Part shown: in pieces, positions 1-64,000 of the stretch
Layout: every line of letters begins with the position of its first letter
Position numbering within the stretch: the first letter of the stretch is position 1
Assembly (NCBI GenBank): GCA_045545475.1
Contig: JAZQAZ010000018.1
Coordinates: 32,001 to 96,000, forward strand
Origin: Clostridia bacterium
GTDB taxonomy: Bacteria; Bacillota; Clostridia; CAKSNL01; HGM11501
DNA: 64,000 bases
Direction: 5' to 3'
Program-made: the position numbers and the translations under genes
The notes under the pieces: model-generated
What the model was told of the DNA's origin: nothing
Seen by the model: the letters and a program-made list of their open reading frames with translations, nothing else
Database searches by the model: none

Positions 1-534
1 AAGGTTGCCTTCTCCGGTGAAGTTTATATCGAGAGAGACGATTTTGCCTTGGTACCTCCTCCCAAGTTCCACCGCTTAAAGCCCGATGGGGAAGTGAGAC
101 TTATGGGTGCATACATAATTAAGTGCAACGAAGTAAAAACGGACGCAGACGGAAACGTAACGGAAATCCTTTGTACTGCGGACCTTGAGACAGCAAACGG
201 AAATCCCGTTGACGGAAGAAAGATAAAAGGTACAGTTCACTGGGTATCTGCTTTTCACGCAGTTGATGCCAAGGTAAATCTTTATGAGCATCTTTTCTTA
301 AAGGAAAATGTGGGAGATTTAGAGGAAGGCGAAAATTATCTTGATTACCTTAATCCCGATTCCTTAAAGACTTACGAAAACTGTAAGCTTGAAGAAAGCC
401 TCGGAGAAGCCCAAAAGGGCGACAAGTTCCAGTTTGTTCGTCTCGGTTATTTCTGCCGTGATTCCAAAGCTGACGGCATGGTATTTAACCGTGCGGTAAC
501 CTTAAAGGATACCTGGTCAAAACAGAATAAATAA
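1..534 (+). CDS. glnS: Glutaminyl-tRNA synthetase, C-terminal anticodon-binding part (5' end outside window)
   Basis: Motifs 'KFHRLKPDGEVRLMGAYII', 'RKIKGTVHWVS', 'FQFVRLGYF' and 'FNRAVTLKDTW' are typical of GlnRS; the frame is open from the window edge. Confidence 0.95.
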   Translation, partial: KVAFSGEVYIERDDFALVPPPKFHRLKPDGEVRLMGAYIIKCNEVKTDADGNVTEILCTADLETANGNPVDGRKIKGTVHWVSAFHAVDAKVNLYEHLFLKENVGDLEEGENYLDYLNPDSLKTYENCKLEESLGEAQKGDKFQFVRLGYFCRDSKADGMVFNRAVTLKDTWSKQNK

Positions 535-537
535 TTG

Positions 538-563
538 AAAGCGGCTTTTTTAAAGCCGCTTTT
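538..563 (+). terminator. Intrinsic terminator after glnS
   Basis: Hairpin aaagcggctt...aagccgcttt followed by a T tract. Confidence 0.8.
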
Positions 564-614
564 TGCAACCTTTTTGCTTTCTTGTTTGTATTAATAGTAA
601 AAGGAGGTATTTTT

Positions 615-2357
615 ATGAAAAAAGTATTGACATTAATTCTGGTATTTATTATGGTTCTTACCATGCTTACAGCTTTGGCGGAAGAGAAAAATATGCTTTC
701 CCGCGAAGATATTCCGCTATATAACGGCGGCGGACTTGACAGAATCGGAATATTAAAAGGAACGGAAAATGGCTTTGAGCTTGAAAGAGAAGTTACAAGG
801 GCCGAGGCAATAACTTTTATCAAGCGTACGCTTGCCATGGATGATGAAGCTTTTATGGCCTCTCCTTTTACAGATATAAAAGGTCATTGGGCGGAAAAAA
901 CAGTGGATATGTTTTACGATAAAGGCTATGTCGATGGCGTTTCGGATACTCAATTTGCTCCCGACAGAACCGTTACGGGACAGGAGTTTACAAAAATCCT
1001 TTTATCTGCAATGGGATATTCAGGCATATCTCTTGAAAATGCCCTGGAAAAGGGAGATAAGTACGACGTTTTATCAAATAACTTTACCAAAAGCGTGGTT
1101 AAGCAGAACTTTACACTTCTTCGAAGTGATGTTTTAAGAATAATCCACTCAGCCTTAAGTGCAAAATGTGCCGACGGGGTTATGACTTACGAAAAGCATA
1201 TTGAAAAAGGGCTTCTTGAAAGAGAAGATTTTAATGGCGTACTCTGGTGCGGAACTCCCGCAGCAAAACCTTTAAGCTTTGCCGATAAATTCTATAACAA
1301 AATTGAATCTGAGGAAAGCTATATGGTTTCGCCTTTTTCCGTCAAAATTGCATTGCTGCTCCTTGCAAACGGTGCGGAAGGGGAAACAAAAGAGGAAATA
1401 TTGTCATTGCTCGGAGTTGAAAATCTTACGGAATACAACGAAGAGATGAAAATTCTGACTGAGAAATATGCAAAGAGTAGAAGCTTTACCTTAAACAGTG
1501 CAAATTCTGTGTGGATGAATAAAGATAATACTAAACAGAATTTTTCGGATACATATAAAGAAACTGTAAGCAATTATTACGGTGCCGAAGTCATGGAAAC
1601 AGATAACAAAACGGCGGTAAAAACGATAAATGATTGGGTATCGGAAAAAACCAACGGTAAAATTAAAAGCCTTATCCAGAAGCCTGATTTTTACGCACTT
1701 TTGGTTAATGCCGTATACTTTAAAGCTTCCTGGCAGAATGAGTTTAATAAAGGTGCAACCTATAAAGATACTTTCCACGGAAAAGCGGGAGACAGAGAAG
1801 AAGATTTCATGCGAAGAACCGGTTATATGAATGTATTTTACAATGACGGTCTTAAAATTTTAGAGCTTCCTTATAAAAACCGCGTAGAGGAAACCGACGA
1901 AAACGGAATGTTTATGGGTGCTTACAGTGAGGACATCAACATAAGCATGTACATCCTTATGGGTGATGACAGAGTATCGGATGCAGATGCCCTGATTTCG
2001 GAAGAAGAACTTAAAAGCACCTACGTTTCACTTTATCTTCCGAAGTTTGAAACTGAAACCACATTAAATCTTACAGACGTTCTTAAAAGCCTGGGAATGA
2101 AGGTATCCTTCACAGAGGCAGCAGACCTTACGAAGATGTGCGACAGCGGAAATATGCAAGTTACCGACGGAATTCATAAAACCTATATAAAGGTGGATGA
2201 AAAAGGGACGGAAGCCGCGGCAGTTACCGGTATGATGGCGGGAGCTACCTCTGCAAAGCCTCCCGAGCCTGTAGAATTTAAATTCGATAAGCCTTTTACC
2301 TATGTGATAAAGGATAAAACATCGGGAGAAGTTCTTTTTATCGGCGAATATAAGTAA
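615..2357 (+). CDS. Secreted SLH-domain serpin (serine protease inhibitor)
   Basis: AGGAGG RBS before ATG 615; signal peptide; SLH motifs 'VTRAEA' and 'FTDIKGHWA...FAPDRTVT'; serpin motifs 'SPFSV', 'LVNAVYFKASW', hinge 'VDEKGTEAAAVT' and 'FDKPFTYVI'. Confidence 0.9.
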   Translation: MKKVLTLILVFIMVLTMLTALAEEKNMLSREDIPLYNGGGLDRIGILKGTENGFELEREVTRAEAITFIKRTLAMDDEAFMASPFTDIKGHWAEKTVDMFYDKGYVDGVSDTQFAPDRTVTGQEFTKILLSAMGYSGISLENALEKGDKYDVLSNNFTKSVVKQNFTLLRSDVLRIIHSALSAKCADGVMTYEKHIEKGLLEREDFNGVLWCGTPAAKPLSFADKFYNKIESEESYMVSPFSVKIALLLLANGAEGETKEEILSLLGVENLTEYNEEMKILTEKYAKSRSFTLNSANSVWMNKDNTKQNFSDTYKETVSNYYGAEVMETDNKTAVKTINDWVSEKTNGKIKSLIQKPDFYALLVNAVYFKASWQNEFNKGATYKDTFHGKAGDREEDFMRRTGYMNVFYNDGLKILELPYKNRVEETDENGMFMGAYSEDINISMYILMGDDRVSDADALISEEELKSTYVSLYLPKFETETTLNLTDVLKSLGMKVSFTEAADLTKMCDSGNMQVTDGIHKTYIKVDEKGTEAAAVTGMMAGATSAKPPEPVEFKFDKPFTYVIKDKTSGEVLFIGEYK

Positions 2358-2358
2358 G

Positions 2359-2387
2359 AAAAAGCTGGGCTATGCCCGGCTTTTTTA
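2359..2387 (+). terminator. Intrinsic terminator
   Basis: aaaagctgggc-tat-gcccggctttttt. Confidence 0.75.
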
Positions 2388-2456
2388 GTTGAATTACCAT
2401 ATAATGTATGTTATAATACATTATATGGATTTTGCCTGAGGTTAAGGGGTGATTTT

Positions 2457-3302
2457 ATGAAAGATAGCATCTGGAACGTTGGTGCATCAAGCTGTATACT
2501 TACGCCGGAGGAACATACGGAAGACGGATTTTTTAAATACAAAGAAGCGGGAATAAGGTTTGCCGAGCTTTCCTGCTGTCATAATCTATCGCAGATTGAT
2601 TTTTACAATAATCCCGAAAGAATCTTAAAAGCAGCAGAGGCAAACGGCGTTAAATTTACATCCTTTCATCTGCCATTTTCAAAAACCATCAGCTTTTCAA
2701 ATCCCGATAAAGAAGTAAGAGAAAAGGCTGTATTAAAGCTTAAAGAAACGGTGGATGCGGCATCTTCAATCGGAATAAATCTTATGGTTATGCACCCGTC
2801 CTGCTCAAATTACGAGTTTTATCCAGAGAGGGAACCGCTTATAGTACAGTGCCTTTATCACATCGGTGAGGTGTACGAATACTGTGAAAAGAAAAACATA
2901 ACCCTTGCCGTTGAAAATATGACAGGGAAGGGACTTTTGGGAACGCCTTTTGAAATGATAAGATGCCTCAAAGAATTCCCGGATATAAAAATCTGCTTTG
3001 ATGTAAATCATTGCTTTCACCTTACACCGGAGGACTACCTTGATGAGCTTATAAAAGCGGGATTTAAGGGAAGAATAGCAACGATTCACGCCTCGGACTA
3101 TTTTCTTAAAGAGGAAAAGCATCTTATGCCCGGAGAGGGAACTGCCGATTTTGCCGCAGTTACAAAAAAGCTTCGGGAAATGGAATATAAAGGTGTATTT
3201 ATGTATGAGGTATCGGGTGATAGAGAAAAAGGTGTAAGATACAGTCCGAAAGACGTAAAAGAAAATTTTGATACGGTCATTAAATCCGCCCTTTTGCATT
3301 GA
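2457..3302 (+). CDS. Sugar phosphate isomerase/epimerase (AP-endonuclease-2-type TIM barrel)
   Basis: Metal-binding motifs 'SFHLPF', 'LAVENM', 'CFDVNH', 'IHASD', 'HLMPGEG' and 'FMYEV'. Confidence 0.85.
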   Translation: MKDSIWNVGASSCILTPEEHTEDGFFKYKEAGIRFAELSCCHNLSQIDFYNNPERILKAAEANGVKFTSFHLPFSKTISFSNPDKEVREKAVLKLKETVDAASSIGINLMVMHPSCSNYEFYPEREPLIVQCLYHIGEVYEYCEKKNITLAVENMTGKGLLGTPFEMIRCLKEFPDIKICFDVNHCFHLTPEDYLDELIKAGFKGRIATIHASDYFLKEEKHLMPGEGTADFAAVTKKLREMEYKGVFMYEVSGDREKGVRYSPKDVKENFDTVIKSALLH

Positions 3303-3327
3303 CAAAAAGGCGGAAAAGTTGTATATT
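3299..3327 (+). promoter_or_regulatory. SigA-type promoter for the chr/sua5 gene cluster
   Basis: TTGACA-17 bp-TATATT. Confidence 0.65.
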
Positions 3328-3360
3328 ATAAGTTGATTTAAATGACGAGGAGACAGTGCT

Positions 3361-3915
3361 ATGAAAAAACTTTTGAACCTTTTTTGGGTGTTTTTCAAGA
3401 TAGGTGCATTCACCTTTGGCGGCGGATATGCAATGATACCGATTATTCAGAAGGAAGTTGTTGAAAATAAAAAATGGGTAACCGATGACGATATATTGAA
3501 TGTCATAGCAATTGCGGAATCTACCCCCGGACCCATTGCAATAAATTCAGCCACATTTATTGGCTACAAGGTGGCAGGAATCCTTGGTGCGGCGTGTGCA
3601 ACCTTGGGAGTTGTTATCCCTTCCTTTGTAATAATTACCATTATCGCATTTTTCTTAAATAAATTCAGTGAATATAAGGCTGTGCAGTATGCCTTTTACG
3701 GAATAAGAGCAGGGGTTTTGGCACTCGTTATAAAGGCTCTTATCACAATGTATAAGAAAATGCCGAAAACAGCCATTGCCTACGGAATTGCCGTTTTTGC
3801 ATTTGTTGCATCGCTTGTATTTGATATAATAAATATAAGCATTATATATGTAATTTTGGCCTGTGCCGTAATAGGGCTTGTTTCGTCCTTGATTAAGGTT
3901 AAGGAGGTAGAGTGA
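3361..3915 (+). CDS. Short-chain chromate transporter (CHR family), subunit 1
   Basis: 'FFKIGAFTFGGGYAMIP' and 'ESTPGPIAIN'. Confidence 0.92.
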   Translation: MKKLLNLFWVFFKIGAFTFGGGYAMIPIIQKEVVENKKWVTDDDILNVIAIAESTPGPIAINSATFIGYKVAGILGAACATLGVVIPSFVIITIIAFFLNKFSEYKAVQYAFYGIRAGVLALVIKALITMYKKMPKTAIAYGIAVFAFVASLVFDIINISIIYVILACAVIGLVSSLIKVKEVE

Positions 3916-3916
3916 A

Positions 3917-4498
3917 ATGGAACTTTTCGAGCTTTTTTACACCTTCTTTTATATAGGTATCGTAACCTTCGGAGGCGGCTATGCAATGCTTCCCCTTATC
4001 CAGAGTACAGTGCTCAGCAATGCTTGGATGCCACATGAACAGCTTGTTGACTTTGTGGCAATTTCTGAATCTACACCCGGTCCCTTCGCAATAAATATTG
4101 CAACCTATATCGGGGCGGAAAGATGTGGCATCCTTGGCTCTGTATGTGCAACACTTGGTGTTGTACTGCCGTCTTTTATAATAATATTGCTTGTTGCAAG
4201 AGTTTACGAAAAGTTTAACTCCAACAAAATTGTAAAGGGCGTTATGACAGGTCTTAAGCCTGCTGTAATAGGATTAATTGCATCGGCAGTTTTAACAATC
4301 GGAAAAACAGTTTTAATCCCCGATGTGACAACCTTTATGGGAGTATTTTCAAAGGATGTATTAAGCCTTGAGCTTTTGTGTTCACTCATAATTTTTGCTC
4401 TTGGACTTTTCCTTATCCTTAAAAAGAAAGCACATCCGATTTTGGTAATTGCGCTTTCTGCAACACTTGGAATTTTAGCCGGATATTTCATACTGTAA
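3917..4498 (+). CDS. Short-chain chromate transporter (CHR family), subunit 2
   Basis: 'TFGGGYAMLP' and 'ESTPGPFAIN'; tandem paralog of the previous gene. Confidence 0.92.
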   Translation: MELFELFYTFFYIGIVTFGGGYAMLPLIQSTVLSNAWMPHEQLVDFVAISESTPGPFAINIATYIGAERCGILGSVCATLGVVLPSFIIILLVARVYEKFNSNKIVKGVMTGLKPAVIGLIASAVLTIGKTVLIPDVTTFMGVFSKDVLSLELLCSLIIFALGLFLILKKKAHPILVIALSATLGILAGYFIL

Positions 4499-4509
4499 GG
4501 AACTTTTTT

Positions 4510-5505
4510 ATGATAACTGAGTATTTTGATATAAAACCTTTGGGAATTGAATACGGAAAGATAGATGAAGCGGCAAGAATTTTGCTCTCAGGCGGTCTTG
4601 TTGCTTTTCCTACGGAGACGGTATACGGGCTTGGAGCAGACTGCGAAAATAAAGATGCCGTAAAAAGCATATTTACAGCAAAAGGCCGCCCGATGGACAA
4701 CCCTTTGATAGTACACGTTTCTGATATGGCAATGTGCGAGAAATATGTTTCATATATCCCAAAAAAAGCGGAACTTTTAATGAACAAATTCTGGGGAGGT
4801 CCTCTCACCATCGTTATGAAAAGAAGCAAATATGCCATAGATGAAGTTACTGCAGGGGGAGACACCGTTGCAATACGTCTTCCTTCACATCCTGTGGCAC
4901 ACGCTCTTATAAAGGCTGCAGGAAAGGGGATTGCCGCACCCAGTGCAAATCTTTCAGGTAAGCCAAGTCCCACAACAGCAGAGCACGTGAAAGAGGATTT
5001 TGACGGTAAAATTCCCTGCATAATCGCAGGAGGAAAGGCAGAGCACGGTCTTGAATCCACCGTTATAGATTTAAGCGGAGAAAGACCAATGGTGCTTCGA
5101 CCCGGCGTTATAAGCCTTGATATGATTAAGGAGCTGCTTCCCGATGCCGTATACGGCGGAGGCGGGGAAGGAATCCCCAAAAGCCCCGGTATGAAATATA
5201 AGCACTATGCTCCTGATGCCAAGGTTATAGTTGTAAAAGGCGATATGAAAAAGGAAGCAGAAAACTGTTCCGGCAAGGTACTTTTTATGGACTATGAAGA
5301 TATGCGAGGCGAATACGAAGAAGATAGCTTCCTTTCTGTCGGAAATGATGACACGTCCTATGCGGCATCGCTTTTCTGGCTTTTAAGACTTGCTGATGAA
5401 AAGAAAGCAAAATTCGTTTTAGCAAAGGATCCTAGAGGCGGCGAGCCCGTTTCCGATGCTCTTTGTAACAGACTTTATAAGTCCGCAGGAGGCGATATTA
5501 TATGA
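4510..5505 (+). CDS. sua5: L-threonylcarbamoyladenylate synthase (Sua5/TsaC2)
   Basis: 'VAFPTETVYGLGA', 'KGRPMDNPLIVH', 'AAPSANLSGKPSPT' and 'PGMKYKHYAP'. Confidence 0.95.
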   Translation: MITEYFDIKPLGIEYGKIDEAARILLSGGLVAFPTETVYGLGADCENKDAVKSIFTAKGRPMDNPLIVHVSDMAMCEKYVSYIPKKAELLMNKFWGGPLTIVMKRSKYAIDEVTAGGDTVAIRLPSHPVAHALIKAAGKGIAAPSANLSGKPSPTTAEHVKEDFDGKIPCIIAGGKAEHGLESTVIDLSGERPMVLRPGVISLDMIKELLPDAVYGGGGEGIPKSPGMKYKHYAPDAKVIVVKGDMKKEAENCSGKVLFMDYEDMRGEYEEDSFLSVGNDDTSYAASLFWLLRLADEKKAKFVLAKDPRGGEPVSDALCNRLYKSAGGDII

Positions 5506-5933
5506 TTTTATTCGTATGCACGGGGAACACCTGCAGAAGCCCTATGGCGGAAGCTCTCTATAAAAGCATAACCGGAAAAAATGCAGAATCTGCAGGCTTA
5601 AGTGCGGCGCATAACGGAAAAGCAAGTGAGCATTCGGTTTCGGTTATGGCAAAGCGTGGTATTGATATAAGTAATCACATATCAAAACAGCTGGATTTTT
5701 CCATGTTGGAAGAAGCTGATACCATCATTACTATGACTGAAACACAAAGAACAATGCTTCTTTATTCCGCTCCGGAGTTTGCAAGAAAAATTTTTACAAT
5801 TAAAGAATGGGCAGGGAAATCGGGAGATGTATCCGATCCTTTCGGAAGAAGTGAAGAAGTTTACGAAGAATGTGCAAAAGAACTGGAGGAGCTTATCCGT
5901 GAAGGTGAAAAGCTACACCAAGAATTATTTTGA
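5502..5933 (+). CDS. Low-molecular-weight protein arginine/tyrosine phosphatase (YwlE-like)
   Basis: 'VCTGNTCRSPMAE' P-loop and 'DPFG'; follows sua5 as ywlE does in Bacillota. Confidence 0.9.
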   Translation: MILFVCTGNTCRSPMAEALYKSITGKNAESAGLSAAHNGKASEHSVSVMAKRGIDISNHISKQLDFSMLEEADTIITMTETQRTMLLYSAPEFARKIFTIKEWAGKSGDVSDPFGRSEEVYEECAKELEELIREGEKLHQELF

Positions 5934-6330
5934 TGCTCTTTATGAAATAGAGAAAGAAGCCTTTTCCGATTTCTGGAGTGAAAAAGGGATGAGAGAGGAA
6001 CTCTCGCTTTCTCAGGCACACTATTATGTGGCGGAGGAAGATGGGGAGATACTGGGCTTTGCGGGATTCTGGCTAATAATTGATGAGGCGGAAATAATGA
6101 AAGTTGCGGTAAAAAAGTCGCATCGGGGAAAAGGCATCGGAGATGCACTTCTTAAAGCGATAATTGAGGATTCTATATCCCTTGGTGCAAAAAAAATCCT
6201 TCTTGAAGTAAGGGAAGAAAACACCCCCGCCCGTAAGCTCTATGAAAAAAACGGCTTTATCTCTTATGCGGTGCGGGAGAAATATTACCAAGGCAAAGAA
6301 AATGCAGTTTTGTATAAAAAGAATTTGTAA
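5899..6330 (+). CDS. rimI: Ribosomal protein S18 alanine N-acetyltransferase (GNAT)
   Basis: GGAGGA RBS before GTG 5899; 'HRGKGIG', 'LEVREEN..ARKLYEKNGF' and 'REKYY'; adjacent to tsaD. Confidence 0.88.
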   Translation: MKVKSYTKNYFDALYEIEKEAFSDFWSEKGMREELSLSQAHYYVAEEDGEILGFAGFWLIIDEAEIMKVAVKKSHRGKGIGDALLKAIIEDSISLGAKKILLEVREENTPARKLYEKNGFISYAVREKYYQGKENAVLYKKNL

Positions 6331-6342
6331 AGGAAAGTTTGT

Positions 6343-7341
6343 ATGTTGATTTTAGGAATAGAAAGCTCTTGCGATGAAACTGCGGCAGCGGTTGTTAAGG
6401 ACGGTCGTGAGGTTTTATCGGATGTTATATATTCTCAGGCGGAAATTCATTCCAGATACGGAGGAGTTGTACCTGAAATTGCATCGAGAAGGCATATTGA
6501 AAAGGTGCTTTATGTGATAGATAAAGCACTTAACGATGCCAATGTGACGAAGGAGGATATTGATGCAATTGCTGTTACATGCGGCCCCGGGTTGGTGGGA
6601 GCACTCCTTGTGGGAGTTTCTGCGGCAAAATCCCTGGCAGTTGCATGGGGTAAGCCTCTTATTCCTGTGAATCATATAAAGGGGCATATTTCGGCTAATT
6701 ATGTGGCGTTTTCAAATCTTGAACCTCCGTTCATATGTCTTGTGGCATCAGGAGGACACAGCCATATCGTTCATGTAAAGGACTATACAGAAATGGAAGT
6801 TTTAGGTGCAACAAGAGACGATGCGGCAGGTGAAGCTTTTGATAAAGTTGCAAGGGTAATCGGACTGGGTTATCCCGGAGGACCAAAGGTGGATGCTGCA
6901 GCTAAAAAAGGAAACCCGGAAGCCTTTTCGTTTCCCAGAGCTAAAACGGGAGATGATTTCTCTTTCAGCGGACTTAAAACTGCAGTAATAAACACCGTAC
7001 ATAAAATGGAGCAAAAGGGAGAAGAAATTCCTGTTTTTGATATAGCCGCAAGCTTTCAACAGGCTGTAGTGGAGGTTTTGGTGGCAAATACGGTTCATCA
7101 GGCAGAAAAAGTGGGAACCGGAAAAATATGCCTTGCGGGCGGAGTTGCTTCAAATTCACTCCTTCGCAGTGAATTTGAGAAGGCGGCAAAGGAGAAAAAA
7201 CTGACGCTTTATTATCCTCCGCTCAGGTTTTGCACAGACAATGCAGTAATGATTGCTTCGGCAGGATTCTTTGCATATAATGCAGGAAATGTGGCATCAT
7301 CAGATCTTAATGCATATCCGGCGTTGAGCCTTGAAGAATAA
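6343..7341 (+). CDS. tsaD: tRNA N6-adenosine threonylcarbamoyltransferase
   Basis: '[11 protein letters not shown]', '[12 protein letters not shown]', 'NHIKGH', '[10 protein letters not shown]' and 'CTDNAVMI'. Confidence 0.97.
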
Positions 7342-7378
7342 AAAAATCCGAAAGCCATTGGCTTTCGGATTTTTTTAT
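7340..7378. terminator. Bidirectional terminator between tsaD and the ROK kinase gene
   Basis: aaaaaatccgaaagcc-att-ggctttcggattttttt between convergent genes. Confidence 0.85.
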
Positions 7379-7381
7379 TTA

Positions 7382-8317
7382 TTAAAGAGCTGTTTTTTCC
7401 AGCATTGCGGCACCTACTATGCCAGCATCATTGCCGAGCTTTGCGGCAACAATTTCTGTTTCATAATCAAAGGCAACTTCTTCACGAAGCTTTTTACGAA
7501 GGGGGATAAGGAGGTTATCTCCTTCCTTACTGATACCGCCGCCTATTACAATAACGTCGGGGTATAAAATTCTTAAAAGGTCGCCGATGCCTATTGCCAG
7601 ATAGTTTATATATTCATCAACAACTTCCTGAGATGCATGGTCGCCCTGTTTTGCAAAATCAAATGCTGTTTTTCCGTTGATGTCGTTTATCGGAATGGAG
7701 TTAAGCAAAGAATCCGGGTGATTTATTGCTTTATGCTTGGTCATGTTGATAAGTCCGGATGCAGAGGCATAAGCTTCAAAACATCCGCGTCTTCCGCATC
7801 CGCAACGCTTTCCGCCTGCGGCAATAATTAAGTGACCGATTTCTCCGGCACCGAATCTATGACCGGTATAAACTTTGTTTTTAAGAATAATGCCGCCGCC
7901 TATTCCGGTTCCAAGGGTTACCATAACAGAGAAGTTTGCTCCGCTTGATGCACCGTATAAATGTTCAGCGTATGCTGCACAGTTGGCATCATTACCAACA
8001 AAGGTTTTAACTCCGGTGAGTTTTTCCATTTCTGAAGATAGATTAACTCCTGCAAGATTAAGGTTTGCAATCTGGAGAACAATACCGTTATCTGAGTCGA
8101 TAAGACCGGGGCTTCCGATACCGATGGATGAAAGCTCGCTCATTTCGATTCCATACTCGGCAACAAGCTTTTTCACAAGATTTGCCATATCGGCAATAAT
8201 TTCTTCTGAAGGTCTTTTCGCTCCTGCTGGAACAGAGTCTTTTATTAAAATTTTACCGTTTTCATCAACTAATCCTGCGGCAATATTGGTACCGCCTAAA
8301 TCAATCCCTGCATACAT
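7382..8317 (-). CDS. ROK family sugar kinase (possibly N-acetylglucosamine kinase)
   Basis: 'GIDLGGT', 'NDANCAA', 'TLGTGIGGG', 'GEIGH' and 'CGCGRRGCFE'; overlaps the nagA stop. Confidence 0.9.
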   Translation of the reverse strand: MYAGIDLGGTNIAAGLVDENGKILIKDSVPAGAKRPSEEIIADMANLVKKLVAEYGIEMSELSSIGIGSPGLIDSDNGIVLQIANLNLAGVNLSSEMEKLTGVKTFVGNDANCAAYAEHLYGASSGANFSVMVTLGTGIGGGIILKNKVYTGHRFGAGEIGHLIIAAGGKRCGCGRRGCFEAYASASGLINMTKHKAINHPDSLLNSIPINDINGKTAFDFAKQGDHASQEVVDEYINYLAIGIGDLLRILYPDVIVIGGGISKEGDNLLIPLRKKLREEVAFDYETEIVAAKLGNDAGIVGAAMLEKTAL

Positions 8318-9380
8318 AGTCTGTCAATCCTCCTATAATAGTTTCTTTCAAGTTAAGTTCACTGTCAAGCAGTATGATATCTGCGTCAAAGCCTTCCTTA
8401 AGCTCTCCTTTTTCATTGAGTCCTGCGTAAATTGCAGGAGCTTTTGTTGCGGCGTAGAAGGCGTCTTTTTCGGGAATACCCCAGCTTATAAGCTTTTTAA
8501 CACCGTATAGTGCTGAGTGAGAGCTTCCCGCAATGGTTCCGTCGGTAAGGCGGCATTCTCCGTCCTTCATGATTACGGCATGTCCGTCATAATCGTATTC
8601 TCCGTCGGGAAGATAAGCGGGATTTACCGAGTCGCTTATTACTATCATTTTTTTTCCGAAAGTTCTGTGAAGCATTTTAATTACTGATTTATGAACGTGA
8701 AGGCCGTCGCATATAATCTGAACCCAGGCATCAGCTTCGATTGCCGCACCGATTACACCGGGATTTCTGTGGTGTAGGGGAGGCATTGCATTAAAAGTGT
8801 GAGTAAGGCAATCGGCACCTTTTTCGATTGCATGGAGTGCTGTTTCATAGTCAGCGTCTGTGTGGCCGATTATAACCTTGCATCCGCAATTTTCTATGAA
8901 TTCATATGCACCGGGAAGCTCGGGGGCAATTGTAATCATCTTAACATTTTTGAATTTTTTAAGTTCTTCCAAAGAAGGATTTTTTATAAAATCTTCATTT
9001 TGGGCACCCTTATATTTTTTGTTTATGTAAGGACCTTCAAGATGAAATCCCATTATTCTTGCACCTTCATTAAAATCGGTTTTTTCATGGGTTACGTTTA
9101 TAAGGTCTTCTGTGGAAATTGTTGTGGTGGTGGGAAACCAGGCAGTAACACCGTGGGAGCTTTGATATTTCGAAAGCTCTAAAAGATGACCGCCGTTGGA
9201 TACGCTTGTCCCGAGTGCACCGTGAGTATGGATATCTATAAGACCGGGATAAGCTTTTTCTCCTTTTTTGTCTTCTCCGGGAAGATCGATTTTTCCGATT
9301 GACTCTATTTTACCGTCGGCAATCACTATATCCGTAAGCTTTTCATCTATCAAGACGTTTTTTAAAATTCGTTTTGTCAC
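8301..9380 (-). CDS. nagA: N-acetylglucosamine-6-phosphate deacetylase
   Basis: 'PGLIDIHTHG', 'GFHLEGPYI', 'THTFNAM', 'DGLHVH' and 'GTIAGS'. Confidence 0.93.
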   Translation of the reverse strand: MTKRILKNVLIDEKLTDIVIADGKIESIGKIDLPGEDKKGEKAYPGLIDIHTHGALGTSVSNGGHLLELSKYQSSHGVTAWFPTTTTISTEDLINVTHEKTDFNEGARIMGFHLEGPYINKKYKGAQNEDFIKNPSLEELKKFKNVKMITIAPELPGAYEFIENCGCKVIIGHTDADYETALHAIEKGADCLTHTFNAMPPLHHRNPGVIGAAIEADAWVQIICDGLHVHKSVIKMLHRTFGKKMIVISDSVNPAYLPDGEYDYDGHAVIMKDGECRLTDGTIAGSSHSALYGVKKLISWGIPEKDAFYAATKAPAIYAGLNEKGELKEGFDADIILLDSELNLKETIIGGLTDYVCRD

Positions 9381-9423
9381 TAAAAGACCTCCTTCGTTGA
9401 AAATGGGTATTGCCTTTAATGTA

Positions 9424-9492
9424 ATTATATGTTAAAATAATGCTATAATCAAGGAAAAATATTGCTGTTTTATGCAAATATATTGCTGTTTT
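9424..9492 (-). promoter_or_regulatory. nagA promoter with tandem AraC-type operator
   Basis: Minus-strand TTGATT(9452-9447)-17 bp-TATAAT(9429-9424); 13-bp direct repeat atattgctgtttt at 9459 and 9480 (21-bp period). Confidence 0.7.
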
Positions 9493-9509
9493 GTAAAAAA
9501 GGTGGTTTT

Positions 9510-10379
9510 ATGAATCTTGTAGTTTACGAACCTCATGGCCTTAAAGAAAAAAGGCTTCCGTTTATTTTTCACTTTGATACTATATCTCCGGGATTTTATT
9601 CCGATGTAACCGATGGAAAAACGGAACATAAGCATTTTAAAAAGCACTGTATGCAAAATTGGCATGAAAACACGGAGTTTCTTTATGTCACAAGTGGAGA
9701 AGGGATGCTTTACAAAAATAGCGAAAAAATAAAAATTTCTGCCAATTCATTGGTTGTAATAAATTCCTTTGACTTGCATTACACTGAAACAGATAATACG
9801 CTTGAATATTATTGCCTTATTCCTGACAGAGGCTATCTTCAGCAGAACGGACTTAATACCTCGCTTATAAATTTTGAAACACTAATTGATGACAGCGAAG
9901 CCATAAGGCTTTTTGAAAATATAATAACAGAATACGGCAAAGACGAAAAATACAGGGAAGCGGGAATAAAATCTGCGGTAATTGAGTTTGTTCTTTATCT
10001 TGCCCGCAGCCATACATCCTTGAAAGGAAATGAAAAGGATTCTAAGGCACTTCATTATATGAGAATGGCAATAGGGTATATAAATTCTCATATTTCGGAG
10101 AAAATTACAGCAGATGAACTGGCAAGGGAGATTGGCTTGAGCAAATATCATTTCTTAAGGGAATTTAAAAAAATAACAAACATGACACTTATTGAATTTA
10201 TAAACGGGTTAAGATGTGAAAAGGCACGCTCGATGCTGCGTGAAGAAAATATTCCTATTTCGGAAGTATCTGCACTTTGCGGATTTGAAAACGGCTCATA
10301 TTTTAATAAAATATTCCGTCGTGAAACGGGACTTTCTATGTCCGAATACAGAAAGAATGCACGAAAAGAAAGCGAATAA
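9510..10379 (+). CDS. AraC family transcriptional regulator (cupin + HTH)
   Basis: Cupin 'NWHENTEFLYV'; HTH 'LSKYHFLREFKK' and 'CGFENGSYFNKIFRR'. Confidence 0.93.
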   Translation: MNLVVYEPHGLKEKRLPFIFHFDTISPGFYSDVTDGKTEHKHFKKHCMQNWHENTEFLYVTSGEGMLYKNSEKIKISANSLVVINSFDLHYTETDNTLEYYCLIPDRGYLQQNGLNTSLINFETLIDDSEAIRLFENIITEYGKDEKYREAGIKSAVIEFVLYLARSHTSLKGNEKDSKALHYMRMAIGYINSHISEKITADELAREIGLSKYHFLREFKKITNMTLIEFINGLRCEKARSMLREENIPISEVSALCGFENGSYFNKIFRRETGLSMSEYRKNARKESE

Positions 10380-10402
10380 AAAACGCCCTTCGGGCGTTTT
10401 TT
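10378..10402. terminator. Bidirectional terminator
   Basis: aaaaacgccc-ttcg-ggcgttttt between convergent genes. Confidence 0.8.
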
Positions 10403-10961
10403 ATTCGCTTTTTCTGTTTAGTTTTATGTACTCGTTAATGTAGAGTATAAATGCAAGAAGCATAAATACCGAACAAAGGGTTAAAAGAAAATTGACGGTT
10501 GAAAGAGACATTTCGAATGCAAAAAGTGCCGTCATTGAAACAAACTGTACAACGGTTGAAACTTTTCCGAACCATTTTGCACCGTCGAGTTTCTTGTTGT
10601 TTTTACAAACAGAGAATAGCCCTAAAAGTCCCATAGTAATTTCCTTGATAAAGAAAATTACTACAAGAATCCACATTATTTCATATCTTGAAAGCAGGCA
10701 TAGTATCAAAGTACATTGTGTAAGTTTGTCAGCCACAGGATCAATAAACTTTCCAAACTCTGTTATCATATTGAATTTACGGGCGATAACTCCGTCGGCA
10801 AGATCGGTAAATCCCGAAATTGCAGCAATAATTGCAGCCAGTTGGTAATTTTCTGCTACAAGATAAAAATATACGATTAAAGGGATTAGCAGAATTCTGA
10901 CATAACTTAATATATTTGGGATGGAGAGAAGCTCCTTTTTATAATTAACCATTACAGTCAT
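10401..10961 (-). CDS. CDP-alcohol phosphatidyltransferase (PgsA-like)
   Basis: 'IPNILS', signature 'DLADGVIARKFNMITEFGKFIDPVADK'. Confidence 0.92.
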   Translation of the reverse strand: MTVMVNYKKELLSIPNILSYVRILLIPLIVYFYLVAENYQLAAIIAAISGFTDLADGVIARKFNMITEFGKFIDPVADKLTQCTLILCLLSRYEIMWILVVIFFIKEITMGLLGLFSVCKNNKKLDGAKWFGKVSTVVQFVSMTALFAFEMSLSTVNFLLTLCSVFMLLAFILYINEYIKLNRKSE

Positions 10962-11971
10962 GCCTCCTCAGAAGGACTGTAATGAGACTCAAAAGGCTGC
11001 TCGGAATTTATAACGGCTTTGTCAGATTCATTTTCGCATTCAGCTTCTGCAGCTTCTTCGATGTTTATGGGCTCATCTTTTTTTTCTGTGGCATCCGAAG
11101 AAGAAATGGTTTCGGATAACCTATTTAAGTCTCGTTGCAAAATGCAAAGGGCCATGGGGAAAAGAAGGAAGAGGGTTAAAACCATACATAATATGCCGCG
11201 GTTTTTAACGGTTTCGTCCTTTTCACTGAGCTCTTCATAGCGGGTGTAATACCAGTATGCGGTGTAAGGATAAAATAAAGAGAAAAGCCAAAGCTCGGAA
11301 AAAGAGGCTTTTTTGCCGATAAACATTTCTGTTTTCTTTGCGGCAAATATACTCCATAAAATGTAGTATATTCCAAAGGTCACAATAGAGAGTATAAAAA
11401 CTTCTCCCATTTTAACAGAGGATGAGGCCTTTGTTATATCAACATATTTTGTAAGCAAAATGAGCGAAGATAAAATTAAAAGCTCAGGAGTTATGGATGA
11501 AGATGTAAAGAGTACCACAAGCCATGCAACAAAAAGTGCTGAAAAAAGCATGCGGCTGTTCTTAATCTGCTCCTGTGCATATAAAATTAATAAAAGGTAT
11601 GCCGCAATAGGCAATAGAAGCAATATAAAGTTAAGTACTTCAAGGAAAATATTTGGACGATAGTAGTGGTTATACATACCGGAAAATACATACGAGTAAA
11701 TGTAATGAATTATAAATACTACAGATTGAAGAAAAAGAAAAACTCCGCTGAGAGAAATGAGGGTTTTTCCGGATGTAAACACTCCTGCAAGCAATAAAAG
11801 AATTGAAAACAGGATAAGCAGTGCCGATATAAACAGCAAAAGACCATTTGCGGAGATGGGGTATCTGTCAGCTATATAAAATACATTATACAAGCTTACA
11901 GGAAGTGCGATAATAGATAGAATAACAGATAAAAGTATGTTGCAGTTTTTTAATTTAGACACAAAAACCAT
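10958..11971 (-). CDS. Multi-pass membrane protein with C-terminal DUF4234-like region
   Basis: Many hydrophobic helices; 'ILSIVTFGIYYILW' and 'ILQRDLN' resemble DUF4234; acidic tail. Confidence 0.6.
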   Translation of the reverse strand: MVFVSKLKNCNILLSVILSIIALPVSLYNVFYIADRYPISANGLLLFISALLILFSILLLLAGVFTSGKTLISLSGVFLFLQSVVFIIHYIYSYVFSGMYNHYYRPNIFLEVLNFILLLLPIAAYLLLILYAQEQIKNSRMLFSALFVAWLVVLFTSSSITPELLILSSLILLTKYVDITKASSSVKMGEVFILSIVTFGIYYILWSIFAAKKTEMFIGKKASFSELWLFSLFYPYTAYWYYTRYEELSEKDETVKNRGILCMVLTLFLLFPMALCILQRDLNRLSETISSSDATEKKDEPINIEEAAEAECENESDKAVINSEQPFESHYSPSEEA

Positions 11972-11993
11972 CCTTTCTGAAGAAATTTCTTTA

Positions 11994-13088
11994 TTATATA
12001 CGGGTGTCGCATTTTATGTATTTTCTGTTCCAGCCTTCATTAAAATCTATGTCATCGGGGCAGCCTGTGAACAGGTCAGAAGCAAGCTCCTCAATTTCTG
12101 CACGAAGTTCCAAATTTTCAAGATAATAGTCGGGGATTGCGTCGACTCCGAGGTATGCACCGATTATACTTCCCGTTATAAGGCCTGTGGAGTTACTGTC
12201 TCCGCTGTGGTTAACTGCGGCAACTATTGCTTTTTCAAAGCTGTTCTGATACTTTAAGCTGCAGTAAATACCGATTGCAAGTGCTTCCTCTGCCAAAAGA
12301 CCGGAATTTCCGAGACGGCGTATTGCATCGGTATCGTCGATTTCTCTTCCGGCAAGCTTTATGGCACGTTCTATAAGGTCTATCAGATTTTGTGTTTCCG
12401 GATAAGTCTCCTTTGTGCCGTCCAAAGTATCAAGACAGTCATATACAATAGTATATAAATTCTCATCGGTGTGAGCTGCATTGTTTATTATATGAACCAT
12501 TGCGGCAGCACTTACGAATCCCAGAGGATGGCCGTGAGTTATTGCGGCGGACTTTGCACCGATTAAGTCTATTCTCTCTGTTCCGTATTCTTCTTTGTCA
12601 AAGTAAAGTCCGATAGGGGCAACCCTCATCATTCCTCCGCATCCCTTGCTTGAGTTGAGCCTGCCTTCAAGCGTCCCCATAACTCCGCTGGATAATGCAT
12701 ATAAGTTGGTGTTTCCGGGGGCTCTTTTTGACTGTAATGCTTTCAAATGATAAATCCAGCTTATTATGTCTTCATCCTTGAAAAGGGAAGGCATCTGGGT
12801 GCGAAGCCAATCCTTATACGCCTTGTGTATGTAGTGACAAACGGGAGCCATTACGCCTTTAACTTTTTCGCGTGTAGCACCGAAAAGAATACCGTTTGCG
12901 GTAAACATAGTCATCTGAGTTCCGTCGGAAATTAATGCTTTCCCATCTTTAAACTCATAGCGGGTTATACCGTTTTCACCGTATTTTTTTCTGATTTCGT
13001 CTAAACTTTTGAACTCGACGGCATAACCTAATGCGTCACCTGCCGCTCCGCCCAAAAGACAGCCCTTAAATTTTCTCAATTCCCTCAT
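11994..13088 (-). CDS. ADP-ribosylglycohydrolase family protein (atypical active site)
   Basis: 'GCLLGGAAGDALG', 'SKGCGGMMRVAP', 'ITHGHP' and 'VNHSGDSNSTG'. Confidence 0.9.
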   Translation of the reverse strand: MRELRKFKGCLLGGAAGDALGYAVEFKSLDEIRKKYGENGITRYEFKDGKALISDGTQMTMFTANGILFGATREKVKGVMAPVCHYIHKAYKDWLRTQMPSLFKDEDIISWIYHLKALQSKRAPGNTNLYALSSGVMGTLEGRLNSSKGCGGMMRVAPIGLYFDKEEYGTERIDLIGAKSAAITHGHPLGFVSAAAMVHIINNAAHTDENLYTIVYDCLDTLDGTKETYPETQNLIDLIERAIKLAGREIDDTDAIRRLGNSGLLAEEALAIGIYCSLKYQNSFEKAIVAAVNHSGDSNSTGLITGSIIGAYLGVDAIPDYYLENLELRAEIEELASDLFTGCPDDIDFNEGWNRKYIKCDTRI

Positions 13089-13228
13089 TTATATCTCTGC
13101 CTTTCTGTGGGTAACAGAATTATTCTATCAAAAATATCTGATTTTTACAAGGGGAAATTTCGAGTTTTTTTTCGTTATTGCGATTTTTTTGACAAAAAAA
13201 TATATTTTATACTAATTGTAGTGTTTTT

Positions 13229-14431
13229 TTATTCCCCTAAATTTTTTTTCTTTTCTGAAAACATATTTCCTGCACGGAAAACTGCTCCGCTCCCGAATTT
13301 TTGCTTTAATGCATCAATTGCAGCATCCACCTTTTCATGCTTTTCGCATTTCTGTTCTTCATCAAATAGCGAAAGCTGAGTGGGAGAATCGGCTTTAGAT
13401 AAAGATAAAGCTGTAACGGTAAGCATTCTAACCGGTTTTCCGGATTCCCAGCGTGCTTCAAAGAGTAAAAAGCATTCGGTTGCTATGTTGTGAAGAGAGT
13501 TTGTGGGACTTATGGCCTTTTGTCTTGTAATTGTGGTGAAATCTTTATCCCTTATAGTAAGCTGAACGGACGAACATTTAAGATTTCCTTGACGGAGTTT
13601 TTCGGCAACGGTATCGGAAAGGGAATAAATTGCAGATTTTATTTCTTCCGTGGTTGTAAGGTCATGCGGAAATGTCATGCCGTTACCGATTGATTTAACC
13701 TCTCGCTTATCAAGGTAAGATTTTACAGGGTCATCGTCAAGGCCTTTGGCGTAAATGGAAAGCATTTTGCCGTGCTTTCCGAAGCGTTCCGACAACAGTC
13801 TTTCATCAGCCGAGGCAATGTCTCCGATTGTATTTATTCCAAGAGCCTTGAGGCCCAAAGCAGTATTTCGTCCCACATATAAAAGCATATCACAGGGAAG
13901 ATTATAAATTTTTTCTTTATAGTTTTCCTCTGATAAAACTGTGACGGCATCCGGCTTTTTCAAATCGCTTCCGAGCTTTGCGAAAATCTTGTTAAAGGAA
14001 ACGCCGACGGAAATGGTAATTCCGATTTCCTTTTTCACACGTTCCCTTATCATGTGGGCAATTTCTTCTCCGCTTCCGAAAAGCTTTAAGCTTCCCGTAA
14101 CATCCAGCCAGGACTCGTCAATTCCGAATTTTTCCACCTGCTCCGTATAGTCGCAGTAAATGGCGTTTACCCTCTCAGAATACTCCTCATAGATGTCGTG
14201 ATGGGGAGGAACGATTGTAAGGTTCGGACATTTTTTCAATGCCGATCCTATGGTTTCGGCTGTTACTATTCCGTAGCGTTTTGCAAGTTCATTTTTGGCG
14301 AGGATTATTCCGTGGCGGTTTTCCCTGTTTCCGCCAACAGCCATGGGAATATCTTTGAGGGATGGATTAAGTGCACATTCAACAGATGCATAAAAGCCGT
14401 TACAATCGCAGTGCAGTATTGTTCTTGCCAC
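13229..14431 (-). CDS. dinB: DNA polymerase IV (Y family)
   Basis: AAGGAGG RBS before GTG 14431; 'ILHCDCNGFYASVE', 'GIDESWLD', 'AKLGSDLKKPD' and clamp-binding 'QLSLF'. Confidence 0.95.
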   Translation of the reverse strand: MARTILHCDCNGFYASVECALNPSLKDIPMAVGGNRENRHGIILAKNELAKRYGIVTAETIGSALKKCPNLTIVPPHHDIYEEYSERVNAIYCDYTEQVEKFGIDESWLDVTGSLKLFGSGEEIAHMIRERVKKEIGITISVGVSFNKIFAKLGSDLKKPDAVTVLSEENYKEKIYNLPCDMLLYVGRNTALGLKALGINTIGDIASADERLLSERFGKHGKMLSIYAKGLDDDPVKSYLDKREVKSIGNGMTFPHDLTTTEEIKSAIYSLSDTVAEKLRQGNLKCSSVQLTIRDKDFTTITRQKAISPTNSLHNIATECFLLFEARWESGKPVRMLTVTALSLSKADSPTQLSLFDEEQKCEKHEKVDAAIDALKQKFGSGAVFRAGNMFSEKKKNLGE

Positions 14432-14534
14432 GAAAATCACCTCCTTGTTATTTTAATATTATATCAGTTTTTTATCCTGTTTTCAAGTGTTATAAAAATG
14501 TTGTTTTTTTGAAAGTTTATATTGAATTTTTATA

Positions 14535-14563
14535 TTGACAGTTTTTATCCGGAATGTTAATAT
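14535..14563 (+). promoter_or_regulatory. SigA-type promoter of the cobalamin operon
   Basis: TTGACA-17 bp-TAATAT with extended TG. Confidence 0.7.
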
Positions 14564-14580
14564 AAGTAAAAATAAATATT

Positions 14581-14763
14581 GCACATAGTGTGTCCGTTAT
14601 ACCGTATGGGTATGATGGGTGAAAAGGGAATCCGGTCAGACTCCGGAACGATACCAGTCGCTGTAACTACCCGTATAATCCGTCGGCGAAAGCCGGTCAT
14701 TGGGAAACTGAGAAGGCAGGGTTATACGTAAAGAGGTGGAAAGTCAGAAGACCTGCACTAATG
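14581..14763 (+). ncRNA. Cobalamin (AdoCbl) riboswitch
   Basis: Conserved blocks 'tgaaaagggaatccggt', 'gctgtaa', 'gtcattgggaaactgagaagg' and B12 box 'aagtcagaagacctgc'; P1 pairing tagtg/cacta. Confidence 0.93.
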
Positions 14764-14869
14764 CTGCTCCGTACTTGCTTTGCATAGGGGCGGCAGTTTT
14801 GTCGGCATTTTCCGTTTATGGAAAAGGCTTTGCTTTACGTTGGACAAAATGTGCAGACACAGAAACGCT

Positions 14870-14903
14870 GCTGTGGTAATTTTTTAATTACCACGGCTTT
14901 TTT
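14870..14903 (+). terminator. Riboswitch expression-platform terminator (attenuator)
   Basis: gctgtggtaatt-tttt-aattaccacggc followed by tttttt, in the leader upstream of the first CDS. Confidence 0.8.
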
Positions 14904-14987
14904 GTTTTCTGTTATAAAAGGAGGTGTAAAAGAAAAAATAGCGACGCTTTAATAAAGACAATTTAACAAAAAGAAAGGATAGTAAAA

Positions 14988-17900
14988 ATGAAAATTAAAA
15001 AAGCGTTATGCCTGCTTTTATCACTGGTTATGATATTCGGCATGGCACCTTCGGCAATAATTTCAGCTGAAGAAAATGAAACAACTGATGAAATTAAGGT
15101 TTATATGACAGTAGTAAATAAGGGTGTTATTGCTTCGGACAATGAAGGAGACATAATGGCAAACCGTGAACTTACGGTTTCGGATATTGACGAAGACGGA
15201 AAATTCACCTTCCACGAAGCGTTAATCGCTGCACATAAGGAATATAACAGCGAAGATGGCTACGATGCAGGAAGCGGAAATGGAGTAAGCGTTGTAAAGC
15301 TCTGGGGAATTGATTCGTATAACAACCTGTTTTTTATAAATGATGTGGGAATTCCCGATGGAGTTGGAATTAATGAGGTAAAAGACGGGAATTTCCTTAC
15401 AACATCAATATGTCAGGATAGCAAATACTACTGTGACCGCTATACCTTCTTTGATAAAAAGGAAGTTACTGCTATCGAAAATGAGGAATTTACTCTTAAC
15501 TTAAAGGGGTTCTGGGGGATGGCTTCTGAAGGAGACGACCTTTTGCCAAAGCCTTTTGAAGGACTTGCTATCTGTACCTGGGAAGATGGCGAACTTAAAG
15601 AGATTGAAGGAAAAGCGACAGACGAAGACGGTAATGTAAATCTTTCCTTTTCCGAAGCGGGAACTTATTATGTGACGGCAAAAGGTACGGTAAAGGCAAT
15701 GGTTACCGACTGGTGGACAATGAAGGAGGTTGAGGCAGACTGCCCCATAATCGCACCGCTTTGTATCGTAACAGTAGAAGAGATTGCTCCTCCCGAATCC
15801 ATTAAGATAGAACACGATGCAAAAAATGTTATTGACGGAGTTATCATAGCTAAAAAGGGCGATAAATTCAATCTCCTTGCCTTTGACGAAAATGGCGAAG
15901 AAACTCCCGTTACATGGAAGAACGAAAGCTACGGCAATACAGTTACAATAGATGAGGTTACAGGCGAAGTAGAGGTTACGGGTGATATTTACGGCGGCAC
16001 ATCCTACCTTTATTTTGAGGCCACATCCACGATTGACGAGACTGTGAAAAAAGAAGTCACCGTTCTTATGACCGGCTTTATCTTAAGCCAGTATCAGAAG
16101 GAGCAGACCGTAACACTTTCTGAGGATGGACAGACGGCAAAGACAGCATCTCTTAATGCCGGTAAAAAAGGACATAATATCTGGAATTATAACATTCCCG
16201 ATGGTGTTGCAGAACTTACTGCAGACCCCGGAAACGGCGGAGAAATAAAGTTCAACGTATATAGACCGGGTGTAATTGAGGTGGGCTTTGCCCTTGACAT
16301 AAATGAGGAGCTTTCCGACAGCGGAATAATTAAAGTAGAGGGCGTTGCCGTTGAAACTTTGAATGGAGAAAGAGGAAAGGTTTATCTTGAGATAGGGAAC
16401 GAGGAAGATGCACCCACAACGGAGCTTACTGCCTATGTTGCGGAGGGCAGAGAGGTTTCCTCGTGGATAAGCCTTGATGAGGATATTGCCACAGTTTCGG
16501 AAAACGGCGTGGTAACGGCTGTGGGTGTCGGAAGCGTAATTATTCAGGCCGTGGACAATGAAGGCGCGAAGGGCGGAATAAAGGTAGTTGTTGAAAGCAG
16601 GGAAATACCTTATTTTGAAAGCATCGAATTTCAGACAAGCTACCTTGCATCGGGTTCCTGGGTAAAGGGCGAAACATTTAATCCCACGGTAACGGAGTAC
16701 GATCTTACTGTTTCACGTTATTCCTTAAGCAATCTTGTTTTTCTTAAGGATACCTTGTATGACGATGTGAAATACTCGGCGAAAGCTTTGTACGAAGATG
16801 TATACGGCGAAGAAAAAGAGGTTTACATACATAGCGGAGCAGCAACAACTCTTTCCGATATACCCTTCGGTACTTCCGCTGTTACGGTAACGCTTTATGA
16901 AAAGGAAAACGAAAAAAATAAAACCGTTTATACCTTTAATGTAACACGTCCGAGAGATAAAACAAAAGCTTTAAAGACGGTTACTGTAAATCCTGAAGGA
17001 AGAACGCTTTCAAATACCTTGTATGAGGGCTATAAAGAAGGAACGATGCTGAGGTGTGACGAAGAAGGAACCCTCACTTCGGTAACAGGAATATACGGCT
17101 CGCATTATTATTACAGAACATATGTATACGGCGAAACCGACTTTACCTTATCCTTTGCCGCATCCACTGCCTATGCTCATATAAGATACAGCGTTGACGG
17201 CGAGGAGTGGACAGAGCTTGATTCTTTATTGAAATCGGAAAAACTTTCCTTTGACGAGGATGGTGTTATTGAGCTTTATATAGAAATTGCAGACGACGAT
17301 AGTTATACCTCTGACAAAGAAGCAGAGGGTGACGGATTTTCGGAGGGAAATACGGTAAGCTACAAGCTCACATTGATGAATGTTTCCGCAGAAGCTCCGA
17401 AAATGCTTACGGCTGAGGCAGAAGGGGACTGGTATCCTGCTTTTTCTCCTGACTTTTATACCTATCGCATAATGACAGAAAGTGATGCAAAAGCTCCCGT
17501 GCTTACCTTTACGGCAGAAGAAGGAGCAATTGTAAAAGATGAAAAAGAAATTATTGAGCCTGACGAGAACGGAATATATTCCGTAACCCTTAAAAACACA
17601 CAAAAGAGCATTACCCTTTCAGACAGCGAAGAAAAGTGCGTTAATACATATAAGTTCCAGTACACGAGAAAGTCATCCTCTGCTGTGCCCGATAAAGTGG
17701 TTGAGGCGGTATATATCGGCGGTCAGTATTCGGGAAGCTATGACGTTTATCCCGAACTTACGCTGACAGGCTCTATGCGTTCTCTCGGTAACTTCGGAGG
17801 ATATATCACATACTATTTTGAAGAAGCACTAAAAGATAACCCAAACAATATGTACGGTATGGAGTTTTACATCTTCGGAAACAGTATGGAGATGAATATT

Positions 17901-20141
17901 GATTCCATGGCGGAGCTTGGTCAGGTATACGTTTCCGAGGATGGAGAAACCTGGTATGCCCTTGCGGGAAGTGAGCATTATGAGGATAAGGCTTTATGGG
18001 ACTATGAAATAACCTATAAAAAGGGCGAGGATGGAAAGGCTTACTGGACGGATAATTACGGCAATGAAATGCTTACATCTGCCGCAAAGGCGTGGCCTGC
18101 AAAGGAAAAGTACCCCTTAAATCCCTATACGGAGGATGATGAATATACCTTCTCGGGAATTCTTTTCAAATGCCAGGAAGGCACTGTTATGGGTGATTCC
18201 ACCAACGGAAGCTTTGCATCAAAGGCATCCTTCGGCTATGTAGACTATTATAAGAACGGAAGCATAGTTGACGGAATGGTGGAGGATGTAAATTCCTATG
18301 TTGAAAATCCCACAATGGCAAACGGCTTTGACCTTCTCTGGGCGGTTGATGCTGAGGGAAACCCCGTGGATGTAAGTGATAAGGAATTCCATTATGTAAA
18401 GGTTGCAACTGCATCAAACATATGGGCGGGAAGCTTTTTTGAAAAATCCACTGAGGTAAGCAGCATAATTAGGACAACTCCTAAAGAAAACGAAGTTGGT
18501 AAAACCGAGGCCCCGGAAAGCATTGTGTTCACCGACGGTATCAGTGAGGTGAAAGTAAATATTTCGGAGGAAAAAAATATTTACGATATTGACCTTGGGG
18601 ATATGAAGTATATTTCCGTGAAGCTTAACGGTGCCAAGGAAGATGACAACATTTATATAAATAATCAGAGAATTGAAAGTGACGGAGCCGGAGAAGGCTT
18701 TAAGGTAACAAAGAAAAAAGAAACCCTTGTAAGATTAATTGTACAGAATGGAGACAGGGAGCCTTATCTTGCTCTTTTCCGTCTTTCGGGAACTGCAAAA
18801 GAAACTGACGAGCTTATTGAAGGCGTAAAGATAAATGTAGGAGGAGACATAAGAGAAGCTTGGACAAAGAATAAAAAGACCTATTCTGCTGAAGTGGGAA
18901 GCAAAATCGACAGCGTGAAAATTTTCCCTGTTGTAAAAAGCGGTGTTTCCGTTTTAATAAACGGACAGGAGCTTCTTTCCGAGTATGAACTTTCTTACGG
19001 TAAAAATTCCTTTGAAATAAATGTGGCGGATAAAGATGAAGAAAAAACAGTTACGCTGAATATAACAAGGAATAAAGAAACGGTTTCATCAGACAGTGAA
19101 ATTTCCGTAAGTTTCACCCTTTACGGAGATGATTTTCACGATGAAGATACCGTGCATACATTTAAAAACGATAAAAAGGATTTGCCGGTATGGATTACGA
19201 AAACAACATACAAGGTTGAAAAAGGTTCAACGGTTCTTGATGTATTTGAAATGGCTCTTTCGGATGCGGACATCACCTTTACAAATGCCGATGGGAATTA
19301 TATCTCCGAGATAAACGGACTTTCGGAGTTTGATAATGGTGCATTGTCAGGCTGGATGTACACCGTCAATGGAAAATATTCAAATCTTGGCTTATCGGAG
19401 CAAAAAGTGAAAAACGGAGATAAAATAGTGTTCCATTATACCGATGACTATACAAAAGAGAGCAGATCAGGTTCTTCGCAATCGGTGTCTTCGTCAGTGA
19501 AAGATGATGAAAAAGACGAAGAAAAGGAAGATGAAGAAAAGGAAGAAACAAAGCCCTCTGAAGAAAAGAAAGAAAATAAGAAGGAGTTTACGGACAGCAC
19601 TTTCAAGGATGTGAAAAAGGATAGTTGGTACTACGGAGCGGTAGAGTATTGCTATGAAAATACACTCATGGAAGGAACCGGGGAAAACTTTGAACCCGAT
19701 GCCCCGATGACAAGAGCTATGCTTGTAACAGTGCTTTTCAGATTATCGGGAGAAGAAGCGGGAAAAGAGAATCCTTTTGTCGATGTAGTTGATGGATTGT
19801 GGTATTCTGATGCGGTAATGTGGGCAAGTGAAAACGGTATTGTAACGGGAGTTACGGAAAAGAAATTTGCACCCGATGAGAATATAACAAGAGAGCAGGC
19901 AGTGACAGTTATTATAAGATACTTAGAGCATATAGACAAAGGCGTGGCAAAAAAAGCCGAACTTTCAGGATATACCGATGCTGAGGAAATAAGTCCATGG
20001 GCACTTGACGCTTTTTCTCTTGCCGTGGAAGGCGGAATAATTACCGGAACAGAGGATAAAAAGCTTTCGCCTAAAGAGGGTGCGACCAGGGCAGAAATAG
20101 CGACGATTATAATGAGGGTGTATGAAACTATTCTGAAATAA
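14988..20141 (+). CDS. Large SLH-anchored surface protein with Ig/cadherin-like repeats, a BtuH-like domain and DUF4430; putative corrinoid-capture protein
   Basis: Signal peptide; Big_2-like 'WISLDEDIATVSENGVVTAVGVG'; 'SLGNFGGYITYYF...FGNS...ELGQVYVSEDGETWYALAGSEH'; DUF4430 'YISEINGLSEFDNGALSGWMYTVNG'; three C-terminal SLH repeats. Confidence 0.85.
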   Translation: MKIKKALCLLLSLVMIFGMAPSAIISAEENETTDEIKVYMTVVNKGVIASDNEGDIMANRELTVSDIDEDGKFTFHEALIAAHKEYNSEDGYDAGSGNGVSVVKLWGIDSYNNLFFINDVGIPDGVGINEVKDGNFLTTSICQDSKYYCDRYTFFDKKEVTAIENEEFTLNLKGFWGMASEGDDLLPKPFEGLAICTWEDGELKEIEGKATDEDGNVNLSFSEAGTYYVTAKGTVKAMVTDWWTMKEVEADCPIIAPLCIVTVEEIAPPESIKIEHDAKNVIDGVIIAKKGDKFNLLAFDENGEETPVTWKNESYGNTVTIDEVTGEVEVTGDIYGGTSYLYFEATSTIDETVKKEVTVLMTGFILSQYQKEQTVTLSEDGQTAKTASLNAGKKGHNIWNYNIPDGVAELTADPGNGGEIKFNVYRPGVIEVGFALDINEELSDSGIIKVEGVAVETLNGERGKVYLEIGNEEDAPTTELTAYVAEGREVSSWISLDEDIATVSENGVVTAVGVGSVIIQAVDNEGAKGGIKVVVESREIPYFESIEFQTSYLASGSWVKGETFNPTVTEYDLTVSRYSLSNLVFLKDTLYDDVKYSAKALYEDVYGEEKEVYIHSGAATTLSDIPFGTSAVTVTLYEKENEKNKTVYTFNVTRPRDKTKALKTVTVNPEGRTLSNTLYEGYKEGTMLRCDEEGTLTSVTGIYGSHYYYRTYVYGETDFTLSFAASTAYAHIRYSVDGEEWTELDSLLKSEKLSFDEDGVIELYIEIADDDSYTSDKEAEGDGFSEGNTVSYKLTLMNVSAEAPKMLTAEAEGDWYPAFSPDFYTYRIMTESDAKAPVLTFTAEEGAIVKDEKEIIEPDENGIYSVTLKNTQKSITLSDSEEKCVNTYKFQYTRKSSSAVPDKVVEAVYIGGQYSGSYDVYPELTLTGSMRSLGNFGGYITYYFEEALKDNPNNMYGMEFYIFGNSMEMNIDSMAELGQVYVSEDGETWYALAGSEHYEDKALWDYEITYKKGEDGKAYWTDNYGNEMLTSAAKAWPAKEKYPLNPYTEDDEYTFSGILFKCQEGTVMGDSTNGSFASKASFGYVDYYKNGSIVDGMVEDVNSYVENPTMANGFDLLWAVDAEGNPVDVSDKEFHYVKVATASNIWAGSFFEKSTEVSSIIRTTPKENEVGKTEAPESIVFTDGISEVKVNISEEKNIYDIDLGDMKYISVKLNGAKEDDNIYINNQRIESDGAGEGFKVTKKKETLVRLIVQNGDREPYLALFRLSGTAKETDELIEGVKINVGGDIREAWTKNKKTYSAEVGSKIDSVKIFPVVKSGVSVLINGQELLSEYELSYGKNSFEINVADKDEEKTVTLNITRNKETVSSDSEISVSFTLYGDDFHDEDTVHTFKNDKKDLPVWITKTTYKVEKGSTVLDVFEMALSDADITFTNADGNYISEINGLSEFDNGALSGWMYTVNGKYSNLGLSEQKVKNGDKIVFHYTDDYTKESRSGSSQSVSSSVKDDEKDEEKEDEEKEETKPSEEKKENKKEFTDSTFKDVKKDSWYYGAVEYCYENTLMEGTGENFEPDAPMTRAMLVTVLFRLSGEEAGKENPFVDVVDGLWYSDAVMWASENGIVTGVTEKKFAPDENITREQAVTVIIRYLEHIDKGVAKKAELSGYTDAEEISPWALDAFSLAVEGGIITGTEDKKLSPKEGATRAEIATIIMRVYETILK

Positions 20142-20150
20142 GGTGAAAAA

Positions 20151-21209
20151 GTGAAAAAAACGATAGCTTTTATATTGATTATAATAATGAGCTTTCAGGC
20201 TACAAGTGTATTTTCTGAAGACACGGAAATAAACAGTGTGCTCTATAAATGTTCTGAATATATTCTTAATACTGTAAAAAATCCCACTTGTTCCTCGGTG
20301 GGAGGGGAATGGACTGTCTTAGGTCTTGCGAGAAGCGGTATCAAAATATCCGATGGATATTTTGATACCTATTACTCAAATCTCTGTGATTATTTAAATT
20401 CATGTGGCGGCGTAATGCACAGGGTTAAATATACAGAATATTCAAGGGCGATAATCGCTGTTACGGCAATTGGCAAAAATCCCTCGGATGTTTCGGGATA
20501 CAATCTTCTTTTGCCGCTTTCTGATTTTGATAAAACGGTAAAGCAGGGAATAAACGGCCCTATATGGGCATTGATAGCACTGGATTCGGGAAATTATGCG
20601 ATTGATGAAAATGTAAACGCTGTAAATCCCGCAACAAGAGAAAAATATGTTGACTATATACTTTCTAAGCAAACCTCCGAAGGAACATGGTCTTTATCCG
20701 GGGAAGGGACGGATCCGGATATTACGGCAATGGCACTTGTGGCTTTGTCAAAATATAAAGAGCGACAGGACGTTAAAGATGCTTTGACAAAAGCAATAAC
20801 TAAGATGTCAGAATTACAGACTTCATCCGGAGGATATATTACTGAAGGAACAGAAAGCTCAGAGAGTTCTGCCCAAATGCTGGTAGCACTTTCTGAGCTT
20901 GGAATAAGCTATACGGATTCCCGGTTTACAAAAAACGGCAACAATCTTCTTACAAATCTTTTGTCTTTTATGTTGCCGGAAGGAAGCTTTTGCCATACAA
21001 AGGCGAAAAAAGAGGCAAATCTTATGGCGACAGAGCAAGCATTTTACGCTGTTGTTTCAGTAAATCGGACGACAAAAGGAGAAAATACGCTTTATAATAT
21101 GTCGGATATTGCAAAAAAAGATAATTTGAGCTATAATGAATCATACATATCGGTTGTTATAGAGAAATTAAAGCTGATTACAGAAGCACTGGATAGGGCA
21201 AAGGGGTAA
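20151..21209 (+). CDS. Secreted alpha/alpha-barrel protein (prenyltransferase/squalene-cyclase-repeat fold; resembles the transcobalamin alpha domain)
   Basis: Signal peptide; helical repeats 'QGINGPIWALIALDS', 'DPDITAMALVALS', 'SESSAQMLVAL' and 'NLMATEQA'. Confidence 0.8.
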   Translation: MKKTIAFILIIIMSFQATSVFSEDTEINSVLYKCSEYILNTVKNPTCSSVGGEWTVLGLARSGIKISDGYFDTYYSNLCDYLNSCGGVMHRVKYTEYSRAIIAVTAIGKNPSDVSGYNLLLPLSDFDKTVKQGINGPIWALIALDSGNYAIDENVNAVNPATREKYVDYILSKQTSEGTWSLSGEGTDPDITAMALVALSKYKERQDVKDALTKAITKMSELQTSSGGYITEGTESSESSAQMLVALSELGISYTDSRFTKNGNNLLTNLLSFMLPEGSFCHTKAKKEANLMATEQAFYAVVSVNRTTKGENTLYNMSDIAKKDNLSYNESYISVVIEKLKLITEALDRAKG

Positions 21210-21212
21210 GGT

Positions 21213-21968
21213 ATGAAAAAAATAAAAGTTACTATATTATTGCTTTTTGTAATAGCACTGCTTACGTTTACTTTCTGGTGGGGCGGAAACGCTCCCGGAC
21301 TAAGAGGAGTAAATTTTGAAAAGAAAAATACCGAAAATGAAGTTACAGATACGATAAAAAGTACTGAAAGTGTTGAGCTGACAAAAGAAAGTGAAAAAGA
21401 GCCTGAAAAAGAGCCTGAAAAAGACGAAGAAGTAACAATCCTTCCGGAAGTCGAATCTGCTGAGGAAAAAGAAGAAGTTGTTTTACAATCGGAAGAAACA
21501 GAAACTTTGGAGGATTGCATCGTTGATACTGTTTCGGAAACGGTGGAAGAATCAAAAGAAAAGGAAATGTTTTGCACAATTTCGGTAAGGTGTGATACTG
21601 TGTTTGAAAACGAAAATCTTTTGGATGATTTCCTTCTCGGATGTTTACCTTCTGACGGAATTATTCTTGGCACACAGCAGGTATGCTTTACAGCAGGCGA
21701 CAGTGTTTTTGATATACTTGAAAGAACCTTGAAAGAAAAAAACATCCATATGGAATTTACGGCTACGCCCATGTATGAAAGTGTTTATATAGAGGGAATA
21801 GCAAACCTTTATGAATTTGATTGCGGGGAACTTTCGGGCTGGATGTATAAGGTGAACGGAAGCTTTCCGGATTACGGCTCGTCACTTTACGAGGTAAAAG
21901 AAGGCGATGTAATAGAATGGGTTTATACCTGCGACAGAGGAAAAGACGTGGGAGATACTGTAAATTAA
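21213..21968 (+). CDS. Membrane-anchored DUF4430 (transcobalamin C-terminal-like) protein
   Basis: N-terminal TM/signal, Glu-rich linker, then 'YIEGIANLYEFDCGELSGWMYKVNG...GDVIEWVYTCDRG'. Confidence 0.88.
   Translation: MKKIKVTILLLFVIALLTFTFWWGGNAPGLRGVNFEKKNTENEVTDTIKSTESVELTKESEKEPEKEPEKDEEVTILPEVESAEEKEEVVLQSEETETLEDCIVDTVSETVEESKEKEMFCTISVRCDTVFENENLLDDFLLGCLPSDGIILGTQQVCFTAGDSVFDILERTLKEKNIHMEFTATPMYESVYIEGIANLYEFDCGELSGWMYKVNGSFPDYGSSLYEVKEGDVIEWVYTCDRGKDVGDTVN
21393..21424 (+). repeat. 12-bp coding tandem repeat (EKEP) in a low-complexity linker
   Basis: gaaaaagagcct-gaaaaagagcct-gaaaaaga. Confidence 0.6.
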
Positions 21969-21986
21969 ACGAAAGAAGGGATTAAT

Positions 21987-22868
21987 GTGAACGAATTTAA
22001 GAGATTTCATCCTTTGGTAAATATGGTTTACTTCGTTTTTGCCATAGGCTTTTCGTGCGTGCTTTTAAATCCCTTTTGCCTGATATTCTCTTTAATCGGA
22101 AGTATCGCATTTATGCTTATGTGTGACAGCAAAGGCAAAAAGCAAATAGTTTATTTTGTGCCGGTGTTCATATTTGCCGCACTTTTTAATCCGCTTTTCA
22201 ATCACAGAGGACTTACGATAATAACATATTTCCCGGGCGGAAATCCTTTGACGGAAGAATCCATCGTCTACGGCCTCGCATCAGGTGCCATGCTTGTTGC
22301 GGTAATTGCATGGTTTTCCTGTTTTAACATGGTAATGACCAGCGATAAATTTATCTATCTTTTTGGAAAAGTTGCCCCATCGCTTTCGCTGATTTTATCA
22401 ATGACGTTAAGATTTGTCCCGAGGTTTATCTCGGAACTTAAAAAAGTGGCTGTTGCACAAAAAGGAATCGGAAACGGCATAGGAAACGGGAATATAAAGG
22501 ACAGAATTAAAAACGGATTATCAGTGCTTTCGGTAACGGTTACATGGGCACTTGAAAACGCTGTGGAAACATCTGACAGCATGAAGGCAAGGGGCTATGG
22601 TCTACCGGGCAGAAGTGCATTTTCTCTATTCAAATTTACGAAAAAGGACGCATTAGCTTTAATGTCCGTATTGTTTTTCGGTATATATTCGCTTGTGGGA
22701 GGATTCCTCGGGAAAATAAGCTTTGAATATTTTCCGACATATAAAATGGCACCACTTACAACATACAGCATAAGCGTTTATGCATCATATTTGATTTTTA
22801 TGTTGCTGCCTGCAATTATTGAACTTACGGAGGTGATAAAATGGAATGCTTTAAAATCGAAAATCTGA
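21987..22868 (+). CDS. ECF transporter transmembrane T component
   Basis: 'LRFVPRF' and 'SDSMKARGYG' EcfT motifs; hydrophobic profile. Confidence 0.9.
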   Translation: MNEFKRFHPLVNMVYFVFAIGFSCVLLNPFCLIFSLIGSIAFMLMCDSKGKKQIVYFVPVFIFAALFNPLFNHRGLTIITYFPGGNPLTEESIVYGLASGAMLVAVIAWFSCFNMVMTSDKFIYLFGKVAPSLSLILSMTLRFVPRFISELKKVAVAQKGIGNGIGNGNIKDRIKNGLSVLSVTVTWALENAVETSDSMKARGYGLPGRSAFSLFKFTKKDALALMSVLFFGIYSLVGGFLGKISFEYFPTYKMAPLTTYSISVYASYLIFMLLPAIIELTEVIKWNALKSKI

Positions 22869-25462
22869 CATTCGGTTATCCGGACTGCAAAAAAGCTGCA
22901 CTTGAAGAAATAAGTTTTACAGTCAAAAAAGGAGAATTTATAACCTTAATCGGTAAATCGGGATGCGGCAAGACCACACTTTTAAGACTGTTAAAGCCTT
23001 CCGTTTCGCCTTTTGGAGAAGAATCCGGAAATATATTTTTTATGGGCGAAAATATAAAAACGCTGGAAAAGGAAAAAGAGGCGGCAAAAATCGGCTTCGT
23101 AATGCAAAGTCCCGACAATCAGATAGTAACAGATAAGGTGTGGCATGAACTTGCTTTTGGTCTTGAAAGCCTTGGAATGAAAAGGGAAGAAATAAGGCTG
23201 CGTGTTGCGGAAATGGCATCTTTCTTCGGAATTCAGAATTGGTTCCATAAGAATGTTTCTGAATTATCCGGCGGACAAAAACAGATACTTAATCTTGCGT
23301 CGGTTATGGTTATGCAACCGGAATGTCTTATTCTGGACGAGCCCACAAGCCAGCTTGATCCCATAGCGGCATCGGAATTTTTAAAAACGCTGGAAAAAAT
23401 AAATAAAGAGCTTGGAACAACCGTAATTTTGTCGGAGCATCGTCTTGAAGAAGCGATAGCTTTGTCTGACAGAATCATCGTTTTAGATAACGGAAAACTG
23501 ATGGCAGACGGAACGGCAGACTGTATTTGCGGTGTACTGAAAGAAAAAAAGCACGGCATGTATCTTTCGCTTCCCACACCTGCGAAAATAGCCACGGCAC
23601 TTTCGGAGAAGGTCGAAAACATTCCGCTTAATATAAGGGACGGGGTTTCCTGGCTTAGTGAATATTCTGAAAATCATCCTTACGATGACTCGGTTACAGG
23701 AACGGATAAAAAGCGGGAAATAACCGATGTCTCCATAGAATTAAAGGATGTATATTTCAGGTATAAAAGAGAGCTTCCGGATGTGCTTTCGGCACTTTCA
23801 CTTAAAGTATACAAAGGAGAAATATATTCTATTCTTGGCGGTAACGGAACAGGAAAAACTACAACCATGTCTGTTATGGGAGGAATATTAAAGCCTTACA
23901 GCGGCAAAGTTCTGATTGACGGAAAAGAAATAGAAAAAACTGAAAATTTATATGGAAAAATCGGATTTCTGACACAAAACCCCGAACTGCTTTTCACGGA
24001 AAAAACAGTTATGGAAGATTTATTGGCGGCGGTAAAAGGGGAAGATGCGGAAAATATTGTTATTGACATGGCAAGACTCTTGAAAATTGACGGTCTTCTT
24101 AGGATGCACCCTTATGATTTATCCGGAGGCGAAAAGCAAAGGGCGGCACTTTGTAAAATACTTCTTAAAAATCCGTCAATTCTTCTTCTTGATGAACCGA
24201 CAAAGGGAATGGATGGAGAGTTTAAAAAGATTTTTTCGGGTATTCTTTCAAAGCTTAAAAAAATGGGGAAAACCATTGTTATTGTTTCTCACGACATAGA
24301 GTTTTGCGCGGAAAATTCCGATTACTGTACAATGTTTTTTGATGGCGGAATAGTCAGCGGAGATACTCCCGGAAAGTTTTTCTCCGGTAAGAACTTCTAC
24401 ACCACGGAAGCAAATAAAATGGGCAGAGGAATACTTCCGAAGGCTTATCTTACAGAGGAAATAGTAAAGGCTTTCGGAGGAGAAATGCCTGTGATATGCA
24501 ATGATGACACAGATGTTTTCAAAGCTATAAAAAGAGAAAAGGATGTACATGAAAAGAAAAAAATAAAAATCGGTAAGAATATATTTATAGGAAGCTTATT
24601 TGCAATAATTTTTCTTTTGCTTCAGATATTACTGGGAGATTATTTTGTCGGATGGAAAAATCATGCCGTGCAAATACTCTCATTAGTCTTCCTTGCTTTG
24701 TCTCTTTCGGCTTTTTTTCCTCAGAAAGAATTTGATGTTTCTAAAGTAGAAAAGGGAGAAAGAAGCAGAAAAAGTTTAGTGGCCGTGATTATTGTTTCAC
24801 TTATTATTATTCCGCTTACCCTGTGGCTGGGAACAGAGTTTCTTCAAAATAAAAAATATTATTTTACGAGCCTTATAATAATAGCAGAAACGATATTGCC
24901 TTTTCTGTTTTTATTTGAGAAAAGAAAGCCGAAGGCAAGGGAGCTTGTTGTAATAAGTACACTTGCGGCACTTGCTGTAGCGGGAAGGTCGGCGTTTTTT
25001 ATGGTGGCGAGCTTCAAACCTGTGCTGGCACTTATTATAATTACAGGGGTTACTTTGGGTGGAGAAACAGGATTTTTGGTTGGTGCAATAACGGCATTTG
25101 TTTCGAATTTCTTTTTCGGTCAGGGACCGTGGACTCCGTGGCAGATGGCTGCTTTTGCCGTAATAGGTTGCCTTGCCGGAATAATTTTCAGCTCCGGAAT
25201 GATAAAAAGATCGAGGCTTTCGCTATGTATATTCGGAGCGTTTGCGGCACTTTTTATCTACGGAGGAATCATGAATCCGGCTTCCGTTCTTACAATTTCG
25301 GCAGAGACTAGTAAAGATGCGATTCTTTCATCTTTCGTTTTGGGACTTCCGCATGATATAATCCATGCGGCATCTACCTTTATTTTCCTCTGGTTTATCT
25401 CCGGAGCGATGATAGAAAAAATTGAACGTATTAAGAAAAAATACGGTCTTATAAAAATGTAA
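22841..25462 (+). CDS. ECF transporter double ATPase fused to a C-terminal S-component (CbrT-like)
   Basis: Two Walker A motifs (GKSGCGKT, GGNGTGKT), two LSGG signatures and two LDEPT; C-terminal TM domain 'FLVGAITAFVSNFFFGQGPWTPWQM'. Confidence 0.9.
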   Translation: MECFKIENLTFGYPDCKKAALEEISFTVKKGEFITLIGKSGCGKTTLLRLLKPSVSPFGEESGNIFFMGENIKTLEKEKEAAKIGFVMQSPDNQIVTDKVWHELAFGLESLGMKREEIRLRVAEMASFFGIQNWFHKNVSELSGGQKQILNLASVMVMQPECLILDEPTSQLDPIAASEFLKTLEKINKELGTTVILSEHRLEEAIALSDRIIVLDNGKLMADGTADCICGVLKEKKHGMYLSLPTPAKIATALSEKVENIPLNIRDGVSWLSEYSENHPYDDSVTGTDKKREITDVSIELKDVYFRYKRELPDVLSALSLKVYKGEIYSILGGNGTGKTTTMSVMGGILKPYSGKVLIDGKEIEKTENLYGKIGFLTQNPELLFTEKTVMEDLLAAVKGEDAENIVIDMARLLKIDGLLRMHPYDLSGGEKQRAALCKILLKNPSILLLDEPTKGMDGEFKKIFSGILSKLKKMGKTIVIVSHDIEFCAENSDYCTMFFDGGIVSGDTPGKFFSGKNFYTTEANKMGRGILPKAYLTEEIVKAFGGEMPVICNDDTDVFKAIKREKDVHEKKKIKIGKNIFIGSLFAIIFLLLQILLGDYFVGWKNHAVQILSLVFLALSLSAFFPQKEFDVSKVEKGERSRKSLVAVIIVSLIIIPLTLWLGTEFLQNKKYYFTSLIIIAETILPFLFLFEKRKPKARELVVISTLAALAVAGRSAFFMVASFKPVLALIIITGVTLGGETGFLVGAITAFVSNFFFGQGPWTPWQMAAFAVIGCLAGIIFSSGMIKRSRLSLCIFGAFAALFIYGGIMNPASVLTISAETSKDAILSSFVLGLPHDIIHAASTFIFLWFISGAMIEKIERIKKKYGLIKM

Positions 25463-25520
25463 ATTTAATTGAAATAGTATGCCTTTTTTGGGGAATAATA
25501 AATAAAAAAGGAGGCATATT

Positions 25521-25643
25521 ATGAAGATAGAAAGATACGTCGGAGGAAAGAAATTAACCTTTGATCAGATTAAAAAATACACCATTAAAAACAAAGCCGT
25601 AGACATGGCTGTTGAACGTGTTATAAGACGTGAGGGCAGATGA
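25521..25643 (+). CDS. Small basic protein (40 aa) translationally coupled to the recombinase
   Basis: AAGGAGG RBS, ATG 25521, MKIERYVGGKKLTFDQIKKYTIKNKAVDMAVERVIRREGR*; its TGA overlaps the recombinase ATG (ATGA). Confidence 0.75.
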   Translation: MKIERYVGGKKLTFDQIKKYTIKNKAVDMAVERVIRREGR

Positions 25644-26989
25644 AAAAAGCGGCGTTATATATCCGTGTTTCAACGGATGCTCAAAGAGAGGAAGGCTATT
25701 CCATCGAAGCACAGAAGGAAATGCTTTCCGCTTTTTGCGTTACAAAGAAAATTGAAAATTATGAGTTTTTCATAGACGGAGGATATTCGGGAAGCAACTT
25801 GGAGCGTCCGGAAATGCAAAGACTCATAAAAGAGGTTTTTGAAAATAAAATAAGTGCGGTTATAGTTTATAAACTTGACCGACTTTCCCGTAGTCAAAAG
25901 GACACATTGTATTTGATAGAAGAAGTTTTAAACCCCAAGGGTGTTGATTTTATATCCATGAATGAAAGCATGGATACATCAACACCCTTGGGGCGTTTGA
26001 TGCTTGGAATACTATCTGCCTTTGCACAGCTTGAAAGGGAAAATATAAAAGAGAGAACCAGGATGGGGATGAAGGAGAGAGTAAAGGATGGCTACTGGCC
26101 CGGAGGAGGCAGAGTTCCGTTTGGCTATGATTATGACAGCGAAAAGGGGATTTTGGTCCCCAATGAAGATGCAAAAACCGTAAAACTTATATACAGCCTT
26201 TATTTAGATGGTTATCCCATGTATAAGGTGGCTAAAATGGCGGGACTAAAATATGAGCGTCTTGCTGTTCAGATACTTAAAAGAAAGTCCAATGCCGGAT
26301 ATATAATCTATAACGGTGAGGAATATAAAGGTCGTCACGAGCCTTTAATAAGTGAGGAAATTTACAACGCCGCAATGAAAATGATGGAGGAGCGAAGCAC
26401 GAAAAAATTTACCGATTCGGAATATCTTTTATCGGGAATGGTTTACTGCGGAGTGTGCGGGGCAAAAATGCGTTATCAGAAATGGGGAAAGCGTGGATGC
26501 AAACTCTGTTGCTATTCTCTGGAAAAGAACAAGCCTTATCTTGTGAAGGATGAAAATTGCACCAATGAAAAGATATGGGCAGATGAGGTGGAAGAGGCGG
26601 TGACAAAAGATTTACTGGGCCTTTCTTTTGAAATAAACTCGGGAGAATTCAATGAGCCGGATATTAAAGGTGTACTCGAATCAAAAAAAGAGCAGTGCGA
26701 AAAAAAGCTCAAAAGGTTATATAAGCTTTATGCTGAGGGTGAGGATGATGCCTTAATTGATTCCATAAATGAAGCTAAAAAGGAGCTTGGCAAAGCGGAA
26801 AAAGCATTAAACGATGAAAGAGCGAAGCTGTCCGAAAAAAAGCACATGAAGGAAAAAAGAAACTCTCTTAAAACACTTCCCGATACATGGCCGTATATGA
26901 CGAATGCGGAAAAACGCAATATAGTAAGAAGCCTGATAGACAAAGTTACGGTTACCGGGGATAATGTGAAAATTGATTATCTTCTATAA
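25640..26989 (+). CDS. Large serine recombinase (resolvase + recombinase + zinc ribbon + coiled coil)
   Basis: Catalytic 'YIRVSTDAQ', 'YKLDRLSR', 'AQLERENI', 'PFGY', zinc ribbon 'LSGMVYCGVCG' and C-terminal 'KRNIVRSLIDKVTV'. Confidence 0.93.
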   Translation: MKKAALYIRVSTDAQREEGYSIEAQKEMLSAFCVTKKIENYEFFIDGGYSGSNLERPEMQRLIKEVFENKISAVIVYKLDRLSRSQKDTLYLIEEVLNPKGVDFISMNESMDTSTPLGRLMLGILSAFAQLERENIKERTRMGMKERVKDGYWPGGGRVPFGYDYDSEKGILVPNEDAKTVKLIYSLYLDGYPMYKVAKMAGLKYERLAVQILKRKSNAGYIIYNGEEYKGRHEPLISEEIYNAAMKMMEERSTKKFTDSEYLLSGMVYCGVCGAKMRYQKWGKRGCKLCCYSLEKNKPYLVKDENCTNEKIWADEVEEAVTKDLLGLSFEINSGEFNEPDIKGVLESKKEQCEKKLKRLYKLYAEGEDDALIDSINEAKKELGKAEKALNDERAKLSEKKHMKEKRNSLKTLPDTWPYMTNAEKRNIVRSLIDKVTVTGDNVKIDYLL

Positions 26990-27000
26990 ATAAAAAAACA

Positions 27001-27029
27001 TAGACAAGTATAGATTTTTATGTTATAAT
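27001..27029 (+). promoter_or_regulatory. SigA-type promoter
   Basis: TAGACA-17 bp-TATAAT with extended TG. Confidence 0.65.
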
Positions 27030-27070
27030 GCATATAATTGGAATAGTTGTATCCAAAAAGGAGTGGTTCT

Positions 27071-29920
27071 ATGAAAAAAATATGTACACTTATGATTGTG
27101 CTCATGCTCATCCTGCCGTGTTTTTCTGTATTGCCGGCAAGTGCTGAGGTTGTTGAGCTCACTGCCAGGGGAGATTATCTTACAAACCCCAATGATAAGA
27201 TAGTGGTAAATTCTGCTTATGAGATTTATCCCTGGAACAGAAATAAGTATATCGGATTTTCAGATGTTGATATGACGGGAATAAAGTCTATTACAGCATC
27301 CGTAAAATGTATGCTTCCGGGAAACTCAAACGGTGATACCATAGCGATTATGCTTGATACGCCTTACGGAACGGAAAGCTCCGTTAACTGCGTGGGTTAC
27401 ATTGTGTTAAACAAGGAAAGCCCCAACGGCGGAGCAGATTATGCAAATTACACTGCGAATATAAAAGAAACCACGGGAACACATGATATATATTTTGTTT
27501 CCTGCTTAGGTTCCAACAATTCGAACTATATAAGGGTAAAGTCCTTTACTCTTAATGAAACAACCGTGACCAAAGAAGACGAAACCGTTTCGGATTCTTA
27601 TACTTACAGCGTAAATCACGACACATGGGCACTTACGGACGAGCTTGGCAGAAAAGCGGCGGATTATTCTGAAGCAGGTCCTGTGAAAAGCGGCAAACAC
27701 GATGTGGGTATTCTCTATTGGAACTGGTTTGTTTCTCCTGAATATTCGAGAGCCTATATTCCCAGCGAGGTTATAAGAAAATATCCTGATCAAAAGGATA
27801 ATTATCTTTCTCCCGTATGGGATAATATGGGTGATTTCTGGTGGGCAGAGCCCCTTTTCGGATTTTACGACAGTTATGACTATTGGGTGTACCGCCGTCA
27901 CGCCGAAATGCTTGCAAATGCAGGTGTTGACTTCATAGCTTTTGACTATTCCAACGGAGGTCTCGGATTCATAGAACCCCTTACAATTCTTGTTGATGCC
28001 TTTAGGGATGCAAAGAAGGACGGCATAGTTGCACCTAAAATTACAGCTATGACAGACCTTGGAGGAAGGGAAGAAAATTCTGTAAGACTCCTTCAGTCTA
28101 TGTACTTTAACTGCTTTGTGGGAGAAGACTATACAGATGTATGGTATTATCTTGACGGAAAGCCGCTTCTTTTCGGTAACTCACTTCCCAATGTTACAAC
28201 TAAAGTACAGTCCGTTACATATGATGACGGAACAACCGATACTTTCTACAGACAGATTGCTGACATGGCAACAATTGAAGAATTTTTTACATACAGAAAC
28301 AGCGGATCAAGAACAGGTCCCTTTGCTAAGGTTGATGACAGATGGATTTGGCTTGAAGATTTCCCGATTCACGGCTGGAACTGGCAGGAAGATACGGAAA
28401 GATATGAATTTTGTGCAGTTGGCACGGGTATAAATGAATCTTACATATACAAGCTTGCTGCAACCGGAGTATTCTCTGACGAGTATACAAAGGGCAGAGG
28501 CTATTCGGAAGCTTTTGGTGAGGACAGAACAGGTGACGGTATGTATATGGCATACTTCTTCCGTGACCAGTCTTCTTTGGCTCTTGAAATTGATCCTGAA
28601 ATTATTATGATTGACGGATGGAACGAATGGACTGCAGTAAGAAACGGCGTATATAACGGCTTTACAAACTCCTTCGTTGATACCTTTGACGATGATAACA
28701 GCCGAGACTTCGAGCCATCGGCAGGTGCTTTAAGAGACCATTATTACTGTCTGATGATTGACTTTATCAGAAAGTATAAGGGCGTTGCAAAAGCACCCGT
28801 TGCAGGAAGTGTCTTTACCGTAGAAGACTTTTCGGATTGGGAAAATGTGACATATAAGTACCTTAATTATCCTTCCGAGGAAAGATGTGACGAAGGCTAT
28901 CTTATAGCTCCTGCAACTCCTGAGGAAGAATCTACTGCTTATCACAGCTTTGTATATGAGGTATATAACAGCATAATAACAGCAAAGGTAAGCCATGATG
29001 ATGACAATTTATACTTCCTGGCTGAAACCGAAGCGGAAATGACATTAAATACTCCTTTTGCAATGCAGCTTTATCTTGATACCGACAGAAATAAAGCGAC
29101 CGGATGGAACGGCTATGATTATGCGGTAAATGTTACAGAAGCAGGAAAAATAGCAAAAAATCTGGATAATGCGTATTTATGGGAAACTCTTTCAGATGTT
29201 GAATGGGTAAGTGAAGGAACAAAGCTTATGATTACTGTTCCCAGAACACTTGTAAAAGAAACATCTTCCGTTGATTTTGAATTCAAGTGGACAGACGCTA
29301 TCGACCTGGAAAGTGAGTTTTTAAATGTTTATAAGGGCGGATCAAGTGCACCCTTTGGAAGATATAACTACATATATTCCGAAGACACCCAGGTTTATCC
29401 CGGAGAGGAAATAAATGCTGATTTAAGCAATAACTCCGTTGTAAAAGCAGGCGTTAATAAGATGACGGTAGGGGACGCCATGATAACTGTTTATGAGCCT
29501 GATACAAGGGTTACTCCTTATTTAATTGATGGAACAATCTACGTTCCCGAAGATGCACTGCATGAGATTATCGGCTACGGCAAATCAAAGTCATGGTACG
29601 ATGCCGCAACCAACACATTCAGACTTATGAGATATGAGCTTGAGCCTTATGAAGATGCCAACGGTGTTACAAAGCGCAATATAAATACTACGTGGCTTTA
29701 TACAAAAATCAATTCAACTTCTATGAATTTTGGCGGAAATGAGCAAACGCTTAGCCATCCTGTAAAAGTAATAGACGGTATATTCTTCGTTCCGCTTTCG
29801 CTTCTTTCTGATGCATACGGATATACTGTAAGTATAACAGACGGCGTTGCGGTGGTAACAGATCCCGGTGAAACGGCTCTTTCAGCAGCTACTGTAGCTT
29901 CGGTTACAGAACTTTTCTGA
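27071..29920 (+). CDS. Secreted modular putative glycoside hydrolase, copy 1 (CBM6-like + GH99/GH71-like barrel + beta-sandwich + copper amine oxidase N-terminal stalk)
   Basis: Signal peptide; 'YIGFSDVD...TTGTHDIYFV'; 'HAEMLANAGVDFIAFDYSN', 'DGWNEW', 'SRDFEP'; C-terminal 'IDGTIYVP' and 'DGIFFVPLSLL'. Confidence 0.7.
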   Translation: MKKICTLMIVLMLILPCFSVLPASAEVVELTARGDYLTNPNDKIVVNSAYEIYPWNRNKYIGFSDVDMTGIKSITASVKCMLPGNSNGDTIAIMLDTPYGTESSVNCVGYIVLNKESPNGGADYANYTANIKETTGTHDIYFVSCLGSNNSNYIRVKSFTLNETTVTKEDETVSDSYTYSVNHDTWALTDELGRKAADYSEAGPVKSGKHDVGILYWNWFVSPEYSRAYIPSEVIRKYPDQKDNYLSPVWDNMGDFWWAEPLFGFYDSYDYWVYRRHAEMLANAGVDFIAFDYSNGGLGFIEPLTILVDAFRDAKKDGIVAPKITAMTDLGGREENSVRLLQSMYFNCFVGEDYTDVWYYLDGKPLLFGNSLPNVTTKVQSVTYDDGTTDTFYRQIADMATIEEFFTYRNSGSRTGPFAKVDDRWIWLEDFPIHGWNWQEDTERYEFCAVGTGINESYIYKLAATGVFSDEYTKGRGYSEAFGEDRTGDGMYMAYFFRDQSSLALEIDPEIIMIDGWNEWTAVRNGVYNGFTNSFVDTFDDDNSRDFEPSAGALRDHYYCLMIDFIRKYKGVAKAPVAGSVFTVEDFSDWENVTYKYLNYPSEERCDEGYLIAPATPEEESTAYHSFVYEVYNSIITAKVSHDDDNLYFLAETEAEMTLNTPFAMQLYLDTDRNKATGWNGYDYAVNVTEAGKIAKNLDNAYLWETLSDVEWVSEGTKLMITVPRTLVKETSSVDFEFKWTDAIDLESEFLNVYKGGSSAPFGRYNYIYSEDTQVYPGEEINADLSNNSVVKAGVNKMTVGDAMITVYEPDTRVTPYLIDGTIYVPEDALHEIIGYGKSKSWYDAATNTFRLMRYELEPYEDANGVTKRNINTTWLYTKINSTSMNFGGNEQTLSHPVKVIDGIFFVPLSLLSDAYGYTVSITDGVAVVTDPGETALSAATVASVTELF

Positions 29921-29937
29921 TAAGGAGGGGATAAAAA

Positions 29938-32900
29938 ATGAAAACAGTTAAGAATGTTTTATCTTTAATATTGTTAGTGGCGGTTTTATTGTCCTCTCTG
30001 TCCCTTTCCGTTTTTGCGGAAAACGGAGAAATTCCTGCAAAGTCCACATGGACAATTGCGGCAAGTTCTTATGTCGGCGGTTGCGATCCTATAAAGGCTA
30101 TAGACGGAAATGTCGGCACCTACTGGCATTCATATTATGAGGTGGAAGGTGGCGTTGCCGTAAATCCTGATTTAGCACCTTACTATCTTTATGTTACCCT
30201 TCCTTCGGTAACGGAGTTTTCAGGAATAAATTTAACTCCGAGAGCGTCTTCCGGTGCTCAGATAAATGAAATAAGTGTATATGTTTCGGATACTGCGGCT
30301 GACAGTAATACCGATACATCCTGGGCACTTGTGGCCGATAAAGTAGCGTTTGCAACTCCCACGGTGGGAGATCAGACACCTCTTAATATTGATTTCGGAA
30401 TGAATGTTAAAGCAAAGAGATTTATGCTTGCTATAACAAAGACGAGCAATAACTACGGAACAATTGCCGAAATTGACCTTGCGGAGAAAAATGACAGATA
30501 TACTGTTGCGTCCTCTGCGGAGCTTTTGGAATATCACGCTATTAAAAGTAACACAGCTCTTTCAGATAAGAGTAAGTGGGGAATCTCCGTCAACTCCGGC
30601 GAGGGAAGTATCAGAAAGGCAATTGACGGAATAGTTGACGAAGATAACTACTGGCATTCATTCTTCAAGGCAGACGGTGCAAACATAACTTATCACGACA
30701 TACCGCCTTATGACATATATATAACATTTCCTGAAAAAACCGTAATATCTCATCTTGATGTTATACCGAGGCAGGATATAAAAAACGGTTGTCCGCTTGA
30801 GATGAACTTTTATGCTGCAGACAGCGACGACGGAGAAATGTACCTTCTTGAAGAAAAGCTTACCTATGAATCGGGATTTGCGGGAAGAGCAATTGACCTT
30901 GCTTCTAATGTTGCAGCAAAGAAAATTCTCATAAACATAACAGGCGGTAACGGAGGTTACGGATGTATCTCGGAAATCAATATTACCGGTAACGATGCGG
31001 AAAAACCTTTCTCCGCCCTTGACACTTATATTAATACGGCAAAATATGCAAGAAAATATGAAATAAGCAAAAACTACTTTGAAATTTCGTGTGACCATAC
31101 AGGAAACTGGAGCGGTAATGTTATCAATAATATGATTGACGGTTCTGAATCAACCATATGGCAGACAGATAATCTCAATAAATTGGGGATTAAGCCCACC
31201 GTTACTGTGGATATGCTGGATGATTATACTATAAGCGAAATAACATATTTCCCGAGACAGTCTGATGATCATCACGGACACTGGACAAAGTTTACCTTGC
31301 AGACAAGCAGTGACGATTCAACCTATACTGATGTTGGCGATTACACATTTACGGCAGGTTATGATCTTCAGGTAATTAAGCTTGATAATCCCATAAAATG
31401 CAGGTATATAAGATTTAAGAGCATAACAGGTACCGGTGGCTATGTAGGAGGCGGAGAGCTTTACTTCTATCAGACATATGACGGCTTGCAGGAGTATAAC
31501 GAGCGTTACGGCGGAACATTCCACCTTGAGTACGGCTCTGCCGACGTTTACTGTGAAAAGGGAGCTGCCCCCGGTGACTATACACTTGTCGGTCCCATTG
31601 AAACGATGAACGGATGCACATATGTTCCTCTTTTAAGCTTTGTAAATGAGCTTATTTATAAGGGTAGTGCGGAAGAAGATAAAACAAGCGATTTAAGAAA
31701 AATTACCGTTTCTCTTAACGGCGGACTTAAAACATTCACTCTACAGGAAAATAACTATATTGTATATTCTCTGGATAATAAATACGGAGATGTTCGCTAT
31801 ACGCTTTATAATCTTCCTTTTGTGAAAAATGACATCTTCTATGCACCGCTTCATTTCCTTTGTGAGCTTATCGGATACGAGGAATCCTTCGACGGTGAAA
31901 CTCTTACCCTTGTGAAAATTGACTTTAATATGTATGACACGGTTGAATGGATTGATCCCGCTAAGTCTTTTGCAACCTACAAGGTAAATTATGATCTTGG
32001 ACTTGAGGGAATAGGAAGGATTGAGGGCGGAAGAGAATACGATGAAGTTAAGGTTGGAAATGGTGTTCTGCTTCCTTCCGTTGAAACAGAGATAGGATAT
32101 AAATTTGAAGGCTGGTATTATCCCGGAAGAATAAAGAATCTTGCCGGAAAAGGAAACGATGCATATAATCCGGCAAGTGATGTGACATTATATGCGGTGT
32201 ATTCCGAAATTGAAAACCTTGAAGACATAAAGGCTGAAATTATTTCTATCCTTAAAGAAACCGATCTTTCGCTTTACAGAACAGCTGAAAGAAAAGAAAT
32301 CGAAGCGATAATTGCTTCAGCTGAAGAAAACATCAATTCTTCTGGGACAAAGGAAGAAATCAATGATTATTATCTTTTGGCGAAAGAGGCTATAGATGCT
32401 GTAGAAACTGACGAAGAAATGACTAAGGCGGAGGACGAAACCGGCCTTAAGCTTACGGTTACAAGTACAAGCGGAGGAACTGTAACACTTAATGATGAGC
32501 CTGTTTCGGGAACGGTTTCTGTAGCAGCAGGTACAGAAGTAACCCTTAAAGCATTCGAAGATGAAACAGGAACATTTAAGGCATGGATTGACGGAACAAC
32601 ACAGAAGGTGTTAAGCGAGGAAGAGGAATATGTATTCAGTATGTATTCCAGACGTCACATAATAGCACTGTTTACCGACAGCTCTATGGGTGATGAAGTG
32701 TTTGCAAGCTTCCTTACAAGAAATAATCAGTATGCGAAATATACATATGTTGAAAAGGGTACAGATACAAATACTATAGCTCCCGATGAAGATCAGATGT
32801 ACGTATCCGGATACACCTTTAACGGCTGGAAACCCGGACTCGGAGTTATAAATAAGGACACCGATTACAGGGGTAACTACGAAAAGGAAATTAATGTGTA

Positions 32901-33519
32901 CACCGTTAGCGTAAAAGGCGGCAGCGAAATTGATAACGGAAATGAATTTACTGCCGAGTATAATGATGTATATATCGTAAAGGCTGATGTTCCTGCAAAG
33001 GGATTGGTATTTGCAGGCTGGAAACTTAACGGAAAACTGGTATCCTATGACGAGTATTACTCTTTCGGTGTGTTCGGAGATATGGAACTTGAAGCTACAT
33101 TTGCAAAATCTGTTGTAAAGAAGCCTCTTGTTGTAATGCTTGACGTATCAAGAAAGATTTATAATGAGAACAATATAGCATCATTTATGGCGGATGCCTA
33201 TGCTCCGGAAGGAATAACCATAATTGAAGCAGGTATTCTTTATGCTAAAACAAATGTTGATGCGGGAACGCTTGTTATGTCAAATCTGGGAATGACGCTT
33301 GACGGAAAAGAAATTAAACGAACAATAGCGAAAGAAGATATGATGTTTAAGCTTACTGCAAGTTATGGCGAATTTGGTATCACCGCAAGAGGGTATCTTA
33401 TTTATCTTGATGAAAACGGAGAGAAGAATACTATCTATACGGATACGACATATATTGTTGAAGAAGCAACAGAAGATGCAGGCGGAGAAATCGAAGAAGA
33501 TGTAGACTTCGACTTGTAA
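29938..33519 (+). CDS. Secreted protein: 3x F5/8 type C (CBM32/discoidin) + stalk domain + InlB-B-like repeats, copy 1
   Basis: Repeated 'KAIDG....YWHS...PR'; 'TYVPLLSF' and 'YAPLHFLCELIG'; 'GYKFEGWY', 'GYTFNGW' and 'FAGW' repeats. Confidence 0.75.
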   Translation: MKTVKNVLSLILLVAVLLSSLSLSVFAENGEIPAKSTWTIAASSYVGGCDPIKAIDGNVGTYWHSYYEVEGGVAVNPDLAPYYLYVTLPSVTEFSGINLTPRASSGAQINEISVYVSDTAADSNTDTSWALVADKVAFATPTVGDQTPLNIDFGMNVKAKRFMLAITKTSNNYGTIAEIDLAEKNDRYTVASSAELLEYHAIKSNTALSDKSKWGISVNSGEGSIRKAIDGIVDEDNYWHSFFKADGANITYHDIPPYDIYITFPEKTVISHLDVIPRQDIKNGCPLEMNFYAADSDDGEMYLLEEKLTYESGFAGRAIDLASNVAAKKILINITGGNGGYGCISEINITGNDAEKPFSALDTYINTAKYARKYEISKNYFEISCDHTGNWSGNVINNMIDGSESTIWQTDNLNKLGIKPTVTVDMLDDYTISEITYFPRQSDDHHGHWTKFTLQTSSDDSTYTDVGDYTFTAGYDLQVIKLDNPIKCRYIRFKSITGTGGYVGGGELYFYQTYDGLQEYNERYGGTFHLEYGSADVYCEKGAAPGDYTLVGPIETMNGCTYVPLLSFVNELIYKGSAEEDKTSDLRKITVSLNGGLKTFTLQENNYIVYSLDNKYGDVRYTLYNLPFVKNDIFYAPLHFLCELIGYEESFDGETLTLVKIDFNMYDTVEWIDPAKSFATYKVNYDLGLEGIGRIEGGREYDEVKVGNGVLLPSVETEIGYKFEGWYYPGRIKNLAGKGNDAYNPASDVTLYAVYSEIENLEDIKAEIISILKETDLSLYRTAERKEIEAIIASAEENINSSGTKEEINDYYLLAKEAIDAVETDEEMTKAEDETGLKLTVTSTSGGTVTLNDEPVSGTVSVAAGTEVTLKAFEDETGTFKAWIDGTTQKVLSEEEEYVFSMYSRRHIIALFTDSSMGDEVFASFLTRNNQYAKYTYVEKGTDTNTIAPDEDQMYVSGYTFNGWKPGLGVINKDTDYRGNYEKEINVYTVSVKGGSEIDNGNEFTAEYNDVYIVKADVPAKGLVFAGWKLNGKLVSYDEYYSFGVFGDMELEATFAKSVVKKPLVVMLDVSRKIYNENNIASFMADAYAPEGITIIEAGILYAKTNVDAGTLVMSNLGMTLDGKEIKRTIAKEDMMFKLTASYGEFGITARGYLIYLDENGEKNTIYTDTTYIVEEATEDAGGEIEEDVDFDL

Positions 33520-33524
33520 TAAAT

Positions 33525-33561
33525 AAAAAGCGTTCACTTATGAAAAGTGAACGCTTTTTTT
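33525..33561 (+). terminator. Intrinsic terminator
   Basis: aaaaagcgttcactt-atgaa-aagtgaacgcttttt. Confidence 0.85.
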
Positions 33562-33594
33562 ATCTCATTTTATCGAAATTTGTGAATAAAAACA

Positions 33595-33623
33595 TTGACC
33601 TTTTTGCATATTTATGCTATAAT
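33595..33623 (+). promoter_or_regulatory. SigA-type promoter of the oxidoreductase operon
   Basis: TTGACC-17 bp-TATAAT with extended TG. Confidence 0.7.
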
Positions 33624-33663
33624 TAATACTTAAATCATATGTTGAATGAAAGAGGCAGAGGTT

Positions 33664-34284
33664 ATGAAACGAATCAACATATTTGTAGGGCATTACGGAA
33701 GCGGAAAAACAGAACTTGCCGTAAACTTTGCGATAAAAAATAAAGTGGATATAATTGCCGATCTTGATACCGTAAATCCTTATTTCAGAACCAACGATGC
33801 AAGGAAAATTTTAGAAGATGCAGGAATCCGTGTTGTGGCTCCGTATTATGCGGGGACGAATGTGGATTTGCCGTCATTGCCTCCGGAGGTTTATGCGGCG
33901 TTTACGGAAGAGAAAACAGCGGTTCTTGACATCGGTGGAGATGATGACGGTGCGGCGGTTCTCGGCAGATTCAAGAACTATATTACAGAAGATAACTCCG
34001 AGGTTTATTTCGTAATAAACGTTTTAAGGCCGGAAACCGATACTCCCGATAAGATAATCGAAATGATAAGAGCGATTGAATATACCTCAAGGCTTAAGGT
34101 GACATGCCTTATAAACAATACAAACCTTATGGAAGAAACCATCTACGATCATGTTTTAATGGGCGAGGAGATAGTAAGAAGGGTTTCTGAAATGACGGAT
34201 ATTCCTTTTTTCGGTAATGCCGTTAAAAAGGAACTGGCAAAAGAAAAAGACTTTGCACTGGATAAATACATCCTTATGCTTTAA
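33664..34284 (+). CDS. Uncharacterised P-loop NTPase (SIMIBI/MinD-like) preceding the vor operon
   Basis: 'GHYGSGKTE', 'DLDTVNPYFR' and 'DIGGDDDGA'. Confidence 0.8.
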   Translation: MKRINIFVGHYGSGKTELAVNFAIKNKVDIIADLDTVNPYFRTNDARKILEDAGIRVVAPYYAGTNVDLPSLPPEVYAAFTEEKTAVLDIGGDDDGAAVLGRFKNYITEDNSEVYFVINVLRPETDTPDKIIEMIRAIEYTSRLKVTCLINNTNLMEETIYDHVLMGEEIVRRVSEMTDIPFFGNAVKKELAKEKDFALDKYILML

Positions 34285-34319
34285 GTTATAAATGTTGAAA
34301 AAAGAAAGGAATGATTCAT

Positions 34320-34526
34320 ATGTCAAAGGCTCATTTCAACGAAGAAATATGTAAAGGCTGCGGTCTTTGCACAACAGTTTGTCCTAAAAAAATTGTTGAA
34401 ATCAACAAGGACAAACTCAACAAAAAAGGATATAACCCTGCCGGAGTAACCGATATTGATAAGTGTATCGGATGTGCATTTTGTGCCATGATTTGTCCGG
34501 ATTGTGCTATAGAAGTAAAGGAGTGA
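34320..34526 (+). CDS. 2x[4Fe-4S] ferredoxin (delta subunit of 2-oxoacid:ferredoxin oxidoreductase)
   Basis: Two CxxCxxCxxxCP motifs. Confidence 0.93.
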   Translation: MSKAHFNEEICKGCGLCTTVCPKKIVEINKDKLNKKGYNPAGVTDIDKCIGCAFCAMICPDCAIEVKE

Positions 34527-34531
34527 CAAAA

Positions 34532-35599
34532 ATGGAAGAGAAAGTTTTAATGAAAGGTAACGAAGCATTGGCTCGTGCAGCTATTGAAGCAGGATGCCGT
34601 CATTTCTTCGGATATCCCATAACTCCTCAGACTGAGGTTGCTGCCTACATGGCAAAGCAGATGCCTAAAATCGGCGGCGTTTTCCTTCAGGCAGAAAGTG
34701 AAGTTTCTGCAATAAATATGGTATACGGTGCAGCAGGTGCGGGTGCAAGAGTTATGACATCCTCATCAAGCCCCGGAATAAGCTTAAAGTCCGAGGGTAT
34801 TTCCTATATCGCAGGAAGCGATCTTCCCTGCGTAATCTGTAACATCGTGAGAGGCGGCCCCGGTCTTGGCGGTATTCAGCCTGCACAGAGCGACTATTTC
34901 CAGGCAACAAAGGGCGGCGGACACGGTGATTATCACTTAATCGTACTTGCTCCCGCTTCAGTTCAGGAAATGGTTGACCTCGTTAAGGAAGCTTTTGACC
35001 TTGCTGACTTTTACAGAATGCCCGTTATGATTATGGGTGACGGTATGCTCGGTCAGATGATGGAGCCTGTTGTTTTCGGAAATTACAAGAGCAAGAAAGA
35101 ACTTGCCGAGAAGACCTGGGCAACAGTTGGTACAGATATGAAGAGAAGTCACAACATCGTAAACTCTCTTTACATCACTCCCGAAGAGCTTGAAAAGCTG
35201 GTTCAGGAGCGTTATAAGAAATATGCCGTAATCGAAGAGGAAGAGGCAAGAGCAGAAGAATATATGTGCGATGATGCAGATATTATCATTGCGGCATACG
35301 GCACAATTGCCCGTGTTGCAAAGTCTGCCATCCAAAGAGCAAGGGCAAAGGGGATAAAGGTTGGTTTAATCCGTCCCATCACACTCTGGCCTTTCCCCAC
35401 AAAGACTTTTGCTAAGTATGCAGGCAAGGTAAAGTCCTTCCTTTCCGTTGAAATGAGCATGGGACAGATGATTGAGGACGTTCGCCTTTCCGTTGAAGGT
35501 AAAACTCCCGTTGAGTTTTACGGACGTACCGGCGGTATGATTCCCAGCCCCGAAGAAATTGTTGAAAAATTGGAAGCTATGACAGGAGGCGTAAAATAA
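34532..35599 (+). CDS. vorB: 2-oxoacid:ferredoxin oxidoreductase alpha subunit (VorB-like)
   Basis: 'KGNEA', 'GYPITPQTE', 'QAESE' and 'RGGPGLG'. Confidence 0.88.
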
Positions 35600-36342
35600 T
35601 GGCGACATTTAAAAGACCTCACGCACTTTGCGACGTAACACTCCATTATTGCCCCGGCTGCAATCACGGTATCGTTCACCGTCTTGTTGCAGAGGTAATT
35701 GACGAGCTTGGTATTGAAGGAAAGACAATAGGTGTTGCACCTGTTGGATGTGCAGTTTTTGCATATAACTATTTTAACTGCGATATGCAGGAGGCAGCTC
35801 ACGGAAGAGCGCCCGCTGTTGCTACCGGTATTAAGAGAGTTCACCCCGATAACGTGGTATTTACCTATCAGGGCGACGGAGACTTGGCCGCAATCGGTAC
35901 TGCGGAAACAGTTCATGCGGCAGCAAGAGGGGAGAATATCACCGTAATTTTCATAAACAACGCAATTTACGGTATGACAGGCGGTCAGATGGCTCCCACA
36001 ACACTTCCCGGTCAGGTAACACAAACATCTCCCTATGGAAGAAATACAGAAACTCAGGGCCATCCAATAAGAGTTTCTGAAATGCTTTCCACGCTTGACG
36101 GCGTTGCACTTGCCCAGAGATGTGCGGTTAACAATATAAAGAACATCACCGAGACAAAGAAGGCAATAAAGAAGGCTTTCCAGAATCAGATTGATAAGAA
36201 AGGCTTTTCTATCGTAGAAGTTTTATCCACCTGTCCTACAAACTGGGGACTTTCTCCTGTTGAGGCATTAAAGTGGCTTGAAGACAATATGATGCCTTAT
36301 TATCCTCTTGGCGTATACAAAGATAAGGACGGTGACAAATAA
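35599..36342 (+). CDS. 2-oxoacid:ferredoxin oxidoreductase beta subunit (TPP-binding)
   Basis: 'YCPGCNHG', 'HGRA', 'GDGD...[11 protein letters not shown]' and 'CPTNW'. Confidence 0.92.
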
Positions 36343-36872
36343 TGGCAACACATGAAATAATACTTGCCGGCTTCGGCGGTCAGGGTATCCTTTTTGCTGG
36401 TAAGCTTTTGGCATATTGCGGAATGGTAGCAGACAAGGAGCTTTCCTGGCTTCCTTCTTACGGTCCCGAAATGCGAGGCGGAACATGTAACTGTCACGTT
36501 ATTCTGTCCGATGAGCCTGTAAGTTCTCCTCTTATCACAAAGCCCACCGTTTTATTTGCAATGAATCAGCCTTCACTTGATAAGTTCATTGATTCTGTTG
36601 CAGAGGGCGGAGTTGTAGTTTACGACTCTTCTCTTATTTCCGAGGGTGTTAAGAGAACAGATGTTACTGTTGTTGACGTTCCTGCAACTAAGCTTGCAAA
36701 CGAAATGGGTGCATCAAAGCTTGCAAATATGATTCTGACCGGTGCGATGATTAAGGCTACAGGCCTTGCTGATATCGAAACAGTTGAAAAGGCTCTTTCT
36801 AAGGTTATCCCTGCAAAGAAGGCCGATATGCTGGAGCTTAACTTAAACTGCATCAAAAAAGGTATGGAATAA
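36342..36872 (+). CDS. 2-oxoacid:ferredoxin oxidoreductase gamma subunit
   Basis: 'AGFGGQG' and 'SYGPEMRGG'. Confidence 0.92.
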   Translation: MATHEIILAGFGGQGILFAGKLLAYCGMVADKELSWLPSYGPEMRGGTCNCHVILSDEPVSSPLITKPTVLFAMNQPSLDKFIDSVAEGGVVVYDSSLISEGVKRTDVTVVDVPATKLANEMGASKLANMILTGAMIKATGLADIETVEKALSKVIPAKKADMLELNLNCIKKGME

Positions 36873-36901
36873 AAAACAAGGGCATAGCCCTTGTTTTTTT
36901 T
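36871..36901. terminator. Bidirectional terminator
   Basis: aaaaaacaagggc-ata-gcccttgttttttt. Confidence 0.85.
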
Positions 36902-36955
36902 GTCTTATCGTACTTGAAGAGAGTAAGAAACTGTGGTACAATACCATAAAAGAAG

Positions 36956-38296
36956 TTACAGTTTTTGTAATTTTGAAATTGCCGGAAAGAACACACTGAG
37001 GGCAACTGCTATGCACAAAATCCAGCCAATGGGCCATACGAGATATAGGAATGTAAGTGTAGGACAAACGGGGAACACGAAGCGAACCCAGACAATTCTC
37101 AGTACACACATAAATATCAGTGTTGTAATTGTCGGAATTATCGGTTTTCCCATTCCTCGAAGAGAACCGCTTAAAACTTCGTTAATGCCGCAGATAAAAT
37201 ATGTACTTGAAACAATAATCATTTTTTGCTGAGAATACATAATCACAGCGGGTGTAGAGGACATAAGCGAAGAAAGCTGACCGGAGAAGATAGCGGACAG
37301 TGCACCAAGAGACGCACCGAAAGCAATTGTAATTACAATAGATTTTGCAACAGCTTCTTTTGCTCTTTTAATGTTTTTCGCACCGATGTTTTGTGCCACA
37401 TACGGAATAATTGCAAGGGAAGGTGCGTGTACTATCTGATACAGTATGCCATCGAATTGATTTGCAATTGAAAGCCCTGTTGTTGCATCAGCTCCGAATC
37501 CGTTTACGGCAGTGGCGATTACGGTATTCGCCAAAGAATAAAGTGAACTCTGAAGTCCTGTCGGAATTCCGATAAAAAGCATCTGCTTAAGCTCGGAGCC
37601 ATAAAATTTCATTTTTTTATAATTAAAATGAATCATATCCTTGCTTCTCAGCATAACGATAAAGCAAAGTCCGCCTGCGATGGCATTGGAAATAATTGTG
37701 GCGATTGCAACACCTTCGATGGTCATATTGAATGCAGTAACAAAGAATAAGTTTAATAAAACTTTTATGATGCCACCAAGCATTAAAAAAAGCATAGGAC
37801 GCTTTGTATCACCTATAGAACGGAGAATCGAGGCACAAAAATTATAAAACATTACAACGGGAACGCCAAAGAAATATATTCTGAAATAAATTACTGCCTG
37901 ATTTACCAGTTCTTCGGGGCAGTTGGTCCAATTAAGAAAGATTTTTGCACATAAGACGCCTATAACGGCAAGTAAAAGCCCACCTACAATTGAAAAAAGA
38001 ACAGCACAGCCTACGGCTTTTTCAGCACGATCCTTATCGCCGCAGCCTATATGTTTTGCAATTACAACATTTGCACCCGAGGCAATACCTATTAAAAGAC
38101 TTGTACAAAGAGAAATGAGAGTACCACAGGCTCCCACTGCACCAACGGCAGTGTCATTTACAAGTTTCCCTAAAACAAACATGTCAACAACATTAAACAT
38201 TGTTTGCATAATGTTCATTATCATAATTGGTATGGTTATGGATAATAAACCTTTGAAAACAGAACCTGATAACATATCAACATTATTGGTTTTCAT
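36956..38296 (-). CDS. MATE family efflux transporter
   Basis: About 12 TM helices; 'LRSIGDTKRP', 'GVAIAT' and 'QNIGA'. Confidence 0.92.
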   Translation of the reverse strand: MKTNNVDMLSGSVFKGLLSITIPIMIMNIMQTMFNVVDMFVLGKLVNDTAVGAVGACGTLISLCTSLLIGIASGANVVIAKHIGCGDKDRAEKAVGCAVLFSIVGGLLLAVIGVLCAKIFLNWTNCPEELVNQAVIYFRIYFFGVPVVMFYNFCASILRSIGDTKRPMLFLMLGGIIKVLLNLFFVTAFNMTIEGVAIATIISNAIAGGLCFIVMLRSKDMIHFNYKKMKFYGSELKQMLFIGIPTGLQSSLYSLANTVIATAVNGFGADATTGLSIANQFDGILYQIVHAPSLAIIPYVAQNIGAKNIKRAKEAVAKSIVITIAFGASLGALSAIFSGQLSSLMSSTPAVIMYSQQKMIIVSSTYFICGINEVLSGSLRGMGKPIIPTITTLIFMCVLRIVWVRFVFPVCPTLTFLYLVWPIGWILCIAVALSVFFPAISKLQKL

Positions 38297-38343
38297 TTTC
38301 TTCCTCCCGGTAATGAGTGTAATATTTAGGATAAATCATATTT

Positions 38344-38392
38344 ATTATATCAGTTTATATTACAAACAACTATGCTTTTTCATAAAACAACT
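38344..38392 (-). promoter_or_regulatory. MATE promoter with putative AraC-type tandem operator
   Basis: Minus-strand TATAAT at 38349-38344; aaacaact direct repeat at 38364 and 38385 (21-bp period) over and upstream of the -35 position. Confidence 0.55.
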
Positions 38393-38435
38393 TGCACAAA
38401 AGATAGATTTTTGATATAATAATACCGGTGATGAT

Positions 38436-39155
38436 ATGAAATATTTAATTAATCTTATAAAAACAACAAGCCTTCCGCATAAACATAAAAATTTTGAAAT
38501 TATTGTCTACACAAAGGGAAGGGGAATTTTCCGTACAAACGAAAAAGATATAGAAACAGCACCGGGTAAAATTATAATCATTCCTCCGGGGACCATTCAC
38601 AGCAGTACAAATATTGATGAATTTTATGAACGAATCTATATAAACGGAGAGTTTGATTATATTTTTAATCTGACAACGCCGACGGTCATTGCCGACAATT
38701 CAAACAGCGAAGGATTAGAGCTTGCAAAGATGATTTACAACAATCGCTTTTCTGAAAGCGAGTACATTTCAACATTGATCAGTGCCTTTACACACTTTCT
38801 TCTTGATCGTATAAATTTTGAAAATGAACTTCTTTCGGCAATAACAAATGTTACAGAGAAAATAACAAATAATTTTAGTGACAACAATATTGATCTTTCC
38901 GCTCTTCTGAAAAAAAGCGGGTACAGCGAGGATTATATTCGCGCACAATTTAAGAAAATAACAGGGAAAACCCCCACGGAATTTTTGACTCAAAGCAGAA
39001 TTTCTCACGCATGTTATTTAATAAACGCATATGGGAATTCCATTTCTTTGATGACAGTTTCGGAAAAATGCGGATATACCGATTACATATATTTTTCAAG
39101 AATGTTTAAACGCATAGTGGGAGTATCGCCACGAAAATATATGCAGGAATTATAG
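38436..39155 (+). CDS. AraC family transcriptional regulator
   Basis: Cupin 'HKHKNFEI'; HTH 'YSEDYIRAQFKK' and 'CGYTDYIYFSRMFKR'. Confidence 0.92.
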   Translation: MKYLINLIKTTSLPHKHKNFEIIVYTKGRGIFRTNEKDIETAPGKIIIIPPGTIHSSTNIDEFYERIYINGEFDYIFNLTTPTVIADNSNSEGLELAKMIYNNRFSESEYISTLISAFTHFLLDRINFENELLSAITNVTEKITNNFSDNNIDLSALLKKSGYSEDYIRAQFKKITGKTPTEFLTQSRISHACYLINAYGNSISLMTVSEKCGYTDYIYFSRMFKRIVGVSPRKYMQEL

Positions 39156-39182
39156 TGCCTCATAAATGAAAGGAGAAAATTT

Positions 39183-40553
39183 ATGAATATTATATGTTCA
39201 ATACCCAATAAAGAAATTTATTTTAATGACTCTTTGGTTAAAAGCGAAAAAATTTCATCAGAAACTGAAGGAAATATTATAAACATATATGATGATGTTT
39301 TATATCAGGAGGTATTAGGCTTTGGCGGAGCGTTTACCGAGGCTTCTGCATACAACTATTCCCTTATGGATGATGAGACAAAGAAAGCCTTTATCAACGC
39401 CTATTTTGATAAGAAAACAGGACTTTCATATAACTTTGGGAGATGCCATATAAACTCCTGCGATTTTTCTCTTGATATGTATACATATGTAAAAGAGGGA
39501 GACGAAACCTTAGAAAGTTTTAACATCGAGCGGGATAAAAAATATATTATTCCTTTCCTTAAGGATGTACTTGAAGTAACGGGGGAAGAGCTTATTCTTT
39601 TCGCATCTCCATGGAGTCCTCCTGCCTATATGAAGGACAATAACAGCATGCTTGGCGGTGGTAAGCTTTTGCCTTCTTATAAAAAGCTCTGGACACTTTA
39701 TTATGCCAAGTATATAAAAGCATATAAGGAGCAGGGAATAACGATAAGTGCAATTTCAATACAGAATGAGCCTAAAGCAAAACAGTCCTGGGAAAGCTGC
39801 TACTACACTGCAGAAGACGAAAGGGACTTAATAGAGAATTACATCATCCCCGTGTTTGATGAAGAGGGTTTAGCCGATATTAAAATAATAATATGGGATC
39901 ACAATAAGGAAAGGGTTTATGACCGTGCAAGGGACATTTTAATCCGCGAAAAGGTCCAAAAAAGAGTGTGGGCGGTGGGACATCACTGGTATTCAGGTGA
40001 TCACTATGAAGCGTTAAGTCTCGTTACAAGGGAGCTTGGAAAACCCAACATCTGCACGGAGTTCTGTGCTTCTATGAGAATGACTTCTGATCTTTTGTCT
40101 CTTGCTGAACGCTATGCAAGGGAAATTTGTGAAAATATGAATAACTTCTGCTCAGGTATATGCGACTGGAACTTGATGCTTGACTCTAATGGCGGTCCTT
40201 ATCATCATCGATTCAGACCGGGAACAGACGCCATAAATTACGACTACACGGAAATGGGTGCAGGTTGCTACGCTCCCGTTATGTTCAATGAAAAGAAAAA
40301 AACATTTGAATGTACGCCGGTATATTATTACATAGGTCATTTTTCAAAATATATCAATCGTGGGGCAAAAAGAATTGCAACCACAAAATATACAAGTGAC
40401 TTATTTGCCACGGCATTTATTAATCCCGACGGGGAAAGGATTGCTGTAATTATGAATCCCACAGATGAAGGGAAAGATGCGGTAATCAGACACAACGGAG
40501 AATGCAACAAAATAACACTTGAACCACATTCTATCATTACTGCATTGTTTTAA
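39183..40553 (+). CDS. GH30 glycoside hydrolase (glucosylceramidase-like), cytoplasmic
   Basis: 'GFGGAFT', 'SCDFS', 'ASPWSPPAYMK', acid/base 'QNEP', 'WDHN', nucleophile 'TE' and 'DWNL'. Confidence 0.92.
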   Translation: MNIICSIPNKEIYFNDSLVKSEKISSETEGNIINIYDDVLYQEVLGFGGAFTEASAYNYSLMDDETKKAFINAYFDKKTGLSYNFGRCHINSCDFSLDMYTYVKEGDETLESFNIERDKKYIIPFLKDVLEVTGEELILFASPWSPPAYMKDNNSMLGGGKLLPSYKKLWTLYYAKYIKAYKEQGITISAISIQNEPKAKQSWESCYYTAEDERDLIENYIIPVFDEEGLADIKIIIWDHNKERVYDRARDILIREKVQKRVWAVGHHWYSGDHYEALSLVTRELGKPNICTEFCASMRMTSDLLSLAERYAREICENMNNFCSGICDWNLMLDSNGGPYHHRFRPGTDAINYDYTEMGAGCYAPVMFNEKKKTFECTPVYYYIGHFSKYINRGAKRIATTKYTSDLFATAFINPDGERIAVIMNPTDEGKDAVIRHNGECNKITLEPHSIITALF

Positions 40554-40577
40554 CAAATAGTGAAGGAGGGCATGGGA

Positions 40578-41081
40578 ATGAAAAAGATAATTATAATCGG
40601 CTGTCCCGGAAGCGGGAAAAGCACATTTGGAAGGAAGCTTTGCAAAATTATAAATATTCCTTTGTACCACCTTGATATGATGTACTGGAACAATGACAAA
40701 ACTACCGTAGAAAAGAATGTTTTCCTTGAAAGGCTGAAAGCTGTTATGGAAACGCCGGAGTGGATTATTGACGGAAATTACTTATCCACTATGGAAATGC
40801 GTATAGAGGAGTGTGACACGGTTTTCTTTCTTGACTACGAGACAGAGGTTTGCCTTTCGGGTATTGAAGAAAGAAAAGGCAAAAGCCGAAGTGATATGCC
40901 CTGGGTTGAAAATGGAGATTCTGACGAAGAATTTATACACTTTATAAAAAATTATAATGAAGAGACCAGACCAAAGGTTATTGAATTGCTCTTTAAGTAC
41001 TTTACCAAAAATATTATCGTTTTGAAAACAAGAGAAGAAGCAGATAAATTCTTGGATTTTATTTCAGGGGTGTTTGAATGA
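40578..41081 (+). CDS. Adenylate-kinase-like / FlaR topology modulation protein
   Basis: 'IIGCPGSGKST', 'HLD' and 'WIIDGNY'. Confidence 0.85.
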   Translation: MKKIIIIGCPGSGKSTFGRKLCKIINIPLYHLDMMYWNNDKTTVEKNVFLERLKAVMETPEWIIDGNYLSTMEMRIEECDTVFFLDYETEVCLSGIEERKGKSRSDMPWVENGDSDEEFIHFIKNYNEETRPKVIELLFKYFTKNIIVLKTREEADKFLDFISGVFE

Positions 41082-42946
41082 AAAAAATTATAAGTCTTAT
41101 ATTACTTACGGCATCGCTTTTTACTATAATAACATCCTTTGCAACGGAAGAGAAAAGGGCGGTATTTTACGGAGACGAAGCGATAAATACAACTTTTGAT
41201 ATATTTTCCGAAAGCTTTGAGCTTACCCGTTTTAAGTTGCTTTATGAAAATGCAAAAACGAAGCAGGGAACCGGAGGAAGAAGCTATGTTTATACAGCAC
41301 TTTCATTACTCCTTACCGGGCTTAATGATGAAAAAGCAAACACGCTTTTACAGGACAGGCAGATAACGGATATAAAGGAGTATAAGGATTTTGAAAAAGC
41401 TCCATTTTCAATGTATTGGTGTATGCCTGCCTATATAAGAATTTATATGCTTTACAATTCAAGGAACGGAATAAACAGACGCAATGCACTTAAGCCTGAA
41501 ACCGAGGAAAGCATGAAAAGGGTTATGTGGGCGTTTTTGGAAAATTATTATGAAAATGTGTTTACAGAAGACAACAATCCTTTGAGAATCGTAAATAGCG
41601 AAAATCACGATGCTCTGCAAAAGGCATCGCTATATTTATCGGCACTTGCATTGAGCAAAACCGACGATTATGGGGGAAAAAATCTGTCTGACGGAAAAAC
41701 TTTATCTGATTTTGCAACCCATGCAGAAGAATTTTTTATAAAATACATTGATGAAAGGGCAAAAATAGGGCTTTTTGTTGAAGGTTCGGAAAACTACAGG
41801 GCGGTAACGCTTGAATCACTTTACAATATTTATGATTTTACGGATAGTGAGACTCTCAAGAAAAAGGTTAAAATGTTCCTTGATATAGTGTGGATTGAAT
41901 ATGCTGCAGAGAGCATAGATGGAATAAGGGGCAGTGCAAAGACGAGAGTTTATAACAAGGCAACTGATGCGGGAAGCGGTCTTTTATGGACATCTTCTCT
42001 CGGAAGTTTATATTTCGGTCTTAACAAGGACGAAAAGTGCGAAACAATAATAACCTTACCGGCATCATCTTACAGGCCGCCCGAGATTGCAAAAAAAATT
42101 GCAAGGGCAGAAAATAAAGGAAACTATGAGTTGGTAAAATCAATCCCGGGAAAAGGCACTACTGAGGTTTTAAAGCTTACAAACAAAGATTTTCCCATAT
42201 ATACTCTTGAACCTGCAGGAGATGTTATAAGCTATGAATATGTAACGCCCACCTATGCGGCAAGTACAATGTATCAGGACGGAAGCACACCTCTTACTCT
42301 TATAAGCTCGCAAAACAGATGGGAAGGTGCTGTTTTCAAAGGAGATAAAAATGCAAGAATATACAGGTATCTGGATACAGATAAGTCACTTCATACACAT
42401 TTTTTGAGTATGCAAAAAGGGCCTGTTATGATATTCAAGAAAAATACCACTGCAGCATTGGACACGGGAATATACATATATCCATATGATTTTTCAGAGG
42501 AAGACGGCGAAATAAAAACCGAGGGCGGATGGCTTTTCGGAGAAATTTACGATTCTTATTATGCCGTAAGAGCAGCATCCGGAAAACTTTTACAGAAGGA
42601 AGGTAAAATACTTTTATCCGACAGTGAAAGTCCTTTTGTAATACATCTGGGAAGCAAGATTGACGACGGAAGCCTTGATGAATTTAAGAAAAAGATAAAA
42701 AGCAATCCTTTAACATTTGACGGTAATTGTGTTTGTTATACCGATAAAACATGGGGAAGATTTGAATTTAATATAAAAACGGCCGAAAGACGCCTTAATG
42801 GGGCAACTTACGAATATAAGGCTGAAAAAATTATGGAATGTCCCTTTATAAACTCTTATAAAAACAGCGGAATTTTCGAGATTAATTTTGGCGAAAATAA
42901 AGTGGTTTACGATTTTAATGAATTAACTGTAAAGGCAATATCGTAA
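41078..42946 (+). CDS. Secreted hypothetical protein, possible (alpha/alpha)-toroid + beta-sandwich lyase-like fold
   Basis: Signal peptide; helical N-half with 'SENH' and 'E..S.NY'; beta-rich C-half. Confidence 0.5.
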   Translation: MKKIISLILLTASLFTIITSFATEEKRAVFYGDEAINTTFDIFSESFELTRFKLLYENAKTKQGTGGRSYVYTALSLLLTGLNDEKANTLLQDRQITDIKEYKDFEKAPFSMYWCMPAYIRIYMLYNSRNGINRRNALKPETEESMKRVMWAFLENYYENVFTEDNNPLRIVNSENHDALQKASLYLSALALSKTDDYGGKNLSDGKTLSDFATHAEEFFIKYIDERAKIGLFVEGSENYRAVTLESLYNIYDFTDSETLKKKVKMFLDIVWIEYAAESIDGIRGSAKTRVYNKATDAGSGLLWTSSLGSLYFGLNKDEKCETIITLPASSYRPPEIAKKIARAENKGNYELVKSIPGKGTTEVLKLTNKDFPIYTLEPAGDVISYEYVTPTYAASTMYQDGSTPLTLISSQNRWEGAVFKGDKNARIYRYLDTDKSLHTHFLSMQKGPVMIFKKNTTAALDTGIYIYPYDFSEEDGEIKTEGGWLFGEIYDSYYAVRAASGKLLQKEGKILLSDSESPFVIHLGSKIDDGSLDEFKKKIKSNPLTFDGNCVCYTDKTWGRFEFNIKTAERRLNGATYEYKAEKIMECPFINSYKNSGIFEINFGENKVVYDFNELTVKAIS

Positions 42947-43018
42947 ATATTGCTATCGGCGTTATTATGTGCTATAATAAAAAAGTTGAAAACTACTCGG
43001 AGAAAGGAAGTAAGGCTT

Positions 43019-43675
43019 ATGACAACGATGTTTCACAAGGAGAAAAAATGTGCAGTTTGTGGCAGAGAAAAAAATTATATACAGCTTGGGAGCAGCAACT
43101 CTTTTGGGCCATGCGATCTTGACTTACGTCCGCCTGAAATGATGAGAAGTACGATGCATACCTGGATTGAAGAATGTCCGTTTTGCGGATATGTCATGGG
43201 AAATATTTCGTCTTTTCCGGAAAATGTTTCGGAAAAAAGCGTTCTTGAAAAATTCGTATATAGTAAAGCTTATCAAACTGCGGAAGGAACACATTTCAAA
43301 TCAGAACTTGCTGAAAGGTTTTATAAAAGATACATTTTGGAAAGAGAGTTCGGAGAAATTTCCCGGTCTTTTGATTCGTTGTTACGAGCAGCGTGGGCCT
43401 GTGATGATGCAGGGGATAAAGAAAATGCAGTGCACTGCAGGAAAGAGGCACTTAAATTTCTTGATATTATGATTTCAAAGGATGAAACTAATGAAAATTT
43501 AATCTTGCAAAAGGCCGATATACTGCGTCGAAGCGGAATGTTTGAAGAAGTAATAAAACAGTATGGCGACAAAAAGTTTTCCGGTGAGTTGCTTAAAAAC
43601 ATTGCCTCTTTTCAGGTTGAAAAATCAAAGCTGAAAGACGATAAATGTTATACAGTTAGAGATGTGAAAAAATAA
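43019..43675 (+). CDS. DUF2225 family protein (zinc ribbon + TPR-like helices)
   Basis: 'CAVCG', 'DLDLRP', 'CPFCGY', 'LRAAWACDD' and 'DILRRSGMF'. Confidence 0.75.
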   Translation: MTTMFHKEKKCAVCGREKNYIQLGSSNSFGPCDLDLRPPEMMRSTMHTWIEECPFCGYVMGNISSFPENVSEKSVLEKFVYSKAYQTAEGTHFKSELAERFYKRYILEREFGEISRSFDSLLRAAWACDDAGDKENAVHCRKEALKFLDIMISKDETNENLILQKADILRRSGMFEEVIKQYGDKKFSGELLKNIASFQVEKSKLKDDKCYTVRDVKK

Positions 43676-43696
43676 AACGATTTTAAGAGGTGCATT

Positions 43697-44641
43697 ATGA
43701 AATATTCTGAAAGCTTTGGGAAATTAAGTTCAAAAATACTTCTGGGAACAGCTTATTTCGGGGAAACCATATCTGAAAAGGATTCCTTTGAAATAATGGA
43801 TAAATATTATTCTCTTGGCGGTCGCCATATAGATACGGCAAGACTTTATGCCGAGGGTGAATCTGAAAAAATTGTGGGAAAATGGCTTAAAGAAAGAAAA
43901 TATGAAGATATCTTTTTATCAACCAAAGGAGGATTTCAAAGAACATCTGATCATCCGGTTTCAAGATTAAGCGAAGGAGAATTGAGATCTGACCTTGAAA
44001 AAAGCCTTGATGCCTTGAAAATTTCGCAAATTGAGTTTTACTGGCTTCACAGAGACGACGAAAGACTTAAGGCGAGTGAAATCATAACGACAATGAATAA
44101 ATTTATAAAAGAGGGAAAAATTAAAAAATTCGGTGCATCAAATTGGAAGATAGATAGAATTGAAGAAGCTAACAGATATGCAAAGGATAATGGACTTGTC
44201 GGTTTTTCCGCAAGTCAAATTCGCTTCAGTCCAGCAATAATTGCACCAAGCGGAAATGCAGACAGAACATTGGTTGATATGGATAAGGAGAGCTTTTACT
44301 ACTATGCTGAAAAAAATATGCCGGTTGCGGCATATGCCTCACAAGGGAAGGGATTTTTCTCTAAAATGGTATTGGCAGGGAAGGATGGCTTATCAGAAAA
44401 ATCCAAAGAACGTTATCTTTGTGATGAAAACTTAAGACGTCTTGAACTGGTGAAAAAGCTTTCGGAAAAATACGGCATCAGTATTGCGTCTTGCGTCTGT
44501 GCAATTCTTTCGTCTGCAAAATCGGTGGATGTGTTCCCGATAATCGGCGGAAGTAAGGCATCGCAGATTGCTGATTCAATGATGGGTGCAGATGTTACTT
44601 TTGAAGAAGCTGAAATTAAGGAAATTCTTGGATTCTGCTGA
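43697..44641 (+). CDS. Aldo/keto reductase
   Basis: 'IDTARLY', 'STKG', 'YWLHRDD' and 'GASNW'. Confidence 0.92.
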   Translation: MKYSESFGKLSSKILLGTAYFGETISEKDSFEIMDKYYSLGGRHIDTARLYAEGESEKIVGKWLKERKYEDIFLSTKGGFQRTSDHPVSRLSEGELRSDLEKSLDALKISQIEFYWLHRDDERLKASEIITTMNKFIKEGKIKKFGASNWKIDRIEEANRYAKDNGLVGFSASQIRFSPAIIAPSGNADRTLVDMDKESFYYYAEKNMPVAAYASQGKGFFSKMVLAGKDGLSEKSKERYLCDENLRRLELVKKLSEKYGISIASCVCAILSSAKSVDVFPIIGGSKASQIADSMMGADVTFEEAEIKEILGFC

Positions 44642-44657
44642 CAAAAGGAGAAATATT

Positions 44658-45848
44658 ATGAAGACACTAATTGAACTTTTTGATGATTGTCAGACAAATA
44701 ATGTGATTGCGGCAACAGCCTTAAAGCCCGAGAAAGTGGTATATATCGGCTTTAAGGAGAGTATGACCAATGATCGCATAACATATCTTGAAAAGTTTTT
44801 CAAAAATAAAGGTATAGATATAAGCCTTGAATTTGAGATAGTCGGAAGATTCAGCATTGAGGCGGTGGAAGAAAGACTTTCCTCTGTTATAGCAAGATAC
44901 CCCGACTCCTTTATAGACATAACTGGTGGGAGAGAGCTTTTGTTGACTGCGGCAGGAAAGGCATCTTACGGAAAAAATATTCCTATAATACAGTATGATC
45001 CCGATTCGGGAAAGCTTAAATCCCTTGAAAACGGCAAGGAGATTTCTGAGGCAGCGGATCCGGATATCACAATAAAGGATATCATAGGGCTTAACGGGGG
45101 AGCTGTGCTTCCTGATGCGTCATGGGTGCTTGATTCGGATTTTTGTGAAGATATAAAAAACGTATGGGAGCTGTGCAGGGAAAACTGCGGCTTATGGAAC
45201 AGACAAGCGACGGCTTTGGGAAATTTCGAGAAGTACGGCAAGCTTGATTACTTTTTCAGGGTAAGTACAGATCTTTACGATATAAGAAAAAGAAAAAAAG
45301 ATGCATTTATCTGCGAAGAGCTGATAGAAAAGCTGAAAGAAAAAAATCTCATTTACGGGTATGAGAAAAACGGAGACTATGTGTCGTTCTTTTACAAAAA
45401 CGACAGCGTACGCCGTCTTATAACAAAGTCCGGAAATGCACTTGAGCTTTACGGATATATGACAATAAAGAAAATTATGGCGGAGAATGAAAAATTTGCA
45501 GATGATTGTGATGTCGGCGTTTTTGTTGACTGGGACGGCAAAGACATTCCCGGAGCCGAAACGACAAACGAAATTGACATTGTTATTGTAAAGGATTTCG
45601 TTCCTGTTTTCATATCCTGTAAAAACGGTGAGGTTTATAAAGAGGCACTTTATGAGCTTGATACCATGGCAAGAAGATTCGGCGGAGAATATGCAAAAAA
45701 AGTTATGTTTGCAAGCTATGTCTCAACAGAGGAGGATAAGAAGGAATACATAAAAAAGCGTGCTTCTGATATGGGAATAACTCTGATTTGTGGCATAGAT
45801 AAAATGACAGAGCAAAAATTCAGGGAAGAAATTATGAAACTTATATGA
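44658..45848 (+). CDS. DUF1887 / Card1-Can2-like CARF + PD-(D/E)xK nuclease domain protein
   Basis: AAGGAG RBS before ATG 44658; CARF-like 'PEKVVYIG' and 'DITGGRE'; nuclease 'GNALELY' and 'NEIDIVI....PVFISCKNG...ALYEL'. Confidence 0.8.
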   Translation: MKTLIELFDDCQTNNVIAATALKPEKVVYIGFKESMTNDRITYLEKFFKNKGIDISLEFEIVGRFSIEAVEERLSSVIARYPDSFIDITGGRELLLTAAGKASYGKNIPIIQYDPDSGKLKSLENGKEISEAADPDITIKDIIGLNGGAVLPDASWVLDSDFCEDIKNVWELCRENCGLWNRQATALGNFEKYGKLDYFFRVSTDLYDIRKRKKDAFICEELIEKLKEKNLIYGYEKNGDYVSFFYKNDSVRRLITKSGNALELYGYMTIKKIMAENEKFADDCDVGVFVDWDGKDIPGAETTNEIDIVIVKDFVPVFISCKNGEVYKEALYELDTMARRFGGEYAKKVMFASYVSTEEDKKEYIKKRASDMGITLICGIDKMTEQKFREEIMKLI

Positions 45849-45913
45849 TATAACGGTCGCCCATGCGACCGTTATTAATTTTTTTAAAAAAAGGTATTGA
45901 CAAACTGTGCTAA

Positions 45914-45936
45914 CTGTATTAATATAGATAGTACAG
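45914..45936 (+). promoter_or_regulatory. YtrA-type GntR operator overlapping the promoter
   Basis: Inverted repeat CTGTATTA-N7-TAGTACAG covering the -10 of a TTGACA (45897) promoter. Confidence 0.75.
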
Positions 45937-45949
45937 AGGAGGTGATAGA

Positions 45950-46315
45950 GTGATAAAGCTGGATATGAGGGACTCCCGTCCGATTTACGAACAGATAAAA
46001 GAGGAAATGAAAAAGCTTATAATAAAAGGGGCGTTGAAGGCGGAGGAGAAAATTCCGTCGGTAAGGCTTTTAGCGTCAAGCTTGTCCATTAATCCCAATA
46101 CGATACAGCATGCATACAGAGAACTTGAGGCAGAGGGATATATCTATTCACGTAAGGCAACGGGATATTTTGTTGCACCGATTACTGATAATGTTACAGG
46201 TGAAAAGAAAGATAAGCTTCTTACGGAAATGAAAGATATACTTAAAGAACTTAAATACTTAAATACTGACAAAAAAGACATAAATTCACTTATTGATAAA
46301 GTGTTTGATGATTAA
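45950..46315 (+). CDS. GntR family (YtrA subfamily) regulator
   Basis: 'PIYEQI', 'PSVR', 'INPNTIQHAYRELE'; short C-terminus. Confidence 0.93.
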   Translation: MIKLDMRDSRPIYEQIKEEMKKLIIKGALKAEEKIPSVRLLASSLSINPNTIQHAYRELEAEGYIYSRKATGYFVAPITDNVTGEKKDKLLTEMKDILKELKYLNTDKKDINSLIDKVFDD

Positions 46316-46331
46316 AGAAAGGATGGTAATA

Positions 46332-47228
46332 ATGATTAAAGCTTGTGGCGTAACAAAAAAGTTTGGAGATTTTACGGCACTTGACTCTGTTAATCTTTGT
46401 GCAGGAAAAGGTTCAGTTTACGGACTTGTCGGACCAAACGGTGCAGGAAAGACAACGTTCATCAAGTGCCTTATGGGAATATATAAAGCTGACGGCGGAG
46501 AGATAATGGTTGACGAAAAGCACGTCATGGAAAATGATATAAAGCAGAAGATGGTTTACATAGGCGATGATTTGTACTTTTTCCCCGGGTATACAATTCT
46601 GGATATGGCAAAATATTATGCCGGAATATATGAAAATTTCAGTTGGGATGAGTATGAACGCATAAAGGATGTTTTCGGACTTGACGAAAAAGCAAAGCTT
46701 AAAAAGCTTTCCAAAGGAATGAAAAAGCAGGCTGCTTTCTGGATAGGAATATCTTGCTGTCCTGAGTGTCTCATTCTTGATGAGCCTGTGGACGGCCTTG
46801 ATCCGGTAATGAGAAAAGCCATGTGGAGCGTGGTGCTTGAAAAAGTCGCAGAGGGAAACCTTACGGTTTTGGTTTCGAGCCACAATTTGAGAGAGCTTGA
46901 GGATGTGTGCGACCACGTTGGTATTATGCACGAAGGTAAAGTGGTTATCGAAAAGTCCTTAGACGATGTTAAGGGAAATATTCATAAACTTCAGATTGCC
47001 TTTGATGGCGAAATTCCGGATGGATTGAAAGCAGAAATTCCTGTGCTTAAAGAAAGTAAAATGGGAAGTGTAAGTCTTCTGATTGTAAGAGGAACGGCTG
47101 AGGAAATAAAGGAGAAGGCCGAAAAGTACAATCCGGTTATTATGGACATTCTGCCCCTTACGCTGGAAGAAGTATTTATTTATGAACTGGGAGGTATGGG
47201 CTATGTTGTCAAAAATGTCATTTCTTAA
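46332..47228 (+). CDS. ABC transporter ATP-binding protein (YtrB-like)
   Basis: 'GPNGAGKT', 'LSKGM', 'LDEP' and 'SSH'. Confidence 0.93.
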   Translation: MIKACGVTKKFGDFTALDSVNLCAGKGSVYGLVGPNGAGKTTFIKCLMGIYKADGGEIMVDEKHVMENDIKQKMVYIGDDLYFFPGYTILDMAKYYAGIYENFSWDEYERIKDVFGLDEKAKLKKLSKGMKKQAAFWIGISCCPECLILDEPVDGLDPVMRKAMWSVVLEKVAEGNLTVLVSSHNLRELEDVCDHVGIMHEGKVVIEKSLDDVKGNIHKLQIAFDGEIPDGLKAEIPVLKESKMGSVSLLIVRGTAEEIKEKAEKYNPVIMDILPLTLEEVFIYELGGMGYVVKNVIS

Positions 47229-49242
47229 TAAAAGCATCATAAAAAGCGACTTAAAGCGCTTCTGGTATCTTGCGGCACTTAATTCCCTTATAACCTTCTT
47301 TCTCGGCACATTTATGATAATGGACCGCTATATGTGGGGCGATTATTATTACGGTGCTGCATTCGGAATCCCGAATGACTATTATATAGCAATGTTTGTG
47401 GGAATGGCGTTCAGCCTGCTTACAACAGTTGCGGTCTTCTCATATCTTAATAAGTCGGAGCAGACGGCATTTGCCCATGCATTTCCCAATACAAGAAAGA
47501 AGCAGTATATTTCGCATCTCATCTCGACATTTATACTGTGTGCATCATCAGGTATCATAAATACAATTATGATTCTGATATACCGCTTTAATGACAATGT
47601 GGCAAAAAGTGTTTCTCCTGTTGTTGCATTTAAGTTTCTTGCGATATACATAACATATTCTGCTCTTATAATAGCACTTACTGCATTTACCCAGATGCTG
47701 ACGGGTTCAAGCGTTGCCTGCACCGTACTTACTCTTTGCTTCGCTGCAATTCCCGCAGCGCTTGAAGGGTTTATAAAAGGTTTCTGCGAAGCTCACGTTT
47801 ACGGCTTTGAGGCAGATAATGAATTTTTCACAGCAGATGTATTTTACCTTTCAATGGGAAAAATTCTTTCGTGGCAGGCTCTTATTTATCTGGCGTTAAT
47901 CGCTGTGCTTTTAATCGCAGGATATTTCCTTTATAAAATAAGACGGCTTGAATGCTACGGAGAAGTTTGTGCCTTTACGGAAACAAGACCTGTGTTTATT
48001 TACACAGTGGCACTCTTTACGGGAATGGCAAGCTATCTTTACTTCGGAAGCTTTTACGATCCCAATATTTTCTTCCTTTTACCCTTTGGTATAATCGGTA
48101 TAATAATTGCCTATATGCTGTCAAGAAAGAGCCTTAACATAAAAGGCGTTCATAAGCCGATACTTATTTATGCTCTCTTTGTACTTTTGTTGTTTGCGGG
48201 AGTAAAGTTTGATATAACAGGCTATGAGAAAAGAGTTCCCGATGCCGGAAGTGTTGAATATGTGCTCCTTCCCGGAAGAACAGACTATGAGGCAGAAGGA
48301 TTTTATGCAAGGCTTTCAGAAAATGATTTAGATCACTATTATTTCCGCTATGCTGAGCCCTTTGACGGAAAAATTACCGATTTTGCCGAAATTGAAAATA
48401 TCGTAAAGCTTCATTCTCACCTTATTGAAGACAGAAGAGATAGCGGTAGGTTTATCCGCCTTTCCTACAAAATGAAAAACGGAAGCACCATAAACCGTCG
48501 TTACAGAGTGGATGCATATGAAGATATTGATTACTTAAAGCCCATATACAATTCTGAAAAGTACCGCGGAATGATGTTTGAAATTGCAAACGGTCAGGAA
48601 AGGAAAATAAAAATTGTTGACCTTTATGATGAAAGGGTAGGAAAGCTTTTTGGTTATTCAGATGCTGCGGCAATAAAAGTTGCCGATGCTTTAATTAAAG
48701 ACCTGAAGGAAATGCCCTATGAAGAAATTGGCGGAATATTTAATCATCAGAATGTAGGTCTTACAACACTTACAGTTGCATTTGAGGTTGATGGAAAATA
48801 CGATAATGCTGAGCTTAAAGGGACGACGGCATTAAGAGAACTTCAGTATACAATTACGCCTAAATATAAAAATACCGTGGCAGCTTTAGAGGAACTCGGA
48901 TTCTATGAAATTCTTCCAAAGGCTGAGGATGTATTGGAAATCGGAGTTAATATCAATAAGCTTTACTATGCAAACAGCGATTATATCGAAGAAAGATATA
49001 CCCCTCGTGTGACAAGCGAATATACCGGAGGCGGAGAATATGCTTATTCGATAACAAAGCTTAATGAGATTAAAGAAATATATTCTTTTCTTGATGAAGA
49101 TATCATAATATATCCTGATGAGAATCCGGGATATAATGCTGAGGTATATATGACTATGAATAACGGAAGAAAAGTATATTTCCGCATAGAATGTCACGAA
49201 AAATACTGGCCCGAGCCCATAAGAAATCTTATATCCGAGTAA
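47203..49242 (+). CDS. ABC-2 type permease with a large extracytoplasmic C-terminal domain
   Basis: About 9 N-terminal TM helices, 'HAFPNTR', then a soluble domain; overlaps the ATPase gene. Confidence 0.8.
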   Translation: MLSKMSFLNKSIIKSDLKRFWYLAALNSLITFFLGTFMIMDRYMWGDYYYGAAFGIPNDYYIAMFVGMAFSLLTTVAVFSYLNKSEQTAFAHAFPNTRKKQYISHLISTFILCASSGIINTIMILIYRFNDNVAKSVSPVVAFKFLAIYITYSALIIALTAFTQMLTGSSVACTVLTLCFAAIPAALEGFIKGFCEAHVYGFEADNEFFTADVFYLSMGKILSWQALIYLALIAVLLIAGYFLYKIRRLECYGEVCAFTETRPVFIYTVALFTGMASYLYFGSFYDPNIFFLLPFGIIGIIIAYMLSRKSLNIKGVHKPILIYALFVLLLFAGVKFDITGYEKRVPDAGSVEYVLLPGRTDYEAEGFYARLSENDLDHYYFRYAEPFDGKITDFAEIENIVKLHSHLIEDRRDSGRFIRLSYKMKNGSTINRRYRVDAYEDIDYLKPIYNSEKYRGMMFEIANGQERKIKIVDLYDERVGKLFGYSDAAAIKVADALIKDLKEMPYEEIGGIFNHQNVGLTTLTVAFEVDGKYDNAELKGTTALRELQYTITPKYKNTVAALEELGFYEILPKAEDVLEIGVNINKLYYANSDYIEERYTPRVTSEYTGGGEYAYSITKLNEIKEIYSFLDEDIIIYPDENPGYNAEVYMTMNNGRKVYFRIECHEKYWPEPIRNLISE

Positions 49243-49268
49243 TAAAAATATAGCCTCCCGCATATAGT
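49242..49268 (+). promoter_or_regulatory. Putative SigE (mother-cell) promoter of ssb
   Basis: ATA-16 bp-CATATAGT matches the SigE consensus ATa-N16-18-CATAcanT. Confidence 0.55.
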
Positions 49269-49297
49269 ATACCAGTACTAATGTGGGAGGTATTTTA

Positions 49298-49912
49298 ATG
49301 TCAAACGAAAATAACAGCGTAACACTTAAGGGAACTATTGTTGAACCGCCTTCCTTAAGTCACAGAGTGTATGGAGAAGGGTTTTACAATACGGTAATCG
49401 CAGTGCCGAGACTATCGGGATCCTGCGACTTGCTTCCGGTAACTGTGTCTGAGAGACTGCTTCCGCTTTTCTGCGATATTATGGGAAAAAGCTATTACAT
49501 AACGGGGCAATTTCGTTCGTATAACAACTATTCGGAGGAGGGAAGCAAACTGAAACTTACGGTTTTTGCAAAAACCTTTGAGGAAACCGATGAAGATGAT
49601 TCGGAAGAACCGAATGACATTTTCCTTGACGGATATTTATGTAAGACTCCGACTTTCAGGGAAACGCCCTTCGGAAGAGAAATCGCCGATATGCTCCTTG
49701 CGGTAAACCGTGCTTATGGAAAATCAGACTATATTCCGATTATTGCATGGAGCAGAAATGCTCGTTTCTGTGCAACTCTTCCAATAGGGACACACCTTAA
49801 AATTTACGGAAGAATACAGTCAAGGGAATATCAGAAAAAAATTGAAGATGAAATAATAACCAAAACTGCATACGAGGTATCTGTATCAAAACTTGAAGTA
49901 GTGGAAGAATAA
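49298..49912 (+). CDS. ssb: Double OB-fold single-stranded DNA-binding protein
   Basis: Two OB repeats: 'NNSVTLKG...RLSG..D.LPV...GQFRSYN' and 'RETPFGREIAD...SDYIPIIAW.RNA...GRIQSREY'. Confidence 0.88.
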   Translation: MSNENNSVTLKGTIVEPPSLSHRVYGEGFYNTVIAVPRLSGSCDLLPVTVSERLLPLFCDIMGKSYYITGQFRSYNNYSEEGSKLKLTVFAKTFEETDEDDSEEPNDIFLDGYLCKTPTFRETPFGREIADMLLAVNRAYGKSDYIPIIAWSRNARFCATLPIGTHLKIYGRIQSREYQKKIEDEIITKTAYEVSVSKLEVVEE

Positions 49913-49946
49913 AAAAGCGGGCTGTAATTTACAGCCCGCTTTTTTT
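49912..49946. terminator. Bidirectional terminator
   Basis: aaaaaagcgggctgta-att-tacagcccgctttttt. Confidence 0.85.
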
Positions 49947-49957
49947 ACATCTCCTTT

Positions 49958-50098
49958 TTATGACGGGGGAAGCTGTTCGGGTGTCGTGCCTATTTTAGGA
50001 GTAGCAGTTCCTTCGTTGGTATAATCTTTGCCTCTTGCAATTTTATTAAGCGGCGGAGTTCTTCTTCCGTTTTTTTCATTCTTTTTCTTTTTAGCCAT
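49958..50098 (-). CDS. Small basic/Pro-rich protein (46 aa), putative forespore protein
   Basis: AGAAAGGAG RBS; MAKKKKNEKNGRRTPPLNKIARGKDYTNEGTATPKIGTTPEQLPPS*; ends just before the bidirectional terminator; SigG/SigF-like GGGCATGCTA upstream. Confidence 0.65.
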   Translation of the reverse strand: MAKKKKNEKNGRRTPPLNKIARGKDYTNEGTATPKIGTTPEQLPPS

Positions 50099-50197
50099 AT
50101 TAATTCTCCTTTCTGTTTTAGCATGCCCATTTCGGAAAAGCCTATTAAGTATAATTTTATAAATTTTGGAAAAGATAGGGTAAAAGGAATGATTTTT

Positions 50198-51775
50198 ATG
50201 CTTAAAAAGCTTTTTACATTTACTCCTCCGCAGGAAAAAAATGAATTCAAAATAACAAAATCCCTACCTGAAGTGAAAAAAGAAAAAAATGAGAAAGTTT
50301 CCTTATATCTTTGGGAAAATAAAGATTATCTTGATGAAGCGTTTAAAAGGGAAACCTCCTATGATATAAAGATACGGGAATTTAAGATTAAGCTTGGGAA
50401 AAAGAAGGTTTCTTCTTTTATTTATTATATAGACGGGCTTGTATCAAATCAAAGTGTAAACGATACAATTCTGATGCCGTTGATGGTAGAATCCGAAAAG
50501 TTAAAAGAAAGCGGATTTGACGGAGTGGCAGATGTTCTTCTTACGCAAAATCAGGTGAAAATTTCAGATAAAATGAAGGATGTTACAGAAGAAATCTGTT
50601 ATGGAAGCTGTGCACTTTTTATTGACGGATACGACAGGGCTATTCTTCCTCAGGTAATCGGATGGGAGAGAAGAGGCGTTGAAGAGCCATCGGGCGAGCC
50701 GGCGATATTGGGAAGCCGTCAGGCATTCAATGAAACTCTTAAAACAAATACCTCCATGGTAAGAAAAATGATTCGCTCGGAAAATCTTATAATTGAAAAT
50801 ATACTGGTTGGAAAAGCGGGAAAGTGCAGCTGTGCCGTTTTATATATGGGCAACATTACAAATAATTCCTTGGTGAATGAGGTGCGAAAAAAGATTTCAT
50901 CCCTGGCCGTAGATCATATAATAAGTGCACCTGAGCTTATGCAGTTTATAGAAAATGACAGCTTTATTACACTTCCTCAGGTGCTTTTAACAGAACGTGC
51001 GGACAGATGTGTCAAGGCAATTATGTCGGGGCGTGTGGCAATTTTTGTGGACAATTCGCCTCTTTGTCTCATTGTACCGGTAACAGCCTTTGAACTTCTG
51101 GAATCTGCAGAAGATATATACCTTCGCCCGCCTTTTGCAGTCCTCGTAAAGGCTGTTCGCTTTTTGGGAATATTTCTCTCTGTGTATTTACCCGGAATAT
51201 ACATTGCCGCCATAACTTATCATACAACCATTTTCCCGACAGGGATGCTTACTACCATTATGAAGGCATCCAGAAAAGTTCCTTTTGACTCTGTAACCGA
51301 GCTTATAATAATGGTTATCGCCTTTGAAATAGTTAGAGAGGCAAGTGCCAGAGTGCCGGGATTTTTAGGACAGAGTCTTGGCATAATCGGACCCCTTGTT
51401 TTAGGACAAGCGGCGATAAGTGCAAATATTGTTAGTCCCGTTATGATAATTGTTTTTTCCATTGCCACAATCGGATCATTTGCAACCCCGAATTTTTCAA
51501 TGGCACTGTCAGGAAGAGTGCTTAATATTATCTATATAATTCTGGGGAGTATGGGAGGGTTTTTGGGAATCGCTGCAGGATTTTTCTGCCAGGTTATGCT
51601 GTGGCATGAAACAAAATCCTTTGGCGTAAATATGATTTCGCCATTTTCTGACGGAAATGTTATTCCCGAATCATTTAAAATTCTTCCCATCTGGAAGCAT
51701 GAAAAAAGAGACGCTTACCTTAAGACTAAACGAGAACGAGAACAGAAGCACATAAGCAGACTTTGGAAGAGGTGA
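50198..51775 (+). CDS. Spore germination receptor A subunit (GerA/GerKA family)
   Basis: 'YIDGL', 'RGVEEP', 'PQVLLTERAD', 'EIVREASARVP' and 'LGQAAISA'. Confidence 0.92.
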   Translation: MLKKLFTFTPPQEKNEFKITKSLPEVKKEKNEKVSLYLWENKDYLDEAFKRETSYDIKIREFKIKLGKKKVSSFIYYIDGLVSNQSVNDTILMPLMVESEKLKESGFDGVADVLLTQNQVKISDKMKDVTEEICYGSCALFIDGYDRAILPQVIGWERRGVEEPSGEPAILGSRQAFNETLKTNTSMVRKMIRSENLIIENILVGKAGKCSCAVLYMGNITNNSLVNEVRKKISSLAVDHIISAPELMQFIENDSFITLPQVLLTERADRCVKAIMSGRVAIFVDNSPLCLIVPVTAFELLESAEDIYLRPPFAVLVKAVRFLGIFLSVYLPGIYIAAITYHTTIFPTGMLTTIMKASRKVPFDSVTELIIMVIAFEIVREASARVPGFLGQSLGIIGPLVLGQAAISANIVSPVMIIVFSIATIGSFATPNFSMALSGRVLNIIYIILGSMGGFLGIAAGFFCQVMLWHETKSFGVNMISPFSDGNVIPESFKILPIWKHEKRDAYLKTKREREQKHISRLWKR

Positions 51776-51780
51776 AATGC

Positions 51781-52821
51781 TTGAAAATTAAAAACAGAGA
51801 AGCAATATTTTCAACGGTTAATTTCGTGTCGGTAAAAATTTTCACGCTTTCGCTTCAAAGTATGACAAATATCAGCGGTAACGCTGTATGGCTGTTTTTC
51901 ACGGTAAATACTCTGTTTAGTGCACTTATGTTTACGCTGATATATTTCTTTTATAAGAAAAGCGGATATAAGGATATATTTTTATGTCTGCCGCCTTTTT
52001 TCAGAAAAGTCTTAGGGATAATTCTGGCAGGCTATTTTGTCGTTTCTTCCGCCCTGATGCTGGATGTTTTAATTAAAAGCGTTATAAAAACATTTATGCC
52101 ATCTTCACCTACGCTATTTATAGCGGTGTTTTTTATTCCGGCGATTATTTATGCTGCAATGAAAGGGATAAAGAGCAATGTTTCCCTTGCGTTGATAATT
52201 GCCCCTGTTTTAAGCTTTGTAATAGTGGTATTTACAGTTCTTTTGCCATACAGTGATTTTACAAATTTATTTCCGATTCTGGGAAGTAATGATTTTTACC
52301 TTAAGGCTTTTTGGGGATTTAATTTCTTTTCGGATTTTTTAATATTTGTCTTAATGATGCCTTATCTTGAACACAGGGAAAAGGCACTTAAAACAGGGCT
52401 TACGGCAATTTTTGTTACGGCCTTTTTATGCCTTTTGGTGATTTTTTCTTATGTCATAACGATACCTTCAAAGGTACGTTTCTTTTCACCTTTTTACTAT
52501 ATGGTAAGCTTTCTGGCGGGAAGTCGCAGCGCAGTAAATTTTGTTAAAATACTAAAGCTTTCTTTTCTTCTTAATTTCTTTTTGTATTTTTCAACCGCTA
52601 TAGCTTTCGGGGCGGAATGTCTGAAAAAAGGATTTTCCCTTAAATATGAAAAGGAAACGGTTCCGCTACTCGCACTTTGCCTTCTTCTTATAACTGAAAT
52701 CGGCTTTGGCAAAAATGTAATTACGGTTTATGATGAGTTTTTGAAATATTCTTTCATTTTATTTCCGGCCGCTTTTTTGTTTGTGTATATTTTTACAAAA
52801 AAGGAGGGAAAGCTTAAATGA
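51781..52821 (+). CDS. Spore germination receptor B subunit (GerAB family)
   Basis: About 10 TM helices, 'NLFPILG'; lies between the A and C subunit genes. Confidence 0.85.
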   Translation: MKIKNREAIFSTVNFVSVKIFTLSLQSMTNISGNAVWLFFTVNTLFSALMFTLIYFFYKKSGYKDIFLCLPPFFRKVLGIILAGYFVVSSALMLDVLIKSVIKTFMPSSPTLFIAVFFIPAIIYAAMKGIKSNVSLALIIAPVLSFVIVVFTVLLPYSDFTNLFPILGSNDFYLKAFWGFNFFSDFLIFVLMMPYLEHREKALKTGLTAIFVTAFLCLLVIFSYVITIPSKVRFFSPFYYMVSFLAGSRSAVNFVKILKLSFLLNFFLYFSTAIAFGAECLKKGFSLKYEKETVPLLALCLLLITEIGFGKNVITVYDEFLKYSFILFPAAFLFVYIFTKKEGKLK

Positions 52822-54029
52822 AAAAGCTTTTGATTTTTGTAGTTGGTGTGGCAATTCTTTTGGTAAGCACAGGAGGATTTTATGACGCAAAGGAGATTGC
52901 CCACACGGTTTCTGTGATAGCCATGGGAATAGATAAAGGTGAAAATATGCCTTATCGTGTTTCTTTTCAAATAGAAAGAGTGGGTATCGGAGAGGGAGAA
53001 TCATCTAAAGAAGATGAAGGAGAAAAAGAAAAAAGCAAAGATGTATTGGTGGTTGAAGCACCATCCATTCTTTCGGCTTTTGCCAGAGCCAACAGCATAA
53101 ACAGCGTTGATTTAAGCATAAATAATGTGAAAATGGTTATCATCTCAAGTGAAATTGCAGAAAAAGGGGTTAATGATGTGGTGGAGGAACTGTTTTCCGC
53201 TACGGAATTTAAGAATAATGCGTACCTTGCTTTAGCTGTGAAAAAGGCTGAGGATATACTTAAAAATGTGTCTCCCGAGGACGAGGAGTATATATCGGTT
53301 TACTATGAAGAAATAATTCATCGGCACTACAGGGAAGCAACACGGTATTTTCTTTTAAGCGAAACCTATTTCGACTTGACGGCAGGGGGAGGAGATGTTG
53401 TTTTGCCCCTTGTTTCCCAAAGGAAGGAAGATGGTTTTGAAAACTATTTTTCGGACGACACCAAATCCGGTCTTATTGCAGGGATGATTCCGAAGGAATC
53501 CAAGCATAAAGTGGAATTTTTGGGAGGAGCTGTATTGTCAGAAGGTATGCTGAAAGGGTATCTGTCTGAAAGCGAAATGCTTGCCTTAAGTTTTGCGGGC
53601 GGCTTTTTTGCTCCCAGGGATATAACGGTGGAATATCCTTTAGGCTCCGGGAATTTTGTGATTTTAACGCTTAGCCAGAATAAAAAAGGTAAAATAAAAA
53701 CAGTACCCGAAGAAAAACTTATATCGGAAATTGAATTGTATCTTTCTGGAAACTATGAATATATTCCTCAAGGGAACTATGAAAGCTTTGACAGGAACTT
53801 TAAAAATTTCCTTGAAAAGGAAATTGAAAATGCTGTGAGAAAGGTTCTGACAAAGTGTCTGAGAGAGTATGATTCCGATATACTGGGGCTTATGAACCAT
53901 GCCAAAATTCACTTTCTTGAAAATAAGGGAATGGAAGAATATAATATACATGAAAAAATGAAAGAGGCTGAAATTATTTCGTCTGTCAGCTTGGAAACAG
54001 AGCGAAACGGGAGGTTGACATTTGAATGA
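52818..54029 (+). CDS. Spore germination receptor C subunit (GerAC family)
   Basis: 'YDAKEI....VIAMGIDKG', 'SEIAEKG', 'GYLSESE' and 'SDILGL'; no lipobox Cys seen. Confidence 0.85.
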   Translation: MKKLLIFVVGVAILLVSTGGFYDAKEIAHTVSVIAMGIDKGENMPYRVSFQIERVGIGEGESSKEDEGEKEKSKDVLVVEAPSILSAFARANSINSVDLSINNVKMVIISSEIAEKGVNDVVEELFSATEFKNNAYLALAVKKAEDILKNVSPEDEEYISVYYEEIIHRHYREATRYFLLSETYFDLTAGGGDVVLPLVSQRKEDGFENYFSDDTKSGLIAGMIPKESKHKVEFLGGAVLSEGMLKGYLSESEMLALSFAGGFFAPRDITVEYPLGSGNFVILTLSQNKKGKIKTVPEEKLISEIELYLSGNYEYIPQGNYESFDRNFKNFLEKEIENAVRKVLTKCLREYDSDILGLMNHAKIHFLENKGMEEYNIHEKMKEAEIISSVSLETERNGRLTFE

Positions 54030-54202
54030 TTTTTTTTATCGAACTGGCAGAATATATTTTTATTACCTTTGCGGGAATAAGGGCAGTGGCCTACGGAATA
54101 TGGAATATAAAAGAGAAAAATACATCAGGGGGAATTCTTTGCTTTTTCCTTTCGGGATTAGTTATCTTTCTTCTTTTATTAAAGCTTTACAAACCGGCCT
54201 AA
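54026..54202 (+). CDS. Small two-TM membrane protein (58 aa), putative germinant-receptor D subunit
   Basis: ATGA overlap with the gerC stop; MIFFIELAEYIFITFAGIRAVAYGIWNIKEKNTSGGILCFFLSGLVIFLLLLKLYKPA*. Confidence 0.7.
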   Translation: MIFFIELAEYIFITFAGIRAVAYGIWNIKEKNTSGGILCFFLSGLVIFLLLLKLYKPA

Positions 54203-54256
54203 AAGATGTATAATGATGAAAAAAGCTCCTGAAGGAGCGTACATAGGAGAAAAATT

Positions 54257-54670
54257 ATGAGAATAATGGGACTTGACTACGGCGATGTAAGAATAGGTAT
54301 TGCCGTAAGTGACTTAACGGGAATGATTGCACAGTCAGTGGGCGTAATAAGCGGACGTGACGAGGAAAAAAGAATGGCGGAGCTTGATTCCTACATAAAG
54401 GAATATAACCCGTCAGAAATCGTTTTGGGATATCCCTTGAATATGAACGGAACCAAGGGTGAGCGTGCAGAAAAAAGCGAAATTTTCCGTGATATTTTAG
54501 TGGAAAAATATGGCATTAAGGTTGTGCTGTGGGACGAGAGATTATCATCCATGGCGGCACACAGAACCTTGGAGGAAGCAGGAATAAGCGGTAAAAAAAG
54601 AACAGGCAAGGTTGACCCGCTTGCCGCCGCATTTATCCTTCAGGGCTATCTTGACAGCAAAGGATTTTAA
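54257..54670 (+). CDS. ruvX: YqgF/RuvX nuclease (pre-16S rRNA processing / Holliday junction resolvase family)
   Basis: 'MGLDYGDVRIGIAVSD', 'WDERLSS' and 'VDPLAAAFILQGYLD'. Confidence 0.95.
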   Translation: MRIMGLDYGDVRIGIAVSDLTGMIAQSVGVISGRDEEKRMAELDSYIKEYNPSEIVLGYPLNMNGTKGERAEKSEIFRDILVEKYGIKVVLWDERLSSMAAHRTLEEAGISGKKRTGKVDPLAAAFILQGYLDSKGF

Positions 54671-54680
54671 AAATAATTTC

Positions 54681-54706
54681 GGCACGGCTTCGGCTGTGCC
54701 TTTTTT
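54681..54706 (+). terminator. Intrinsic terminator
   Basis: ggcacggc-ttcg-gctgtgcc-tttttt. Confidence 0.8.
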
Positions 54707-54713
54707 ATGCTGA

Positions 54714-54791
54714 AAAGCAGTTTTGTCCAAGTTCAAAGCAACATTGTCCTATTGACAGTGCTTTACAGATTGTGATATAATTAACTATCAC
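54714..54791 (+). promoter_or_regulatory. Promoter with upstream 21-bp-period direct repeat and a palindrome over the -10
   Basis: AAAGCA-N3-TTGTCC at 54714 and 54735; TTGACA 54752; TATAAT 54776; GTGATA-N8-TATCAC at 54772-54791. Confidence 0.65.
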
Positions 54792-54809
54792 TTTTGAGGA
54801 GGTATATAT

Positions 54810-57593
54810 ATGAAAAGAGTATTAAGCTTGCTCCTTTGCCTGATGATGGTTTTGTCAGTTGTTTTTGCGATTCCTTCATCTGCGGCAGGGGAAGTGGTCT
54901 TAAAGCCTTCAGATGTGGACTATAATTCAGTAGTGTCCTACAGCGCTGACGGCATAAGAGGCCTTGAAAGAAAGGGTTATTTCGGCTTTAAGGATGTTGA
55001 TTTAACCGGAATTAATTCAATTTCTATGGAGTTTTACAACAAAATGGCAGGAAACTCCAACGGTGAAACCTTACTGGTTATGGTTGATGATCCCAAAAAG
55101 GGTGAGTGCATCGGCTCCCTTACAATGTCGGAGCTTGGCGAAAAGGTAACTGTTAAAACAGCAATCACACCCACCACGGGAACACATGACCTTTATTTTT
55201 ATTGTTTATATGGCAGACAGACCTGGAATGAACTTAAGGTTTTTGACATAACACTTTCTCCTGAAACCTATGTTCACGATACAGCGTCCGCCAAGGTTCC
55301 GGATTCTGCAATAATTGACAACTTCTCTGATACATGGGTTGCAACCGACGATATGGGAAGAAGTATTGCTACATATGAAGAAGCGGGCGACGTTAAGACT
55401 GACGGCCGTGAGGTTGGTATTTTATACTGGAACTGGTTTATAGATAAGGCACCCACAATCCGTGCATATGTAATTCCCGAAATCGTGGCAGAAAAGCCCG
55501 AAGCAAAGGAAAACTATATGGACCCCATATGGGATCCTCAGGGTAAGTTCTACTGGGGCACACCCATATTCGGATATTACACATCCTATGAATACTGGGT
55601 ATATCGTAAGCATGCGGAGGTTCTTTCTCTTGCGGGTGTAGATGCAATTTTCTTTGACTATACCAATAGCGGTAATAACTTCATTCCCACACTTAATATC
55701 CTTGCACAGGCGTTCCGAGATGCAAAAGCATCCGGTGTTGACATTCCGAGAATTTCGGGAATGATGACACTCGGCGGTGCAAAATCCGACGCTTTCAGAG
55801 GAAGAGCTGCAATTTATTATAACTGCTTTGTATTAAATGACTATTCCGATATCTGGTACTACCGCGACGGCAAGCCCTTATTATTCGGTAATGCGGCAAC
55901 AAAGTTTGCAGCACCGGACGTTGATGCAGATAACAACTTTGAACCCGAGTTCCTTAAAGAAATGGATGATTTCTTCACCATAAGATATGCAGGCGCAAGA
56001 GGTAAGCAGAAGGGTCATAATAACGGTGTTGACGAGTGGATGTGGCTTGAAAACTTCCCCCAGCCCCTTCGTAATGTTGATCCTGAAACAGGCAGAGCTG
56101 AATTTGTGGCTGTAGGTACAGCTATAAACGAATCTACTGTAATCGGCGGAGCTATGACAGGCGTATTTTCCGACCAGTACTCAAAGGGAAGAGGCTTCTC
56201 CGAGGTATTCGGTGAAGATTATAGTGCTGACGGAATGAGAAAGGCATACTTCTTCCGTGAGCAGGCGGCCCTTGCTCTTAAGGCTGCTCCTGAATTTATC
56301 ATGGTTGGCGGATGGAACGAATGGACAGCTGTAAGAAATGCTGTATATAACGGTTTCCCCAATGCCTTCGTTGATACCTATGACTATGAAAACAGCCGTG
56401 ACTTTGAGCCTAACGACGGCCCCTTAAAGGACGATTATTATATGCTTTTAACAGATATGATAAGAAAGTTCAAGGGCGTGCGTAAAGCTCCGGTAGCTTC
56501 AGGAATGACAACGATTGATGTAAATGGCGATGCATCTCAGTGGCAGAATGTAGGTCCTGCATTTATAAACGCTTATCAGGATTATGAGCGTGACGGCGAC
56601 GGTCTTGCAAAGCCCCGCTCAAGCGAAGCTTATCACTATACAACAACCGTTGTAAATGCAATTAAGGGCGCAAAGGTTTCCTTTGATGCTGAAAACATTT
56701 ACTTTATGGTTGAGACAGAAAAGGATATAGTTAAGGATGCTGAAAACTTCCTTACACTTTATATCAACGTAGACCGTAACCGTGCTACAGGTTGGGAAGG
56801 CTATGACTATGTTGTAAATAAAGACGGAATCGGAAAATTATCTTCATTTAACGGAAACGAATTTACAACAACAGCGATGGCTGACCTTACATACAGCATA
56901 AAGGGTAATATGCTCCAGATTGCAATCAAGAGAAGCGATATAGCAGAAAATGCAACCGTTGACCTTGAATTCAAGTGGACAGATTCTGTTGATGCTAATG
57001 GCAACTTCTTAAACCTTTACAAGGACGGAAGCGTTGCTCCTTACGGAAGGTTTAACTATCTCTACACGGAAATCGAGCAGACAACCTTGACTGATGCCGA
57101 AAGAAACGAAATGTATCATACATCCACCTCCGTAATCAAGGCAGGAAGCCCCAAGATGATTGCAAATGGTGGAAAGATGTATGTTCATGAGGCAGATATA
57201 AGAGTTACACCCTTCGAGGAAAACGGTACACTTTACGTTCCCGAATCTGCATATAATGAAATTATGGAATACGGCAGAAGCAAGACGGAATATAACAGCT
57301 TCTACAATATGTTCTTCACACATCACTATGATATGAACGACGAGCTTACAGAAACCGAAAATTACATCTGGACTTATTCACTTCTTGATTCATGTGAAGT
57401 AAGAGTAAACGGAAAGATTGCTACACTTTCCGCTCCCGTTAAGTATGTAAACGGAATATTCTTTGTTCCTGTTTCATTGATTGCAGAATGCTACGGCTGG
57501 GAAGTAAAGAGCCTTGGAAACGGTGTATACACAGTAAGTAAGCTTGGTGCAGATATGGCTACGGTAAATGCCGTAATGGGCCATCTTAACTAA
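54810..57593 (+). CDS. Secreted modular putative glycoside hydrolase, copy 2 (paralog of 27071..29920)
   Basis: Same architecture with shared blocks 'GNSNG', 'TTGTHD', 'VGILYWNWF', 'WNEWTAVRN', 'SRDFEP' and 'DRNRATGW'. Confidence 0.7.
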   Translation: MKRVLSLLLCLMMVLSVVFAIPSSAAGEVVLKPSDVDYNSVVSYSADGIRGLERKGYFGFKDVDLTGINSISMEFYNKMAGNSNGETLLVMVDDPKKGECIGSLTMSELGEKVTVKTAITPTTGTHDLYFYCLYGRQTWNELKVFDITLSPETYVHDTASAKVPDSAIIDNFSDTWVATDDMGRSIATYEEAGDVKTDGREVGILYWNWFIDKAPTIRAYVIPEIVAEKPEAKENYMDPIWDPQGKFYWGTPIFGYYTSYEYWVYRKHAEVLSLAGVDAIFFDYTNSGNNFIPTLNILAQAFRDAKASGVDIPRISGMMTLGGAKSDAFRGRAAIYYNCFVLNDYSDIWYYRDGKPLLFGNAATKFAAPDVDADNNFEPEFLKEMDDFFTIRYAGARGKQKGHNNGVDEWMWLENFPQPLRNVDPETGRAEFVAVGTAINESTVIGGAMTGVFSDQYSKGRGFSEVFGEDYSADGMRKAYFFREQAALALKAAPEFIMVGGWNEWTAVRNAVYNGFPNAFVDTYDYENSRDFEPNDGPLKDDYYMLLTDMIRKFKGVRKAPVASGMTTIDVNGDASQWQNVGPAFINAYQDYERDGDGLAKPRSSEAYHYTTTVVNAIKGAKVSFDAENIYFMVETEKDIVKDAENFLTLYINVDRNRATGWEGYDYVVNKDGIGKLSSFNGNEFTTTAMADLTYSIKGNMLQIAIKRSDIAENATVDLEFKWTDSVDANGNFLNLYKDGSVAPYGRFNYLYTEIEQTTLTDAERNEMYHTSTSVIKAGSPKMIANGGKMYVHEADIRVTPFEENGTLYVPESAYNEIMEYGRSKTEYNSFYNMFFTHHYDMNDELTETENYIWTYSLLDSCEVRVNGKIATLSAPVKYVNGIFFVPVSLIAECYGWEVKSLGNGVYTVSKLGADMATVNAVMGHLN

Positions 57594-57607
57594 GGGAGGT
57601 GCTTATT

Positions 57608-60115
57608 ATGAAGAAAATATTTTCAATAATTCTTTGCTTAATGATGGCACTTTCTCTCATTATGACAGTAAGCGCCGAAAGCGAAATTCCTTTTAGCGAA
57701 AGCTGGAAAATGACAGTATCAAGCTATCACGGAGAAGGCACAAGCATAAGCAAAGCCTTTGACGATGATATTGATACTCACTGGCATACAAGATATACCG
57801 CAAAGGACGGCTCTGTTGTAAGTCACGAACAGCCTCCTTTTGAAATCAAAATTGAATTCGGTGAAACACTTGATGTTTCAGGCTGGAAATATACCCCCAG
57901 AACCGATAACGGTACAGGTACCGTTACCGCATATTCAATTTATGCCACAAAAGACGGCGAAAAATATGTAAAGATTTATGACGGTAAGTTTGACTATATC
58001 GGCGGAGCAAACGTGGTACGTGAGCCCTCCACCGCTTCCTGGGGAAGCTACGATATGTCGGGAATCATAATTTATGTTACCGAAGGTCTCGGTGGCTACG
58101 GAACCGCTGCTGAAATTGACTTCCTCACAGGAACAAGCGGAGAAGCTTTGACAAACGGTGAAGAATATAAAGGCATCCCCGAAGAGGAGAGTCCCGAAAA
58201 CGGATATATCCCGGGAACAGAACTTGTAAACGAAAATTGGGAAATAGTTGCCTCCAGCGAGCTTGACGGAAACCCCATCGCACGTGCATTTGACGGGGGA
58301 GATGCAAACTTCTGGCATTCTCATTACGATGTTGTGGACGGTTCTCCCGTAAGTACAGACCAGTACCCCTTTACAATAACAGTAACCTTCCCCGAAATGA
58401 CAAAGGTATCTGGATGGTTATACTATCCCAGAACTGACAATGCTACAGGTGTATTCTTAAATTACACAATTCAGGGATCAACTGACGGAACCACCTTCAA
58501 GGATATTTATTCGGGAAGCTTTGACTATCTTGAGCCTGCTGCAACAAACTTCAAGCCTTCCGGTGCATCCTGGGGCGATACCGAAGTTAAAGCAATAAAA
58601 ATTCTTGCAACAAAAACAAGAGGCGACAAGTATGCAACTGCCTGCGAAATCAAGTTCTTCACAGGTGGCGAAAAGGTGGAAGCTTCAAAGCCTGCAGATA
58701 AGCCTGCAGAATCAACCGGAGGATCCGGAAGCGGAAGTGCCGGCGAAAGAGTAAGCTCAACTGGTCTTAAGCTTCTTCCCAAATCCGGCTGGAAGCTTAC
58801 AGTAAATTCCGACAACGGAAACTCCATCGGAAGAGCACTTGACGGGGATGTGAACACCTACTGGCATTCACACTACACCCACGAAGGTCCTACAATAACA
58901 GGTCACGACAATCCTCCTTATTACCTTGAGCTTACACTTCCCGAGATAACGGAAATCGGAGGCGTTGTGCTTGTACCCAGACAGGACGGTAAAAACGGTC
59001 TTTTCTACAACGGAAACCTTTATGTGTCCGACTCCGATGACGGGGAATACTTCCTCTTAAAGTCTGACCTCGCTTTCTCAAACAGCCTTGCGGACAGAGA
59101 AATGCTCTTTGTTGCAAATATAAAGGTTAAGAGAGTAAAGTTTGAGGTTACTGCATCTCAGGGTGGCTACGGATGTCTCGCTGAATTTGACCTTGTTGCT
59201 AAAAATGATGATAATGAAACCGTAAGCTTCGAAGAATACGACGCTATGGACAGACTTTATGCGCTTTATGAAATAGACAGAAATCTGTTCAATGTTGAAT
59301 ATGAAGGTGCAAACTGGGCAGGTCACGAGCCTCCTATGGCGTTTGACGGTGCGGAAACAACCTTCTGGCAGACAGATGCTGTTGATAAGGACACAACAGT
59401 AAGCCTTAAGATCGATATGCAGAGAGTAATCGGAGTAAAGGAAATAGTTTATATTCCGAGACAGACAGAGGATTGTCACGGCTGCTGGATGGGCGTAAAC
59501 ATCTGGGGAAGTAAGGACGGCGAGACCTGGGAGCCCGTTAAGGAAGGCCTTACATATGAAAAGGACATTACAACAAAGACCATAACGCTTGATGAAGAAG
59601 TTTATTACAGATATTTCGAATTTGAAATATACGATTATTTCGCATCAAGAGTATCTGCGGCAGAAATCAAGTTCTTCCAGTCAAGGGATGCAAGGGATAA
59701 ACTTAATTCCGCTGAGGGAGAAGAATATATCCTTAAGATTGGATCTAAGGATATTCAGTATAAGAATGCCGACGGCGAAGGAACAAAGACAATCGACGTT
59801 GCACCTTATATTGTAAATGGCTCAACATTAATTCCACTAAGAGGTCTTGTCGAACTGATGGGTGCTGAAATTACATGGGATGGCGAAACTCAGACGATAG
59901 GTCTTGATAACGGCATTTATGAAATGACTCTTCAGATATGCAACAAGCTTGTATATGTTAAGGATCCTAAATACGGAAATATTAAGTACACACTTCTCAA
60001 TTTCCCCGTAATTACAGATAACCGCACATTTATCCCCGTGAGATTCGTATCGGAACAGCTGGGATATAAGGTTGAATGGGATGGAGAAACTCAAGAGATC
60101 ACGATTACAAAATAA
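57608..60115 (+). CDS. Secreted protein: 4x F5/8 type C (CBM32/discoidin) + C-terminal copper amine oxidase N-terminal stalk, copy 2
   Basis: Four 'AFDG/ALDG...W(H/Q)...PR' units; 'VAPYIVNGSTLIPLR' and 'RTFIPVRFVSEQLGYKVEWDG'. Confidence 0.8.
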   Translation: MKKIFSIILCLMMALSLIMTVSAESEIPFSESWKMTVSSYHGEGTSISKAFDDDIDTHWHTRYTAKDGSVVSHEQPPFEIKIEFGETLDVSGWKYTPRTDNGTGTVTAYSIYATKDGEKYVKIYDGKFDYIGGANVVREPSTASWGSYDMSGIIIYVTEGLGGYGTAAEIDFLTGTSGEALTNGEEYKGIPEEESPENGYIPGTELVNENWEIVASSELDGNPIARAFDGGDANFWHSHYDVVDGSPVSTDQYPFTITVTFPEMTKVSGWLYYPRTDNATGVFLNYTIQGSTDGTTFKDIYSGSFDYLEPAATNFKPSGASWGDTEVKAIKILATKTRGDKYATACEIKFFTGGEKVEASKPADKPAESTGGSGSGSAGERVSSTGLKLLPKSGWKLTVNSDNGNSIGRALDGDVNTYWHSHYTHEGPTITGHDNPPYYLELTLPEITEIGGVVLVPRQDGKNGLFYNGNLYVSDSDDGEYFLLKSDLAFSNSLADREMLFVANIKVKRVKFEVTASQGGYGCLAEFDLVAKNDDNETVSFEEYDAMDRLYALYEIDRNLFNVEYEGANWAGHEPPMAFDGAETTFWQTDAVDKDTTVSLKIDMQRVIGVKEIVYIPRQTEDCHGCWMGVNIWGSKDGETWEPVKEGLTYEKDITTKTITLDEEVYYRYFEFEIYDYFASRVSAAEIKFFQSRDARDKLNSAEGEEYILKIGSKDIQYKNADGEGTKTIDVAPYIVNGSTLIPLRGLVELMGAEITWDGETQTIGLDNGIYEMTLQICNKLVYVKDPKYGNIKYTLLNFPVITDNRTFIPVRFVSEQLGYKVEWDGETQEITITK

Positions 60116-60117
60116 TT

Positions 60118-60153
60118 AAAAAGAAAGACTTGTTTTTACAAGTCTTTCTTTTT
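60118..60153 (+). terminator. Intrinsic terminator
   Basis: aaaaagaaagacttgt-tttt-acaagtctttcttttt. Confidence 0.85.
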
Positions 60154-60173
60154 GCTTTTCAGCCATATATTGT

Positions 60174-60202
60174 TTGACAGAACGTGAAAAATATGGTATA
60201 CT
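60174..60202 (+). promoter_or_regulatory. SigA-type promoter of the hprK operon
   Basis: TTGACA-17 bp-TATACT with extended TG. Confidence 0.75.
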
Positions 60203-60234
60203 AAATTGATAAATAATGCTTTGGAGGGAATGCT

Positions 60235-61206
60235 ATGGCGGAAAAGGTTTTTAAAGTTCATCTTAAAAAAATGGTAGACCATTTTAAGCTTGAAGCAATT
60301 CACGAGCCTGAAAATATCGAAAAGATAAAAATTAAAAATTCAGATATTTTCAGACCCGGTATTCAGCTGGCGGTGGATTTTTTTGAGCATTTTGATAATA
60401 CCAGACTTCAGCTTTTCGGAAAGGTGGAAATTGCATATCTTGCGAGTCTGACAAGCGAGAAAAGACTTTCTGTTTTGAAAAATCTTTTTTCTCACAATGT
60501 CCCTGCAGTTGTTATAACAAGAGGACTTGAGGTTTTTCCTGAATTTGTTGAGGCAGCAGAGGAATATGATATTCCTTTATACAGAACGGGGAGCGGAAGC
60601 TCGGCTTTCATGAGTGCGTTAATTGCCTGGCTTAATTTAGAGCTTGCACCCAGAATTACCCGTCACGGCGTTTTGGTTGAAGTATACGGTGAAGGTGTGC
60701 TTATTTTGGGAGAAAGCGGAGTTGGTAAAAGTGAGGCGGCGGTTGAGCTTCTTAAGAGAGGTCACAGACTCGTTGCCGACGATGCCGTTGAAATTAAAAG
60801 AGTGTCTGCCATTTCAGTTGTCGGAAGTGCCCCTGAAATCATCCGTCACTTTATAGAAATCCGTGGTATCGGAATCGTTGACGTAAGAAAAATTTTCGGT
60901 ATGGGTGCTGTTAAAAACTCCGAGAAAATCGACCTTATCATAAATTTGGAACAGTGGGATAAAGAAAAGTCCTATGACAGACTTGGTATGGAAAACGAAA
61001 CAACGGACATATTGGGAATTAAAATTCCTTCTGTAACCGTTCCCATCCGTCCGGGCAGAAACTTAGCTGTAATTGTTGAGGTTGCGGCGATGAACAACCG
61101 TCAGAAGAAGATGGGATTCAATGCGGCTGAGGAATTAAGCGACAGAATAACAAAACAAATGGAATTAACTATGCTTGAAGAAGCAGAAGATGAAGACGAA
61201 GAATAA
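60235..61206 (+). CDS. hprK: HPr(Ser) kinase/phosphorylase
   Basis: 'HGVLVEVYGEGVLILGESGVGKSE', 'LVADD', 'EIRGIGI' and 'PGRNLA'. Confidence 0.97.
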   Translation: MAEKVFKVHLKKMVDHFKLEAIHEPENIEKIKIKNSDIFRPGIQLAVDFFEHFDNTRLQLFGKVEIAYLASLTSEKRLSVLKNLFSHNVPAVVITRGLEVFPEFVEAAEEYDIPLYRTGSGSSAFMSALIAWLNLELAPRITRHGVLVEVYGEGVLILGESGVGKSEAAVELLKRGHRLVADDAVEIKRVSAISVVGSAPEIIRHFIEIRGIGIVDVRKIFGMGAVKNSEKIDLIINLEQWDKEKSYDRLGMENETTDILGIKIPSVTVPIRPGRNLAVIVEVAAMNNRQKKMGFNAAEELSDRITKQMELTMLEEAEDEDEE

Positions 61207-61218
61207 GGAGTTGTAACT

Positions 61219-62163
61219 ATGTATTATTTAGCAGTAGATTTAGGCGGTACAAATATAAAGGCAGGTCTTGTAGATGAAAATGGTAACATCTTAAACCGTG
61301 CACAACGCCCAACAGGTGCCGAAAGAGGATACGAAGAAATTGCAAAGGACATAAGTCTTTGTGCATTGGAAGCGGCTGAGGTTGCAGGCGTTTCTCTTGA
61401 TGAGATTGAATCCGTAGGTATCGGAAGTCCCGGAACAATCGATAATAAAAAGGGCATAATAGTTTATGCAAACAACATAAATTTCAGAAATACACCTTTA
61501 AGGGCTGAAATGCAGAAATATATCAATAAGCCCATATATATGGGTAACGATGCAAACTGTGCGGCACTTGGCGAATATGTAATGCTTAAACAGGATATGG
61601 ATTGCTTCGTATTCGTAACATTGGGCACAGGCGTTGGCGGCGGTGTTATCATAAACGGTAAGCTTTTCACAGGCTTTAACGGTGCAGGAACAGAGCTTGG
61701 ACACACCACACTCTTTATGGGAGGAAAGGAATGTACCTGCGGTAAGAAGGGATGCTGGGAGCGTTATGCTGCAACAACTGCGGTTATCGATATGACCAAG
61801 GAAGCGGTTAAAGAAAATCCCAATTCTTATCTTGCATCCCTCTGTGACGGAGATATTGAAAAGGTTGGCGGAAAAACCGCATTCACAGCAATGGAAAACG
61901 GCGATGAACTTGGAACGAAGATTGTTAATCAGTGGATAGAATATGTTGCAGAAGGTATTACAAACATGGTAAATATTTTCCAGCCTGAAGTTTTATCCAT
62001 CGGTGGAGCAATCAGTCGTGAAGGCGACAGAATCTTAAAGCCTATCATAAAATATGTTGAAGAAAACCGTTATTCAAGAGATGTTGAGCAGACTAAAATT
62101 CAGATTGCCAAGTACGGTAACGATGCAGGTTTAATAGGTGCGGCGTTCCTTGGCAAACATTAA
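61219..62163 (+). CDS. ROK family glucokinase
   Basis: 'DLGGT', 'NDANCAALGE', 'ELGH' and 'CTCGKKGCWE'. Confidence 0.92.
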   Translation: MYYLAVDLGGTNIKAGLVDENGNILNRAQRPTGAERGYEEIAKDISLCALEAAEVAGVSLDEIESVGIGSPGTIDNKKGIIVYANNINFRNTPLRAEMQKYINKPIYMGNDANCAALGEYVMLKQDMDCFVFVTLGTGVGGGVIINGKLFTGFNGAGTELGHTTLFMGGKECTCGKKGCWERYAATTAVIDMTKEAVKENPNSYLASLCDGDIEKVGGKTAFTAMENGDELGTKIVNQWIEYVAEGITNMVNIFQPEVLSIGGAISREGDRILKPIIKYVEENRYSRDVEQTKIQIAKYGNDAGLIGAAFLGKH

Positions 62164-62175
62164 TCGGAGGTAATT

Positions 62176-63063
62176 ATGGAGCGTTTTTTCGAGAAAATTG
62201 CAAAAATTACAAAAGTAACGGAAAACGAACCGATGAAAAAACACACAACTTTCAGAATCGGAGGACCCGCCCGCTTTTTTGCAGAACCCGGATCCTCGGA
62301 AGAACTTATAGCTCTATTAAAGACTGCTAAAGAAAGCGGAATCAAGCCCATTGTTTTGGGCCGTGGTTCAAATGTGCTTGTGGCGGATGAAGGCCTTGAT
62401 ACACTTGTAATATCTATCGGAGAAAATTTTTCTGATATAAAGGTCGTAGGTAATGAAATATATGCCTCTGCCGGTGCATCGCTTTCTGCCATAGCTCAGG
62501 CGGCACTAAAAAACTCGCTTACAGGATTTGAGTTTGCATCAGGCATTCCGGGAAGCATCGGCGGTGCGGTTTACATGAACGCAGGAGCCTATGGCGGAGA
62601 AATGAAGGATGTGATTATAAAAAGCTTCTATCTTGACGAAGATTTGTGTGAGAGAGAATGCACAGATCATGAATTTTCCTACAGAAAAAGCTTTTACACG
62701 GGCAAAGATTTTGTCATAACCGGTGCAAAAATTCGTCTTAAAGAAGGAGACGCGGCACAGATTGGCGAAAGCATGGCAAACCTTGCTAAAAAGCGCCGTG
62801 AAAAACAGCCAATTCAGATGCCCAGTGCAGGAAGTGTGTTTAAAAGACCTGAGGGGTATTTTGCAGGTGCATTAATTGAAGAGGCAGGTTTAAAAGGGTA
62901 TCGTATCGGCGGTGCGGAAGTTTCTGCTTTGCATGCAGGATTTATAGTTAATGCAGGAAATGCAACATGCAAGGATGTACTTGATTTAATTTCTCATATT
63001 CAGAAAACAGTTTATGAAAAAAACGGAGTAAAGCTTGAAACAGAGGTTAAAAAAATAGGATAG
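62176..63063 (+). CDS. murB: UDP-N-acetylenolpyruvoylglucosamine reductase
   Basis: 'HTTFRIGGPA', 'GSNVLV', 'GIPGSIGGAVYMNAGAYG', 'SAGSVFKRP' and 'HAGFIVN'. Confidence 0.97.
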   Translation: MERFFEKIAKITKVTENEPMKKHTTFRIGGPARFFAEPGSSEELIALLKTAKESGIKPIVLGRGSNVLVADEGLDTLVISIGENFSDIKVVGNEIYASAGASLSAIAQAALKNSLTGFEFASGIPGSIGGAVYMNAGAYGGEMKDVIIKSFYLDEDLCERECTDHEFSYRKSFYTGKDFVITGAKIRLKEGDAAQIGESMANLAKKRREKQPIQMPSAGSVFKRPEGYFAGALIEEAGLKGYRIGGAEVSALHAGFIVNAGNATCKDVLDLISHIQKTVYEKNGVKLETEVKKIG

Positions 63064-63090
63064 AAAAGTCTCCGGGAAAGGAATTTTGCT

Positions 63091-63945
63091 ATGCGTTTTA
63101 TAATAGTTACAGGTATGAGCGGTGCAGGAAGAACCCAGGCTTCGCATTGCATGGAAGATATGGGATATTACTGTATTGATAATCTTCCTCCGGTTTTGAT
63201 AGATAAATTTGCAGATATATGCGGTCATTCTCAGGGGAAACTTGAAAAAGTTGCCCTTGTAATGGACCTTCGAGGTGGTTATCTTTTTGAGCAGCTTACC
63301 GATGAACTTGAGAATTTAAAATTAAACGGCTATGAATACGAAATTCTTTTTCTCGATTCAAACGAAGAGACGTTGATTAAAAGATACAAGGAAACAAGAA
63401 GAAAGCATCCTCTGGCCTCCGAGGGCTCTATACTGGAAGGAATACGCAGAGAAAGGGAAATTTTAAGTCAGATAAAAGCTGTTTCTGACTACATTATAGA
63501 TACATCAAATATGACTCTCGGAAACCTTAAAAAGAAAATGGAAGAGCTGTTTTCCTGCGGGGAAAATAAGGATAACTTCCATGTGGAAGTGGAATCCTTC
63601 GGATTTAAATTCGGAATGGCTCTTGATGCGGATCTGGTGTTCGATGTGAGATTTTTGCCGAATCCCTATTATGTTGAAGAACTCAAAAAGAAAACCGGAA
63701 CGGATAAAGAGGTTTGTGACTATGTATTCGGCGAAAAAGTTACATGGGAGTTTTGCGAAAAACTTTCCGATATGATGGACTTTTTGATTCCAAAATACAT
63801 GGAAGAAGGAAAGAACAATCTTGTTGTGGCAATCGGCTGTACGGGCGGTAAACACAGAAGCGTCGCCGTGGCAGAGCATCTTGCTTCATATCTTAGAGAA
63901 AATGGAAATAATGTAATAGTGACTCACAGGGATATTGACAGATAA
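63091..63945 (+). CDS. rapZ: RNase adapter RapZ / YvcJ
   Basis: 'TGMSGAG', 'DNLPP', 'ETRRKHPL', 'DVRFLPNPYY' and 'GCTGGKHRSV'. Confidence 0.95.
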   Translation: MRFIIVTGMSGAGRTQASHCMEDMGYYCIDNLPPVLIDKFADICGHSQGKLEKVALVMDLRGGYLFEQLTDELENLKLNGYEYEILFLDSNEETLIKRYKETRRKHPLASEGSILEGIRREREILSQIKAVSDYIIDTSNMTLGNLKKKMEELFSCGENKDNFHVEVESFGFKFGMALDADLVFDVRFLPNPYYVEELKKKTGTDKEVCDYVFGEKVTWEFCEKLSDMMDFLIPKYMEEGKNNLVVAIGCTGGKHRSVAVAEHLASYLRENGNNVIVTHRDIDR

Positions 63946-63971
63946 TTATAATTTGTAAAGGATGTAAGGGT

Positions 63972-64000
63972 ATGTCTTTTTCCTCTAAAATTAAAGACGA
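63972..64000 (+). CDS. whiA: Probable WhiA, N-terminal fragment (runs off the window)
   Basis: MSFSSKIKD matches the usual WhiA N-terminus; typical position after rapZ; only 9 codons visible. Confidence 0.6.

Follow-up and report, generated by a model that had tools for sequence, protein, structure and literature searches.

A cobalamin riboswitch-led operon for putative corrinoid capture and import in a gut Clostridia species

Organization of the locus

The window, a 64-kb stretch of DNA from the genome of a gut Clostridia species, was found to contain an operon of five co-directional, packed genes (g1 to g5) behind a promoter-like site, a full-length Cobalamin riboswitch and a terminator-like hairpin (Table 1). 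Successive genes are separated by 9, 3 and 18 nt, and the last pair overlaps by 28 nt. The promoter, riboswitch, terminator and packed gene arrangement that an earlier note on this DNA had described were all recovered at the same positions, the promoter by consensus match only, and the gene identities that it had given (SLH giant, alpha-barrel, DUF4430, EcfT and ATPase-ATPase-S fusion) were matched by the domain assignments. The Rfam scan that the same note had proposed gave 73.7 bits for RF00174 compared to a gathering score of 31.5. This was the sole Rfam match at gathering score within the window, and the operon's own copy was the only one detected by Rfam scan in the 2.74-Mb genome. In the expression platform, the 12-pair hairpin spans positions 14870-14897 and is followed by TTTTTTGTTT. 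Terminator-like sites in the region numbered three, compared to a shuffle mean of 0.4, and the leader (14740-14915) gave a fold of -62.8 kcal/mol (z -4.63). The neighbouring genes, encoding a Y-family polymerase upstream on the minus strand and a serine recombinase downstream, are unrelated to the operon.

Table 1. Position of the features of the operon within the window
Feature	Coordinates	Strand	Remarks
Promoter-like site TTGACA-17-TAATAT	14535..14563	+	10/12 matches, TG ahead of -10 hexamer; consensus match only
Cobalamin riboswitch aptamer (Rfam RF00174)	14573..14774	+	73.7 bits, E 2.7e-16, model positions 1-189 of 189
Intrinsic-terminator-like hairpin and T-run, expression platform	14870..14907	+	12-pair stem, 5 GC pairs
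g1, secreted SLH-anchored multidomain protein, putative corrinoid capture	14988..20141	+	1717 aa; signal peptide residues 3-21
g1 N-terminal conserved region, residues 29-270	15072..15797	+	In 16/80 loci
g1 BtuH-type B12-binding domain (by homology), residues ~900-1165	17685..18482	+	phmmer, profile, Foldseek
g1 DUF4430 (SLBB, transcobalamin-beta-type), residues 1413-1485	19224..19442	+	PF14478, E 9.2e-18, 64.9 bits vs cut-off 23.8
g1 three SLH repeats, cell-wall anchor	19593..20117	+	PF00395, E 5.9e-33, 3 stretches
g2, secreted (alpha/alpha)6-type toroid	20151..21209	+	352 aa; no SLH anchor in this genome
g3, N-terminal membrane anchor, ~95-residue acidic linker, DUF4430	21213..21968	+	251 aa; PF14478, E 2.4e-19
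g3 DUF4430 domain, residues 162-239	21696-21929	+	
g4, EcfT (CbiQ family), operon-dedicated	21987..22868	+	293 aa; PF02361, 36.4 bits vs cut-off 25
g5, EcfA-EcfA'-S fusion	22841..25462	+	873 aa; ABC_tran x2 and ECF S component; TIGR04520 347.5 bits vs 315
g5 four extra TM helices, residues 581-692	within 22841..25462	+	
g5 CbrT-like S component, residues ~696-873	24926-25459	+	

A g1 domain homologous to the BtuH-type B12 binder

In addition to three SLH repeats and a DUF4430 domain, the Pfam content of g1 included Big_2 and Cadherin-like domains. The SLH region matched the S-layer protein Sap (6BT4; E 2.7e-10), and two pyruvyl-transferase-family genes were found in the genome, as expected for SLH anchoring. 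Residues 29-270 gave an hhalign probability of 5% against DUF4430, and a PDB search with the profile of this region returned zero matches.

When residues ~900-1165 were searched by phmmer, the E values were 5.3e-12 for 8BLW_B and 1.4e-10 for 7BIZ_A, and with a profile they were 1.2e-41 and 4e-35 (7BIZ), respectively. The AF2 model of the region matched the same two structures in Foldseek (E 4.8e-17 and 1.1e-14, respectively) compared to 8e-3 for the next match. In Bacteroides thetaiotaomicron, 7BIZ is BtuH2 and 8BLW_B is the H-domain of BtuG1 (PMC8941943, PMC10404256). These findings show, at the level of sequence and predicted fold, that this part of g1 and the B12-binding domain of BtuH2/BtuG1 are homologous, and the g1 domain is predicted to bind B12. 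The earlier note had drawn an analogy with the Bacteroides BtuG/BtuH systems; the relationship found here is stronger than that, and homology beyond mere analogy is what the present analysis adds.

Conservation of the ligand-contacting residues was partial. The equivalent of BtuH2 Asn399 was N in all 19 aligned sequences and that of Gln333 was Q in 14 of the 16 sequences having a residue at the site; in BtuH2 both contact the nucleotide-loop phosphate and ribose. Four of the six B12-hydrogen-bonding residues of BtuH2 had no conserved equivalent in the aligned sequences. An invariant Pro stood opposite His476, and the positions aligned with Tyr510, Trp511 and Trp577 were variable; in these corrin contacts the aligned sequences differ from BtuH2. 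The homology extends over the whole C-terminal B12-binding domain. Like BtuH, the g1 domain is predicted to be surface-exposed, follows Ig-like domains and lies in a riboswitch-controlled, putative B12 uptake locus. In contrast, g1 carries an SLH anchor for a Gram-positive-type wall instead of a lipid anchor in the outer membrane, its presumed partner is an ECF transporter instead of BtuB/BtuG/TonB, and the same polypeptide also holds a DUF4430 domain.

The toroid and DUF4430 proteins

The AlphaFold2 model of g2 was an alpha/alpha toroid (pLDDT 90.6), and its Pfam match, to the prenyltransferase/squalene-cyclase toroid, was weak and below cut-off. In g3, the TM helix comprises residues 4-22, and a juxtamembrane WWGGNAPGLRG motif and four Cys are conserved. 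Sequence searches of the PDB with DUF4430-family profiles did not retrieve any chain of transcobalamin, intrinsic factor or haptocorrin, and the link between DUF4430 and transcobalamin therefore rests on Pfam PF14478 and the literature. Like the three mammalian carriers, g2 and g3 combine an alpha/alpha toroid with a DUF4430/SLBB beta domain, and 9 of the 80 related loci carry a toroid and a DUF4430 domain, in that order, as a single-frame fusion, which supports the joint working of the two. Unlike the mammalian carriers, the halves are encoded by separate genes in the window, and g2 had no match to Pfam Cobalamin_bind and was nearer to terpene cyclases.

The ECF transporter

Residues 661-873 of g5 matched CbrT (6FNP_A) with an E value of 9.7e-9 over 174 residues. 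ECF-CbrT is a demonstrated B12/cobinamide importer (PMC5997447), and the operon likewise encodes EcfT and two EcfA domains. It differs from ECF-CbrT in that the S component shares one chain with two ATPases and four extra TM helices, that a divergent EcfT of its own gives a group-I-like module whereas CbrT is reported to use a shared group II module (PMC5997447), and that three extracellular proteins are co-transcribed. A second, canonical EcfT was found elsewhere in the genome, indicating that the operon carries its own module.

Conservation among Clostridia and B12 need of the host

The gene-neighbourhood survey suggested in the earlier note covered 80 fetched loci and 300 sampled genomes of the class, and bore out the layout. 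The toroid-DUF4430-EcfT-AAS core was recurrent in the 80 loci, of which 78 had a g3-type DUF4430 protein, 69 an EcfT and 61 the S domain, with gene order unchanged; A-A'-S lay in a single frame in 58 of these 61. At least 48 of the 80 loci had a riboswitch or riboswitch-like element upstream in the orientation of the genes, and of the first 7 loci checked with Rfam, 6 gave a match at gathering score. The other 32 loci showed no riboswitch in the DNA fetched, many of them being cut upstream; among seven nhmmer-negative loci with long upstream flanks, Rfam detected none in six. Toroid homologues occurred in 93 of the 300 genomes, and the toroid is itself SLH-anchored in 67 of the 80 loci, the window operon not being among them. 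The BtuH-type domain was found in just 20 of the 80 loci and 16 of the 300 genomes, indicating an optional outer tier.

The genome, which is 95% complete, encodes MetH and a B12-radical-SAM enzyme and gave no match to CbiB, CbiC, CobS or PduO, for which reason the gut Clostridia host is probably a corrinoid auxotroph. One Peripla_BP_2 gene lies elsewhere in the genome and might provide a second uptake route.

Proposed role of the operon and alternative explanations

Good support for a role in capturing and importing corrinoids comes from the genomic evidence, namely the riboswitch, the CbrT-like S domain, the DUF4430 domains, the auxotrophic genome with MetH and the conserved layout. Overall, the locus is probably a cobalamin-riboswitch-repressed operon for corrinoid scavenging and import in a gut Clostridia species unable to make corrinoids. 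The unconserved corrin contacts and restricted spread of the BtuH-type domain, the lack of a profile match from DUF4430 to the transcobalamin family, and the loci with no riboswitch detected count against this reading. At low cellular B12 the aptamer would be empty, the terminator would not form and the five genes would be transcribed. The SLH repeats would hold g1 on the wall polymer, where it would present two unrelated putative corrinoid-binding modules, BtuH-type and DUF4430 (SLBB), at the cell surface. The g2 toroid and the g3 DUF4430 domain would act as alpha and beta halves as in transcobalamin, closing round one corrinoid. The g3 domain would be moored in the membrane through a single helix, and its flexible acidic tether would give it reach between wall and membrane. 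The corrinoid would then pass to the CbrT-like S domain of g5, import being driven by g4 and the fused double ATPase. The ordered hand-over from wall to shuttle to ECF and the stripping of corrinoids from host carriers that the earlier note had put forward are conjectural, as would be any direct contacts between the components.

It is rather less probable that corrinoids are imported with no relay at all, the CbrT-like ECF working alone and the three extracellular proteins independently of it, concentrating or storing corrinoids or withholding them from competitors with no transporter contact. ECF-CbrT of L. delbrueckii is reported to import B12 with no extracellular binder (PMC5997447), Bacteroides BtuH is reported to form no stable association with BtuBG (PMC10404256), and the outer tier varies, both in the BtuH-type domain and in the SLH anchor of the toroid that is absent here. 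Against this, the order of the toroid, DUF4430 and ECF genes is strictly kept between loci, g3 is membrane-tethered with a conserved juxtamembrane motif, and toroid-DUF4430 fusions occur. Moreover, were a binder to release its ligand very slowly, the cell would be expected to starve unless something unloaded it.

We think it unlikely that g2, instead of forming one half of a corrinoid binder, works outside the cell as an enzyme or binds wall polymers, as a toroid of the terpene-cyclase, prenyltransferase or alpha-macroglobulin-TED type with a lipid or glycan target that is only co-regulated with B12 uptake. Class II terpene cyclases were its best matches both by structure and by profile, and some relatives are named 'terpene cyclase/mutase family protein' at NCBI. 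The near-invariant D188-x-D190-x-T192-A aligned with DVDDTA in squalene-hopene cyclase, a segment which we take to bear the catalytic acid. However, g2 has DPDI in place of the full DxDD, the final Asp being absent, and the toroid is secreted and in most loci SLH-anchored outside the cell, remote from isoprenoid diphosphates. The DUF4430 gene always adjoins or, as noted above, is fused to it, and matching toroid-SLBB fusions were described by Burroughs et al. 2007 (PMC1796856).

A role in heme uptake is very improbable. In L. sakei, heme accumulation was impaired when lsa1836-1840 were deleted and recovered on complementation, and the gene content of that five-gene unit is similar: besides S and T components and a double ATPase, it encodes a transcobalamin beta-like protein and, separately, an alpha-like one (10.1101/864751). 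The available part of that report, which assigns the operon to heme uptake, makes no mention of a riboswitch, SLH giant or BtuH-type domain (10.1101/864751). In contrast, a cobalamin riboswitch precedes the window operon and many of its relatives, g1 holds a BtuH-type domain, the S domain matches CbrT, and the genome needs B12 but gave no match to the four corrinoid-pathway families searched.

Cobalamin riboswitches control cobalt transporters too, g4 matches CbiQ (Pfam name 'cobalt transport protein') and cbiO-type ATPase models match g5, but a CbiMNQO-like cobalt transporter is scarcely credible, as CbiM and CbiN are absent from the operon, the S domain matches CbrT and not a metal S component, and the missing CbiB, CbiC and CobS leave no evident use of cobalt in corrin synthesis.

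Relation to earlier predictions

Corrinoid capture and import by such operons is not new as a prediction; the layout is common and was foreseen from genomes by Burroughs, Balaji, Iyer and Aravind in 2007, who predicted that transcobalamin-like SLBB surface proteins of CbiO/CbiQ operons, whether or not joined by a toroid, are B12 scavengers (PMC1796856). Their loci resemble the present one in having SLBB proteins (now DUF4430) that are secreted or surface-bound, some of them toroid-fused and often as two paralogues per operon, in the adjoining CbiO/CbiQ genes, and in hosts lacking B12 synthesis. In contrast, theirs was a comparative-genomics prediction only, and the riboswitch, SLH anchoring, CbrT-type S component, fused A-A'-S and BtuH-type domain go unmentioned in the part of the paper available (PMC1796856). 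The BtuH-type domain was not yet known in 2007. A Firmicutes btuH homologue adjoining an ECF-like transporter was noted by Putnam et al. 2022.

Riboswitch, leader and layout of the operon

The five genes g1 to g5 were found to be co-directional, with spacings of 9, 3 and 18 nt followed by a 28-nt overlap of the last two genes, and the genes on both sides of them are unrelated (Table). They encode a giant SLH protein (g1), a toroid protein (g2), a tethered DUF4430 protein (g3), an EcfT protein (g4), and two ATPase domains fused to an S component in a single polypeptide (g5, arranged A-A'-S). Upstream of g1, the Rfam Cobalamin aptamer (RF00174) was matched over model positions 1-189 of 189 with a score of 73.7 bits, compared to a gathering score of 31.5 (E 2.7e-16), and no other Rfam family reached its gathering score in the 64-kb window. 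The earlier note had described a tightly packed five-gene operon behind a cobalamin riboswitch with a terminator; its coordinates and gene list were correct, the riboswitch was borne out by the Rfam scan, and a terminator-like hairpin was found after the aptamer.

The aptamer is preceded by a promoter-like site (TTGACA-17-TAATAT), and downstream of it there is a 12-pair hairpin followed by a T-run. The leader region contained 3 terminator-like sites compared to a mean of 0.4 in shuffled sequences, and its predicted fold was well under that of its shuffles (z -4.63). With a terminator-like hairpin placed after the aptamer, g1 to g5 may be controlled by the riboswitch in a B12-dependent manner.

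Coordinates of the operon genes, leader elements, selected regions and flanking genes
Feature	Coordinates	Strand	Length
ADP-ribosylglycohydrolase and Y-family DNA polymerase genes	11994-14440	-	
Promoter-like site	14535-14563		
Cobalamin aptamer (RF00174)	14573-14774	+	
Terminator-like hairpin	14870-14897		
g1, SLH giant protein	14988-20141	+	1717 aa
g1 residues 29-270	15072-15797		
g2, toroid	20151-21209	+	352 aa
g3, tethered DUF4430 protein	21213-21968	+	251 aa
g3 residues 1-33	21213-21310		
g4, EcfT	21987-22868	+	293 aa
g5, A-A'-S fusion	22841-25462	+	873 aa
g5 residues 581-692, four-helix module	24581-24916		
Large serine recombinase	25640-26989		
Protein with copper-amine-oxidase N-terminal-like domain	27047-29920		957 aa

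The giant SLH protein contains a BtuH-type domain

The g1 protein has a predicted signal peptide that lacks a lipobox. It further contains Ig-type domains (Big_2 and Cadherin-like), a DUF4430 domain, which belongs to the transcobalamin-like SLBB domains (PF14478, residues 1413-1485, 64.9 bits compared to a cut-off of 23.8), and three C-terminal SLH repeats. The SLH region matched the SLH domain of Bacillus anthracis Sap in the PDB (E 2.7e-10). Two genes of the pyruvyl-transferase family (PS_pyruv_trans) were found in the genome; they fit an anchoring of the SLH repeats to a pyruvylated wall polymer, presumably through a CsaB-like action. Both the three SLH repeats and the PS_pyruv_trans genes were used to assign g1 as an SLH-anchored wall protein.

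When the whole g1 sequence was compared to the PDB, SLH entries were the only matches. When residues 881-1180, which had no Pfam match even at E 10, were searched alone, two chains were found, 8BLW_B (E 5.3e-12) and 7BIZ_A (E 1.4e-10). According to the available text of the two sources (PMC8941943, PMC10404256), 7BIZ is BtuH2 of Bacteroides thetaiotaomicron with bound B12, and 8BLW chain B is BtuG1, in which a BtuH domain forms a C-terminal extension of about 250 residues. A profile built from 19 Clostridia sequences matched the same chains with E values of 1.2e-41 and 4e-35, respectively, and spanned residues 219-489 of the 7BIZ chain, which is the entire globular B12-binding domain. Moreover, when the stretch was modeled with AlphaFold2 (pLDDT 78.7), a Foldseek search with the model gave only 8BLW_B (4.8e-17, TMq 0.63) and 7BIZ (1.1e-14) at E <= 0.001, the next row being at 8e-3.

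The B12 contacts described for BtuH2 in the available text of Putnam et al. (PMC8941943) are Gln333, Asn399, His476, Tyr510, Trp511 and Trp577, with van der Waals contacts from Phe401 and Leu578; Gln333 and Asn399 hold the nucleotide loop by its ribose and phosphate. In the 19-sequence alignment, the equivalent of Gln333 was Q in 14 of the 16 sequences having a residue there, and that of Asn399 was N in all 19. The His476 position was Pro in 19 of 19, and the positions of Tyr510, Trp511 and Trp577 fell in variable or gapped columns and were not kept. At the Phe401 position g1 has Met (F in 7/19), and the Leu578 position was F in 13/19. By sequence comparison, the g1 domain classifies as a true member of the BtuH family with a candidate ligand pocket that is only partly BtuH2-like. 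The likening of the operon to the Bacteroides BtuG/BtuH surface capture systems, made in the earlier note, is strengthened by this homology. Bacteroides BtuH is an outer-membrane lipoprotein of the BtuB/BtuG system, whereas g1 lacks a lipobox and has an SLH anchor and an ECF partner; it therefore shares the BtuH domain family and not the Bacteroides system.

The BtuH-type domain was present in 20 of 80 related loci from other genomes, always within a large surface protein and in 19 of them on the operon strand. When the class was evenly sampled, with this genome included and one genome unscored, 16 of the 300 genomes, representing 12 of the 178 genera, had the domain at E <= 1e-10. In a library of 1.84 billion proteins, 901 cluster representatives matched the family at E <= 0.001, and most of the 150 matches listed were proteins of more than 1000 residues. 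One related locus has an in-frame stop codon in the BtuH-type region (L021:3147-3950), which may reflect a pseudogene or an assembly error.

The N-terminal region of g1, residues 29-270, was kept in 16/80 loci and is followed by an Ig- or transthyretin-like stretch. The end of this region carries a W-x-[FY]-x-[VI]-N...G-D pattern that recalls DUF4430. Pfam gave weak matches only (E > 0.08), hhalign against DUF4430 gave a probability of 5% over 27 columns, and a profile of the region had no credible match in the PDB. Pfam searches at E <= 10 with four g1 pieces, together spanning residues 1-1400, gave no DUF4465, the domain of BtuJ.

A secreted toroid and a membrane-tethered DUF4430 protein

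The g2 protein has a signal peptide and no anchor, and when modeled with 42 homologues it adopted an alpha/alpha toroid fold (pLDDT 90.6). Transcobalamin chains were among the best Foldseek rows (E 1.5e-4 to 1.8e-3, TMq 0.52-0.55), and the 50 best structures by VIA-align Z (Z >= 18.6) were cyclases, epimerases and glycoside hydrolases. At the sequence level, the g2 family profile matched squalene-hopene cyclase (E 1.7e-8) and did not reach transcobalamin. A near-invariant segment, D188-P-D190-I-T192-A, aligned with the cyclase DVDDTA segment, and the last Asp of DxDD is missing from it. We take the DxDD of squalene-hopene cyclase to be its catalytic acid. From these alignments, g2 is a toroid of the terpene-cyclase superfamily and is probably non-catalytic.

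Assignment of g2 to the transcobalamin alpha family at the sequence level was considered and rejected, since there was no Pfam Cobalamin_bind match at E <= 0.01 and the profile matched squalene-hopene cyclase instead.

The g3 protein consists of one N-terminal membrane helix, an acidic low-complexity linker of approximately 95 residues and a DUF4430 domain (PF14478, 70 bits compared to a cut-off of 23.8) in which four cysteines are conserved. This domain shares 36% identity with its g1 counterpart, and the two are the only DUF4430 domains in the whole genome. When g3 and two DUF4430 profiles were compared to PDB chains, no transcobalamin, intrinsic factor or haptocorrin was found. A complex prediction for g2 residues 24-345 with g3 residues 112-251, made with alignments and with neither corrinoid nor controls, gave a score of 0.02 compared to a mark of 0.32 and weighs neither way.

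The tethered DUF4430 proteins share a nearly invariant WWGGNAPGLRG motif immediately behind their membrane helix, in g3 within residues 1-33, and the transporter may dock there.

The ECF module and the B12 requirement of the genome

The g4 protein matched the EcfT family (PF02361, CbiQ family) with 36.4 bits compared to a cut-off of 25. Its score against the equivalog TIGR02454 was 20.7 compared to 111.8, so g4 is a divergent EcfT. A second, canonical EcfT of 170.8 bits is encoded elsewhere in the genome, so the operon has a module of its own. In g5, ABC_tran was matched in two stretches, the EcfA-type TIGR04520 scored 347.5 bits (cut-off 315), and the S component family PF07155 was barely over its cut-off (27.6 compared to 26.7 bits). 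Residues 661-873 of g5 had CbrT (6FNP_A) as their sole significant match in the PDB, aligning query positions 36-209 with chain residues 6-177 (E 9.7e-9). The S domain of g5 is CbrT-like by this homology, and the EcfT and the ATPase-ATPase-S fusion that had been read from the sequence were upheld by these Pfam, NCBIfam and PDB matches. The cbrUVT genes are a standard genomic marker for B12 uptake, and the CbrT prediction reportedly originated with Rodionov et al. in 2009. As described in the available text on the Lactobacillus delbrueckii ECF-CbrT transporter (PMC5997447), CbrT is a demonstrated importer of B12 and cobinamide.

Four predicted membrane helices separate the second ATPase domain of g5 from its CbrT-like domain, and their even number leaves the usual topology of the S domain in place. 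The fused frames of relatives (median length 896 aa) retain this module.

The assembly contains 2.74 Mb in 50 contigs and is 95% complete. The leader of g1 to g5 is the one RF00174 match in the genome. Two proteins with a B12-binding domain were found, a MetH-type methionine synthase and a B12-radical-SAM/DUF4080 protein, and there was no match for CbiB, CbiC, CobS or a PduO-type adenosyltransferase in the genome at this completeness. The genome needs B12, and none of these four corrinoid-pathway families was found among those searched. One Peripla_BP_2 gene is present elsewhere, so there may be a second uptake route.

Conservation of the operon across Clostridia

The g2 family comprised 4466 proteins at E <= 0.001 among 8000 candidates scored, and the g3 family 4851 among 6704 candidates. 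Loci were surveyed with one genome per species; 600 of the 604 pattern matches coded for relatives, and 80 loci were retained. The retained loci belong to Oscillospiraceae, Intestinimonas, Flavonifractor, Sporobacter, Anaerovorax, Sedimentibacter, Pelotomaculum, Cellulosilyticum, a Paenibacillus and many Clostridia MAGs. Components were counted by tblastn with pieces of g1 to g5, several loci being truncated by contig ends. The g3-type DUF4430 domain was found in 78/80 loci and the g1-type DUF4430 domain and SLH in 76/80 each; EcfT, the first ATPase, the second ATPase and the S domain were found in 69, 68, 66 and 61 of the 80 loci, respectively. A gene-neighborhood survey had been suggested in the earlier note, and the layout recurred over the 80 loci in a near-constant order, with a large SLH and DUF4430 protein followed by a toroid, a tethered DUF4430 protein, EcfT and the A-A'-S protein.

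Among the 61 loci having both ends of the A-A'-S protein, it was a single frame in 58 and split in 3; the other 19 loci had no downstream match to the first ATPase or S domain. The closest relative, L001, whose toroid is 86% identical, encodes A-A' and S as two overlapping frames (L001:12655-15296), as do L043 and L045, and this could be either a real split or an assembly frameshift.

The toroid carries its own SLH repeats in 67/80 loci and lacks them in 13/80, g2 being like the latter. Toroid and DUF4430 were joined in one frame in 9/80 loci, mostly in the transcobalamin order. In an even class sample including this genome, with one genome unscored, 93 of the 300 genomes, representing 64 of the 178 genera, had toroid homologues (E <= 1e-20). 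One sampled genome, G180, has six toroid homologues, of which four are clustered in frames of up to 3648 aa on contig C10 (approximately 390000-412300) near a BtuH-type match; its set of capture proteins appears to be expanded.

Of the 7 loci first tested, 6 had a Cobalamin riboswitch upstream of the operon and on its strand by Rfam at gathering score, and in the seventh (L014) the score of 31.4 bits was 0.1 under the threshold. An nhmmer profile was then built from the Rfam-found elements and iterated once; this sequence-only stand-in for the covariance model, which the seed loci match by construction, gave a same-strand upstream match in 47/80 loci. Rfam applied to 7 nhmmer-negative loci with long upstream flanks found one more riboswitch (L027), so at least 48/80 loci have a riboswitch-like element, the count being a floor since nhmmer missed L027. 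Many of the remaining loci are cut upstream or begin with genes that exceed the fetched flank in length. Two or three cobalamin-riboswitch-like elements per locus were observed on the operon strand in L015 (5241-5459 and 8609-8815), L029 (3427-3582 and 4781-4960) and L035 (8370-9812), where outer and inner genes may be separately regulated.

Model of corrinoid capture and import

Corrinoid competition shapes gut communities, and we know of surface corrinoid capture being worked out in Bacteroides alone. In the proposed mechanism, low B12 would open transcription of the operon, and g1 would capture corrinoids at the cell surface. The g2 toroid and the g3 DUF4430 domain would then close on one corrinoid like the two halves of transcobalamin, the long acidic tether would allow the g3 domain to move between wall and membrane, and the S domain of g5 would accept the ligand, with the fused ATPases powering import. 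Cooperation of g2 and g3 is supported by the toroid-DUF4430 fusions in relatives and by Burroughs et al. 2007 (PMC1796856). In its available text, that study predicted that surface transcobalamin-like SLBB proteins scavenge B12, placed SLBB in CbiO/CbiQ operons of low-GC Gram-positives without B12 synthesis, and described some SLBB proteins as fused to toroids, often with two per operon.

A different ligand has been reported for a comparable unit. The available text of Verplaetse et al. (10.1101/864751) reports heme uptake for a five-gene unit of L. sakei that encodes an ECF transporter along with a beta-like and an alpha-like subunit as separate proteins, and this heme claim for Lsa1836-1840 conflicts with the B12 reading of g1 to g5. 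The reading of g1 to g5 as a corrinoid capture-and-import operon is well supported and is strengthened by the BtuH homology. A relay with ordered hand-over is a reasonable but hypothetical model. A complete wall-spanning chain feeding the ECF transporter, from an SLH catcher with two unrelated putative B12-binding modules (BtuH-type and SLBB) through a split transcobalamin-like pair (toroid free or wall-bound, SLBB tethered) to a CbrT-like S component fused to ATPases, is possible, and we place it somewhat short of probable.

This kind of operon was predicted in 2007 and is widespread, and it is not categorically new. The features of g1 to g5 are the BtuH-type and SLBB modules in one SLH protein, the split toroid/SLBB pair and the fused A-A'-S polypeptide. 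The operon type is common and provides a concrete parts list for how wall-bearing gut Clostridia get B12, and it bears on the origin of animal B12 carriers through a link to bacterial proteins. To our knowledge, no characterised ECF transporter is fed by extracellular binding proteins, and if shown, this would be the first ECF transporter depending on extracellular binders. If the chain were true, partly shared parts would have been built into multi-tier B12 relays in both monoderm gut Clostridia and Bacteroides, and the bacterial ancestor of the animal carriers transcobalamin and intrinsic factor would have a living model in the split toroid/SLBB pair. In the available text, Putnam et al. 2022 (PMC8941943) mentioned three Firmicutes btuH homologues and noted one next to an ECF-like transporter, and a 2026 review (PMC13616437) called the role of BtuH/BtuJ homologues in Gram-positive Firmicutes "entirely uncharacterized". 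No bench characterisation of a Gram-positive B12 relay was found in our literature search.

Public sequencing runs and flanking genes

Among the public sequencing runs listed, 20 from 8 studies, labelled as animal gut metagenomes, contain part of the stretch. In one metatranscriptome library, g1 and g3 were touched by a few contigs of 150-240 nt, which carry neither strand nor level and may come from DNA carry-over; these contigs are not counted as evidence of expression, and uncovered stretches carry no meaning.

Upstream of the operon and pointing away from it are genes for an ADP-ribosylglycohydrolase and a Y-family (ImpB/DinB-type) DNA polymerase. Neither the 240 nt 3' of g5 nor the interval between g5 and the gene that begins 178 nt downstream of it gave a terminator-like site. 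This gene encodes a large serine recombinase with Resolvase, Recombinase and Zn_ribbon_recom domains and is followed by that of the copper-amine-oxidase N-terminal-like protein; the recombinase side of the operon may be the edge of a mobile element.

Follow-up and report, generated by a model that had tools for sequence, protein, structure and literature searches.

The window, that is, the whole 64,000-nt stretch of Clostridia bacterium DNA analysed here (GCA_045545475.1 JAZQAZ010000018.1:32001-96000), contains two adjoining genes for a putative secreted barrel protein resembling the alpha domain of transcobalamin (TC) and for a membrane-anchored protein resembling its beta domain, hereafter alpha and beta. 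A preliminary description had placed them in two ORFs separated by 3 bp, and these coordinates are borne out (Table 1). A purine-rich SD-like stretch precedes each ORF. According to hydropathy, each protein has a sole hydrophobic segment, situated at the N-terminus: in alpha it goes with a signal of about residues 1-22, and in beta it is the anchor; a lipobox Cys is absent from both proteins of the window. The possibility of a single frameshifted gene was rejected, as a start, an SD-like stretch and an export segment are present in each ORF separately, and the split is kept in most related loci (see below).

In beta, the DUF4430 domain (PF14478) occupies residues 162-239 (E 2.4e-19, 70 bits against a cut-off of 23.8) and has four conserved Cys. 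It is preceded by a tether with 36% D+E (32 of 89 residues, positions 30-118, nt ~21300-21566), so the long acidic tether that had been claimed for this protein is indeed there.

Table 1. Features of the operon; positions are counted from the first nucleotide of the window.
Feature	Position	Strand	Details
Sigma-70-like promoter	14535..14563	+	TTGACA-17-TAATAT, extended -10, shortly before the riboswitch; consensus match only, 10/12
Cobalamin riboswitch aptamer, RF00174	14573..14774	+	73.7 bits vs gathering 31.5, E 2.7e-16
Intrinsic terminator	about 14870..14907	+	12-bp stem and U tract, 3' of the aptamer and 5' of the first gene
S-layer-anchored protein	14988..20141	+	1717 aa; signal, Ig-like, BtuH-like, DUF4430, 3 SLH
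BtuH-type B12-binding domain (by homology)	17769..18476	+	inside the S-layer protein; phmmer
Second DUF4430, TC-beta-like	19224..19442	+	S-layer protein residues 1413-1485; PF14478 E 9.2e-18
alpha gene, putative secreted alpha6/alpha6 barrel, TC-alpha-like	20151..21209	+	GTG start, 352 aa
Helix-start motif DPDITAMALVAL	20712..20747	+	alpha residues 188-199
N290-x5-Q296	21018..21038	+	last inner helix start of alpha; by spacing, rat TC Asn286/Gln292
beta gene, membrane-anchored TC-beta-like protein	21213..21968	+	ATG start, 251 aa
ECF T component	21987..22868	+	CbiQ family, CbrV-type; PF02361 E 5.7e-9
Fused ECF A-A' ATPases and C-terminal S component	22841..25462	+	TIGR04520 above cut-off

The pair lies within an operon headed by a cobalamin riboswitch, the only Rfam match within the window, and the terminator 3' of the aptamer is likely a transcription attenuator, judging by its sequence and position. 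The first gene encodes an S-layer protein whose Ig-like domains are of the Big_2 and cadherin-like types. Its BtuH-like domain matches the BtuH domain of BtuG1 (8BLW, E 4.2e-12) and BtuH2 (7BIZ, E 2.1e-10) in phmmer searches, several ligand residues look substituted, and the ESM Atlas returns only unnamed clusters for this part. BtuH2 itself is described as binding B12 directly (PMC8941943). The same upstream protein carries a second DUF4430, on which the preliminary description was silent.

Downstream of the pair, the T and A modules and the S component of an ECF transporter are all present. The only PDB match of the S component (nt ~24926-25447) is chain A of 6FNP (E 1.1e-8), an ECF-CbrT entry, which makes this component a relative of CbrT, a carrier of B12. 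The riboswitch, the CbrT-like S component and the BtuH domain are three independent features, and cobamides are therefore indicated. The strongest evidence at the locus, the riboswitch with its putative attenuator, the CbrT-like ECF transporter and the upstream DUF4430/BtuH-type domains, is absent from the preliminary description. The accessible text of a paper on corrinoid starvation in Dehalobacter (PMC4285132) does not describe the window operon.

Fold and conserved residues of the two proteins

The model of alpha (pLDDT 97.5) is an alpha6/alpha6 barrel, which, together with the N-terminal segment, agrees with the earlier view of a secreted helical-repeat protein. It matches the alpha domains of intrinsic factor (IF), haptocorrin (HC) and TC end to end, with Z of 18.6, 17.9 and 17.6, respectively (rmsd 3.1-3.3, 238-247 residues aligned, 14-17% structural identity), and haptocorrin has the highest identity (17%) in the list of structure matches. 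The anticipated similarity to TC and IF thus stands, but class II terpene cyclases score higher (Z 20-22.6, the best being 22.6 and 22.3), as do several glycosidase/epimerase barrels, and the first TC comes at rank 10 in Foldseek. Since the cyclases outscore TC/IF/HC, the fold alone is not diagnostic.

Three alpha-only sequence profiles found cyclases in the PDB and did not find TC at E<=10; the alpha part of a fourth profile did not reach TC-alpha by sequence either. The Pfam model Cobalamin_bind (PF01122) gives no match for the window alpha, while 4/69 relatives match it, below the cut-off where scores are shown (best E 0.0034, 16.8 bits vs 25). The window alpha also stays under the cut-offs of the prenyltransferase model PF00432 (17.3 vs 26.5 bits) and of PF13243, PF13249, TIGR01787 and TIGR01507 (14-16.5 bits vs 26-431).

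To compare residues, we assembled 152 beta domains and 709 alpha domains, of which 215 were left once redundancy had been cut to <60% identity. The DxDD motif, said earlier to be missing from alpha, is indeed missing, and it occurs at the cyclase-equivalent helix in 0/215 alpha domains (anywhere in the domain in 4/215). Of the 215 domains, 150 retain the D-x-D of this catalytic helix, and so does the window protein. The cyclase label, as had been proposed, most likely reflects fold, given the lack of DxDD and the scores below cut-off.

The preliminary description had also singled out one helix of alpha for its resemblance to TC. The motif DPDITAMALVAL does resemble the helix start of TC/IF/HC as presented in Fig. 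S6 of a rat TC paper (PMC11107200), but cyclases share it. Indeed, HMMER aligns this stretch with the DxDD-bearing helix of squalene-hopene cyclase, and we rejected the motif as diagnostic of TC.

A series of residues appears more telling than the helix motif. Rat TC contacts Cbl through Asp197, Asn245, Ser248, Asn286 and Gln292 (PMC11107200 Fig. S3), spaced +0, +48, +51, +89 and +95 from Asp197, and the alpha positions D190, N/S236, S239, N290 and Q296 are spaced +0, +46, +49, +100 and +106, each beginning an inner helix in the predicted model. Among the 215 alpha domains, D190 is kept in 202, N236 in 116, S/T239 in 195, N290 in 132 (with Asp in another 27%) and Q296 in 207. The window alpha has Ser rather than Asn at position 236 and matches four of the five C-terminal contacts (D190, S239, N290, Q296), by motif and helix order rather than by superposition; by motif, the counterparts of D190 are Asp197 in rat TC and the DxDD helix in cyclases. 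As the alpha profiles never reached TC-alpha, the correspondence stays by motif. With this reservation, several B12-contact residues appear to be kept in alpha.

For beta, a single-sequence search and the first profile gave no relevant PDB match, and a diverse profile alone reached TC-beta, its best PDB match being human TC-beta (E 0.0012). In this alignment, Tyr, Trp and Gly of TC align with beta Y192, W210 and G222, kept in 93, 100 and 70% of the 152 domains, respectively; the position of rat Asp411 is not conserved among beta domains.

Related loci and natural fusions

A genome scan confirmed at least 590 relatives among at least 613 pattern matches, and we analysed the best 80 loci, so that the counts below hold for near relatives only. 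All 80 come from Bacillota, the closest one listed being 88% identical and belonging to a Clostridia MAG. Immediately after alpha there is a beta gene in 73/80 loci (three of the seven exceptions end within 600 bp), with EcfT further on in 69/80 and the S component in 60/80, fused to the ATPases in 56. SLH domains are found on alpha in 67/80 of these loci, though not in the window. A gene bearing a beta domain lies upstream in 42/80, and in 12 of these it also contains an alpha domain by the first profile. The beta genes of the related loci have an N-terminal hydrophobic segment in 72/73 cases, a lipobox in 3/73 and a median tether of 115 residues.

Rfam detected a riboswitch upstream in 5/7 loci tested first. 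A home-built, sequence-only model, trained on eight Rfam-called riboswitches, found a same-strand, riboswitch-like match upstream in 49 of the best 80 loci; an Rfam recheck of the weak matches confirmed five of seven loci, the exceptions being L012 and L068, which leaves 47-49/80. Many of the 31 loci without a match have little upstream DNA.

Alpha and beta domains also occur in one chain. This is the case for 118 of the best 120 longer alpha homologues, DUF4430 being the beta domain present there. These 120, together with 89 of 133 further representatives, make up 209 long proteins, in which adjacent pairs are arranged as alpha-linker-beta in 41 cases and as beta-linker-alpha in 38. Up to five alpha domains are repeated within one surface protein (L068). 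Conversely, a beta domain was found in 0/120 near-length alpha homologues and an alpha domain in 0/120 beta homologues, which argues for the split form as a stable class of its own and against a broken gene. In the ESM Atlas, alpha retrieves only Bacillota clusters of the same family. Homologues of alpha with E<=0.001 number 6006 representatives when clustered at 50% identity.

One natural alpha-linker-beta fusion, L023, was modelled with pLDDT 95 and pTM 0.89, its beta domain being confidently placed. In Foldseek, all listed matches down to rank 15 are TC/IF/HC and span both domains (E 1.5e-9 to 2.5e-7, the next family having 1.4e-4). The beta pose lies ~20 A rmsd from holo-TC, i.e. this ligand-free model is not a closed clamp; such a pose is compatible with ligand-dependent closure. 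A complex prediction for the window alpha and beta, run without B12 and without controls, gave scores of 0.04 and 0.03, where the mark is 0.32, and is no evidence either way. In human TC, the alpha-beta interface is reported to be very small, and separately expressed alpha and beta domains to co-elute only with Cbl (PMC5599065).

Interpretation and alternatives

Taken together, these results support the view that the window pair are homologues of the TC alpha and beta domains. A role of the pair in cobamide capture is, in our opinion, very probable. We also consider it probable, by analogy with human TC, that these two chains form a ligand-dependent sandwich, and likely that such a split clamp is the capture front end of a riboswitch-controlled ECF-CbrT cobamide importer. 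We counted in favour the riboswitch, the CbrT kinship, the BtuH domain, the conserved gene order, the natural fusions, the match of the beta profile to TC-beta, the end-to-end alignment of alpha with IF, HC and TC, the Cbl-dependent co-elution of the human TC halves and the apparently kept contact residues. Against it we counted the cyclases outscoring TC, the failure of the alpha profiles to find TC, the helix motif common to cyclases, Ser at position 236, the open pose of the fusion, and the heme effect reported for the meat bacterium Latilactobacillus sakei together with the lack of a riboswitch in L. curvatus (see below); the second beta domain within the operon also counts against the pair, as it makes the true partner of alpha ambiguous.

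The importer might work as follows. When B12 is scarce, the attenuator would be read through. The beta domain, on its long acidic membrane tether, would bind a cobamide, and the alpha barrel would cap it, the two halves closing around it in trans, on the model of animal TC. By way of the tether, the ligand might then reach the CbrT-like S component and be imported at the expense of ATP, while the S-layer protein would supply extra capture sites with its second beta domain and its BtuH domain. With alpha and beta on separate chains, the ligand could be let go with no prior proteolysis, unlike in animals.

It is tempting to go further and to suppose that a single alpha serves as a shared lid, capping first the S-layer beta and then the membrane beta, and thereby relays cobamides inward across the wall with no proteolysis, the split itself being the mechanism, although we regard this scenario as rather doubtful. 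Were it true, the BtuH domain would also feed the S-layer beta, release would be to CbrT, and adjacent alpha and beta domains in the giant fusions need not pair mutually. The family would then be a bacterial cobamide-clamp lineage ancestral to animal transcobalamin, with the 'heme' system of L. sakei as a derived or mis-assigned member.

Cobamide import might also proceed with no joint clamp at all, beta alone binding the ligand and alpha capping the S-layer beta or playing another role, of which scaffold and release factor can be named. Fish possess beta-only carriers that bind B12 without alpha. Such an arrangement would suit the second beta upstream, present in the window and in 42/80 loci (only 12 of them with alpha in that very gene), the ability of isolated TC-beta to bind Cbl, as reported for the human protein (PMC5599065), and the fusion model that is not in a closed pose. 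Yet the operon of L. curvatus has a single alpha and a single beta gene in the same order, the adjacency of alpha and membrane beta is far steadier among the best 80 loci than the upstream beta (73 against 42), and ligand-type polar residues are conserved at the starts of the inner helices of alpha. We therefore find the absence of a joint clamp unlikely.

A different ligand, heme or another non-cobamide tetrapyrrole, is suggested by L. sakei Lsa1836-1840. Deletion of lsa1836-1840, that is, of the whole operon, is reported to have cut heme-iron uptake 5- to 8-fold at 5-40 uM heme (bioRxiv 10.1101/864751). The L. curvatus operon is homologous to that of the window in three compared parts, alpha (E 2e-24, 26% identity), beta (2e-28, 48%) and S (7e-39, 37%), and no riboswitch was found at the L. 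curvatus copy. However, a cobalamin riboswitch is present in the window and in about 47-49/80 relatives, and the window operon has the CbrT-like S component and the BtuH domain. According to the accessible text of the L. sakei study, moreover, the effect vanished at low heme, cobalamin and the biochemistry of the pair were untried, and the authors leave heme versus cobalamin undecided (bioRxiv 10.1101/864751). On this evidence, a heme-type ligand seems very improbable for the window pair.

Finally, that alpha is an enzyme of the terpene cyclase/prenyltransferase group, as its closest fold and sequence matches (class II cyclases), the widespread D-x-D and the database label 'terpene cyclase/mutase' of its homologues might imply, is hardly credible, since DxDD is missing from that helix in all 215 domains, the Pfam and TIGR cyclase models stay far under cut-off, the operon context is entirely one of B12 uptake, and alpha is exported and mostly SLH- or LPXTG-anchored, in up to five copies per surface protein, at a location where, to our knowledge, prenyl diphosphates are not expected.

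If the pair is indeed a split cobamide clamp, thousands of Bacillota surface proteins that now go under the labels 'terpene cyclase', 'S-layer protein' or 'prenyltransferase' would be halves of B12-scavenging clamps, and such halves may account for a large share of cobamide competition among Gram-positive gut and soil bacteria. The concept is already in print (PMC1796856; bioRxiv 10.1101/864751). In literature mostly outside subscription journals, we found no paper that shows B12 binding or in-trans assembly for a bacterial pair, or that connects such a pair with cobalamin riboswitches. What is new here is the B12-specific regulation and context, as against the heme assignment, and the S-layer protein combining BtuH and TC-beta domains in a Gram-positive operon; to this we add a testable relay model. 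The compact, riboswitch-tagged pair makes both closure in trans on B12, a cheap test, and the choice between cobamide and heme as the family ligand accessible to experiment. It also bears on the bacterial origin that has been proposed for animal transcobalamin (PMC1796856).

Comparison with known systems

Class II terpene cyclases (SHC, drimenyl-PP synthase, MstE) share with alpha the barrel and QW-like repeats and give the best Z; the window alpha differs in being exported, devoid of DxDD and below the family cut-offs. Animal TC/IF/HC have an alpha6/alpha6 barrel of the same size, a beta-grasp domain and, judging by motif, seemingly several of the same Cbl contacts. They are single chains with a linker, whose ligand is described as being freed by proteolysis (PMC11107200), whereas in the window there are two genes feeding a membrane transporter. 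In addition, the window alpha lacks the axial His of animal TC before the conserved Asp, position 186 being variable. We infer that the window pair works like animal TC, yet stands outside the animal single-chain family.

Among bacterial systems, BtuH of Bacteroides (Putnam et al. 2022, PMC8941943) is homologous to the domain in the upstream protein, which in the window is set inside a 1717-aa SLH-anchored protein also having a TC-beta-like domain; a Firmicute btuH adjoining an ECF-like cobamide transporter has already been recorded (PMC8941943). ECF-CbrT of Lactobacillus delbrueckii, encoded in an nrdJ-cbrS-cbrT-pduO cluster, has a homologous, B12-linked S component (Santos et al. 2018, PMC5997447). 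By comparison, the window transporter has its own T, A-A' fused to S, and the alpha and beta capture proteins.

Burroughs et al. (2007, PMC1796856) described fusions of the SLBB (DUF4430) domain to either end of an alpha/alpha toroid, along with Ig-fold partners, a second SLBB paralogue and CbiO/CbiQ-like operon genes; they predicted B12 scavenging and proposed these proteins as the source of animal TC, by transfer. Their accessible text deals with fusions and operons, and it contains no stand-alone toroid with a membrane-tethered SLBB, no riboswitch and no experiments.

Lsa1836-1840 of L. sakei is an ECF system with separate exported TC-alpha-like and TC-beta-like proteins, for which a heterodimer was proposed by homology modelling (Verplaetse et al., bioRxiv 10.1101/864751). 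Downstream of its split alpha and beta genes lie EcfT, fused A-A' and S, and in the L. curvatus record the order alpha (LPXTG), DUF4430, T, A-A', S is that of the window. The window pair thus appears, on sequence grounds and with orthology to L. sakei reached via L. curvatus, to belong to this published bacterial split system. It departs from the L. sakei type, which was assigned to heme, in its cobalamin riboswitch, in the fusion of S to A-A' and in an alpha without LPXTG, and it adds to this type an S-layer protein in which beta and BtuH domains are combined.

Conserved cysteines and the alpha C-terminus

The membrane-tethered subfamily of beta, the DUF4430 (transcobalamin-beta-like) proteins, is characterised by four conserved cysteines. 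Among the 73 beta genes located directly after alpha, the transcobalamin-alpha-like barrel gene, in 80 related loci (the best 80 of at least 590 relatives), C240 was found in 72, C127 in 60, C121 in 58 and C204 in 55 (numbering of the protein encoded at window 21213-21968). These residues may form disulfides or a metal site, or may provide an axial cobalt ligand; fused beta domains mostly lack them.

The alpha protein of the window is devoid of the SLH repeats present in most of its relatives. Its C-terminal end forms a short, possibly amphipathic helix, and similar tails were also found in other SLH-less relatives.

Variant layouts and the natural fusion

Some related loci carry additional genes beside the usual run of alpha, beta and ECF genes. 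A 1769-aa protein composed of five tandem alpha barrels and no beta domain is encoded in L068 (2635-7941); a beta-SLH gene and then this run lie downstream of it. Locus L039 carries a second beta/T/A/S operon in divergent orientation (1479-9111, minus strand). In L044 (5665-9700) a stand-alone alpha gene followed by a beta-SLH gene precedes the main alpha, with no adjoining ECF genes.

In the AlphaFold model of a natural alpha-linker-beta protein (L023 7989-9278), the covalently adjacent beta domain was placed confidently, yet far from the closed clamp of holo-transcobalamin. In giant fusions, neighbouring alpha and beta domains may associate with partners other than each other.

Possible mobility and neighbouring genes

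On the Vescimonas plasmid NZ_AP023416.1 (L082), alpha-bearing and DUF4430 surface-protein genes are located amid integrase, relaxase and conjugation genes. Such a setting suggests that alpha/DUF4430 surface-protein modules can travel on mobile elements. No CRISPR genes were seen near the gene for the Card1-like domain protein of the window.

Features of the window
Feature	Position	Remarks
SLH-anchored serpin	582-2354	
BtuH-type B12-binding domain	17769-18476	within gene 14988-20141
Alpha C-terminal end	21110-21206	
Large serine recombinase gene	25640-26989	Resolvase, Recombinase, zinc ribbon; directly after the operon
Three adjoining ORFs (173, 622, 241 aa)	40560-43672	no Pfam match at E<=1e-5
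420-aa protein	44586-45845	weak Card1-like endonuclease domain, E 2.3e-6
209-aa SSB-family protein	49283-49909	Pfam match confined to C-terminal half
927-aa ORF	54810-57590	no Pfam match at E<=1e-5

The BtuH-type domain

BtuH-type domains have been described chiefly in Bacteroidetes; the one described herein belongs to a Gram-positive S-layer protein. A region resembling it was found in 11 of the same 80 related loci. In the printed alignment, several ligand residues of BtuH2 appear to be substituted in the window domain.
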